Assembly: GCA_964187785.1 (NCBI GenBank)
Contig: OZ076409.1
Coordinates: 35,032,001-35,096,000, forward strand
DNA: 64,000 nucleotides
Origin: Amphiscolops sp. MND2022
Taxonomy: Eukaryota
Direction: 5' to 3'
The notes beneath the pieces are model-generated. The model made no database searches, had not been told where the DNA came from, and saw nothing but the letters and a program-made list of their open reading frames with translations. Below, piece by piece: positions 1 to 64,000 of the stretch. Each line of letters opens with the position of its first letter. The stretch's first letter is position 1. The translations under genes and the position numbers were made by a program.

Positions 1-88
1 CCTCGTGGAATCTGCGCAGGAAAATGTCCAAATTGGCAGTGATCTTTCCAAAGTTGTGTCGTCCGAAAGTGTGGTAGATGAATTCGTA
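1..88 (-). CDS. RAPGEF4: Epac exon 16 (CDC25-HD, truncated by window edge)
   Basis: [29 protein letters not shown]. Confidence 0.9.
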
Positions 89-3000
89 CTGGAACATAAA
101 ACCCACAACCAATTTCACAAAAAAACAGCCCAAAATTGGCAAACGATACTATTCTATCTTCTCTGATGTTTCGTACAAACCTGGTGAAACTATATTGAAT
201 TTAAAATAACATCATACACTTTACGTATGCACAACTAATTTGTACGATGAAAAAAAGCCCGGAAATGGGAGGAAGCCATCATTTACGGGTTATCGTATCA
301 TCATAAAAATTTCAAGTTCGACTGCAGTCAGAGGACTTCTAATGATATGATATGTTCACTTCCAGTGGAGTAATCATCCCAATAAAATAAAATATCATTA
401 TGAGTACTTGGCACCTACAACTGCCGAAGCAACGAAAGGACTTGAGAGAACTGACCTCGTGTATGCAGCTGAATAGTTCATACTCGAGGATTGTGAGTTG
501 GTAGGCGATCTCCTTGCTACTCATCAACTCCAGTTGGTGGCTCGTGCCGCATTGGGGGCCCTCCTGGTCAGGCAGGGGACACAACTTGTCCACGTGGTCA
601 CGAGATGCTACGAACAGTCGTCCATTAATGGACAGAGCTGACGTCACCGAAACGTCATTCTTCTTGAATGGGATCCTCTCTGAAACAATTAAACATAGCA
701 AACAATATTTCAGAGACAAAGTACAAAAACTAAACTTAGCTGTGCAAAATGAAAAAAAACTATACGGCATTTCAATTCGTTTTTTATTCGAATTCACACT
801 CAACGACGAGATTAAAAGAAATCTTGTTTTCTTCCCTAGCAGAAGATTAAGTAGCCAGCAGGTGATAAAAGTTCTTAGCAAAAGAGGTATCTTGCCACAG
901 GCGACAAGTTGTGAGATCGGAATCATCAGACAGCATTTTAACCTCCAGTGGACTTGACCTCGTAGAGCAGCATGTCGTCTTCTAGACAGAGTTTGCTGGC
1001 AGCCTGAGTAGCGATCACCTCCGCCTTGGTGTCCATAGGAAGCCTCAACGTCGTGTAAGTGTGGTCGAAACAATACACTTTGAAGATATCTAGACAAACA
1101 TCAATCCCCGTCATTCAAAGTCCTTTTCACTAGTCATAAGTGTGACTCTCATAGCCACAACTATCGATAGATTCAAACTAACTTTCATCCGGTCCTCTGA
1201 TGGATTTGCGTTTCTCAGGATGATGTTCTTCACTGCGCCGCCCCTGAGACATGACATAATTGCGCTGAAATACGTTAAATTGTAAGTAAACAGGCTACTT
1301 TTCTCTGGAGTTCTATTAGCTTAGGGGAGGGGTCCCGCGTAGCTTCCCAACGTTGACACAGAGGCGAAGCCGTGCTTCGCAAACAATTGCGCAGAAGGTT
1401 GCGAACTTTTGAAGAAAACCAAATAAGCAAAATCATACGGAGAACCAAGTGTAAAATGACAGTTAAAATTTCATCAATTTTACAGCGCCAAAAAATACCC
1501 GAAGGGATACGCATAAATCTCGAAAACCATTCTTCCCCAACTGGAAACAGCAAAAAATTCATCTTTCTCAACCGGAAACATTTAAAAAAAATAATAAGGA
1601 AAAAAATTCGAAATTCTTCGAAAAAATTTTTGAAGGTCTCCGGTAACTTGCATAGTGCCGAAAACCTTGAGCAGTCCTTTATGCTCGCAAAACGTTTCAT
1701 TTTAAGTAAAAATTGAGGTGGGGGCTTCGATGAAAGCAAATTTAAAAAGTAGCATAGAAAAAACGCCTGTCTTTAAAAAAAAAACAAAATTCGGATATAG
1801 CGTGCTGGGCCTCAGAAAACCTAATTCCAAGACAAAAATTATTCATTTTGAAATTTCTCACAATGCCGAAAACTGTAAAAGGGGGCCCTTTGAGATTTTT
1901 TAACAACCATTCTGTTGCAAAATTTCAAAAAAAATTGAAGTGGAACCCATTGGAGTCTTTGAAAAATTTTCGAAAAAAAAACAAAAAAACGAGAATTTTT
2001 AACAGTCTCATAGAGCCGAAAAATCTGAAAGAAGGGACCCTTTGGGATTTTTTAACATTCGTTCTGTTGCAAAATATCAAAACAAATTGAAGGGAGGACC
2101 CTTTGAGGACATTAAAAAAATTTCGAAAAAAAAGTCTCACAAAGCCGAAAAAAGGGAGGAGTCTCATATTGCCGAAAAAGTGAGAACCTTCTGCTTCGGA
2201 ATACTTGTAAAAAATAGCGCAAACTCACGGGTTCGAACACGAACCCTCTGGGTTGAAAAGCAAGCATCTTACCACTAGACCACGAACGCCTGAACTATGC
2301 GACCTGCGGGCTGAAACGAGAGTTGTCGCGCGGAAAAAAAGCACCCGCACTTTCCCAGAACACTTGCAAGTGTAAAAACCATTGACCACCGACTAATGGA
2401 ATCTGACCTCGACTGGTGATACTACATGTATAAGCACAGTGAATGTACGCGTATTGACTCCAATTTTTCAATTAATACTCCTGCTGAACAGGGACACCAG
2501 AATACAATAGTTAACTGATTTGTTCAGAAATACCAAAATTCTCAATTGGAATTTGTTAGGTGTGGAAATGCCAAACCTGGTATTACCAGTGGATTATTTT
2601 CTTCAATTAATGGTTCAATTGGAAACGGGGAAATCACCTCAGAAACTACCGAGGCGCTTATGACTGTAAAATAGACGCTTTTGTCTGTAAACGTACTGTT
2701 TAGCTACATCGGGAAGCCAGAGATTCAAACATGGGATTTAGAACTTGACTAACATTTTGTTTACGGTAATCGTAGTAGGTAATTTTGCCTGCCTTGGCCT
2801 GTTCTAGAGCGTGCAGCTCATTCTTCAGCAAGGGGTATGTCTTGACGTCATTGGCACAACTATTGCACAATTCCTGAAACGACAATATTTTTATGAAGTT
2901 TACAAGCAAAACAGTTTCATATTATAGAGCGATTTTTAAATGCGCTTTTTTCATTCGCAATTGAAGATATTACACAATCAGTAGCAAATACGCAAGTGTG

Positions 3001-6000
3001 TAATTACATGACATCTATGGTATCGCAGTGTCATTCAATTTTTGCACTCCATTCCAAAAAGAAAGAAATGGTTGAAAGCAAGAAACTGAAGAAAGGCTGC
3101 CTGTAAATTTCAACTTTTTGGAAGCTAAGTATTTATGTTCTTCATACAGAAAAGCTACAATGAGAAATTATAACATATGAAACGTTGACAATCGAATAAG
3201 TAGCACTGCTTAATTCAAAGTTTAACCAGGACTGGTACCGCCCATTAAAAAAGTCTTCTAACGTTGAGAAATGAGATGAGACTGGGATCTTCGCTGAACT
3301 CGTGTAGAGCCATTACACACCAACGAAGAACGAAGTGGATCACTTTGCGCTTCTTCTGGAACATGCCCTCGGCCAGATCCACGCCTCCAGAGGTGCCAGT
3401 GCGGGCGGAGGGTGCGACTGACACGTCCGAGTGACTGGAGCTCTTAGGGATGACCGACTGCAGGGGCAGGGTGGTGTAGTGTCTGGTCAACATGGAGGTC
3501 AGTTTGGAGTTGCTGAGAAACACTGGGTACGTCAGCAGAAAGTCCTCAAGAAACGTGTCTGGAAAAGGGGCGATAAATTAACATTTCAATATTGCGCAAT
3601 TACTTGCTGTTGAGAAGCAATCCAAGAGATTATGTATAATCAGGGATCAATTGAAGAAGAGATAATTTGAATTTCAGACACAGAGGCGAAGCCGTGATTC
3701 GCAAACACTTGCGAACTTTTGAAGAAAACCAAATAAGCAATATCATAAGAAGAACCAAGGGTCAAAGGACATTAAAATTTCATCAATTTTACAATATACA
3801 GCGCCAAAAAAATACCAGAAAGGATACGCATAAGTCTCGAAAACCATTCTTCCCCAACTGAAAAAAAGCAAAAAACCCATCTTTCTCAACGAAAAACCTT
3901 TAAAAAACAGAAAATTGAGGAATAAATTTTTCGAAAATATTTTTGATGGTCTCCGGTAAGTCGCATAGTGCCGAAAACCTTGGAGTCCTTAACTCTCGCA
4001 AAACGTTTCGTTTCTTGTAAAAATTGAAAGGGGGCTTCGATGAAGACGAATTTAAAAAAAGTCGCATAGAAAAAACACCGGTCTTTCAAAAAAATCGTGC
4101 TGGGCGATGAGAAAATTTTAAGACGAAAGTTATTCCTTTTGAAAAAACCTCACAATGCCGAAAAAATTGAAGGTCTCAATCAGAAATTCAAAATCTCATA
4201 GTGCCGAAAAATCTGAAAGAAGGGACGCATTTTAAACATTTGTTCCGTTGCAAGATATCAAACAAAGAGAAGGGTGGACCCTTTGTAGACATATAAAATT
4301 TTTGAAATAAAATGAGAAGGGAGTCTTTACAAAATTTTTGAAAAAAAAACAAAAAATGAGAATTTTGAACAGTCTCATAGTGCCGTAAATTCTGAAAAAG
4401 ACCCTTTGGGATTTTTAACATTCGTTCTGTTGCAAAATATCAAAAAAATGAAAGGACTCTTTGGGGACATTTAAAAAATTTCGAAAAAGTCTCACAGTGC
4501 CAAAAAAAGTGAGAGCCTGCTTCGGAATACTTGTAAAAAATAAGCGCATACCCACGGATTCGAACACGAAACCTCTGGGTTGAAAAGCAAGCATCTTACC
4601 ACTAGACCACGAACGCGTAAAATGTGCGACTTGCCGCGTGAAATGAGAGTTGTCGCGCGAAAAAAAGCACCCACTTTCCCATAACACATGCTTATCGCAA
4701 GTGTAACAATTTACTAATCAGAATAAATTTTGAAAACGCTTTAAAAAGATCCCGTCCTCTACTAGAGATAGTAAGGAGTCGTTCAGATACCGACTGTTTC
4801 CCCTGATTTCAAAAATTTTAGATGTTAGTTTGAAGTCCAACAGATGGACGAATAGTTTCATCTTGCAAAATATTTATTCAGTTTAAAAAGTGCATTTCAT
4901 GAAGGCATTGATGAGTTGCATCTAGCCGCAAGCAAGTCAGCTTTGACTTTCAGGGAAGACCATACCCGTTTAACCTCGAATTGTATGCTTACCCACTACG
5001 CAGCTCCCACCATTGCAACAATCAATAACTACACCTTAATAATTACTAACAGCTCCGTTTGAATGATTGATTAGACTAATCAAGTCACATTTTAATGAGG
5101 TGGTTCAATTATTCAAGTTCAACAAGGATTCGTTCATTGACGAAAACCTCATTATAAGACAAGAAGCAGTTGCTTAGTCGAGCGTATCCTCCAAAAACGC
5201 CTCATTTTATATTTGATTCTAGTTTCAAACGCAGTTTAAATTATGAATTAGTCCGGAACTGTATGAAACAGCATTGCCTGACTTTCACATCTTTTTTTTG
5301 AACACAAAATAAAAATTAGTGTTCAAATGTGAGCGGTAAGAATTCATCGACATGAAAAATTAGGGCATTTGTAACTTCGACAGTGATCACCGTGTGTCAA
5401 CATTATCACAGCAATAGTGATTTTGAACAGTCATCATTGCAGTTTTTAGCATTCAAATTGATTTTCAAAGGAAAACTTCAATTCAAAATGGGAAATGAGA
5501 TGTTTGGCACAGCACATTTGAAGAACAAGAGAAGCGCAGAATAAAATTGGCAGTGGAATGATTGATGAACAAAACCAATGAGCAGTTATCTCAATCCAAT
5601 CATCGCTGTATCTTACCCGTGTGCTCTGAACAACAATATACACAATTAAAATCTGCTTGAAGGCCTTAAATGCTCAAACAAGCTTCAAAATGACACATGG
5701 GCCAGGCTGAAAACGAAACATCACACGAAAACGAGATTCAAATAACATAATATTTCGACAACCAGCTTGGTTTGAAAACTAGAGCATTTTCCGATGTTTT
5801 GTAAGCTCTCTCCATGAAGTAATGATTATGAATAGAAAGGAATTTGTAAACTTCATAAAAAGATGAAATCAACCCAGTCGACTCACTGTCTTCAAATGGC
5901 GACGATAGGGAAACGAACGCAAAGTCTGAAAATATAACAGTAGTTTCTCACAACCACCAAGTTAGAAATATGTAGAATCTAAAAAGCTAAAAATTTGTAT

Positions 6001-9000
6001 GAAATCAATATTCGCCTGATCTCGAAGAGATATATCAGAAAGACACTGAATGATTCTGAAACAGTTGAGCGAAGGAGTCAAAATCATAAACATCAGATAG
6101 ACTATTTGAGAAAGACTATTCCAGAAAATTGGCCTCTGCGGGGCACACTATTATTTCTGCTTTTAGGCTTTCACCTTCAAAAAAGAAGCATATCTTAATC
6201 ATTTAATAATTACAAACATTCGCTCGCGTCATCTCAATTAATTCGGCGTACGAATGCATAATTACCACTCGCTCATTCCATCGCACGAGAAACGACGAAA
6301 ATTTTACTGAAAAAGTGGAAATCTTGAGGTTTCAATAATATTCCTGCTATCGCAGAAATAATCAAAAAAGGCACTTATTTCTAAGTATTATTCAATACAA
6401 CGTTCAATTGTGGCGTTTTACTCAACACGGCGACAATCATTATTCACAGTAAGTCAGTCACTGGTAGCAACCAACCTCCAACAAGATCGGCATTGGCGTC
6501 CAGTCTTGTTTCCAGCAGATAGTCCAGCATCTTCTCACTAGTGCCAGCCATGATGCTGTACCTGTACTGGATGGGCGCGAAGGGACCCTGGCCACCCGGC
6601 ATGGACGAAGACGTGGAGGTGCTGGCACCGGCAGCTGCCACGGTTGCCGAAGCACAGATGGAGGAAACTGAAACCACCCCATTGTGGTGCTGTAACTTCA
6701 CTGCTATCTTTTCCAGCACAAGAACGTCTTGTTCGCCCTCTGCAACAGAATAAGCACATCAATAGTGACATTTCAAGAGCATTCAGCAAAAATACAAAAG
6801 ATGTCACATAGTCTAAGCAGAGTGAAATCTACATACGAGTAAAAAAAACTACATAAAAATATTTCTCATATAAAAAGAAATGTAATCAATGATTTCGGAA
6901 CTATCAGTTGCCAAGGAAAGACAGATAAATATTTTACAGTGATCATAGACTGATGGAATTGGCCCAATTATATTTTAGCTTGAGTGATTAACAAACCTTT
7001 CAGCCGCACAGTGTTCTTCTCAACATCCTGTAGAATGCGTAGAAAGTCTTCTTTGTCGACCTTGAGGAAGTGACAGTTGTCCTCTTTGAGAATGACGGAA
7101 GCCGCTCTAGGTGCCATGTTGACGAGAGCCAGCTTGCCAAAGTCGTCTCCCTCATGCAAAGTACACACTACTCCCCCTCTATCAGTGACTACATCCACCG
7201 ACCCCCGCAGAATTATGTACCAGCTTCTGCCCTCGTCACCTTGTCTGAACACTACAACACAAACACAATTGCTTTGGAAGAACTCCAGAAGAGCTTTATA
7301 GAAACTCCAAAACGTGCAGGCAACACTATTATTCGGGTCCCAGGAATACATGCACGAATCGGGAAAATTTCTTTGAGGATAAAACGAGTGACAATAATGA
7401 TAGTCATTTATTTTATCAGGAGCCATTTACTGTCAGTACTGAGATAACAATATACATTATGAAAAGCAGCTCCCAAAAAGACCTACTGAAAGTATAGTCA
7501 TGAGAATTCAACAATTTCAGGGCTTTCACCGTGAAATCCGCCTAATTCGTAGCATTGAAGATTGCATCAAATTGGTTAATATGATAGTCAAGGACGCATA
7601 CGAATTAGAGCAGATGTTCAAAATAGCCGGAAACGAATTAACGTACGCTTAGAAAATTCCAGATTCAACTAACACAAGCAAGCAGCTTTGGGGTGGGCTT
7701 CGAAAGTTATCACTGCGGCAAGTTCACGCTTGACCATTGTGGAAAGATGAGAAAGAGCTTTTATATGCAGAAGTTCGTCGTACAGCAGCTCTACTTCTTC
7801 AGCAGTCCTTGTGTGCCCACTGAAATTGCCAACTGCGATTGTTCTTTCTTTACGGGGAATGGAAATATTTCAAAACATTCGAACAAACTAAGACCAAAAA
7901 TGAAAACTCAAATCTTGAAACTTCTCTGGTCTCGAAATAAAACAAAACGTGCATCGAGAATTGAGATAGAACGAAGATCCTTTGACGGGGGTTTAACAAT
8001 AATTCAATTATATCAAAATCAATATCACACTAATTTTTCACACGAGGTTTGGATTCAAAACTATTTGATTTCGAAATGAAACAAGACGAGAACAGCTCAA
8101 AGTCGGCGCAAAAAGTTCGACCTTAAGTGAGATTCATATTCTGTTTTCCTGCTTTGAAAGCTAATGCTCTAATCACTGGGCTAAATGCCAATAAATTTCT
8201 ATCAATTTCATATCGGCCGTTCGTCGCATTCGTGTCTGTCTTAAAAGAAAAAATGACTGTAATAGTCCGACTGAAAAGAGTCTAACGGCTTTCTGAGGAT
8301 CAATCTAAATATTGCATCTGGTCCAGTTTGCGAAAGGTAGGTGAGAATCTCAGGTAAAAACTCTTCGGCGTCTCTTTTATCCTGGGCAGTTGGTTGCAGA
8401 ATGCCGGCCATCTGGGACATGGCGCCTTGTGACATGGTACCCCCAAAACTGGGAATTTCGTCCTCCAGAAATCGATAGTAGAGGTTGGGATCATCTCTGA
8501 ACTCCCTGTCTCGACTCACATGCACTAACACCCCCTCTTCCAGAAGAGCTTGCCACATACCCGTTGCCTGGTGTCTGCTGTGCACTATCTGGTTGTTTTG
8601 AGCGATCAACCATTCTACCATTTCAGCTCCGATGGCGCATCTCCTGGTAACAGTCAACTTATTGAGCACGCCTTCGTTAAAACTACTTCAAAGAACAGTG
8701 CTCTGTCCATCTTTTCCAAGACAAATCCATACATATTCACTTAATAATTGGAACTTTTGAGACGGAGACAGAAAGCTGACTTGCCTGTGAGTATTGGAGC
8801 CCAGCTTTCGATCCCTAATGAGAGAAGGTTGTCCTGGCAGAACTCCAGGCCCTGTTGGCGATAACATGAGGATTCTCAGCACTCTACCAGCTTGTGCTAT
8901 CTTCTCACTCGGTCTCGTAGTCCACGCCTCCCACGGCTGACTGCCTTGTCTGGTCGACATCTGTACAACAACATCTACATCTTTGCAAACACCAATTCAC

Positions 9001-12000
9001 GAAGTACATTAAACAAGCCGGGAACGGCATAAGTCGGTGCCATATCTAAGGCTCAAACATAGCAAAAGTACTTCAAAGTGTGAAGATTTTTAACAGTGCC
9101 CGAAAACCCCAAAAATTGAACCGAATTGGCGCGCTAAAAGGGAGACCATTTGGGATTTTTCAACCTTTCTGTCGCAAAACATTAAAAAATTGAAGGGTGG
9201 ACCCATTGAAGTCATTAAAAAATTTTCGCCGGAAAGTCTCACAATGCGGAAAAAACTGAAAGAGGGGACCATTTGGGATTTTTCAACATCCATCCTGTCA
9301 TAAAACATCAAATAAGTGAAGGGGGACTTCGAAAAAAAAAGTCTCAGAATGCCGAAAATAACTGAAAGGGGGACCTAAAATTGCCAAAAATTTGGCATTC
9401 GCCATGAAATGGCCAGTTCGTGTGGATTGAAAAAAGTAGCGTTTCACTTCATGAAGCGCCAACTAAAAAACGTTTGTCAAAATGATATTTTAAAACACCG
9501 GATCTGTGATAAATTACTTTCCAAAACTTGCTAAGGAATCGATCTTAAGTAGTAGAATTCAAATCCACATACTTCTGCTTCTCAGGGTCATCATGATCTT
9601 CCCTTCAGCGGGCCTGAAAAACCGCATTAATTGCTAGTTTTTCAACCCCATGTTATTTGTAGTTGTTCGCCAACTTATTGTGGTGGCTCGTCAACTTGAA
9701 CGTTAGTTTCTTGTTGTTGACTTGAATTTAATGGTTTTCGTGCTGTCAAGAAACTTTTATCAATCAAGAACAGATGTTTGCACTTTTTTCGTTTTGAATG
9801 AAACATTATAGCCGGGAATATCTTCAGTGAAGGAAGATGTGACGAAAATGTTTACAAAATTATAAAAAATTTTGGGAAGAGCAATTTCCATTATGGCATG
9901 ATGTCTTATCGAATTCAATATCTCAACATCCCCAACAGGAGTCTCTGCTTCAGAATAGCGAGAGTCTTTTAGTCGAGCTAATGAAGTTAGCTGCTGTGAA
10001 TGTTGCAGCAATTAAAAATTTGCCACAAGACGAATCTTTTGACCTTCAGGGCGGGGTTCGAAAAAAAACTCAGGACAGGGTTCGAAAAAAAACGTTCGCA
10101 CGTTCAAAACTCTAGATCTATCCCAAATGCTTCAAACGCTTAACGACCTAGAAACTGAGTTTACTGCAATAGGCGAAGATAGAAAAGCAAGATTGTTTGC
10201 GTTCTCAATTGAGAGTCGATTTAGTGTTTCGTCGTGGACGAAGCCCAGGGTGCTGCAAATTCGATCCAAGCTTGTCGAACTTGAAGAACCGGAAGCGCAT
10301 CGGCAATTTTCTTGGCCATCCGCCAAATTACCCAAGATTACTTGCAATTTTAGTCAACTTTAAAAAATCGCAGCCGGGTGCCGCATCAGATTCGCGCTTC
10401 ACTATATCGTTTTCTCCGCCAATAAATTCCAAAATACACGAATTCGATTTTTCACGTACAGTCAAGTAATTCATGCCTTGTCGGAAATTGCAAACAACAC
10501 ATCTGGTAGAGATTGGACAATGACCCGCTCTGCTGCGGCAAGCCATTCACGAGCATCATCCCTATCACGATAGGTGTTCAACGTTTTTTCCATGCCTCAG
10601 TTGCATGTCCGAAATCATATGTACAGTGGTGTGAAGAATACGACCTAGAAATTTTGATGCGCTTCACCGAACCTTGATTAACTAAGTAAAGAATAGGATC
10701 TCAGACAAAACAAACATATCTTGAGAAAGTTCACTTCAAGGGCTTTCAGCTGATTCATTTATTCACCTAAAACGATGCCTCAAACCAGCGAAAAACTGCG
10801 TCTACATATAACAAAACGAAACTGCCAAGTCTTTGTCAACTTTCCAAATTAACCAACGTGCATAAATCAACTGTTTCCCGAATTATCATTAGGTACAAAC
10901 ATCAAAGACATATTAATAACAAAAAAGCCCCGGTAGGCCGAAAAAAAGTCAACCACTGAATGGAGATAGTTGTGGTTCAAGCTTGGAAAAAACTTTTTAA
11001 ACGCTTCCCAAATAAAAAATTCCCAACAAGTCGACTTATTTACCAGTTTATGTCAAGATGAGATTGATCAGGTAAGACCTTAGAGCACGAAAAACTGCAA
11101 AGAAACCGTCAATTTCTGGGTTAAATCGACAAATAAAAAAGTGGGCAAAAAATGTTGGTCGAAAAATGCCTGGAAAACACGTTCCAACAAGACAACGACC
11201 CAGACCATACATCAATGAACACCAAAAAAATCTGGAAAATGGGTTCACTTTAATGGAAAATTGGACTGCACAGTCCCCTGATCTCAATATTATCGCGAAT
11301 ATGTGGAGTGGCCTGAACTGAAACATCTGATGGAAGACATCCGGAGACCCTAGAACTTTTGAATTATGCCCAAAAGAATTCGAAAAAATTCAGGTTGAGT
11401 ACACAGTAAAACTTTACGACTCAACTCCTCGACGATTACAGAGGTTATCTGACGAAATATTAGACTTTTCTCTACGTAAAGGTGTTTTGTATCTTTTTTG
11501 GATACGTTTTATTATATTTTGGTTTGGATTTGATTTTGCAATAAAATTTTGTACGGAGTCACATTCTTTCCGTGTTATTAATTCCGGAAATGTTTGGCTA
11601 ATTGAAAAATAATGAACATCAGACGGACGCAAATCTTTGGCTAGCAAAATGAACACATGCGCACCAAACCCGTAGGCATAAACTTCTGCATATTCCTACA
11701 CAACAAGAGAGCGCATTTTCATATTTTAACTGTTATCCGCGACGACCATAACAATACCGAAAATAACTGAAAGGGGGACCTAAAATTGCCATAAATTTGA
11801 AATTCAGCATGAAATGGTCAGTTCGTTAGTATTGAAAAAAGTAGCGTTTCACTTCATGAAGCGGCAACTAAAAAACTTTTGTCAAAATGATGTTTTAAAA
11901 CACAGGATCTGTGATAAATTACTTTTTTCCAAAACTTGCTAAGGAATCGATCTTAAGCAGTAGGATTCAAATCCACACACTTCTGCTTCTCAGAGTCATC

Positions 12001-15000
12001 ATGATCTTCCCTTCAGCGGGTCTGAAAAACCGCATTAATTGCTAGTTTTTCAACCCCATGTTATTTGTAGTTGTTCGCCAACTTATTGTGGTGGCTCGTC
12101 AACTTGAACGTTAGTTTCTTGTTGTTGACTTGAATATAGTGAGTTTCGTCCTGTCAAGAAACTTTTATCAATCAAGAACAAATGTTTGCACTTTTTTCGT
12201 TTTGAATGAAACATTATAGCCGGGAATATCTTCAGTGAAGGGAGATGTGACGAAAAATGTTTACAAAATTATAAAAATTTCGGGAAGAGCAATTTGCATT
12301 ATGGCATGATGTCTTATCGAATTCAATATCTCAACATCCCCAACAGGAGTCTCTGCTTCATAATAGTGAGAGTAGCTTCATAATAACAAGAGAACACATT
12401 TTCATATTTTAAGTGTTATCCGCGACGACGGATACAACTTAACACTGATATTTAAAAAAAACTGAAAGAAAATCAAATGAACAAAACGAAGATTTTTGTC
12501 ATGTTTAAAACTCTGTTTGAAACATGCCTAAAACGCGTTTAAAACACGACATGTTTTAAACATGCAAACCCTGCTTGAGGACAGCCTCCCTGGATAACAT
12601 CATGTCATACATAAAATAACGCCCTGTCTTGTCACATTTTCGTGATTCAGTTGCTCTGAATGACCAACACGTGCATTTCGATAATGAGGAGCATTTCATT
12701 AGAAGGTTGTTCGAAAGTTATCAATGATTAAATGTTCGCAGAGATATAATCGAAATCAATGTTTTTTGAAAGGCTTTAACCAAAATCAATGTTTTTTGTG
12801 ATCTACTCACTCTTTCATCATGTTCTATGACATAACTATTTATCGCGATGAACGTTTCCTAATGTCAACTTGTGTAACGCTTACTTCAACTCCTTTTGTT
12901 TCATCTACAAATTGCTGCAGTTTGATTGATTACATTTTCACTTTGATTACGTCGACGAGCTTGTCGAACTTGAAGAACCGGAAGCGCATCGGCAATTTTC
13001 TTGGCCTTCCGCCAAATTACCCAAGATTACTTGCAATTTTAGTCAACTTTAAAAAATCGCAGCCGGGTGCCGCATCAGATTCGCGCTTCACTATATCGTT
13101 TTCTCCGCCAATAAATTCCAAAATACACGAATTCGATTTTTGACGTACAGTCAAGTAGTTCATGCCTTGTCGGAAATTGCAAACAACACATCTGGTAGAG
13201 ATTGGACAATGACCCGCTCTGCTGCGGCAAGCCATTCACGAGCATCATCCCTATCACGATAGGTGTTCAACGTTTTTTCCATGCCTCAGTTGCATGTCCG
13301 AAATCATATGTACAGTGGTGTGAAGAATACGACCTAGAAATTTTGATGCGCTTCACCGAACCTTGATTAACTAAGTAAAGAATAGGATCTCAGACAAAAC
13401 AAACATATCTTGAGAAAGTTCACTTCAAGGGCTTTCAGCTGATTCATTTATTCACCTAAAACGATGCCTCAAACCAGCGAAAAACTGCGTCTACATATAA
13501 CAAAACGAAACTGCCAAGTCTTTGTCAACTTTCCAAATTAACCAACGTGCATAAATCAACTGTTTCCCGAATTATCATTAGGTACAAACATCAAAGACAT
13601 ATTAATAACAAAAAAGCCCCGGTAGGCCGAAAAAAAGTCAACCACTGAATGGAGATAGTTGTGGTTCAAGCTTGGAAAAAACTTTTTAAACGCTTCCCAA
13701 ATAAAAAATTCCCAACAAGTCGACTTATTTACCAGTTTATGTCAAGATGAGATTGATCAGGTAAGACCTTCGAGCACGAAAAACTGCAAAGAAACCGTCA
13801 ATTTCTGGGTTAAATCGACAAATAAAAAAGTGGGCAAAAAATGTTGGTCGAAAAATGCCTGGAAAACACGTTCCAACAAGACAACGACCCAGACCATACA
13901 TCAATGAACACCAAAAAAAATCTGGAAAATGGGTTCACTTTAATGGAAAATTGGACTGCACAGTCCCCTGATCTCAATATTATCGCGAATATGTGGAGTG
14001 GCCTGAACTGAAACATCTGATGGGAGACATCCGGAGACCCTAGAACTTTTGAATTATGCCCAAAAGAATTCGAAAAAATTCAGGTTGAGTACACAGTAAA
14101 ACTTTACGACTCAACTCCTCGACGATTACAGAGGTTATCTGACGAAATATTAGACTTTTCTCTACGTAAAGGTGTTTTGTATCTTTTTTGGATACGTTTT
14201 ATTATATTTTGGTTTGGATTTGATTTTGCAATAAAATTTTGTACGGAGTCACATTCTTTCCGTGTTATTAATTCCGGAAATGTTTCGCTAATTGAAAAAT
14301 AATGAACATCAGACGGACGCAAATCTTTGGCTAGCAAAATGAACACATGCGCACCAAACCCGTAGGCATAAACTTCTGCATATTCCTACACAACAAGAGA
14401 GCGCATTTTCATATTTTAACTGTTATCCGCGACGACTATAACAATACCGAAAATAACTGAAAGGGGGACCTAAAATTGCCATAAATTTGAAATTCAGCAT
14501 GAAATGGTCAGTTCGTTAGTATTGAAAAAAGTAGCGTTTCACTTCATGAAGCGGCAACTAAAAAACTTTTGTCAAAATGATGTTTTAAAACACAGGATCT
14601 GTGATAAATTACTTTTTTCCAAAACTTGCTAAGGAATCGATCTTAAGCAGTAGGATTCAAATCCACACACTTCTGCTTCTCAGAGTCATCATGATCTTCC
14701 CTTCAGCGGGTCTGAAAAACCGCATTAATTGCTAGTTTTTCAACCCCATGTTATTTGTAGTTGTTCGCCAACTTATTGTGGTGGCTCGTCAACTTGAACG
14801 TTAGTTTCTTGTTGTTGACTTGAATATAGTGAGTTTCGTCCTGTCAAGAAACTTTTATCAATCAAGAACAAATGTTTGCACTTTTTTCGTTTTGAATGAA
14901 ACATTATAGCCGGGAATATCTTCAGTGAAGGGAGATGTGACGAAAAATGTTTACAAAATTATAAAAATTTCGGGAAGAGCAATTTGCATTATGGCATGAT

Positions 15001-18000
15001 GTCTTATCGAATTCAATATCTCAACATCCCCAACAGGAGTCTCTGCTTCATAATAGTGAGAGTAGCTTCATAATAACAAGAGAACACATTTTCATATTTT
15101 AAGTGTTATCCGCGACGACGGATACAACTTAACACTGATATTTAAAAAAAAACTGAAAGAAAAACAAATGAACAAAACGAAGATTTTTGTCATGTTTAAA
15201 ACTCTGTTTGAAACATGCCTAAAACGCGTTTAAAACACGACATGTTTTAAACATGCAAACCCTGCTTGAGGACAGCCTCCCTGGATAACATCATGTCATA
15301 CATAAAATAACGCCCTGTCTTGTCACATTTTCGTGATTCAGTTGCTCTGAATGACCAACACGTGCATTTCGATAATGAGGAGCATTTCATTAGAAGGTTG
15401 TTCGAAAGTTATCAATGATTAAATGTTCGCAGAGATATAATCGAAATCAATGTTTTTTGAAAGGCTTTAATCAAAATCAATGTTTTTTGTGATCTACTCA
15501 CTCTTTCATCATGTTCTATGACATAACTATTTATCGCGATGAACGTTTCCTAATGTCAACTTGTGTAACGCTTACTTCAACTCCTTTTGTTTCATCTACA
15601 AATTGCTGCAGTTTGATTGATTACATTTTCACTTTGATTACGTCGACGAGTTACAATTGCGAGACTGCCAAATTGCTAATAGGAAATGAAATTCGCTCGT
15701 TGTTTCAGGGTTTCCATGTTACTATTTTGTGCTGCTGAATGATTTCATTTCAGAACACATTCAACTGGGAGGCTTATTGACCAATGAAAAATGTTTTATT
15801 TACTTGAAATTTTCCAAAATGATTCTTCTACTATGTTTGTATTGGTATTATTCATTTTCCAATCTATGTTTAGGCGTGGTTGTTCGTCAACCCGCTTTTC
15901 AACCAAGCTACAAAAACCTGTCATTTCAATTTTCAGATTCTCACGATATGTTGTGGCACCTGAAACTATATTGAAGCTGTGGCACCTGATACCGTTCCCT
16001 TGAAAATTTCATCTTACAGTTTCTTTTGTTTACAGTCATTTTACCTATATAAAATTGTAAAGCGACAATTCGTGCCAATTACTTAAAGGTATAATTCGTC
16101 CCCAACTTAATTGCCAAGTAATACAATTGTAACAATTATTCCGTAAATAAAACATTCCGACACTGTCCGACAATTAACACCATTCGGAATGGCCTAATTT
16201 TGGCAAACTGGAAAGACTTTTCACATTCTTTAGTATTACGTTCTTCAATGCTAAGACTAGTACGTTAAAAAGTAACACTCAATCAATCATATTTACTGAG
16301 TGAGGTAACCATAAATTAGGTCTTTCAAATGGTCTATACACAAAGTATCGATACACTGAATTAAGCAGGACTACTGCAGCCCTTCCGAAACAAGAAGTTG
16401 GTATGGCAAATACAGCGAGAACGCGTCGTCATAGAGCATAACCCCAAGACACTTAGCTGCCATTGTTAGTCCGGCAGAGCTCCAACAGACACTCCGGTGA
16501 TAACCTCTCGGCCCGTGACTCGAGACCTTCTGACGAGAAACGGTTTTTCCTCTTCACAACAGAGGACATCGGTTGACCTGAGACCTGTACACATTGGTAT
16601 GCCAATGGAACGTTCGAGAGTTGCCTTCAATTGTTTTATCACAATTTCCTTCACAGCAATCCAAAAAATTAAACGTTGCCACTTATCTTCTCATGCGAAA
16701 GACGGATGGTATTTATACAAGTGCTTTAACACAATTGAAGGATTTTAATCCTTGTCTAGCCCATGAAGTCATCACAGTCGATTTTGAAACCGCTTCAAAT
16801 AATGCCTTCAGTAAAGTGCTTCCTGTAATGAAGCCGAAAGGATCTTTTTTCACTTAGCGCAGGCAAACTGGAGAAAAGTACAGAAACTTGGCAAATCAGC
16901 CCCATACCAAAAGGACGAGACTATCAGAGAAACTGTCAAATGCTTATTGGCCGTAACTCCACCGTCGCGTGTTTATTTGGGCTTTGACAAAGTCGTTGAA
17001 GAAGGCCAGGAGGATTTGAAAATCTCGAAGCAAACCGGTTGGGATCATCCCGAAGATTAGGACGGTGATATACGCCCTTGTTCCATCATTGTGGGAGCCC
17101 ATGGCTGTCAAAAGACCAACAATGCAGTTGAAGGATGGCATCACGGTTTCCAATCCGGAATAGGGGATTTCTCACCCCATAAATCTCAAGTTCTCTCAAG
17201 GATGCCAAGTATGAAGCCAGCAGCAAGCGCCCTATGGAAATTTTGGCAAATTACCAAAATAATTGAATCCAAAATACTTTGATTGCCATTTCTCGCAATT
17301 TCAATTGCGAAATTACATAAGTTCTTTGTAATCTTAAATACTTTTGTTACGTTCCGTTCAGAAGGGATTGATTACTGTCTTACAAGACGCCCGCTAAGCA
17401 CTGGGATATTTTCCCCCTTTTCGCCTTCATCACTTGAGCCATAGCTATTTTGGGAGGGGAATAGGATCTAAATAATAAGATCTAAAATTTAGTGATTTTA
17501 GATCTTATTCCCTTTAGATCTTATTCCCGTCCTGAAATTTTAGATCTTATTCCCTTTAGATCTTAATCCCATTTTTACTTCAGATACTATTCCCATCTCA
17601 GTATGAAGGATGAAGGCTGAGCAGGGAGACTGAGTAAGTGGAGTTGTACAAAGTGGAGTTTTGGCAGAATTTGGAAAAAAAACGCAACACAGATGATGAT
17701 TTTCCTCCCCCATTGAAAATGTGGGTCGGAAAATAAAAATACGCTGCTATTTTAAATGAACTTCTTCAGAGAAATTGGTCCAATGAGGAAGATGATGAGC
17801 TAAGTAATGTTTCATTAATTCTGCTAATTTCATGATTTACGCTAGTGTCATTTGAAAGTTGAAGCTTTTGACTCTGATTTTGCCCTGTTAGAATACTGAA
17901 TTAACTGATCGTTTGAAAACTAGTATAAAAATACGTGCATAGAAGATGAAAGTATTTTAAAAATTTTTACCAGCATTCGTTAGGCTTCATCGATAGTATC

Positions 18001-21000
18001 GTTAAGGCAAGTTCGTGATTTGTCAATATTGCCTCACGATGTTTTGTGTATCGGTTCACTTTCTTGTTCCACCCATGAACAATGTAATAATTCTAGTTGT
18101 ACGACCGTCTTTAACAATTCACAGAGTTGAATATTACGCAATAAAGTATATTTATTGTTCAGGCGAAGTGAACCCCATTGCCATTCGATTTTCAGAGGCA
18201 AATTTCACTTTTTTTCCGACTGAAAAGTGTGAATTGGTCAACTTTATCAACTGAGAATCCATATTTCTCGTCCTCTATGATTGTTCGCGTTTCCTTTTTT
18301 TTCAAAAAACGACACGAATCTGGACTACCTTCCAGTAAAAAAAAGTTTTGTCAACGGATTTTCCAACAGAGTTTTCCTTTAGAAAACTTGATAGGTCGAA
18401 CCTGGACACCAGTTGGCTTATCAGTTGGCAACTATTATCTTCGGAACCTTTCAAGCTACTGGCATGATGGGTGAATACTTTTTCATGGTGCATTACCGGG
18501 GCCTTGTCGCCGAACAACTTTAATCCCGCTAACGTTCCTCGGTTCAATTTTTTAGCGGAAAATATTCCTTGATCAAAGACGACACTTTAGCCTATTTGGA
18601 TTTCTTAGGCCATGCGCCTATGTTTTTCTTTTTGTTAGCTTCGTCATAGATAGTTGACGATATTGTGGATTAACGTGATAATTGATCAGTGACGTTTTGT
18701 TGAATGCGTTGCAAATATTCCATTAGGTTTAGAACTCGTACATTGCATTTCCTGTACATTGAAAAGTAGCATGTTTTATTTGTTGATACGATTTTATAAA
18801 AGAAGGAATGCAAAGTTGAAATGTTGGAGACTAGAAAGATAAAATTAAATTTTTGTTGGTAGCTATTATACATGATTCCATTGAAATTTCAGTAGATGTT
18901 TAGCACATTTTGTGGTATCATGAAAAACTCTAAAAATGTTTCATCCTTTGTGATCGTCAACTGATTCTTCATGACTCCGCACTGACTACATGAGGTTCGG
19001 TAGCAAGGATTGTTGATGAAATCGTTTGAAGTCAAGCATACAATCAGTTTTGCATGTCAACTTGTACTATCAAACTTTTAGCCATTAAGGGTTCTCTAGT
19101 CGTGCACTTAACATTGAGCATGAAAATTTTTAGTTCACCTCGAATATGCCGTCGTTTAGGCTTCCCTAGCAGTGCTCAAATTCGCGCCACATCTAGGTCA
19201 AACGCCAGAGCCAGTTAGCAAGTTAGTTACAACATAGAAATGTGTCAGTTCACTGGTCTTGAAAAAAGACACTACTATAGTCAGCTTTCCTAGCGAAAGC
19301 GCCGACTAAAATGTGAGATGGGAGAAAAGAATACAAAATACTAGTGATACACACTAAATTAGGAAGACACAAGGACGGACTAGCTTCGCCCCATTTCTAA
19401 CTAACCTCTGGAAAATTTTCCTGTATGGAGTAAGGTCTCTGCGAAACACCGCCACTAGTTCCGTTCAAGTGCTGATTCCTGGTCAGTGAGTTGGGAGACG
19501 CAAATGAGGTCTGGTGATTCCCCGCGAATGACAGCGCAGTTGCACCAAGACTATTAGCTTGACCTATATCCGAAGAGAAGCCTCCAATTCCACCCGTGAC
19601 GTCGTTGATGAATCCAGCAGCACTGGAGACGTTAACGCTTCCTGGCTCGGTGGAACTGAACACATTGGCCGCCGCTGAGGCACTAGAGGTTCCTACACAC
19701 GCCCCAAACACACCAGGCCCAGCTCCTGAGACATGAACAGTGCCTGATTAGCAGGGAAATAAGCAAAATGCATATTTACGCCAAAGATTCGAATTATAAC
19801 ATAGTTGTTTCAACATGTAATATTGGTGCTACAAATTGAAAGATCTATTTATTTTCTTACTGCTGTGAATAACTTGACACTTTTATAATTAAAAAAAAAC
19901 TTAAAGACAAAACCAGGAATGATCTCAATTTTCAAGAGTCACTGACCTCAGAACCAAAAAGCAACAACGAAAGACTACAGAAGCATACAAAATTGATGTA
20001 GCATACAAAATACATCAGATGCGTTTCCTCCAGTGGACGCCAAATCGTTTTCAGATGTATAAATCACGCGGAATTTCAATCGGCGTATAAATTTCTATAC
20101 GGATATTCATCTTGATCATCTTCTGGATACCGAATTAAGAACGAATAAAAACTGCGGCTCTGTTTTTATAACGGAAAAATGCGGCTTTTCTTCGAGGGTG
20201 GCTTTTAATCGAAGGAGGCTTTTATTCGAATGAATACGGTATATAACAAGAAAAGTTGTATCTACCTGATGTCTGCATGTGTGATGCCATATCAGACCCC
20301 ACTGCGTTGTTCCTGGCTACATTCACCCCAGAAGTGAGCAACTGCAGTTCTGAATCAGTTATCAAGGCGCCCATGTACTGTCGATGTTTCTGCCACATTT
20401 CACGGAAGTGCGTAGCCGATATTCTCAGCAGTTCTGAGTACTCGCTAGTGACTACTGTTGCTCGTCTCGGCGAGTTGGTAAGTACTGAGTCGCCAAAGAC
20501 AGTGCCAGTTCCCAGGGTACAAATGGTGACTTCATCCTTCAATAGTATAGAGACTCAGCAAATAAAGACCGAATGAAAGAGTGGTTAGAAAGCCTTACCT
20601 TAGGATCTCCAGTATCCGACACATTGAAATCTAGGCTCCCCGAAAGAACTGCATACCAGTTAGTTCCAATATCTCCTTGACAATAGACTGAAATACGCAA
20701 TTAGATTGATCAATGTTGTAGTTGAAATTGATTTTTTTATTCCACGATCAACCCATAATTTCAATTTGGAAGAGGGATCACTTTGATATCTGCGACCATG
20801 TTCTTTTTGAAATCAGAGAGTGATTTGACCAGAAAATGTTTAATTTCTCTTGCAAAATTGTTCTACGTAAGATAGGAACAATCTAGATAACATTTATAAA
20901 CTTGGAGAATTGAAAATCGGAAAAAAGTTCCACTGAGAACTTACGAGTGACGCCTTCATCAAGTTCTTCATAACAGCCGTACAGACATATCTGTTGTAGT

Positions 21001-21269
21001 AATGCTGGGTGAATTTTCTCAAAAGCCTTCACTGACTTCAGTCGCGCGTAGATTATATCCAGGTCCTCGCCGGTTCTCTCGAAAGATCTGAAACAAGTTT
21101 GCTGACGGTCTATATTAAAACGTTCACTAGTAACACATCAAATAAAATTATCAATGATTATTCCATCTCTTAATGTTTTTTCTTTCCATCTCTAGAAAAA
21201 TCAAAAGCAACTAACTGATGATAAATGGGCTTACCTTTTATCAAGACAAGTTATCCATTCAGCAATCAT
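1..21269 (-). CDS. RAPGEF4: Rap guanine nucleotide exchange factor 4 / Epac2-like (CNB-A, DEP, CNB-B, REM, RA, start of CDC25-HD); 16 coding exons in window, 3' end beyond left edge
   Basis: Manually spliced exons (minus strand): 21269-21235, 21087-20945, 20687-20599, 20536-20266, 19743-19406, 8960-8785, 8643-8287, 7819-7674, 7251-6997, 6739-6476, 3558-3263, 2873-2754, 1243-1183, 1089-943, 679-456, 88-<1. Intron phases are mutually consistent. Peptides match Epac2 motifs: [97 protein letters not shown]. The N-terminal extra CNB domain makes it Epac2-type or the single invertebrate Epac. Confidence 0.95.
456..679 (-). CDS. RAPGEF4: Epac exon 15 (RA end, CDC25-HD start)
   Basis: [17 protein letters not shown]...LPDQEGP...[23 protein letters not shown]. 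Confidence 0.92.
943..1089 (-). CDS. RAPGEF4: Epac exon 14 (RA domain)
   Basis: [26 protein letters not shown]...[10 protein letters not shown]. Confidence 0.92.
1183..1243 (-). CDS. RAPGEF4: Epac exon 13
   Basis: [20 protein letters not shown] (cf. Epac2 PIRGSDE). Confidence 0.8.
1356..2375 (-). mobile_element. Non-autonomous Helentron-associated (HINE/DINE-1-like) element, family 1, copy A
   Basis: Homologous end-to-end to 3678-4706; minus-strand 3' hairpin GCGAAGC-ACG-GCTTCGC; internal GCCGAAAA/GGGACCCTTT subrepeats; tRNA-like segment 2217-2289. Confidence 0.7.
2217..2289 (-). pseudogene. tRNA-derived sequence (Glu-TTC-like loop) inside repeat
   Basis: A-box-like TGGTCTAGTGG, B-box-like GTTCGAACCC, loop TTTTCAA; acceptor stem imperfect; second copy at 4544-4616. 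Confidence 0.6.
2754..2873 (-). CDS. RAPGEF4: Epac exon 12
   Basis: [25 protein letters not shown]...; tttcag / gttagt, phase 0-0. Confidence 0.75.
3263..3558 (-). CDS. RAPGEF4: Epac exon 11 (REM)
   Basis: [16 protein letters not shown]...[11 protein letters not shown]. Confidence 0.9.
3678..4706 (-). mobile_element. HINE-like element family 1, copy B
   Basis: Subterminal inverted repeats ACACTTGCGA (3705-3714) / TCGCAAGTGT (4695-4704); hairpin between sub-TIR and terminus; tRNA-like segment 4544-4616. Confidence 0.72.
6476..6739 (-). CDS. RAPGEF4: Epac exon 10 (VLVLE motif, REM start)
   Basis: [11 protein letters not shown]...[21 protein letters not shown]. Confidence 0.9.
6997..7251 (-). 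CDS. RAPGEF4: Epac exon 9 (CNB-B)
   Basis: [21 protein letters not shown]...[38 protein letters not shown]. Confidence 0.95.
7674..7819 (-). CDS. RAPGEF4: Epac exon 8 (CNB-B start)
   Basis: [45 protein letters not shown]; not present in the supplied ORF track. Confidence 0.92.
8287..8643 (-). CDS. RAPGEF4: Epac exon 7 (DEP domain)
   Basis: [12 protein letters not shown]...[15 protein letters not shown]...[13 protein letters not shown]. Confidence 0.92.
8785..8960 (-). CDS. RAPGEF4: Epac exon 6 (DEP start)
   Basis: [17 protein letters not shown]...LIRDRK; ends at AG|gcaagt. Confidence 0.85.
9011..9468 (-). mobile_element. HINE-like element family 2
   Basis: Plus-strand AAACAAG + GCCG/CGGC hairpin + AGTCGGTGC ... 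GCGCCAACTAAAA sub-TIRs; same ends at 42337-43159 and 43403-43988; end fragment at ~19260-19310. Confidence 0.65.
10047..11746 (-). mobile_element. Decayed hAT transposon (transposase relic) interrupted by a Tc1 relic
   Basis: Minus-strand VVADNS*NMKMR...[14 protein letters not shown] (11746-11630) resembles the hAT VTDN..NM / C.AH..NL motifs; [28 protein letters not shown] (~10280-10195) resembles the hAT C-terminal dimerisation motif; CAGGG terminus at 10047. Confidence 0.6.
10269..15650. repeat. Head-to-tail tandem duplication, unit ~2690 bp (10269-12959 / 12958-15650)
   Basis: Near-identical sequence at offset 2689-2691, also seen as duplicated ORFs (10328/13017, 11414/14104, 12820/15511). 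Confidence 0.95.
10624..11450 (+). mobile_element. Internally deleted Tc1/mariner transposon (second copy 13313-14140)
   Basis: TA|CAGTGG left end; fragments [41 protein letters not shown]; right TIR not identified. Confidence 0.75.
16370..17170 (+). pseudogene. Mutator-like (MULE) transposase relic
   Basis: Frameshifted fragments [54 protein letters not shown]. Confidence 0.8.
17382..17736 (-). mobile_element. HINE-like element family 3 (relatives at 22316-22536 and, inverted, 29793-30208)
   Basis: Plus-strand ends ACAAGACGCCCGCTAAGCACTGGGATATTTTCC ... GGAAAATAA; internal TAGATCTTATTCCC subrepeats; high similarity to the reverse complement of 29793-30208. Confidence 0.7.
19406..19743 (-). 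CDS. RAPGEF4: Epac exon 5 (low-complexity G/S/A/N-rich linker)
   Basis: Open frame between a cag acceptor (phase 1) and a GAG|gttagt donor (phase 0); the phases bridge exons 4 and 6. Confidence 0.75.
20130..20239. mobile_element. Short pogo/Tigger-like MITE
   Basis: TA|CCG...CGAATAAAA / TTTTATTCG...CGG|TA imperfect TIRs with TA flanks. Confidence 0.5.
20266..20536 (-). CDS. RAPGEF4: Epac exon 4 (CNB-A phosphate-binding cassette)
   Basis: [39 protein letters not shown]...; within ORF 20222..20542. Confidence 0.9.
20599..20687 (-). CDS. RAPGEF4: Epac exon 3 (CNB-A)
   Basis: [29 protein letters not shown]; tttcag / gtaag. Confidence 0.92.
20945..21087 (-). CDS. RAPGEF4: Epac exon 2 (CNB-A start)
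   Basis: [47 protein letters not shown]; tttcag / gtaag. Confidence 0.92.
21235..21269 (-). CDS. RAPGEF4: Epac coding exon 1 ([12 protein letters not shown])
   Basis: ATG at 21269, donor AG|gtaag; a tttcag acceptor upstream of 21331 implies a spliced 5' UTR. Confidence 0.9.
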
Positions 21270-22006
21270 CTTGACAAAAGACGAAGAGCTATAACAGAAA
21301 ACTCAAAATGCATTCAGAAAATCAAATACATCTGAAATAAAACGGCCCCGATAAACAATGAAACCATCGATGTTTGGTTTGAATAGATCCACTGACAATC
21401 GAAGTATCATTAATCCGAAAAACATAATACACATCATGAAATTTGCACTTTTAGTAAAATATTGATGTCGACATCAGATATGTTTCCAGAGCCCAATGAG
21501 GACATGTTACAACACGTGCAACGGACGGAGCACACAAGTCGAAGCCACCGGCATTCAATAGATTTGCGACTGTTCTTTTCAAATCTTTGACAACAGTTGT
21601 CACATTTTCGATCGATACAGCTTCTAACAAAGGAACTTGGAACTTCAACGAAGAAAACCACGGTAACTAATTTTATACAGTTAGAACTACACTGTTCATT
21701 TCATTGATAGCAACTTGAAACTTTTTCATTTAAAAAAATTATACAGACGACTTTCTGCAAACAAGCTCTATGGAGTCCCTTGATAGTTTTCGGCAGCACA
21801 TACTAAAATATGCTTTTTGATTAAAGTATCGATTTTTTTCTTCCTCCATCAGATATCATGGATCTTCGTCATCAATCAAGTACCATGTGTATCATCATGT
21901 TGGGGGGAGAAGTCACACCCGTGGTCTGCAACGAACGTAGGGAACCCCATACTAGCCACTATCCCAGTAGACCAGTAACAAGCTATCAATTAATTTAATC
22001 CACTAA

Positions 22007-22260
22007 ATTTTGATGACGAATTAATTGATACGAAAAGAGTTGAAAACTGCGTTAACGTAGTTTTCAACTCTTTTCGTATCAATTAATTCGTCATCAAAAT
22101 CAATCAGCCTGAAACTATCCAATTAGTGCCACTAATTGGAGTTTCAGGCTGATTGATTTTAATGACGAATTAATTGATACGAAAAGAGTTGAAAACTACG
22201 TTAACGCAGTTTTCAACTCTTTTCGTATCAATTAATTCGTCATCAAAATCAATCAGCCTG
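22007..22260. repeat. Nested palindrome array
   Basis: Palindromes 22007-22100 and 22145-22260, each centred on GTTAAC; the two are themselves inverted about ~22129. Confidence 0.9.
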
Positions 22261-22696
22261 AGAGAGAGAGACAACACTATATTATTGTACGGGATAGCTG
22301 ACAGCTTAACATACAACAAGACGCCCACTAAGCACCTGGATATTTTCCGCGACCCTTATTGCAAAAAAAGTATGGCGAAGGAGAGGATCGAACCCACGAC
22401 CTACTGGCTGGGAAAGCAAGAAAAGAAGTGCACTTCACTCGATGGAGTGGAGATGAAGTGGAGTTTTGGCAGAATTTGTAAAAAAAAACAAGTCACAGAT
22501 CATGATCTCCCTCCCCATTTATGTGGGCGGAAAATAATAGAAGTAAATGACTGCCTAATTGTTGTGATAAACTTATTGAATAGTTTCCGGTTGTGATGGT
22601 AACCAAGACGACATCAACAGCATCCTCCAAATATCGAAGTTGCAAAAAGGTCGTGAAAGATGTTGACAAAACTGGCATAGCATGTGACAACTGTTC

Positions 22697-23300
22697 GGGT
22701 GGGCGGAAATAGGTCGAAGGAACGGGATCGAAAATCAGAGTTAGTCCTCAGGTCGACATACCAAATTTTTGAATGAGATTGAAACAACTCGGATCGAAAA
22801 TTTTATAACGTAGTCAAATATGTTCACATACCCCTAGTGCCCTGAATGCAGGAGCGAAACGAAGCGGAGCGACGTGTCATATGGGGATTGCATGAAATGG
22901 GTCGAATGAAATAGGTCGAAAAGAATTAGGTCGACCCTTTTGATCGAATAACTTAGGTCGAATTGACTGAGGTCGAATTGGGACGAATGGACTTGGGTCG
23001 AAATCAATAGTTGTCTCCATTTTTCAAGGTCGACCCAAGTCCATTCGACCCAATTCCGAAACGGTGAAGATTCGAGCCATGGCACAGGAGGCCGATTCGA
23101 CCCATTTCTTTCGACCCATTTCCGTTCACCCCCATATGGCCATGCCTCAATGTTGCTACTTGGCGAAGGGAGCGGAGCGACCGAGCCATACAACAAATAC
23201 GATAAAATTCGACAGCATTCCATTCGATCCCTGCAATTCGATCAAAAGGTTCGACCTCTGTCCTTTCGACCAGAAAAATTCGACCTATTTACAGCCACCC
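22697..23300. mobile_element. Mutator-type MITE with 9-bp TSD CAACTGTTC, containing a nested related MITE (~22883-23133)
   Basis: TSD 22688-22696 / 23301-23309; TIRs GGGTGGGCGGAAATAGGTCGAA / TTCGACCTATTTACAGCCACCC. Confidence 0.9.
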
Positions 23301-23360
23301 CAACTGTTCTACTTGGTCTCATGGTACATGTGTTGGTCTTTCCGAGCAAGATGTCACCAC

Positions 23361-24163
23361 GGATTCCGGACGTTTCGGTAAAAGACGTTTCGGCAAAAAC
23401 ATCGCGGCGGACGTTTCGGCAAAAATATATGCCTAAACGTCTCAGGCTGAAAAAATTTGCCGAAACGTTTCGTATGATATGTGGGGCATATCCGGTGTAT
23501 GCACGCTCGCCCTCATTGTCGCAAAGACCAGCTTCCACTACGATCGCTTCGCGATCTCCGTTCCCGCTTGGTCTTTGCTCCTGTTCGACCTCGCTTAGCA
23601 AGATGGGAATATAAGCGGCCCCAAGGGGCCGCAGGGCAGTAGAGGAAATGGGGACATATCCGAGGGGTACTTGATATGACATGTTACAATTATACGCTGA
23701 CTACGTTATAAAGATAAATTCGACAAAATCTGCCACGTGTTTTCAACTAAGTGGTTTTAAGTCAAATGACTTTAAGCCAAGTGACCAATACCCGAGACAC
23801 TTAGCTTTAAAAAATTAAGCCAAGTGACCAATTGTATTAGGCCAAATGACTTTAGGCCAAATGGCATTAAGCCAATAACCATTTACCTCCCCAAGGGGCC
23901 GCGGGGCACTAGAGGAAATGGGGACATATCCGAGGCACGTTTTATGCTTTCCATCATTCCCACATTAATGGTCTTATCGTTTTTCTTCAATTCTAGAATT
24001 CTACAAACTGGTATTCTACAAACTAGACCTAACCAATTTCTAGAAAACCAAAAACAAAACAAAGATAAGACGGGACCAAGATAATACGGGACGTTTCGGC
24101 AATTTGCCAAAACGTCTTGAAAATTTTTTTTGCCGAAAGGTCTTTGCCGAAACGTCCTGTTCC
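23361..24163. mobile_element. Mutator-type MITE with 9-bp TSD TGTCACCAC
   Basis: TSD 23352-23360 / 24164-24172; TIRs GGA..GGACGTTTCGGTAAAAGAC / GTCTTTGCCGAAACGTCC..TCC; internal ~47-bp direct repeat at 23619 and 23889. Confidence 0.9.
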
Positions 24164-24200
24164 TGTCACCACTCTGGGGAGAGTCAGCGGTTGTCTCTGG

Positions 24201-26185
24201 CAGGGTTCCCAAGTAATTGGGTTGATGATATTTGGGTTTGGGTTGCAGATACACTATTTGGACATTTGGGGTACAGCCACTATTTGGTTGAGTATTTGGG
24301 TGGTTCGCGGTATTTGGGGGGTGAAACTGGGTTCCAGAAAAAATTTTAGCGGACCGAATCCAACAATCATGAAATTCTCAAAAGCATGGAAGCATACAGG
24401 AATGTGTAACCAACAATGAGATGTTTTTCTACCATGATTTCATTGAGAAAAGTTAATATTAAAATAAATTAAATTGTGCTCAACTTTATAAATTGAAGCA
24501 AACTAAAAACGAGCACAAGAACACAAAACTATATGCGTCTAAGAGCAACACGATGGACGTCGGAACCCATATCAGTGGTGAACAAAGCAACGTTTGACAA
24601 ACTCGGGGCAGGGACGTTTCGTCACCAGCCATTTGGGCGACAAAAAATTCAACCCATTTCGGCGACATTAATGTCGCCCAAATGTCCCATAGACTAAATG
24701 GCCAAATATGTTCACATACCTTTAGTGCCATAAGTTCAGGAGCGAAGCGAAGCAGAGCGACGAGCCATAAGGCCATGCCTCAATGTTGCTACTTGGCGAA
24801 GGGAGCGAAGCGACCGAGCCATACAACAAATATGCTAACCCCTTCAAATATATCAGTTAATTGATCAATTTGATCAACCCAATTGGTCGACACTTTTGTT
24901 GCCCATGTGACCGACGCCATATTGTTGCCCAAATGGCTGGTGAAGAAATGTCCCTGACCCGACAAACTCATATCAAAAAACGTTAGACGTTGCGTTAGGA
25001 GATCTGAAATTTCTGCAGCGCCACAAAAAATAGCGCAAAGAACTAAGCCAAGACATATCTTTTGACTGCGAAAATACAAGTTCGCTCCAATATACTTGAT
25101 GTTTCCATCAGCCTTCCATTTGTTAAAGCTCATCCAAAGAAACTCGTCAGACTTCCTCTATTTCAGAATGGTTTTGATGGTATGAGTTAGGGTATAATAC
25201 TGCCGTTGTAGTTCGTCGCGAATTGAGCCGCGATTGATGGTGCCAAAACCCATTCTCCGAAACCACATTACATTTGAAGCGTTTTCGAGTTTGCGAGTGT
25301 GTTACTGGTGCTTTGATTTTCGTAAACAAGACGTCCGACTTCTTCTATTCCTTTCTGCTTAACGGAAACTGCCAGATTTGGAACTTGGGGCATCTGATTG
25401 CTACCTTGTTTGCCTTTTCCACTCTGCCGATGCTTGCAAGCATTCCAATGAGTCCGCCTTGAACTCGTTCCATAGTTCATACTGATTACTATCTGAGAGC
25501 ACTTAGTGCACATGCGGTTATCAGTCTTTCTACCATTAACAATTTCGAAGAAAAATTTGGAATGAATCTCGTTGTTGGATCGAATTATCTTCCGTTCACT
25601 ACCTTCCAATTTTTTCGGTGCTACAGGATTCTCCAAAACACCCTCGTCTCCTTCATCAGTCTTATAACCGACAGCAGCAACGACAATCTCTCTAACATCT
25701 GAATTCTCATCAGCCATCTGAAGATAGACGCAAAATTCGGCACTATATCACCAATATATTTTAACGTACTGACTACAATCATCAAAGACAAATCATCAAT
25801 CATAGATTTTGCCTCCTAGCACTATGCGCTTTAGACGTTACAACAAGCAGATAGTCAAAATCAACTCAAATAAAATTAAAATAAACGCTAAAATACCTAT
25901 TTTCCAACCTCACAAGTATCGAGGAAAAAAGATTGAAAATCCAGGAAATATTGCAAAAGGTTTGCAGAATTTCTTTACATCAGTCAATTCGGTAATTGGG
26001 TGTGGTGGTCAGTATTTGGGGGTAAATTCGACAAATTGGGTTGTTTGGCTGGGTGAGCTTGGTAATTGGATTGGGTATTCGGAGTCCATTTACTATTTGG
26101 GTTTTGTTTGTGTAATTGGGTACCACTATTTGTACAATTAATTGGGTTTTACCCTTTTTATTGAGTTTACTATTTGGCAACCCTG
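24201..26185 (-). mobile_element. Internally deleted hAT transposon with 8-bp TSD GTCTCTGG
   Basis: TSD 24193-24200 / 26186-26193; TIRs CAGGGTTCCCAA / TTGGCAACCCTG; BED-finger ORF 25268..25717 (-) CTKC...GTSSRRTHWNAC; TTGGG-rich subterminal repeats. Confidence 0.92.
24605..24960. mobile_element. Mutator-type MITE nested in the hAT, 9-bp TSD GACAAACTC
   Basis: TSD 24596-24604 / 24961-24969; ~40-bp TIRs GGGGCAGGGACGTTTCGTCACCAGCCATTTGGGC / GCCCAAATGGCTGGTGAAGAAATGTCCCTGACCC. Confidence 0.9.
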
Positions 26186-26812
26186 GTCTCTGGATGTGTA
26201 ATGCCTGCCTCGACGACGACGTCTTCAATTCCGAAGCTAAGTAATTTTAAGTAACACTTCTGTAATTACAAATCGAACAGTAAAAAACACCATGAAAAAG
26301 ATTCAAAACACACTTCATGAAATGAAAGCAACTCTAAAGACCCCTTTAAAACTCGGAAGAAATCACGAAGTTCAGAGTGCAATCTCTAGAGAATTTGTTA
26401 TAACTGGTCTTATGGAGGAGAAAGGTGACGCGCACAGCCTTCTCAGCCATTGAGGCAGATAACAACAAACTACAAGATGTTTTGAAATACCTTGATAATT
26501 CCAATTTCAATATCATATCGAAAATACACGAAGACTCGGGCAGTACAAGAAAGAATCAACCCGACCAAGGCCTCTTCTTGTTCGCTTTTCATCAGAGTGG
26601 GACGTAAGAAAATGCTTATCAAGAGCATACAAACTAAAAATTTTTCCATCCATAATCTTCATTTCCAAATACCTCAGTAAGGATGACCAGGCCATTAAAC
26701 GCAAACTTCTTGAAAAACGCTATCAGATGATCAGTGAAGGTGTCTCCCGTGAAGAGCTTCGTATCAGAGGACTGAATCTTTTGAGAAATGGTGATGAGGT
26801 TGAATTCCAGAA

Positions 26813-29655
26813 ATGAGATCAGCTGAAAGCAAGCCTTGTTAACGTGCAAATTCTGATGAGTTTACAACAACGACTGAAATTCCTCAAGTTCTTGAGTTTG
26901 CATTCACACGACGCTCTTTTTTTAACAGAGACGTGGTTGTACAGAAGCATTTTTAACTCAGAAATATTTCCTTTGAGAACCAATTATCGCGTCATTGCTC
27001 GACAAGATCGTGACATTGGAGAACACGGTGGTGTCCTCAATGCTGTGAACAGAACCTTTACTTTGAACTACTCTAAAGTTGAAACCCTCAAGGACTACTC
27101 TGTAGCAATCTCTTTCATAGCTAGAGAAAGCTCCCATTTGTTTTTGTTGATGTACAACCCTCCTTCCGAAGTTCCCTACAGAATCCAAGCACACGACCTC
27201 AGTGGGTGCATTACTACCTGTCATAAACATTTCCAAGACCAACCCACTAATTCGTTCACTCTGTTGGGTGATCTGAATCTTCAAGACGTTTCTTGGGCAG
27301 CTATCACTGCCAAGTCTGTGTATTCTAATGCCTTGCTAGCTGCTGCGGAGAGTCTTAATCTGTGCCCACTTGTGTTTGAATCTACGCATATACCGGGAAA
27401 CACTCTGGATAATATTCTGTCTACCTCTCCGGAACTTTATACAGTGTTCGGAGATGGGAACTTATACTCAGACCATTATCCTGTATTCGCTCTGTTCACT
27501 ATTACATCACCGCTGACTGAACCTAATACGCACGTTATTTCCAGTTTTTCAATGTCTTCTTTCTCAAAAACACATTTCAATGAAAACCTCTCTCCAAATT
27601 TTTACACACTCTTGTTTTGTACCAATTCGGACATGTTGCCAACAACCGTGGAAGAATATTTTGAGCTATGGCACAAAGGAATTTTCGTTGCCTGCGTTCA
27701 ATCCTGCTCCATAAAATCTTCTCGCCGGATGCAGTTTCCCTATTACTGCCCTTCTTATACAATCCACTTGCTGAACAAAATACGTACTGCCGCCAAAATC
27801 AACTACAACCTTGAATATATCTCAAAACTCCGTGAAGATGCCAACCAGTCTATTGAGCTAGACAAGACCATTTTGATCGACAGCTTTTCTCCGCATTCAA
27901 CGCGTACCTGTTTTAAATATCAACGCTCCTTCTCTTCATATTTGTTACCGAACCAAACGCATTGTCATAATTTATCTGCTAATTCGAACAAAACAATAGC
28001 AAATCTCTTCAACTCTTTTTTCTGTTCTATCTATGGAACGAGTCTCTCTACATCGTAGCCTAATCCGCGAAACCCTGAAATCTTTTTGCGTTTTTGCGCA
28101 AGTTCAAAATTAACCTTTATGAAGTTTCCGAACGGTTGTTGAAGGTCTCAACTAGCTGTAGATGCTCCGATCCAACCCCAACCTTTCTCCTCAATCGCTG
28201 CTTAGATATATTAGCTCCATTAGTCACACAACTATTTGAATTGATTATCAAATTCAAAGAGTGGCCAAGTCTCTGGAAGTGTTCAACCATAACACCAATT
28301 TACAAGTCAGATGATCCCGAAAGTATCAAAAACTATCGATCTATCAGTATATTGCCTCAGCTGTCAATTATACTCGAGAAGCTACTCTTTCGCTATATCT
28401 ATTGCCATGTGAGGAAAAAAGTTTGCACCGAACAACACAGTTTCATGAGACAACGGTCAACAGTAACCCAGCTTCTACCGTTTTTAGATGAGCTCTATAA
28501 TCACAAGGACTCAAACATTCCACGCTATGCTGTCTTTTTTGATTTTCGGAAAGCTTTTGATCTTGTCCCTCATCACTTCCTCCTACACAAACTAGCTGAC
28601 TTTGGATTCGATAGTGATTTCGGCGAACATTTCAAATCATATCTCTCCTCAATGTTCCAGCAAGTTTCTGTCAACGGTGTTCTATCACAGTTGTCAAAAG
28701 TAACCTGCTGAGATCCGCAGGAAAGCGTTGTTTGACGCATCATTTTTCATAACGACCTACACGACAATATCACAAAATTGTCATATTACCTGTTCGCTGA
28801 TGATAGCAAATTACTATCTCGATCCATTCCTGACCTAAAACATGACAAAGACATTTTTCAGAATTGGGCCATCGAAAGTATCATGTATTTCAATATTGAT
28901 AAATGCAAAAGTCTCTACTTTGATGGGCGAATAAATGAAGTGCTACTGTCATGTTGGATGGAAATGAAATTCCTTGTGTCAACTGCTTCAAAGACTTGGG
29001 TATTTAATTCCAAAGCTCAATATCATGGAAAGGCCACACTTAGGCGGAGTTAGTGGCAGCTCACAAATCTTTTCGAATTCTGAAACGCACCATCCCTTAT
29101 AATGTCTCAGTCGCAACAAAACTTCTATATTACCGCCTCTGTGTCCATGGTATACTTCTCTATGGCTCCCAAATTTGGTACCCCTCAATTAGTCAAAGGA
29201 GACAACCAAAACTTTTCAACAGAAAATGTTTATAATGGGTCACCGGTCTCTGGGACTACAATCTTCAACTCTCGCGAAAACATACCTTGCCCATATCTTT
29301 GTATCATGTACTTCAGGACTTAGTTTTCCTAAACAAGACTATCAATGGAAAATACGACCTCAACGTTCACAATTTTATATGTTTCAGCTCGAATTTCAAA
29401 AATCGCCGAACTTCGCCTTGCCAGTTGCTAACCCCAGTTTTGAAACGCAACAAGTTCACATCCAGACAATATTGCTTTCAACGTGTCTGCCTATGGTTTA
29501 ATTTCTTATCCGAGAAAAACATTGACAATACTCAATCTTGCGAAAATTTCACGTCCTCTGTAATTGCCTATCTTCATAGTTGCGTGCCCTCTTTCAACTT
29601 GGATCGAAGCTGCTCATGGTTTATTAAATGCTTTTGTAGCATTTGTCGTTTTTAA
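26813..29655 (+). pseudogene. LINE ORF2 endonuclease-reverse transcriptase, frameshifted
   Basis: ORFs 26844..28058, 28094..28711, 28778..29053, 29053..29235 and 29287..29655 form a collinear EN-RT-Cterm. Confidence 0.9.
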
Positions 29656-29792
29656 TTTTTCACGCTTAATGACATCGTTTGAAAAAACCATTCATAACTT
29701 TCTAATATGCTTTTTATCGATGTTACTAAAACCTTTTAGTAGTAGTATGCAAGCAAAATAATGTCAGGTGTAAATTAATCTCTAGCTACTTA

Positions 29793-30208
29793 TTATTTTC
29801 CGACCCACATTTTCAATGGGGAGGAAAATCATCATCTGTGTTGTTGTTATTTTCCGATCCACATTTTCAATCGGGCAGGAAAATCATCATCTGTGTTGCG
29901 TTTTTTTCCAAATTCTGCCAAATCTCCACGCTCCATCACTTGACTCACCACTGTAGGTGGTGAGTCAAGTAACTACAGTGGGAATTAAGACCCACAAGAT
30001 CATTAAGTGGGAATTTGGATAAATGGGATTAAAATCCAAAGGGAATAAGATCTAAAATTTCAGGACATGAATAAGATATAAAGGGAATAAGATCTAAAAT
30101 CACTAAGTTTTAGATCTTATTATTTAGATCCTATTCCCCTCCCAAAAGAGCTATGGCTCAAGTGAAGAAGGCGAAAAGGGAGGAAAATATCCCAGTGCTT
30201 AGCGGGCG
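29793..30208 (+). mobile_element. HINE-like element family 3, inverted copy
   Basis: Reverse-complement match to 17389-17736. Confidence 0.7.
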
Positions 30209-31223
30209 AATATCCCAGTGCTTATGCTCTTGTGATTCCTTATTCGGTGCTAAACAAGCCCGCACAAAAGGGGCGTTATAGAGTTTCTGTATATGCAAGC
30301 TTAAGTTTTTTCTCGAAATTTCACAGACAATTTCGAAAAAGAAAGAAAGACACAGGTTAATTTGAAGCACAAATCACGCCAGTTACTAGCTACTTGGATA
30401 GGAACTGCATTTGATTCTTTTTCCAGATAAATTTTCAATCGACTTTCGAATACATGTAGGCTCACACTTGGATCTCGCATATGTGGCGGTAGTGAGTTCC
30501 ACTTCTATGAAGCACTATGGAAAAATGATGACTGAAAAAATGAAAGAGATGAAAAATTACCCTTTTAGATATCTAGATTGGTACGGGAATGCCATCAATA
30601 TTTTGCCGTAGGTAATTTCAACTGATTTAGAAAAGCTTTTTTCTGATTCTTAATGTACTGAAAGAAGTTAATCAGAGGTTTGAACATAATCAAGGGACGT
30701 ATACTGATTACACTATTGTTTTTTCTCATTCATAAGATGATTTGATATTTGAACGAAACAACATGCTCTTCAAATTCCAATTTATCTGTTCTTCTGGTGA
30801 GAGCAATAAAGAAGAACTAATTTTGAAGAAAAACAGAAGAAAAGAGTCCAAGTGACGCATCACAAGTGCGTGGAAAAGCATATAAAGTACTCTTGTTTAG
30901 AACCTGTGCTGCACAGGTTCAACAGATTTTATACCGACTGCCGTATTTTAGCAGCTTCGGAATACAAGGTGTTTATCAATGGTAACACCTAAGTATTCGC
31001 GATGTTCTGACTTCTTCACAGTGGTAGAGCTTACAGTAACTGTCTCTAAGTCGTTGAGGCGTTTATCATTTTTGATGGAGGTATTGAATTCTGTTTCATT
31101 TGCCTTCAAATTCAGTGTTTTGAGACAAAAGTATTCTTCTAACTAATATAAATTGTCTTATAAAACTTCAAGAGCAACCCCGGATTTTTTATCACTACAA
31201 AGTTTGAACAATTGTCAGCATAT

Positions 31224-34200
31224 TGTAATATATGAGCCGTTTGGCTCATAATGTTGTGGAATACAGAGATCAAACTGCTAGATTACATAACCGTTACTTA
31301 AGACAGAGAGTTGTTTAGATCATTATTTACAAACAAACTCTAATTGATTCTGTCTCATTTATGTTCTGATTACTATATATATATATATATATCATTCATC
31401 TGATATAGATTACGATAGAACGGTTGATAAAATACAAACTCCTCCTACAATGTTTTAACCGAAGTTGAGATCTTAACATGGCGCAGTAAGCAAGATTTTA
31501 TTCTTTTACATTACAAAACACCCTTTCTTAACCGTACCAACAAAATGACCACAGCAACAAAGATACAACTACCGTATCTAGAGGATACTGGCCTCGATGG
31601 AAAGAAAATATATACACCAAGAGAATGGACCGAACGATTCCGGCACTATGTAAAGAGAATCCATAACATCGATATCAAAGAAATATTAACGGATGATACG
31701 GTACCCACCGACGAAAACTGGAACACAAAATAACCAGAAATCAGTCAAGATTTCATTTGGAGCGCCGGACCGTAGGCTATCGAAATTATCACCAAAAGAG
31801 AGTTCAATACAGACCCCGACACGATCAAAACCGAAAAGTTAATACAACTATTCCGGGAACACTACATGCCCAAAAGAAACACCTACCACAGCTGTGGAGA
31901 CTTCTTCTGGGCAAAACAAGAAGAAAACGAAACCCCCGAAGAACACTGGAAAAAACTGGTAACATTGGAAAAAAACTGTGATTTCAAGAACATAAAACAA
32001 GAAGATATTCTTATATCAAAATTTATCACAAGTATAACCGACAAAAAGCTCCGGGAGAAACTTATCCGTGAAAAAACACTAGAATTAAAAACAACCATAG
32101 AACTCCTTACCCAAAACAGCTACGACCGCCGAAATAAAAATCCACCATACCACCCGCTTTGGCGAAAGACAAAGAAATAAAAGAAGAACCTATACAAAGA
32201 ATACAAACAAAACAATTCCGTAACCAACCGAAGAAAAATAACTGCGGACTATGCGGACAGCAAAACTGGACACCACAGCATAATTGCCCGGCAAAAACGA
32301 CAAAATGCAACAATTGCCAGAAAATAGGGCACTACGCACGAGTATGCCGCGGAAAACCGAACAACAAAACAAGAAAAATCAACTATCTGGAAGATATAAC
32401 ATCAGAAGAAGACGACGAAGAAAGTGAACCCGAAGAAATACATCAAATTACACAAATAAACAAAATAATACCGGACAACAACGACCACTACAGTGTAGAA
32501 ATAAAAATAAACGGGAAAAAACAAAAATTCATCACTGACACCGGCTCTCCGGTTACCATCATGCCAAACGATATAACCCTATACAAACCAGAAGACATCC
32601 AACCGCTGAAGGAAAGAGACCAAGACGTAAACAAGAACGAAATAAAATTCCTGGGGAAAGTATGGGTAAATATCGAATACAACAACACACAAACCAACTA
32701 ACCACTCCTGATCACAAAAAGAACTGACATAACACCATTACTAGGTGTAAATTGGCTAAAACAATTACCAATCACTGTCAACGGCATCTCATTGAACAAA
32801 GAAAACAACCAATCAGAAACAGCGATACACACAAAGTTCAAGAAGCTATTTGAAACGAATCATACAATCAAGAATACCGAAGTGAAGATACAAATCACAC
32901 CGGGATGCTACCCAATACAACAGAAAGCACGGCCAATACCCTACCACCTACAAGATGACGTAAAAAACGAACTAGACCGACTAATAAAATCCGGACACTT
33001 GGAAAGATTGAAAACAAACGAAGAAGACTGTTTCGTATCCCCCGTAGTAATTACGGTAAAAAAAAGACAAAACGGTCAAAAATGCACTCGACGCCCGTAA
33101 ACTAAACGAAAATTGTATTAAAAAGAGACCACACATGCCAAACATGGACGAATTAATCAATCAAATCTCCTCCGATATATCAAAGAACGAATCAGAGCCG
33201 ATTTGGATATCAGTAATAGATTTAGACTACGCTTACGGACAAATGAGATTGGCACCGGAAACATGCAAACATTGTAACTTCGCAATTACGGGTGAGAAAA
33301 TTAACGGATACTACCGATTCCTAAAAGGATTTTACGGACCAGCCGACATACCGACAATCTTCCAAGAAAAAATAGACCGAACACTCGACCACCAAACACC
33401 TGTGTGGTTGGACGACATAATTATCGCAACACGCGGTACAAAAGAACAACACACACAAAAACTGGAACCAGTCTTAACGAAACTAGAAAACGAAGGATAC
33501 AAAGCCAGCAAAAAGAAATCAAAATTTTACCAAAAAGAAACATAATGGTTGGGACACACCATATCACAAGACGGAATCAGACCGAACAAAGAAAAAACGA
33601 ACGCCATCAACGAATTGGAACCACCAACAAACACCAAAACACTCAAATCATTTCTCTGTGCGATACAATATTTCGCAAAATTTATACCAAAACTATCCGA
33701 AAAAACCGACAATATGCGGCAAATATTGAAAAAAGGGACAATATGGGAATGGACGGAAGAACGCAATACCGACTTCAAACATTTAAAGAAAGAACTAACG
33801 ACACAGCCATGCCTAGCATACTACAACGGTAACAAAGACAACATCGTCACAACCGACGCAAGCAACACCGGTCTGGGAATAGCCCTATGGCAACGACAAA
33901 ATAACGGCGAACTGAAACCGATCGCATTCGCTAGCAGATACTTAAACGACGCAGAAAAAAAATACTCCGTGGGCGAATTAGAACTATTAGCCGTTGTATG
34001 GGGCCTTGAACGTTTCAGATTCCATTTATATGGAAAACAAGTTCAACTCTTCTCAGACCACCAAGCCCTAGAGCTTTTACAAAAGAAGAACAAGATAAAT
34101 AAACAATACAGCGCACGGCTAACACGATGGCTAGATAGACTAAATCACTTCGACATAACACTAAAATACACTGCCTTAAAAGAAATCTAATTTACCGATT

Positions 34201-36867
34201 TCATCAGCCGAAATCCGACAGAAAACGCTGACCCGGAAGAAAATTACGAAGAAGAATTTGTCATCAACGCCATCGCGCAACTTGCAACAATAAATGAACG
34301 CATTGGACGGATTTTTAACCAATCAGAGAACAGCAACACCACAAAGACGGACAACATGCATGATACGCGCAAGCGGACTGGTACGAGCCACTGCAAAACA
34401 AACAACGGCCATTCAAACTCAACACTCACGGCATACAAGACAATTACGGACAAAAACGAACAATTGACAGACCCAATACAACTTGCCAATTCAGAAAAGA
34501 AAACAATGGCAGATAACAACAATAACCGTCAGAATACGGATAAATTTAACCGCGAAAGCCAATTAAAATACCACTGAGGCGCAGACGACGAGATCATGAG
34601 GATTATCAATAGACGGGATAATTCACCAGAAACCAAAGAACTCGTCGAAAGAAGAATCGAGTTAACAAGACCCGGCCATATGCGCCACCAATGGAACAAA
34701 AAAACTAGACAGAAAAATTCTCCTCCCCAGAAGACCGAACGACGGCGACCGAAAAGAAATAAAAAGAATTGACATCCGCCTACGGAGAAAGGAAGAATGC
34801 CGCGACACACACTTGGGAGGCGGATACTTCAAAGATTTCGGTGACGAAATCCCACCAGCAGCAGGATCAACTACCGAAACCAATCCGGACACGATCAGCA
34901 TACAAAAAGCCACATACGATACCGAATCAACAATTTCTTCATCGCCGGAAGAACCCACCACCACGAAAGGTCCAGGATCTTATCCAGCCATCCCCGTACA
35001 AGACTATCGAGACGGACCGATAGAAGAAATAGCCGTCAGATATGTACGGATAAACCGCGTCATTGAAGAACGAGCCCCGAAAAACCGGCAACAGGAACAC
35101 AATATTCGAGCAGCCGAATTAGATTTCATGCTCGACTTGGAAACCCTTATAAAAGAAACATCACCGGACCCAGACCTGATAGAACTGCAATGCTGCCTGG
35201 AGGACAAAAACATGCTAGCAATCCCCGAAGATTACAAACACGTAGCCAAGAGGCTATAACACCGCTGGTGAATAACAATGGTCGATGATCGCATCATTAT
35301 TCCAAAAAGCTTACGCTACGCTGCACTAAACGCTCTACACTTCGGCCACCCAGGAGTTAACAACATGTGCAACGACGCATTAATCTTCTGGTGGCCAAAC
35401 ATGAGAGCCGATATCGAAAAGAAAGCAAAAACGTGCTCCGCCTGCCTAAATGCCGGTAAGAATTTAAAAACCCAACTACCCAATACCGAAAAATCAAAAA
35501 TTGAACCGCCAAAAAACCCAGGGCAGCAAGTTCAAATCGATTTTCCGGGCAACTTAAATAGTAAACACCTAAACTCATCGCTATTTATCTTAGTGGCCAT
35601 TGATAAAAACAGCCGATAGCCGGTAGCGAAAATCTGCAAGAACACTAATCACGATACAGTTATAACATTCCTACGGGAATATATAAACGTATTCGGTGTA
35701 CCGGAAAAAAATCAAATCAGATAGAGGCAGCGCCTTCATCTCGAAGGAATACAAGAAATTTTGCAACGAACAAAATATAATCCGCAAATACGGTACACCA
35801 AATCTACATACTGGAACGGGATTGGTCGAAAGAACCATCCAATCACTGAAGAACTTAATAAAAGCGATTTTAGAAGATACACAAAATCTACGCGAAAGCC
35901 TAAATAAAGCACTATACGTACTACGCTTTACCACACATACTGAAATGAAAAAAAAACCATTCGAACAACATTTTGGACGGAAACCAAGAACCAAACTATC
36001 TAACTTCAAAAATGCTGTTTCAGTTGACTCCAAAGAACTGTCGGTGTATATTACCCGAAATTCCACCGGCGAGATCACGGACCACCTAGTGATGTCTAAG
36101 AAAAAGAACATTGACCCGAAATACCGGAGGGGAATGACGTTCACCCAAAACAAGAAACCGTCAAATACGGTAAGTTGTGGAAAAAACTACAATTATCCTT
36201 TTACTTTCTATGAAAAAGCACACACAAAAAGTTCTCTCGGTAGCAAATTTGAAAACAAACCACAAACTGCAATCTATGGGACAAAACACACGGTTACTAC
36301 CGACAAAAACAAAACCATACACAGAAAACTAATATCTAACCCGATACCATTTCAGAATACCACGACACCAACGAAGAAGATAAATACGAGACAATCGACC
36401 GAACAACCCTCTTGCTCAAAAACAAACGAAGACGGAACTAAAACTTGCAACTACCGTAGAAAAGAACCACCACGACTGGAAAACACTGAAAACAGCTCTG
36501 ATTGGCTAAAGAGAAAAGAACAGCCAAGAAACCAAAAAGGACAATTCACCAGCCCAGAGAAATCAACGGGAAAACCCATGGATTTGGACCTGAGTATAGT
36601 ATCGGACGATGAATTCCAATGCTACAACACAAGCGAAGGAAAACCCGTACATACTAACCTGGACGATGAATTACAACTCCTACCAAAAGAAACGAACCTA
36701 ACCCCAGAGACAGGTATTAAAACTAAAGATACCACAAATGAACAAAACCAATCCGTGAGAAAATCAAAAAGAATACCTCAAGCCAAACAAACCGAAAAAT
36801 TAGGCGGTTTACCTTATCAAACCAAAAATAATAAAAAGAAAACAAATAAACATTGTAGGCAAAGAAA
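31224..36867 (+). mobile_element. Decayed Ty3/Gypsy LTR retrotransposon (5' LTR ~31224-31478, PBS, gag-PR-RT-RH-IN); 3' end lost in assembly gap
   Basis: TG...AACA followed by PBS TGGCGCAGTAAGCAAGA (resembles the complement of a tRNA-Ser 3' end); CNNCQKIGHYARVC knuckle; FITDTGSP protease; WLDDIII RT; TTDASNTGLG...ELELLAVVWG RNase H; HFGHPG...CSAC and SDRGSAF...GLVER integrase; many stops and frameshifts. Confidence 0.92.
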
Positions 36868-37067
36868 NNNNNNNNNNNNNNNNNNNNNNNNNNNNNNNNN
36901 NNNNNNNNNNNNNNNNNNNNNNNNNNNNNNNNNNNNNNNNNNNNNNNNNNNNNNNNNNNNNNNNNNNNNNNNNNNNNNNNNNNNNNNNNNNNNNNNNNNN
37001 NNNNNNNNNNNNNNNNNNNNNNNNNNNNNNNNNNNNNNNNNNNNNNNNNNNNNNNNNNNNNNNNNNN
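36868..37067. other. Assembly gap (200 N)
   Basis: Run of N. Confidence 1.
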
Positions 37068-39076
37068 CTAGCGCACTTTGACATCGAAATGAAGTGGGAC
37101 TCTTGAGCAGATATCAGGTGATAAACAAAGAACAGATCGAGAATTGCGATTAAAGTTTATGTAATCAACTGAATATTACCATTACTTGAGGTAATCAACA
37201 ACTATCAACGCATAAGTAAATTTCAGACGACCGACCAACCAGAAGCCAGTTACACTAACGAACTTGCGTCAAGAAGAAACCAGCCTTATTAGGCAATTCG
37301 GTGCTCTCAATTTTAGGAGCAATTCATCCTTTAAACTAATTACATCTTATCCAGTCAAGTTTTGACCCGGAATTGACAATAACTGATTAGTACAAAGTGA
37401 ATGCGTACACACATTAGAACTTACGACGATGGAAAACGTTTACAAACCGAGAGACTACTTCAAGTCAAATGGTTCATGAGAACGCTACACTCCACCACGC
37501 TAACACCGGGATAAATTTACGCGCATCGATATTGAGTTACATCATAGAAAAAGAGACTGGAAAGAAAAAGATTGGAAAGACAAAATAGAGAAGGTGAAGA
37601 TAAAAAACAAGTCAAACTTGCGCCACTCCCAAACCAAAGTAATCAACAGGTACCAGCAGCCAAATCTAAAAACAAGACAACAAAGCCTTGAGACAAAGTC
37701 CTCCTGTTCAAATGAATCATTAGACGTGCCAGACATCATTTTTAGAAACTATCTGTGGGCGACAGATGTACGGTACAAATAAACGGGTCGTGCGAGTCTC
37801 AAACATGAAAGTAACTAGTGAATGATATGTTCGAAAAAATGTATGACAGACGGAACAAAATCATCGGCAGGCTTGAAAACAATTGCATCAGAAACGACAA
37901 ACGACGGCAAGCTGCTTTAAACACTGGTATTCCTAGACATACAACTGAACACACATCAGGAGAAAATCGCCCATACCAGAAGAGTATGTCCACAAAAAAT
38001 GTTGGTGGTGGTTAACGACGACTGCAATATCATTCTGAAAACTTTGAGGAACAAAGTTATTATGTAATAGCACGAAGGGCATCCCGCAGTAAACAAAATG
38101 ACTTCTGCGGCGAAGCCGCTTCGATCCCGAGGATAAGCAAAAAAACCTTGATTTTCAATGACAGAAAATACCTTCTTGCCCCGGTCGAAAAACTATATCA
38201 AAAAAAAGAAAGTGGATTGCATCGGACCAGTTAAATTAAGGCTCCGAGGATTGTTCCTTCTAATCTCAATCAATCGTTATAGTATGTGGCTTGCAGCATG
38301 CAAATGCAAAAAACAGGCAATCTATTGAAAGAGCAAAATATAACCTTGAGTGGCACGCCACAAACAATCAGCACGGATGAGTTCAGTGGCAATGAGCCCA
38401 GTGTACGGAAGTGGGAGAAAAAAAAGCTCAGAAGAAACAGATTGCAACGATCTCCGGGAGAGAACATGACGGCGAAACGGTGAGAAGAAGCACGATGATC
38501 AGCTGAAGAGAACCCGATGTTCACAGTGGTAGATCAGAACGGTAATTACGAATCTTTGGAAACTGAAATAGAAAACATATACCTAAACGAAAACCACGAA
38601 AATATAACCAGAAAATCAACCAAGAACCGCTAATCCTACGGTACGATACGGAAACCCAATAATATTTAAACTTTTACAGATAATACTGTTGACAAATAAT
38701 ACCAATTGATTCATGAGTCTAAAAAGTAGAGAATAATAATCGGAAAAGGTTCACAGCTCAGACGTAGAAAGAACCCTCTAAGTTAAACATTTTAGTTTAT
38801 TATCTTTGCTGTTGATGAACATAGTAACCCATTTCTTATCATACATTATATGTAAAAGTTTGTCTTTCTATCAATCTCGGTGAAGGAAGAAATATGATGG
38901 AGTTTCATCATTTAATCCGAACCTTTATTTATCTGACATGACAGCTTAGTACCTGTCACAACATTTTAGTTCATCATACGGTTTATCTAATCATTATGTA
39001 CGTTAAAGTCATACTGTCCAGGATAGATTGTTATCAAGCCTTTCCCTTTATCTTTGTTACATGTCAATACCACACA
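37068..39076 (+). mobile_element. Highly decayed Gypsy-like pol remnant with possible 3' LTR (~38895-39076)
   Basis: Fragments such as HEGHPAVNKM (integrase HHCC-like); purine run GAAGGAAGAAA directly before TG...CACA. Confidence 0.4.
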
Positions 39077-39972
39077 CTTTTTTTCTATTCTTATTTAGAT
39101 CAAAGACGCCAGTTTGAATAACTGCGCATTCAAAGTAAAGACTTTGATCAACAAATTGAACCTTTTCAGATTTTCCAAAGCTCCCAACGCCTTCTGAAGG
39201 CTTCTAACTGAAGATACCCTCAGGAATAAAACAATCGTCGGAATTATAATGCCATGTTTCGCCTAGAATCGCAGAAGTAATTAAATTTGTCGCGTTTTTA
39301 CGGCAATATTCAAGTGCTAATCTTCTACATTACTTTTACTTATCAGTTTTCTTTTGTGAAAAGCTTTTCACAAACTCATTTTTCCCATTTTTTATATGGT
39401 ATTTAAGTAATAAATTGGTCACGGACTGGACAATCTTTTGGTAGAAAAACATTTAATAGTCCCATGCCCGTAATTACGCGTTTCGACTCCCATCGCTCAC
39501 ACTCTTGTGTTTTAAAATTCAGCAATTGCGGTGCTCATTTCGCTTATTTGAAATTTATTTTTCAGTTAATTCATGTTGCCAAATTTACTGATCATGATCA
39601 ACGTGATCGAAAAGCTTTTAATTCACACATTCTTTTTTTTCATTTAGCAATATATTTGAGAAATTAATTGGTCACTTCATGCTACCGGAACCATTCACTG
39701 ACCGCTCAGTCTGCCCGAATGGACACCCCATTGGTAAAATAAGTATTAAAAAAGCAATAACCATTAAAGATAAATCTGAATGCAAATGTTAAAGGTCAAC
39801 CTGCTTCAGTGCATTATCGTCTTATCTTTTATCTCAAACTCCCAACCTACCCTTATTGGTATTTGGTTGATGTCATTCAATTGCAGGAAAATTTTCAGTT
39901 ACCGTGCCATTTGTTTCTGGATATCAAATTTAGAAATTTACTTCAACAAAAGTTGAAGCTAATCGTTCCAGA

Positions 39973-40137
39973 ATTAGCACTTCTAGGTGTCAATTGTTAA
40001 TTAGTGGGTTAATTTTATCCAGATAAGATGACAACATCGCATAATAAAATTTTGGCCAATTTTGTTTTATATGATGTCATCTGATCTGGATGAAGTTAAC
40101 GCACTAATTAACAATTTACACCTAAGAGTGCTGCTAA
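39973..40137. repeat. MITE-like imperfect inverted repeat
   Basis: TAGGTGTCAATTGTTAATTAGTG...ATCCAGATAAGATGACA versus TGTCATCTGATCTGGAT...CACTAATTAACAATTTACACCTA. Confidence 0.65.
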
Positions 40138-42103
40138 TTGGTTACAATTTACACCTCTTTTGTATTTTTCAACTTGAGTCATCACTCTCAAAAGCGACGT
40201 AACTTTTGTTCCAAAAAATTGTTTTCAGCATTTTCTTTCCTGAAACTTCTAGCTTAAATTCAAAGTTTAACTTCTCCCCATTTCTCTACTGTCAACAAAG
40301 CAGTCAATCAATCTCCCTACACACAATATCCCACCTCCGGTAATTGCACATTCATCATCATTAGCACCATTCATTGCCAACGTATTAGTCATATCTTCTT
40401 TGTACATCAAATCTTTGGCGCTAACGTCTTAAACATTCTGCTTTTCCTACCTCAGAGAAAAAGGAATTAGCTGAAGTGTTTAATTTCCTCCAGTCGTGAT
40501 TTTATTTCACAGCGCCGAACACCACAGCAAAAACAGTTGAAATTACTCAATTGCAGTCCATTAAACTCTCAAGCCATAGACCAGACTTTCATTTATGCTT
40601 TCGTCAATTCATTCCCCTTTTCGGTTAAATCTTCCCCCAATCGCACACTGCTTTAAAATTGTTTCCCACAGCGCGTGGAACATCTTTAATGCAACATTTC
40701 AGACTAGAACAGCATGACGAAATTCACCCCTGGTCAATTGAAAAATCTATACTATAACAGTATGTTCAAAGCATTTCTCAATCCTTTCGCAATTTTCAGT
40801 TTGGCTTCACGATAATTTCGAGGTTAGTTGTTTTCATATCAAGTTCAAAGCTAAAGACGCGCAGAAATTGCGATCCCACATCCCCTTACTTTGAACAAAA
40901 TAGATAGTTCAGTAGCACATCTCGAACCAAAAACTTTCTGAGTATGCTCAGTAGGTAAATGTTGTAATCTATGAGTTGCAATATTCGCGAAAATATCCGA
41001 CATTGAGACAAAAACTCTAAAAATAGTCAAATTCAAAACTTTTAGACACTATTCAATTCATTTCACGCTTTTCAATTTAAAAAATGAAAATTTCTCCCAC
41101 AAAAGCATGCAACTATTTTCCAAAAAAATACAAAACTGTTCAAAATTGGCAGTTTGCACCATTTTTTTGCTGTTTATTTGGCATTTTTTGTCATTAAAAA
41201 ACGTCAGTTTACGCGATTTAAAAAGTATGCTAAAAAGATATGTTTGGTTCGGATTGCTTCCTGCGATGGAAATATCTAGGATCGAAAATATTTCAAAACT
41301 ACTTAGAATCGAACGATTGCCTAATGTTACCCAGAGACGAAAATAATTTGAGGACAAGGTTTGACCAGCACTCGAAGATAATTTGCGTCTTGACGTTATT
41401 TAGCTTTGCTTGCAATCTTTGAAGATTGCCGCTTTTGAAACAATCGCCCGCAATCAATTCGTTTCGCGAAATGCACAGGAAGTGTCAATAGCTAAAAACA
41501 ATGTCTGCAAAGCCTTCTGAACATTGGTCAAGATTATAGTCAGTGTTGTACATTTATAGGATAATATAAAGGATCATTTAAATGATCATATAAATTTTCC
41601 AACCTTTAAAAGTGATTCATTTAAAGGAATAATCATTTAGATGAAAAGTATTAGTTTAAATAAAAAGAAACTGTACTCTCAAAGAATTGAACCTCGGCGA
41701 TAAAGCCTGGAGTGTGGAAGATTTATCACTTGTTTTAACTCTGTCTACTTCTTACTAGGTATTCTTCAGAATCCAGATAAAATGAACAGCTTCGAATGGA
41801 TGCATTGAATTGATTAGTGTCTATAAATTCGGAAAAATTGATTGTCCATGAAAAACATGAAGCTTAGAATCCAATGTTTACGTGACTGATTTTAATGTGA
41901 ATTGCAGTTTTGATGTAAAGTTCAGTAGCAATAATTTAAATGATCCTTTATGAACAATAAAACTTTTTTCCTTTAAAAAATCCTTTCAAAAGAAAGAAGT
42001 GCACAGTACTGATTATAGTGAAAAATTTAATTGATATCAAATACTATTTTCAATTTCACCATTTCAACAATACATTTTTTCTTCTGAAAGCATAGGTTTA
42101 ATA

Positions 42104-42224
42104 AGCTGAGTCAACTAATTATAATCTATCGGGTCTTAGTTTTAGATTGAGTAGATAGATTAGTTTTTATCTACATAGACTAATCAGAAACTAAGATTGG
42201 CTCTCGTTAATTGACTCAGGTTAG
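42104..42224. repeat. Imperfect hairpin / MITE-like
   Basis: CTGAGTCAA...TTGACTCAG, TCTTAGTTT...AAACTAAGA and GTAGATA...TATCTAC nested arms. Confidence 0.5.
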
Positions 42225-42336
42225 TCTTCCACAAGGAAAGGTCTTTGGCCGCCCCTATTTTTGAGGGGTCTCTTCTACTAGCACGAGCAATAAACAATGA
42301 CGTCTCTTTTACATTCAGAGTATGCCTTAGACAAGG

Positions 42337-43159
42337 AACAAGCCAGAACTGCCCAAGTCGGCACCCGCTCTAGGTTCGGCACACGAGTCGGCGCCCCGCG
42401 AGCAAAGTTTTCTTATATATGCGGAGGAACACAATTGTGGAAGTTATAATCGAAATGATACCCATAAGACTCGAAAACTGCCTTTTCTCCAGCTTGAAGC
42501 ATCAAAAACAACCCAAAAATCCATTTTTTTTTCGGAAGAAGTCTCATAATGCCGAAAAAGGAGCTTTCAACTCGCAAAACTACTTTCTTTCAAGCGGAAA
42601 TCAGCTATGAAAGCGAGGAGGATACACTTTGTCCAAATGAAAGTTTCGGAAAAAAAGATGCACAAAGCCGAAAAGGCTGAAAAAGGTCTTGTCCACAATC
42701 TTTAGAAAACTCAGCAGTTCCACAGGATCAAAAATTAACAGAAAATTTCAAAAGGCTAAAAATTATGATTTTTTTCGATAATTTGTTTTTTCGAATACTT
42801 TTCAATTTTTTTTAAAAAAACTTCGGCTAGTCGCACAGCGCCAAAACAACCTGAATTGGCCATTTATGTTCGCAAAGCACTTTGTTTTTGCTGGAAATCA
42901 AAAAGGGGGGTTAGGTTTGCAAAAAAAATCAGAAGAAAATCGCATAATGCCGAAACAACACCTCTAGTTCTGCGCGAGCAATAAAAAATTTACTCGAACC
43001 CGTGAACTACTGCTTCCCAGACATCAGGCGTTAACATCGTGGCCAAGTGGCACTTAGATGATACTAAGGTAGCTTATATGGCTTATAGAAATCTGTCAGT
43101 TCATCGGTCTTGAAAAAAGTCACTGTAGTCTGCTCTTTCTAACAAAGCGCCGACAAAAA
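42337..43159 (-). mobile_element. HINE-like element family 2
   Basis: AACAAG...AAGTCGGCAC start, AAAGCGCCGACAAAAA end, GCCGAAAA subrepeats, degenerate tRNA-like patch ~42995-43050. Confidence 0.6.
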
Positions 43160-43402
43160 GTTTCTTCCATTCAGCGAAAGTTGAAAATAGAACTAAAATA
43201 CCTGAGATTGTAATGTCGGGACCACCCCATACAAACTTAACATGGAATATCCGAGTTGACCTCCTGACTAAAAACGTAGATCGTAGAAAGTAAAACATGG
43301 CGCTGTATGAAATCAGACAGTCACGCGAAGACCATACAAGAGAATTAAGGAAAGACATATAATGCTCATTTACGAAAACATGAAAATCGTACAATGACAT
43401 AT

Positions 43403-43988
43403 ACAAGCAAGACGGGAACGTCTCAAGTCGGCGCTATATTTAAGGCTCAAAAAGCGCGAAGTTTTAAAAATTGTAAAAGGGGGACCCTTTTTTTGAAAGT
43501 CCAGTTTTTTCGCGAAATATCAAGAAAATTGAAGGGAGGAGGACCCTTTGGAGACTATAAAAAAATTCGAAAAAAAAGCGAAAAGGAGAATTTTGAAAAA
43601 GTCTCATAGTGCCGAAAAATTCAAAAGGGGAGACACTTTGGGCTTTTTGATATTTCAGTTTGCTGCAAAATATCAAAATATTTAAAAGTGGACCCTTTGG
43701 TGACAAAAAACTCGAGAAAAAAGTCGCACAGTGCCGAATAAAATTCAAAGGGGGAGCCTATAGTCCCGTCAAGGTTTGTATCTTACGTTGAAAATTGAGT
43801 ACACGAAAGGGTTGACCCTTTGCACTTACTTACATGCGTTTCCACTGGTCAGACTTGGCCGGTACAGTAGTTTAGTAGTTCTGTAGAAAAAGTGTCCACT
43901 ACGCATACATTCTGTTGTATTGCAAAAAAAAACTACTAATTGTAATAGTCGGGCTTTTTTCCTTTAAAGGAAAAGGCGCCGATGAAAA
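43403..43988 (-). mobile_element. HINE-like element family 2
   Basis: ACAAG...AAGTCGGCGCTATATTTAAGGCTCAAAA start as at 9011; GGCGCCGATGAAAA end. Confidence 0.65.
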
Positions 43989-44502
43989 CATAGCAAAAAA
44001 ATTTAATGATTTTTATGAATGGCAACTAGTTTCTATATATGGAACACATCATGTGAAATACACGTCAAGGGAAATCCTTCAGATGCTGAAAACGTATTGT
44101 GTCTCACCGATAGCCCTACTCTTCTAAAGGCGGACCAGCCCGCTCTATCAGCCAAGAAATGATAAAAAAGGAAAAATTGTTAATTCAGGAATGATGGTGT
44201 TCAGCCATTAGAGCACACAAGATGCGGGAAAACAAAAAAACACATGTGAAAGTATTTACAAATGCGGGAGAAAATATTCATCCAAGATACATGTATGATT
44301 TTACAATTTTGAACTATAAATCGAAGTCATTTATTAGAAGCAATGACTCATCGATTTCAAATAAAATTCCATTCAGAACATAACACCGCCTGCCTTGATT
44401 TCGCTGAGAAGAAATTAACAAGAGCGCTAAACATGCAAGCGCGATGAAATAAGGCACAGTAAGAGAAATATAAGGTTGGGGAACAAAGTCATCATGAAAT
44501 CA

Positions 44503-47500
44503 TTATGAAATCTTTATTGAAATTAGCATCAAACATTTTCTTATTTTCTTCAGTTTATGCAGCGGTCGATTGCAAATTCCTGCAGCGGTTTTCATTTTTA
44601 CAACTCTCACCAACTTGCCTGGCCCGGTGTACACATGTTGGATTTTAGCCAAAGGCCACTGCAGTTGGGAAACATTGTCATCAATTACAAAAACAATATC
44701 ACCAACTTTCAAGTTAGAAGTTTCTAGTTTCCATTTATTTCTTTTTTGTAGGGAAAGTACATATTCTTTGACCCATCTTTTCCAAAAAATGAGAGACCAT
44801 ATTCTGTATTTGTAACCATCTTTTTGTGTGTGAATGTGTACTGTCAGGATTTTTCAAATCTTTAGTAGTCTGGCTCAAAGGTAGATTCGCCAACTTTCCA
44901 CCCAAGCAGAAATGAGCAGGAGTTAAGAAAAACTCGTCCTTTGGATCTTCTGATAATGGGCAGATTGGTCTTGAATTCAAAATCATTTCAATTTGACAAA
45001 GTAGAGTACATAATTTTTCAAAAGAGAGAATTTTGTTTCCCCTAACTTTTCGGAGATGTATCTTTGCGCACTTGATTGCTGATTCCCATGAGCCACCAAA
45101 CGGAGAAGCTCTTGGAGGGATGAAGAACCACGTGATGTGCAAGCCTGCTGCTTCAGCCTCCAAGAAGTCACAGTGTTCATTCCCTAAATCTTTTGCAGGT
45201 CTGCTATTTCAATCCCCGAACGAACAAAACTTTTCCCATTGTCAATATAAAGATTTTTAGGACAACCACTGCGAGAAATGAAACTTCTGATAGTTGCAAT
45301 ACCTGCTGCTGTACTAAGATCAGAGACTAGTTCCAGATGAACTGCTTTACTGGCAAAGCACACAAAAAGCGCCAAGTAGGGTTTTTCAGGAGAATTTGGA
45401 GATTTCCCACAAAGGAAAAGACCAGCAAAGTCTACGTCCTCAAAGGCCTTTAGAGGAGGGTCAACTCCTGCCTTTGGAAGATCTCCCATCAAGAGGAAAA
45501 CTGGCTTCGAGTTGAAGCGATTACAATTGACACAATTCACTATCAGTTTTCGAACCAAATTTGCCAAAGTGGGAATCCAGAAACGAGTTCCAATATGGGC
45601 AATTAATTGGCTAGTCCCACCATGGAGTGTCAGCTGGTGAGAGTTCAATACAACTAGGCGTGCGAGTTGACTTACAATTAGGACTGCGAGTGTTGAGGAT
45701 TTAGTCTTTGAAATTTGCTTTCTGCAGGCAACTTTGCATGTACTAATCTTCCTCCAACACAAAGGAAACCATTATCGAGAAAGGGGTATTATTTACATAT
45801 TTGACTCTTAGGCTTCACTTGTTGTGCAATCTCTAGAGTTCGGATTTCTTCCGAATATCGTTTCTTTTCTTCTTGGCGAATCAAAAGTATGCTTAACTCT
45901 GTTAACTCTGGGGCAGTAATGTAAAAACCACGTTGTTTTTCAATATGTCAATAAAACGGCTAGCGTAAGCAAGAATACGCAGTACTTTCTATAAGGAGTT
46001 AAACCTCGACAAATCAATAACAACTTTTTTGTTATCCCTGTGAGCCACAGAGGTATGAAGACTGGTAATTCCTGTTGTTAGAGTCGACTTTTTCAACTCT
46101 TCACACGTTTCAACAATTGATAATGATTTGGGAAATTCCCCTGTTATTAACCACTTCGGACCAACACACATGATTCCAATTCAATTTGTTTTCACTTTGA
46201 ATTTCACTAATTCTGTTTGAAACAAAAGTTGACCAGCGAGATGATTCTTTTGACAACCAACACAGAACTATTGTTGAATCAGTCCACGCGAATGTTTCTT
46301 CAAGAACAACTGGCGCTTGAATAATAGACTTGATAACAGACTGATAAAACGTAGTGCCTAGCAGAGCAGCACAAAATTCTAATCTCGAGACAGATTGTGT
46401 TTTCACGGGGGCTATATGTTTTTGGCAACAATGAGGGATGACTTTCGCCTGCCATGAGAATCTGTGGCAACAATATAAATACAAGCAGCATAAGCCCCTT
46501 CTGACGCATCACAGAAGAGATGCTACTCAATTTTGTGTGAGAATCCATAAAGCAATACGAATCGTTGCAATTCCACATCCCTTGAAGAGATCATTTTCGA
46601 TCTCCACTTCAAACAATGGTCGGCAAGTTCGGAAGGGAGGTGATCATCCTATGAAATTTTTGCTTCCCAAGCCGTTTGCATTAACTGTTTCAAGAAAAGG
46701 TCACAGGTGATAACCAACCCAATTGGTCGAGAGACTTTGAATTGTCACTGAGCTTTTGCCGTTTGGTCAAAACCTTTGCTTCAAAGTTTTCCTTTTCGAT
46801 GTAGGAAACTTTAAAAACGAAGCGATCTTCGCTGTGTTGCAAACCAATACCGACCAGTTTTATTGTATGGCTCTGTCTAAAAACTCCAAGTTATCATTTG
46901 CTTCGCGGTACTCCGGCGGAAGGTCTAAAAAAATGCTTGAAGCGTTCGAACTCCACTTCCGAAGATCAAATCTTCCTCGTTCAAGAGTTTTTACTAATTG
47001 CTTTTGGAGTATCCGAGCTTAATCGGTCGAATTGGCTCCAGTGAGAATGTTATCAACATAAAAATCTATCAATAAAGCTCTTTCCACCTCAGTGGATACT
47101 TTCGACAAATTGGCACATTCTCGCAAATATCGGATTGAATGATACGATGAGGAAGATACGCCATTGGGAACTCAGGTCTTTCGTAATGTTTCAACCGGAC
47201 CATCAGCTGTAAATTTCCAAAGAAACCGATGAAGTCTCGATCGACTTTATCCAGCTCAACTTGCCGATAGTCTGTCGCTACATCAACTGATAAAGCAATC
47301 TTGAAAAATCGGAATCGTAGGAGAATATTGAACAAATCATCCCGAAGTTTGGGACCAACTAGCAAATAATCATTAGGTGACAAACCAATTGTCGTTTCAG
47401 CACTAGCGTCAAAAACAACACGCAACCTGGTGGTTGTACTATCTTCTTTCAGCACGCAATGATGAGGCAAGTCGAAGTTTGGAGAATTATTAATCTCCCC

Positions 47501-49694
47501 GGGTTGGATCTTCTCCAAGTGACCAAGGTCAATGAATTCTTAAATGAAAACTAAATATTTTCAGAAAAGGTCGACATTAGGGCGCAAAGTCTATTCAAGA
47601 TGGAAAAAACGCTTCATTGCGTTCGCTTTCGAAAAACCTAAACTGTGGGGTCCATCTTTGAATGGCATCTGTACTACAAAACGGCCATCTTCTATGCGTT
47701 TTGAGGTGCTATCGAAGTGCTCTTCACAACGACGCTCATCCAAAGTTAAGTGTCTAGTTTCGGGGACATTTTCTATTTCCCAAAATTTCAAAAGGAGTTG
47801 GTCAGAGTCACAATTTGGAATGGTAGTCAAGTGTGACACAACGTTGTAACTGCCAGACGAATACACAGGACCAGACACAACCCAACCGAATACGTAATCC
47901 CGAATGCACAAGCCGTTATCTTTTATTTTTTTATCAAGCAAAATGTCTTCTTTAACGTCTGCACCTAGCAAGAAATCAAGCTAATTAGGAACGTTGAAAA
48001 GGGATCAGCTAAGTTAAGATTGTTCACATGGCGCATAGTCGAAATGTCGCTTTCTTTATCGGGAATGGTATGAGATGAAGATTAACTTCGATAGTATCAT
48101 TCAACTTCACTGGCAAGGAGCCTCGAGTTTTTTGAGAATGGGCAGGACCCATGGTAGAAACATTTATTTGGCTGCGGTGAGTTGACAGCATGAAGCCTGT
48201 GCAACATCTTCTGTTACAAAACTGGCTTGTGAACCGCAATCTAAGACAGCCCGCAGCTTAATTGCGCCTCCCGATGAATTTCGAATTGTTACAAGAATTG
48301 TAGAAAAAATATTAGTGTTTATTAATAACAGTGTTTGTTTCATTGTCAGCACTAAATTGGCCTGTTGAATTGCTTAGTGGATTCCATTTTGTTGGAAGTT
48401 GAATTCGTACTTGAAGAGGTGTCTTGAAGTCTTTGTAGAGGTGTTTTGATCAGGAAGCTGTTTCTGAGGTCGATGAATCAAGGTGTGATGTTTCACTTTG
48501 CACTCGCGGCGAGGGAACTCAGATGCACACGCATTAGACGAGTGTCCTGATTGGAAGCAGTTTTGAGAGCGTTTTTTGTCTTTACCGAACTTATGTCTAT
48601 CAGCAGGACACATTCCTTTGAATTGTGAACAAGCATAAAGGCGATGATCCTCCTGGCAACATTCACACGATGAGCCTTGAAAAGCATAATTCTGAACCCT
48701 TTTTGTCAGTGTTTGGTTACCTTGGTTGCAGGGAGATGTCACACTTGATTGCGGTGTGACATTTGTGCCACCGGATTCAAGTGCACGGCTTCTTGTGTCA
48801 AGGAATTTTGACAATAATTCCCATGACAATACGTCAGTGCCTAGATTATCCAACTGCCACTGCTTGCATGACTCTGGATCCATCTTGTCGGTCAGAACAA
48901 AAACTAAGATAGCATTCCAATGCTCTACTGGTTGACCAAGTTCAACAAGTGCTCGTAAATGTTCATTGGTATGCTACAAAGTTTCTCAATCCAAGAGCAT
49001 ATTCAGTTTTCAAAACTGGCTGCGACCAAATTGCTTGTAAATGAGCTTGAATGATGCTCCTTTTATTTTCATATCGATCTTTTAACAACGTCAATGCAAA
49101 ATTGTAGTTTGCGTCAGTTATCGAGATTGAACTAATTAATCTCACTGCTTCAGCCTTTACACAGGCTTTCCAAAAGTTCAGCTTTTCTGAATTGGAGAGA
49201 TGGGGATTAGAATCGACGGAGGCCTTGAATAAGTCCAAAAAAACTCATCCAGTCAGTGTATGATCCAATGAATGTTGGTAGCTGACGTTTGGGAAGCTTC
49301 TTCTTACTCGATGTAGCCAAATTTGATGAAGAAGGGTCTCTTGAAAACTCACGCGGAGGTTTATCACGTTATTTTTTATGAATCTCAATCAAAGCAGACA
49401 ACCTAGCAATGGTAACATTAGCAGAAACATGGAACTCCGTTTGCTGTTCCAGTTCATCGGCCAACTCATTTTCTTCAACGTCTATCAATAGTTCAAATTC
49501 TGCAGAGAAATTATGAATCATTGAAATTATATCTTGTAATGTCTTTAGCAAAGCTTCACATTGAAAAAATTTAGTTGGAGTGTCAATAGCAGTGAACGTG
49601 AATTCATTAATTTTTTTGTTCCAATCTAGTGAAAGCACCTTTGCGACCACCTCTGATGCGAGTAAGTTTTCGATGTTCAGTAGCTGGTTGTGTG
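44503..49694 (-). mobile_element. Decayed BEL/Pao LTR retrotransposon, 5' end cut by the Gypsy LTR
   Basis: LPKRQLPTF..DLFKASVDSNPHLSNSEKLNF (gag); Cys/His knuckles; AVLDCGSQASF (PR); LPHHCVLKEDSTTTRLRVVFDASA and FYVDNILTG (RT); RLEFCAALL, WTDSTIVLCW (RNase H); CFASKAVHLELVSDLST, PFGGSWE, LNSRPI (IN); KVGDIVFV..WPLAKI (C-term). Confidence 0.92.
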
Positions 49695-50431
49695 TGTCAC
49701 AGTCCGCTCCCGGACTGGATTGCGGCTGTAGACGAGTAGGATAGGGACGTGGACACGGCTGTACAGCAAAATTGGCAAACAGGTATTTCAGATACTGACT
49801 CAAACTGTAAGTAATGATTAAGATAAACTGTGACTGAAAATGAAAATACGTCTAGTGCGCGCAAATCTAAAAATGAAAATGGAAACAGAGAAACACTTAG
49901 CCAAAATGATTTCACACATTTCCGGCAGGACGTTTCCATAACGCTGAATTAAATATTTTCCACCTGAAAATAAAATTAAAAGATGTCTTAGGAAAAGATC
50001 ATAGACTAAGCTAAACAAGAATACAGGCACAAATTATCTTCAAACAGAGTACATTAGCTGGATCTAAAGTGGAAAAACACTTTGAAATATATGTAGAGAG
50101 ATTACGCCTTGTCAAAAAAAGGCTATTTAATTGCGTTTGAACAGCAATTAAAGTGGTTTAGGACGCACAAATTGCGCAAAGCAAACAATACGGCAGTGAG
50201 AATTTGGCTACATGTATATTTGTTGTCTATAGGACGCAGACAAGTTTTGAAGGTATACTAAGTGACGTCACTGCCTCGTCTATGCATACCAAAATTCATT
50301 CCAATTATCCGCCTATATCAACCACTATGCTAGAAAATCATTCCGATTTACCGCCAGCGTGACGTCACAATACTAGTAACTAGCTGTTAACTTGTCTCGA
50401 GATATGCGTCAACGATGCGGCAAACTTGGCA
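49695..50431 (+). repeat. 5' LTR
   Basis: Matches 63189-63925 at offset 13494; TG...CA; two TGACGTCA motifs (50263, 50360). Confidence 0.9.
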
Positions 50432-51387
50432 GAAGAAAACCTGCCCGGATATCTTTAAATGAGATTTTCACAAGAAGTTAGGCAAAAGTCACAGTTTATA
50501 CTCATGTTCAGTGCGGGTAAAATATATTTTGTACCCAGAAATGTATTTTCATAAGTTTGTACCTTTATCGTCGATTTGGTAAATATGTACATGATGATTG
50601 TTGATGCAATTGTTTTCTTATACAAGTTCTCCTAATGGGCTTGGAAACTGTTGTGCTGATGACGAAATCAAAGCTGTGGAAGCGTTAATTGTTGTTATGC
50701 TATTGGTTTTGTAAAATGTGACGCAATTGGTGCGACAAACCAAGTTTTGTATCTGTTTTTTTCCTTAATTTGTTGGAAATTCATGAATGCTAATTTTATT
50801 CCTATGCTTATATTAATCTTCCGAAATATTCTCCTAGCATCGATTAAATAATCCTAGTCTGGAATTAGTCATTGCATTTTCATCAAGTTGAAATTCAAAA
50901 TCAGGTATTAGTTGTTCACGTCAGCGTCATCTCAGCGTCAATTTCCCGCGAACCCAAGCAGCAAAACAGGGAATTGTTTCCGGTTTGATAGACTGAAGTA
51001 ATATCTACTTCCTGCTCGGGAGGAAGCAAAATGACGCCGGAATGAAATGATATGAATATGTGTGATGACTAATACTAAATGTAGGACATCGTGTCTCAAA
51101 TTTTGTCGAATTGTCGACGCACTTTTGGGATTTTAATGATTTTTTCACCGAAAAAACAGGAAATGACTAATCATTTTAAAGAATTTGGGAATATGTACGT
51201 GATCAAATGATGCTAGGAGGGTATATATAGGAAGTGCAAATTTTCCTAAGGGACTCGGTCTTTTGCCAGTGCTACAACTTAGTTGTTTCAAACTTGTTAT
51301 TCTCAAACTATCCTTATTCCTCTAACCTTGTTGAAAATCAGAAAGAAAAAATTGAATTCTTCAAGAACAAATCTTTCTTCAACAACA

Positions 51388-52823
51388 TGTCTACAACAAG
51401 AAGCCAAAAGAGAAAGAATGCCCAGCGGGAAGCTGATGATAATGTAAGTGAAGGCTTCGTTTCACCGATAAATATGGAAAATTCCCATCCTTTAGACCAA
51501 AACGTAGAATTAGCAGGTCCTTCGATACCCAAGTCCCCAAGAGTAGAAAATAGTTTCCTGGAAAGTATAAGGTCCTCCCTGAAGGAAGACATAACGTCTG
51601 AGATTAAGACCTTTTTGCTCGAGTCGCAAAAGGAAATGTTGAAACTCTTGAAACCTGAAACGATAGAAAACATAAGAGATCATGTATCGGAAGAATTAGA
51701 GAATGAAACGAGAAGTTTCTATACTCCAACGAAAACAGTGCGAATTAATTCTACCCAAAACGAAGATCAGAACATAATTCGTAACATGGTGACAGGAGTT
51801 TTGAGCGACTCCACCAATCAACCCAAGAGAACGAAGAGTATAACTCAGAGCCAACCCCCGTCAAAAGAACGCCCAGCAGTAACGCGAACTTTGTTCGCCC
51901 CAGACCAAAGTAACACCACGATGCTACCCATGCCAAAAGCTCTAACGGCGTCACTCCCAACTTTTGACGGGAAATCCGAAAAATTCGAGCTCTTTGAAGA
52001 TCTCTTTAGGAAAATATCAAAATGTATCCGCACCTTACGGAAATACAAAAGATAAACTACTTCCACTCCCTACTCCGGGGAGACGCCTTACAAGCTTTTT
52101 GCAACATTGGAGACTCGAAGAAAGACTCACTAGACGAGATTATAACGATATTCAAACGACAATTTGGGGACTATCTGTCGATGGCAAAGGCTAGATGCGA
52201 ATGGGACGCGCTAAAATTTGACCCCTCGACACAAAAACTCCACGAAATCCTGGATGTACTACAGAAAACTGCAAAAGAAGCTTTCGGAACAGAGGCACAG
52301 CAGTTCATAGACAAGGCTATATACGCCAAAATGCCAGACCACGTCAAGAAAATACTAAACCGCGCATACCTCGAAGACAAACCCTATAACGATATAGTGC
52401 TTCACCTGGAGAGGGAAATGCGTCTCAATGGGAGCGCCAGACGAGGTAACGTTAGTGCCCTTAAACAAAATCGAACCTGCCCAAACAAAAACTGAACCCA
52501 AACCAGCTGAAACTACCGCTCAAACCACTAAAAAAGGGTACTGCTTCTATTGCAATAAATTTGGACACCATAAAGCTGAATGTCGTAAAATGAAGAGAGA
52601 CAAATGGATGCAAACCCGAAGAAACAACGGACCAACCAACCACAGTGCAGGCAAACCACCCAAATGCGATGCCTGCGGCAAACCCCACAAAACGGAGGAT
52701 TGTTGGAACGGAGCCAATGCTGCCAACGATCCACGACCTAAGCGTCACAACACACAAGAAAGTAAAAGGGACACCTCCGTCACACAATTAACAAACCAAC
52801 CCGATGGTGAATCAAAAAACTAA
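51388..52823 (+). pseudogene. gag: gag (two frameshifts)
   Basis: MSTTRSQKRK start; LPTFDGKSEKFELFEDLF; knuckles CFYCNKFGHHKAEC and CDACGKPHKTEDC; split over ORFs 51234, 52022 and 52428. Confidence 0.85.
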
Positions 52824-52866
52824 TTACGCCGCGCCTGCGCTTTGGGGAAACAGTAGACGCGAGGGC
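52814..52866 (+). promoter_or_regulatory. Programmed -1 ribosomal frameshift signal (gag-pol)
   Basis: A_AAA_AAC in the gag frame just before the gag TAA; the -1 frame is open into ORF 52892; downstream stem CGCGCCTGC/GTAGACGCG whose loop GCTTT can pair with the following AGGGC. Confidence 0.75.
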
Positions 52867-55800
52867 ATATTCTCCACAAGATCCTCCAACAATGTATACC
52901 AACGACACGACAGTAGAGTGCTCCGGCACTCCATCAGAAGCCTGGCTGAGACAACAAGCAATCGCCTCTATGAAACGACACCCGCCACAAGAGGATCAAA
53001 AAACAACACCTCCAAAAGATCAGGATTATAGACACGATTGCCGAATTCACGAAGAACCACCCTCTCAACCAACCATCACCACCAAGGAACCCGCTGCTCA
53101 GACCCAAAGAAACCCAGTTGAAAACGTCCACGACGTCCGCACTTTGTCACAAATGTCTGAGGAAGATACTCACGACCCTACCAGGTCACCTATCTTCCAC
53201 GACAACTTCCCCACCTTCCTCAACTCAATTAAAAAATACGTAACTGAAAAAGATAATAACACTTATATACCACTCCACTCAACAATAGTCCTTAAGAACA
53301 GAAGAAGAATGCTTTACTTGCCACTGGAATTTGGAGAATTAACAATGGACGGCCTTGTCGACTCAGGAGCGTTCATCAATGCCATGTCATGGTCCGATTA
53401 CAACGCCATTAAAATGAACAGCGATAATTGTGTCATAAAGGAGTACCCACAACCTCCTTTCAAGATTGAATGTGCAAACGCACAACTAGAGCAACCTATC
53501 GCCACTGCAGACATTCAATTCAATATCGGAACATACACGTTCACTGACACCTTTGTCATACTATCAAAGACGTCATTCCCCATAATCGGACTCAACTTCA
53601 TGAGAAACCACCAAGCAGTGATAGATACAGCCAATGGGACCATCACCTTCCCTCACGTCGAAATGACATTAGCCATGACAGATAAAAAGAAAAACTGTAA
53701 CCCCAAACCACTCCAAATTATGGCTGAAGGACATCAGACGTTGCCACCACAACAAACAACAACCGTTAATGCAATAGTCATAACCACCAATACAATCGAC
53801 ATCACAGGGGCAGTACAACCGCTCCCGCAGTTCGATGAAACAGCCACCATCATCGTTGCACCAGCACTAGCCACAGCTCACAGCAAACGAATCAACCTCC
53901 GAATAGCCAACTTGACAGATTTCCCGCACACCATAAAAAACCACACCAAATTGGCAGAATTACAAATCCTGAGGCCAGAGGACACCAAACAAATACGACC
54001 TGTAGACGTCGCAACGCTGACCACCTTACAAGATCCAGATAACACGCACATGTATGTAAATGAGCTCATGAAATCCTCAAACGATGAACAAAACGACGAA
54101 AACCTCTGGTTCCCAACACCCGAAAACCCGGGAATTGAAGATGAACACACGCCAATACAAAGACGAATATTAAAAAATCAGAGAACTCATAAAGAAAGAA
54201 CAACTTGATCCCACCAAAGATCCAGAATCAAGGAAAGTGTTCCTCGACATGTTCAAATGGGAAGGATCACAGATTGAGGGAACCGACAAGAAACAGCTGG
54301 AGCAAACGATAGTTGAATACAACGACATCTTTGCGCGTCACAGACTCGACATTGGCATCAATAATAGCTTCAAAGTAAAACTGACGCCAAAAGACGAACG
54401 ACCCATATATACACAGAGCCTGCCAGTGCCGATCAACCTCAAGGAAGACCTAACAGTCGAACTGGCACTCATGCATAGGTATGGCATAATCACGACATTA
54501 CCATTTTCAAAATATGCCAGCCCGATTTTTGCACAACGCAAACCAAACGGTAAACTACGTTTACTGGTCGACCTGCGAAAAATCAACGCACTGATATCTG
54601 ACGATTACATCAACAACAACCACCCAGTCAGCACCCTGTCAGACGCAGCCCAACACTTAGCTGGGAAAAGGCTGTTCTGTAAACTAGATTGCTCTCAAGC
54701 ATACCACTGTCTGCAAATGGCTGACCAGAGATCAATCGAAATGCTGGCATTCAACTTCGCAAGCAGAACGTTTGCATATAAACGCCTGGCACAAGGACTG
54801 AGCAGAGCATTGTCAGCATTCTCTAGCTTCATGAGAGAATACTTGGACAAAGTAATCAAAGCTGACCAGTGCGCGCAATATGTGGACGACATTGGAGTAG
54901 CCGCCAGCTCCGTGACGCAACTGATACGGAACATTCGAGCTGTCTTCGAATGCATCAGACAAGCAGGACTTAAACTATCTATCGACAAATGCCATTTTGG
55001 AGTGACTGAAGTTGAATTCCTTGGAAGAACAATCACTCCGCAAGGAATTGCCCCCCAAGACCATAAAATACAAAAATTCTTGGCAAATGTACGATTTCCG
55101 AAATCAAAAAAACAAGTACAAAGATACATCGGCTTTGTCAATTATTATCGCAACTACACCCCGCGATTATCTGAAAAATTACTCGGATTCTATGAGCTAC
55201 TGAAAGCAGATAAACAGATCAAAATCACTGAAGAACTACTCGACCATTACAAGGCGATCAACGCAGCGCTGTCGCAAGCCTGCGGGTTGGCTCTCAAACA
55301 ACCAATTACAGGACGACAATACGTCCTAATGACGGATGCCAACTTTCGAGCTTCTGGCTATGCATTAATGATCGAAGAGGACAATGACAAAAAAATCAAT
55401 TCCAAAAAGAAAACGTTTGCCCCAGTCGCATTCGGATCGAAAGTATTTTCCCCAGCTCAACTGAAAATGTCTATCTATTGCAAAGAATTCTTGGCAATTT
55501 ATCATGCCTTCCTAGAATACAGTCACATCCTATGGGAAGCAACCCTATCGACCCTAGTAATGACAGACAACAGATCAGTAACAAGATTTTTTCAAACAAA
55601 AGCGATTCCACCCACACTATGGAACGCGTGCGGCTACGTTCTACAATTCAATTTCCATATCATGCACGTAGCAGGAACGCAAAATACTGCGGCAGACTTC
55701 CTCTCAAGAATTGACCTCAATCCCAAGGAACGAGTCGAACTGAAGATCCGCGATGACATCACAATACGACCGATACAAGCCAACCTCCAATCGACAGACG

Positions 55801-57755
55801 TCGCAAATGAGGAACAACTATTTTTCCTTCCCGATGAGACCATCGAAACTGAAGAAGAAATCCTACTACGGAAAGAACAAGCTAGACAAAACGCGCACGA
55901 TGAAGCGCCGGCGAAATTAAAAATGGCCATCCAGGAAACCACCCCAATACCAATAAACAAAGCTTCATATACCTTTGGCGCAATTAAAAAAGATGCACGC
56001 ATTAGAGTCGAACAAGATTCAAACTTAGTCTTCAAGGCAATCAAAAGGAAACTGATTCGCGAAGAATACGACAAACATCTTCTACAAACTGACCCGACAG
56101 CCAAACGTCTTCTAGTCCACGAAAACAGACTAATAGTCAAAGATGGCATCCTAATGCGTAAATATTACGGTAAATGTGGCCAAGTTACGCACCATCAAAT
56201 ACTCATCCCTGAACACTTGATCACAGAACTTCTGAAAGCAATCCACGGACAAATGGGAAAACACCCAGGAATCACAAAAATGATCCAAGAGTGTAGATCT
56301 AAATACTACTACCCAGGACTAGCGAAACGCATCAAACAATGGGTACAACAATGTGAAGACTGCATCAGATATAAACGAATCAGTAACGCTCAAATCAAAC
56401 CAAAAATGATCAACAACACAGAACACGTCCTAGGTCCGGAAGACATCCTAGAGATTGACATACTACCTAACCTACCAAACTCCGCAGGATACCAGAATAT
56501 CGTCACAATGATAGACGTGTTTTCGCGATATCTATTTGCCTACCCAACACAGAACGCCACAGCGAGGACGATTGGCCGATGTTTTATCGATGTCATGACA
56601 AGGCACACATATCTGCCGACATTAATCCTATCGGATAAAGGCTCCCAATTCCGATCAGAAGTTATTGCAGAAATAATGCAAATACTGGAAATACAAATCA
56701 GTCATTTTTCCACTAAACACGCCCAAACAATCGGAATATTGGAAAGAACTCACGCCTCAATCAAAACGGCACTAAAAATATCGACGGGCGAACGACGCTC
56801 AATGTGGCATAATTATGTCCAAATGGCAGTGATGAACTATAACACAACCTATCATGAAACGCTAGGCTGCGAACCTTCCACAGTATTCCATGGACGAACA
56901 CCGTACAATATAGTGGACCTAAAATTGGGCATCAGACCAAAATGGAAAACTTCATCTAATTCCGACCTAGTCGAACAACTACAAAAACAGATAGACGAAG
57001 TGCGTGCGACGGCAAAGGACAATATTATGTTGTCTTATCTCAAATACAAAAAGTACTATGACCGCAAAGCATCTGAAGCCCCACTGAAAATAAACGATTA
57101 TTGCTACATACTCAACCCGAAAGCCGACAGGCAATCGAAAAAATTCGCATTCCAAGACTGCATTTGGACAGGACCGTATGTAGTGATAAAGGTACTTTCA
57201 AATAACAACTATACGATCCGAAAAATCGGCACGAGATACACACAAACGCTACATCGGATTAGAATACGCCCTTACATGCCAGAACAACGACTGCCTGACG
57301 TCACAGTACGGACAAACGAATATCTTCCAGATCCGGACGTCAAAGTGTCGCACAACGAATGGTACGCTGTATCGTGGGAAATGGATTTTGGCAAACAAAT
57401 AGACGAACACGAAGCGACAATAAGTGCAGAAAACAATCAGCAAATAATCACACAAGAAGTGGCGAACACGGATGACGACACGATGACGCAACAATTATCA
57501 GACAATCCAAATGACGACACACATGACGTGGCATCGACGGCTCCAGATTTTTCAAACCTCACTACTGACATAGGGGATAATCCAAATATACGACGTCCCC
57601 CACCCACTGAAAGTCCACCTATTCCCCCAAAATCACCGCCTACAGTTGTCGGTTATAATCCGAGGAAAACAGCAAAATCCAATTTACGACCTAACCCTAA
57701 ACCTAACGCTAATCCTGACTTCAGAAGACTTGACGCTATCACTACGACTCAATAG
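52820..57755 (+). CDS. pol: pol: protease, dUTPase-like spacer, RT, RNase H, integrase (one frameshift at ~54175)
   Basis: LVDSGA (PR); LRLLVDLRKIN, KLDCSQAY, YVDDI (RT); TDANF, CKEFLAI (RH); HGQMGKHPG..CEDC, IDIL, SDKGSQF, GILER (IN), WTGPY. Confidence 0.92.
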
Positions 57756-57994
57756 AATAGCAAATATCAGGAGTCCAGACCGAACCGATCTGACTATTTT
57801 CAATTCATGGCATACTACGACCATTCTTCTTTCTCCTTTGATTGCCAATGTTTTGATTCTCCAAAACAAACTATTTTTAATCAGGAGAATAATATCTAAC
57901 AAACTGATAAGAACAAAATAACAAAAACGCCCGAAGACGCAAAGAAATTATACAAAGAATCAACAAACAGTTTACAAATCAGCAACGGCAAATT

Positions 57995-60900
57995 CTATTG
58001 TTTCTTTGTTGCGGCATCAGAACTCTTCCGAGTGGCCCTCTTCGCAGGCAATTTAGATGAACTAGCAGCTCGCTTCGACTCAGCCTCAGTGTTTTTCTTT
58101 CGACCCAATAATGAGCCAACACTGCTATATAAATGCCCCTTTTCAGGAGTTGTAACGACAGAAGAACCCACAACAGATGATGATGGACTCTCCGAACATG
58201 ACACAGTTGACACGTCGCCCCCATCAGCAGCTAGCATTTTCGCTCCCGCTTATTGGCATGACGCAGAGCAGAACACGACTCCCCCTTCTTGCGACTAAGG
58301 AAGGCTTTAAACAACTCCCGATATCGTGCAACAAATGACTCCTGACCACCGCAGCAGATACGCTCCCAAGGATCATCGGAAGCCAAGTTCATGAAGTCCT
58401 GAGACCCATTTATAGCATTTCGGACGCTATCCATCGTATGCTTCGTAAAGAAGGCTTTCTGCTTGTAATTTGATGACAAAACACAACTCTGCACTCCACG
58501 AATACACGAAGTAACAGTCCAATACGGCACAGCATAACCCGAAAGGTCAATGTCCACGTCAGGGTGTTTCTGCCGAGGTTTCAGGACAACTAGACAGCAC
58601 AATTCAAACACCCGGCACAGGTTTTTGCGGGCCAGAAATGAGTAAACTCCCAGCAGATAAGAGACGACATCAGGAATATTCTCAGCGACCTCATCACTGG
58701 CGGCATGACGACCTCGGACGTCCACAACAAATATACGGAACTCTTCAACAGCTGACTTGCACTCTACGTTCGAAATAACCCCACAACGCTCCAAACGTCA
58801 AGCCAATCGGTTAAACAAGTCAAATAAATGCTTGTCATCCCCTTCCAACAGGAGTTCGGGGCAGAAACAATACAAGCCACTCGTAAATCCAGACGACGCT
58901 GCCTGTTGTGCCAAGATCAGTTCCACAAAACGATCGATAAATTCACGACAACGATCTTGAAAGTCACGACCTTCACTCCCTTTAAATTCACGCAGCACAG
59001 CACCGAAATCAAAGTTTTGCAAGAATTCGGCTGTTGGTATTCCGTCATACTGAGACAACTTGGACACGTCCATATACTCTTCCCATGCATTGACATTTGG
59101 CAGCGACGAAACACGACGACTCCGTGACAACAGACAATACACTAGTTGACATAGTTCCATATTAGCATGGAAGCCATAATCTGCGCGTCTTTGCTGCTGC
59201 TTCTTGAAACAAACTGCGTCTAAACACATCAACTCTACTACATCTGCTTTCAACTAAACGAGACGAAACACAGACGACAACTTACAAAGTTCTAGGACAT
59301 GTTTGAGCAGACCCAGACAGAACACATTCGTATTCTCGGAGAAAACCAGCCAGTCCACACCTCGCATCTGAAACAAACCCAACTACATCAAATCTCACTA
59401 TCAAAACAACCCAACTTTGCCAACCCCAGAAGACCCTAAAGAAGAAAACAAAAAGAGGTAAGGATACAACCAACAAAAGAAAAAAAACACAAAAACTTAC
59501 TCTGTCAGTAGAACTCTTCAGGTGCCGAGCCCCAGTGTAGCGAACATACTCTTTGATGAATTTCCACACAAGAATCAGCTCCGTGACGAAGCCACACAAG
59601 TCAGCAAAGGGTTCCCGCCCAGCGACAACACAACGACGAACGACAGTCACGTCTTCCATCCACGGCTCTTGGAGTGCCCCACGCAGACGTAACAACAAAA
59701 AGTCAACCATTGAAGTCACCTCGAGCATGCAGAAGACCTCTTGATGAGCCTCACGGAAACATTGCAGAAAGGCCTCCTCAGAGAACTCCTGACCCAAAAC
59801 GAACTGCCGACCATCAACTCGATTGTCATTAAGTACGCGCAACAAAGACGCACTCCCTCCTTGACACGACATGGGCAATTGGCACGACACAATACTGTCA
59901 ACCACACGAGACAAACCAGCCAGCTCTGAGTTGGGGACTTTCTGTCCAGACGCCTCAACATGGACACAGACACAAAACAGCTCATGCTTATCCCAAGTCT
60001 GTACATAACAGCTATGCGACGTCCCATCATCTACGAAAAACACACTGTAGTCGCGGAAAGCAGCCACGCGTGCGATCATTGATCGAAGTACACGAGGGAA
60101 TAGGGCTTGGCAGATCAGCGACTAAAACAACAAATTACCAACGCTCAACACACGGAAATCCCAATACCTACAGACTCATTCAAACACAAGAATTTGCTTC
60201 AAGCCAACGATACAACTACGATACACCCCCCCCTACAAAAGCATGATAAAGCATACAAAAATACTAACCAACGACTCTTCTCGACTCCACTTTAGACTAT
60301 ACAGAGGATTTTCCGGCCCCAAAGTAGCACGAAAACAGCCCCACAACTTTCTCAATAAAGTATAGCTGCCACCACTGCGCAGGAGTTCCAGCACACAATT
60401 CACTAATGTCAACAAGGGAACCGATGAATCGACCTGAGTGCAAGCTGGCAACAGATCTTCCGGGAAGCTGAATGCTTCGGCTTTCCCCTTGCAGGGACGA
60501 CTTCGATAATCCTGCAATTGCGCATCTGCCAGCTCCATTGGATCCAGCAGCCGATTGAACACAGGCAAATTATTTTGAACGCGATAAGTGACGTCCAACT
60601 GCCAATGCCGCTTGCCAAAGAAGTGTCGACTAAATTCCAATGAACCACGGGACTCCATTGAAACGTCACGGTGACAAATCATGCAGAAGAAATGTTTGTC
60701 ACAGCCAGTACTGGACCCGCTGACAAACAGCTGATAGATAGGGTTATCGCCTATCATGTCGCGACGAAGACGTTTCCGCATACTGTACACTCGTTTTCGT
60801 TGCCGCTGAGGTGACGAAATCTCCTCTAAACAGGCCTCGACACGACTCACGAGCTCCTAAAACCCTACAAACACAAAACTTCCTTTAATCAAAAGAAACC

Positions 60901-62100
60901 ACGTCGTACGTGGACCACCAGCATGCAACCCCAAGGTCACGACGCGGGATATAAAACTACCCAAAATTTCCCTCAACTCAACCACTAACAGAGAGGATGA
61001 ACAAGACAAAAACTCACAATTGAAACTACTCCAATACAACAATACTCACGAGCAACAAAAGGCTCCACTGTCCGACTCTCCAATTCAGAAGCCACAATCT
61101 CTCCCAATCTAGCAGCCTGCTGTGGCGTACAAGGCAAGGATGCATCAGGAACAGCCTCATCATCAGACGTCTCAAGCTGGAAATCACTCCGCTGCAGTAC
61201 TGTTCCAGTCTTGTCCACCCGACGTTGTTTAGAAGTCGACTGGACCATCGCATCATCACTGGGTGACACCACAGTAACTACAAACACAACACCCAAAGCC
61301 CAAATACAAAGAACGTCACTGTGATACCACCCCACCCAAATACTCATACACTATAAAAACTATCAATCTGCACACAAGAACTTACCATGTTTAATGATAG
61401 GCGATGCAGACTGACTCCCAAATGTTCGCTCAAACCCAGGCAAATATGCAGTAAATCGTGGGGAAGGTGTTTGCTGGGCACAGTTTTTCCTGGCCGGGGG
61501 AGGAGGAGCCTCACCTACGTGAGTCGGTAAAGTACAGACACCGACAATAGGAAACTTGGGTGATGCCAGCCTCGTTGTTTCTTCAGGAGCCCCAGTAACT
61601 TTATCCTCGACTCTGCCAGAAATCAATTTAGACAAAGGGACATCAAGATCATCTTGCGGTGACGCAGGTGGATCGAGCATCCCAGAAACAGTCTCTAAAG
61701 GAACAATCGTACCACTCTCTAGGGGTATAACCCCAACGGAAGAAAGATCAGCTAGTAGTGGAACAGTTTCAAGACCAGAAAGAGTGTGAAGGGAGGTAGG
61801 AGTGACGTGAGCAGCACCCTCTAGGGAAGAAACAAGAACCGCTCCTGGCACTAATACGAATTCCCACATTCGACGCGTCAGAAAAACTAAGCTATGAAAA
61901 TACAAAACAGAAAAGGCCTATCTGTCAAAAGTATATTTCATGAAAGCTTAAAGGAAAGTAGGGATAGCAAACTAACCAGGTGCCGGCCGGACAACTCGAT
62001 TATCAGTCTCACTGTCACGAATATCTCCTTCCGAAAATGCAAACTGCGTCTCGTTACCACTCACAGCTACTGAATCAATACGACCACGGGACGTAGACAT
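57995..62100 (-). CDS. Spliced antisense accessory gene inside the Gypsy element, unknown function, C2H2 zinc finger; this copy mildly disrupted
   Basis: Chain of minus-strand ORFs joined by GT-AG introns 61976-61851, 61385-61278, 61049-60985 and 60268-60122 with compatible phases; further gtaagt donors at 59500 and 59285; CMICHRDVSMESRGSLEFSRHFFGKRH finger. Confidence 0.7.
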
Positions 62101-62149
62101 TGCAAAGCGATGAATCTGAAAAGTCAGAGGTGAAAACAACAACCGAAAA

Positions 62150-62385
62150 TCTGATGTCATCAAAACGGTGACAAAACATAAAGTTGGCCAATAACCAACG
62201 AAAATGGCGTCGACAAAAAGGTTATCAGGGTTAAGAAATTAATCCTATTTCCTAAAATGACGTCATCAAAACGGTGACAATATCAGAAGTTAGCTAAGCT
62301 AACGAAATGACGTCAGCATAACGTTGACAAATTTGGCTAGATGAATTATTTTAATTTGCAGCCAACAAAAACTCGACGTCGTCAT
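62150..62385. promoter_or_regulatory. Candidate bidirectional promoter with repeated CRE-like motifs
   Basis: TGACGTCA at 62258 and 62308 and TGATGTCA at 62152, within a ~23-bp unit repeated three times, lying between divergent ATGs at 62100 (-) and 62534 (+). Confidence 0.4.
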
Positions 62386-62533
62386 AGCGACAACAATAAA
62401 GTCTGAAAAGGATTAAAATGATTGTTTAACCAATCCCGGGAGGGATTTATCCCGATATTCGCCTTAATCCCAAATAATCCTAAATTCATTGTGGAACAAA
62501 CAAAACGAAGAAATCAGTTGATAAAGAAAGAAG

Positions 62534-63292
62534 ATGAGCAATCTCCTTGACATTTTTGAATTAATCGACATATCATCGTCAAGTGAGGAAGAAGGTGAAA
62601 TCGAAAGAGCATCCACCCCGCTACCAAGAGACAGTCAGGTGAACCCCAGGATAATCATTGAAATTCCCCACTCGTCAGCAGAGGCGACGGCAGACGATGA
62701 AGAATACCTCGAGTTGTCAATAGACTCATTGGAAACTGACTGTAAAAGAATAAAGCTGAGCGATTCTTATACCAGTTTTGAATCGGTGGAATCTGGGGAG
62801 TATCCTCATTCAACTGACTCTGAAGAAGCACCAGCCGACTCCCCTGAAAGCCATGATGAACAACAAAAAGGGGAAGATAACAGCAGCCTAAATTCTGGAG
62901 TGTTCGTTGTGGAAGGACATTACGCCCACAGCTCTAAATCAGTAACGAGCACGACCGTTGCGGACTATTTAGAATATGTTGCCCGAGAGGATGCAAGTTC
63001 TTTTTTCGTCACTCCCCCAGGACCATTGAGAAGGGTAAATCTTCGACCGATAAGCCCACTGAACGACCTAGAAGAAAGAGGGACAGCAGCAACAAGTTCT
63101 AAAAGGAATAACAACTACGAACAGTTCCAGCATCAGCTGTTCCAGTTCTGCCAACCCGGGAGAGCTTTTCGCCCCATGACAGTGGCCCTGTCACAGTCCG
63201 CTCCCGGACTGGATTGCGGCTGTAGACGAGTAGGATACGGACGTGGACACGGCTGTACAGCAAAATTGGCAAACAGGTATTTCAGATACTGA
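62534..63292 (+). CDS. Acidic Ser/Glu-rich 252-aa accessory ORF ending inside the 3' LTR
   Basis: Uninterrupted ATG-started ORF; its last ~34 codons lie within the LTR. Confidence 0.55.
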   Translation: MSNLLDIFELIDISSSSEEEGEIERASTPLPRDSQVNPRIIIEIPHSSAEATADDEEYLELSIDSLETDCKRIKLSDSYTSFESVESGEYPHSTDSEEAPADSPESHDEQQKGEDNSSLNSGVFVVEGHYAHSSKSVTSTTVADYLEYVAREDASSFFVTPPGPLRRVNLRPISPLNDLEERGTAATSSKRNNNYEQFQHQLFQFCQPGRAFRPMTVALSQSAPGLDCGCRRVGYGRGHGCTAKLANRYFRY

Positions 63293-63925
63293 CTCAAACT
63301 GTAAGTAATGATTAAGATAAACTGTGACTGAAAATGAAAATACGTCTAGTGCGCGCAAATCTAAAAATGAAAATGGAAACAGAGAAACACTTAGCCAAAA
63401 TGATTTCACACATTTCCGGTAGGACGTTTCCATAACGCTGAATTAAATATTTTCCACCTGAAAATAAAATTAAAAGATGTCTTAGGAAAAGATCATAGAC
63501 TAAGCTAAACAAGAATACAGGCACAAATTATCTTCAAACAGAGTACATTAGCTGGATCTAAAGTGGAAAAACACTTTGAAATATATGTAGAGAGATTACG
63601 CCTTGTCAAAAAAAGGATATTTAATTGCGTTTGAACAGCAATTAAAGTGGTTTAGGACGCACAAATTGCGCAAAGCAAACAATACGGCAGTGAGAATTTG
63701 GCTACATGTATATTTGTTGTCTATAGGACGCAGACAAGTTTTGAAGGTATACTAAGTGACGTCACTGCCTCGTCTATGCATACCAAAACTCATTCCAATT
63801 ATCCGACTATATCAACCACTATGCTAGAAAATCATTCCGATTTACCGCCAGCGTGACGTCACAATACTAGTAACTAGCTGTTAACTTGTCTCGAGATATG
63901 CGTCAACGATGCGGCAAACTTGGCA
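63189..63925 (+). repeat. 3' LTR
   Basis: Matches 49695-50431. Confidence 0.9.
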
Positions 63926-64000
63926 GAGTTTAGTATTGCCAAGAAAATGCGTCACAGTGACGACGACAAGTTTATGAAATTAGTTGGAAATAGGCAAATC

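Follow-up and report, generated by a model that had tools for sequence, protein, structure and literature searches.

A conserved, intron-rich antisense gene of predicted hAT transposase origin in a Ty3/Gypsy retrotransposon lineage of Amphiscolops

The window, by which we mean the whole 64,000-nt stretch of DNA analysed, contains an LTR retrotransposon whose 3′ LTR continues past the window's end, and whose 5.4-kb interval between pol and that LTR holds an intron-containing antisense gene together with a divergent sense ORF. The element itself comprises the following features:

49695–51786, plus strand: 5′ LTR, with TG...CA ends, preceded by a 5-nt target-site duplication and followed by a TGG-starting sequence resembling a primer-binding site
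51231–54208, plus strand: gag and protease region, in four overlapping frames in the window copy
54174–57755, plus strand: pol (reverse transcriptase, RNase H, integrase), 1193 aa open, of Ty3/Gypsy type
63189–64000, plus strand: 3′ LTR, continuing past the window to the equivalent of 65554, where the same 5-nt duplication follows

A preliminary description, made from the letters of the window, had placed the antisense gene inside a retrotransposon, and the LTR pair, the target-site duplication and the Ty3/Gypsy-type pol bear this out. The LTRs differ at 34 of 2097 aligned bases (1.6%); gag is followed by protease, reverse transcriptase, RNase H and integrase in the Ty3/Gypsy order; and the Pfam profiles RVT_1, RT_RNaseH, Integrase_H2C2 and rve all match pol above cut-off. 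Matches to DUF1759 (E 2e-4) and Asp_protease (E 1e-3) in the gag/protease region are both weak, falling below the curated cut-off. The 5′ LTR lacks about 270 nt that are present in the 3′ LTR and in other copies (50431–50433 versus 63927–64197), the two being otherwise 98–99% identical, and directly 5′ of the 3′ LTR (63150–63188) no polypurine tract was found in the window copy. The element appears to be inserted into a decayed minus-strand Gypsy remnant (44735–49851). Elsewhere the window contains a tandem block of units of about 2.4–2.7 kb with 92–100% identity (9348–15441), nested near-perfect palindromes (22007–22261) with 110-nt arms at 99% and 47- and 59-nt hairpins without spacer, and decayed retroelements (26817–28711 and 32138–37081) that include a LINE-type endonuclease/reverse transcriptase and a second Gypsy element; no tRNA gene was found within it.

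A column-by-column check of aligned copies led to a corrected map of the antisense gene with seven coding exons, in which the introns have phases 1, 1, 1, 0, 0 and 1 and all six junctions join without an indel:

61977–62115, minus strand: exon 1, with the ATG at 62100 after a short piece of 5′ UTR
61851–61976, minus strand: intron 1, 126 nt, phase 1
61386–61850, minus strand: exon 2, Pro/Ser/Thr-rich, weakly constrained and variable in length
61278–61385, minus strand: intron 2, 108 nt, phase 1
61050–61277, minus strand: exon 3, acidic and Ser/Pro/Thr-rich
60865–61049, minus strand: intron 3, 185 nt, phase 1
60269–60864, minus strand: exon 4, a BED-like C2H2 zinc finger followed by helices, with a premature stop at 60859 in the window copy
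60122–60268, minus strand: intron 4, 147 nt, phase 0
59501–60121, minus strand: exon 5, a predicted RNase H-like sheet (no conserved catalytic Asp) and the start of a helical insertion domain with an invariant Trp
59368–59500, minus strand: intron 5, 133 nt, phase 0
59286–59367, minus strand: exon 6, 82 nt in 9/9 subfamily representatives
59220–59285, minus strand: intron 6, 66 nt, phase 1 (66–150 nt in most other copies)
57995–59219, minus strand: exon 7, the predicted end of the hAT insertion domain, the hAT C-terminal region and a Ser/Lys-rich tail, with a stop at 58800 and a frame break near 58235 in the window copy

The copies on which this map rests came from searches of the 1.07-Gb genome, which returned at least 45 matches by DNA (551 candidates, 40 of them scored) and, with the exon 4 protein, 7245 first-look candidates, of which 150 were scored and all 150 matched at 74% identity or better; in neither search are candidates copy numbers. 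Seventy-nine loci were fetched and ten left out (one continuing the window itself and nine with rearrangements or deletions), and the remaining 69 were aligned with the window in 70 rows representing about ten subfamilies, the farthest with 61–65% DNA identity to it. For splice-site counts this alignment was divided into 28 close and 42 diverged copies.

GT is present at the six donors in 69, 70, 69, 70, 69 and 68 of the 70 copies, and AG at acceptors 4–7 in 68, 69, 67 and 67. Within the diverged copies these ten sites are kept in 95–100%, against an average of 27% for other intronic GT and AG dinucleotides (13/145 of which reach 80%), and we conclude that they are conserved beyond chance; splice-site conservation among copies, put forward earlier as a test of the gene, is thus present at all donors and at these acceptors. 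Acceptors 2 and 3 occupy the same alignment column in 27/28 and 28/28 close copies but in 2/42 and 29/42 diverged ones, where a nearby in-phase AG occurs in part of the copies only; because of this shift of column, the corresponding junctions are secure for the close family only. The lengths of exons 4–6 are constant modulo 3 in 9/9 subfamily representatives while intron lengths vary widely, and 22 of the 70 copies (loci L040–L079 among them having been picked by exon-4 similarity) are open from ATG to stop on their own GT/AG sites alone, 20 of them encoding 1079–1120 aa. Antisense orientation and a position downstream of pol are shared by 99 of 105 loci, a measure of linkage rather than of the share of elements carrying the gene, since loci were selected for holding it; three others have another arrangement, and three have no pol in the stretch examined.

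The same alignment partly confirms the preliminary exon map. Its exons at 62100–61977, 61850–61386, 61277–61050 and 60121–59501 stand, as do its GT donors (after 61977, 61386, 61050, 60269, 59501 and 59286), its T-rich acceptors (T is 45% of introns and 30% of exons), its product of about 1,100 aa (coding length 3341 nt) and the stop and frame break noted in exon 7; the premature stop at 60859 had been missed. An additional exon proposed at 60984–60910, which falls inside intron 3, is not upheld, having AG in 27/28 close but 1/42 diverged copies and GT in 18/28 and 3/42. Three proposed acceptors likewise give way to conserved ones: 60856 (AG in 12/28 close and 22/42 diverged copies) to the site preceding 60864 (27/28, 41/42), 59435 (6/28, 1/42) to that preceding 59367 (26/28, 41/42), and 59253 (20/28, 17/42) to that preceding 59219 (27/28, 40/42). 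With these acceptors the indels formerly invoked at the 60.9-kb and 59.3–59.4-kb junctions are unnecessary, and eight coding exons become seven.

Selection was measured over 36 pairs of nine subfamily representatives, giving pN/pS values for exons 1–7 of 0.41, 0.75, 0.67, 0.17, 0.31, 0.35 and 0.35. Four control frames over exons 4–7 give 0.96–2.47; a fifth frame, the sense shadow, has third positions in common with the gene and gives 0.31–0.48. Codon-position constraint among copies, also named earlier as a test, is evident in exons 4–7, where identity at positions 1, 2 and 3 is 0.68–0.81, 0.76–0.88 and 0.40–0.45, compared with 0.45–0.47 in introns 2–6; third positions of the antisense gene are near saturation. 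Among 25 close copies, variants common to at least three have an omega of 0.12 and include no stops, and singletons have an omega of 0.65 and include 12 stops (Fisher p 8e-29). Such a contrast is what one would expect of a gene that selection maintains in replicating lineages and that decays once a copy has inserted. The pol genes of the nine representatives are more constrained (pN/pS 0.07), and the antisense gene diverges much faster (pN 0.13–0.27, against 0.04 for pol). In L040–L079, antisense proteins are about 60% identical between subfamilies and pol about 90%, with a pol pS per pair of 0.24–0.69; exchange of modules by recombination is possible. Taken together, we are highly confident that the antisense gene is a real, spliced coding gene.

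Relatives of its product were reached through exon 7, a profile of which matched 690 unnamed proteins, among them an 890-aa single ORF spanning exons 4–7; with this ORF as query, 35 long relatives were retrieved. For one of these, P0193, the best structural match of the predicted model is Hermes, a hAT transposase (PDB 8EDG), and the fold, predicted with confidence, comprises an RNase H-like sheet split by a helical insertion domain and a hAT C-terminal region. The whole transposase body thus appears to be kept (sheet, insertion domain with invariant W368, C-terminal region), and not just the finger, at 10% identity to Hermes-type hAT transposases. The zinc finger, with a near-invariant CxxC...H...H pattern, has no zf-BED match in Pfam and aligns with the finger of resident hATs at a probability of 0.2%. 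Sequence profiles of hAT proteins (Dimer_Tnp_hAT, DUF4371 and kin) found no match in Pfam, PDB-sequence or profile-profile searches, and Transposase_28 (PF04195) none in profile searches; a search with exon 5 by itself retrieved no relative from longer proteins, and its fold was predicted poorly when no alignment was supplied; an initial atlas search gave only weak zinc-finger leads. A homodimer prediction for residues 55–345, run without an alignment, was uninformative, with a score of 0.00. An env-like third gene was considered and rejected, the orientation being antisense and the best match in a viral library being a hAT protein. On the strength of the modelled fold, we regard the product as very probably hAT-derived. 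The earlier notion of a host-style spliced gene accordingly holds for its splicing and not for its source: the product is predicted to go back to a hAT DNA transposase and not to an ordinary cellular gene.

In all likelihood the product is no longer a working transposase, as both the DDE catalytic triad and the CxxH motif are absent from the alignments when positions are mapped by secondary structure and motif. A DxW motif in 16/35 relatives, tried as the first catalytic position, lies in a helix instead (positions 398 and 431). In the window copy, seven short inverted pairs occur in 57600–63300, with none of 12 nt or more bracketing the gene as terminal inverted repeats would, and no 8-bp target duplication was found around it. 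Ordinary hAT transposase ORFs of 600–700 aa with intact motifs occur elsewhere in the genome (L126–L134, L114, L115); none is detectably a donor.

P0193 proved to be encoded in this same genome, at 100% identity, by a sister lineage of LTR elements of about 15.7 kb (L080, 4577–8556; also L082–L092 and L105–L107) that likewise carry pol on the opposite strand. Sister-lineage pol is 55–62% identical to that of the window, and three of the loci have LTR pairs 99.8–99.9% identical. As mapped in one locus, L080, the sister gene has four phase-1 introns upstream and then a single exon of 2597 nt. Introns 4–6 are absent in 10/10 sister-lineage loci, and intron 4 is present with GT..AG in 17/17 further loci of the window's lineage. 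The uninterrupted relatives are colinear with the corrected spliced reading: 15 residues span junction 4 in 32/32 rows, as in the spliced model, and 60–61 residues span junctions 5 and 6 in 31/34 rows, where the corrected model has 61 and the preliminary one 94. A quick integrase tree covering 32 of the 36 loci of this family (L019, L029, L095 and L106 were dropped, having no long enough single match) separates 26 intron-rich from 6 intron-poor rows with an SH-aLRT of 100, and gives no direction of intron change, because its two outgroups are too long to root it. If introns 4–6 were lost, spliced antisense mRNA, having the polarity of the minus-strand DNA template, could have deleted them cleanly through template switching in plus-strand synthesis. 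For two further relatives, P0103 and P0104, the best matches in this genome reach only about 50% and 38–40%, levels so low that relatives likely occur in other genomes. In P0104, P0118, P0124, P0143 and P0073, which have no close match here, similarity ends at the same point of the exon-7 region, which suggests a further intron there in another lineage.

The sequence upstream of the ATG, conserved across subfamilies over 62116–62530, contains or adjoins three features:

62116–62199, minus strand: a likely 5′ UTR intron, with acceptor AG in 69/70 copies and a donor-like GT at 62199 in 57/70
62149–62330, no strand assigned: four 26-nt repeats spaced by 53, 53 and 50 nt, with CRE-like cores
62534–63292, plus strand: a second accessory ORF of 252 aa, divergent from the antisense gene

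We also weighed trans-splicing at the acceptor that precedes the ATG; given the conserved donor-like site at 62199, a cis UTR intron is simpler. The repeats may form part of a bidirectional internal promoter and are candidate binding sites. The 252-aa ORF encodes an acidic, Ser/Pro-rich protein with SP/TP motifs and a Cys/His-rich end that extends into the first 100 nt of the LTR; it is conserved across subfamilies (pN/pS 0.39, with at least 220 aa open in 48/70 copies) and has no Pfam match. Intron 1 is conserved at 77%, against 45–47% for the other introns, and contains a palindromic 8-mer (at 61872, its only occurrence in the window) that recurs in 94/105 loci, including intron 1 in part of the sister lineage; it is a possible cis element.

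From these observations we consider it probable that a Ty3/Gypsy lineage maintains, in the interval from pol to the 3′ LTR, an antisense gene that is conserved and interrupted by six coding introns, and that the gene's product, a predicted catalytically dead hAT transposase, serves as an accessory regulator that likely binds DNA. Genomic RNA initiated in the 5′ LTR would read the gene backwards, so that its introns would escape splicing and pass through reverse transcription. Integrated copies would then transcribe it from an internal promoter near 62200–62500, which would also serve the divergent 252-aa ORF, and the introns would be removed from the antisense transcript by the host spliceosome, as the conservation of these sequences suggests. 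The preliminary interpretation is supported in this respect, though its claim that introns survive only because they are antisense was too strong: retroelements also retain introns in unspliced genomic RNA. Antisense orientation is still the simplest reason here. The 1,100-aa product would combine a likely disordered acidic, Ser/Pro-rich N-terminus with a BED-like zinc finger, a body resembling Hermes but lacking DDE (its fold predicted on the natural relative) and a basic tail. Most likely it would bind short repeats that lie in the LTR or internal promoter of its own family, and may support transcription of the element or shield it from silencing, in trans across copies; judged from sequence, we put regulation of its own element's expression at about an even chance. 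Just short of that we place a fuller account, in which an LTR lineage domesticated a dead hAT as an intron-rich antisense gene needed for its spread, acting in trans as a sequence-specific activator or anti-silencing factor, with three introns gained or lost inside the retroelement.

The main rival, which we judge unlikely, assigns the dead transposase to integration, binding cDNA ends or tethering the integration complex to chosen chromatin or DNA sites. Retention of the whole body of a scaffold built for holding DNA ends and target DNA, together with its basic tail, would suit such a role, and plant antisense ORFs have been proposed to act in nuclear entry of the pre-integration complex (accessible text of PMC7264820); yet the element's own integrase is under stronger constraint, and the long acidic, Ser/Pro-rich N-terminus would better fit a transcription factor. 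The rapid divergence of the gene relative to pol, and the many ordinary hAT elements of the genome (150/150 scored matches above cut-off), would fit a role in conflict, as a decoy that sequesters host factors directed against transposons or as a dominant-negative inhibitor of hAT transposases or of competing subfamilies, a reading made improbable by the lack of sequence similarity to resident hAT bodies and of any clear benefit to a retrotransposon in blocking them. A reading of the gene as a hAT transposon, active or in decay, that is nested in the retrotransposon or hitch-hikes on it and does nothing for it is very improbable and already largely refuted: the gene's predicted fold and the frequency of nested insertions in the window notwithstanding, it lacks flanking terminal inverted repeats and DDE, occupies the identical place and orientation in lineages with pol only 55% identical, and is under purifying selection in variants common to several copies. 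Equally improbable is that the antisense RNA matters (by pairing with genomic RNA, as a small-RNA source or as a decoy) and the protein plays a secondary part or is not produced, for despite the nucleotide-level conservation of intron 1 and the antisense RNAs, multi-exonic and non-coding, that are reported for Arabidopsis Copia elements (bioRxiv 10.1101/2024.04.02.587720, accessible text), codon-level constraint is strong, third positions are near saturation and the predicted fold is confident.

In this family a retroelement retains a multi-intron coding gene under selection across many rounds of reverse transcription, and a concrete candidate function is suggested by a zinc finger and candidate repeats that adjoin the gene's own start. 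Exactly three introns, placed cleanly with respect to codons, distinguish the sister lineages, so that intron gain or loss can be tested across hundreds of paralogous elements in one genome; if the domestication reading is true, the family amounts to a natural experiment on intron turnover, run in many copies. ORF-based annotation of transposable elements would miss such genes, which may therefore be commoner than recorded.

Antisense accessory genes as such are already known. We found no precedent in the open literature for an LTR retrotransposon with an intron-containing, hAT-derived antisense gene, though subscription papers, Repbase or supplements could hold one, and the accessible text of PMC6431247, PMC8220671, PMC9289625, PMC11728184 and PMC9911081 contains nothing matching; what we did not find described, as read from the sequence, are six coding introns apparently under selection and a putative DNA transposase origin. 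The comparisons that follow draw on the accessible parts of the sources cited. Closest are the plant Ty3/Gypsy aORF-3R genes (maize Grande gene23, rice RIRE2 and the Retand TRP28 ORFs; PMC7264820, PMC11963269), which share the position flanked by pol and 3′ LTR, the orientation and family-wide conservation. Grande gene23 possesses an upstream promoter of its own, its product is nuclear, and a DNA-binding regulatory role has been proposed for the plant ORFs (PMC7264820, PMC11963269), whose origin and function are called unknown and which are described as not similar to other transposable elements (PMC7264820). They are presented as plain ORFs, the word intron occurring zero times in either main text (PMC7264820, PMC11963269), whereas the window gene is interrupted by six coding introns and encodes about 1,100 aa predicted to adopt the fold of a full hAT transposase; TRP28 is unmatched. 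HTLV-1 HBZ and HTLV-2 APH-2 (PMC3185765) are likewise spliced, protein-coding antisense genes of an LTR retroelement, and regulate transcription of their own element, but they are retroviral, start in the 3′ LTR and encode a bZIP protein of about 206 aa, in contrast to the apparently internal promoter, seven coding exons and predicted transposase fold found here. Multi-exonic antisense RNAs of Arabidopsis Ty1/Copia elements (bioRxiv 10.1101/2024.04.02.587720) also have antisense-strand introns conserved across related families, but are non-coding and start in the 3′ LTR, whereas the window gene is coding and apparently has an internal promoter. With Hermes-type hAT transposases (PDB 8EDG; PMC10368747, PMC4763223) the gene shares the predicted order of zinc finger, RNase H-like sheet, helical insertion domain and C-terminal hAT region; short subterminal repeats are bound by the BED fingers of Hermes, and most hAT proteins that have been domesticated still bind DNA but no longer catalyse (PMC10368747). 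Like domesticated ZBED-type proteins (PMC10368747, PMC4763223), the window gene has apparently lost catalysis and kept the finger, but with neither DDE nor CxxH, and no terminal inverted repeats, it is retained by a retrotransposon in many copies and not by the host at one locus. An antisense accessory ORF would thereby have a traceable predicted origin, in which one class of mobile element co-opted an enzyme belonging to another, much as ZBED genes have been co-opted by hosts.
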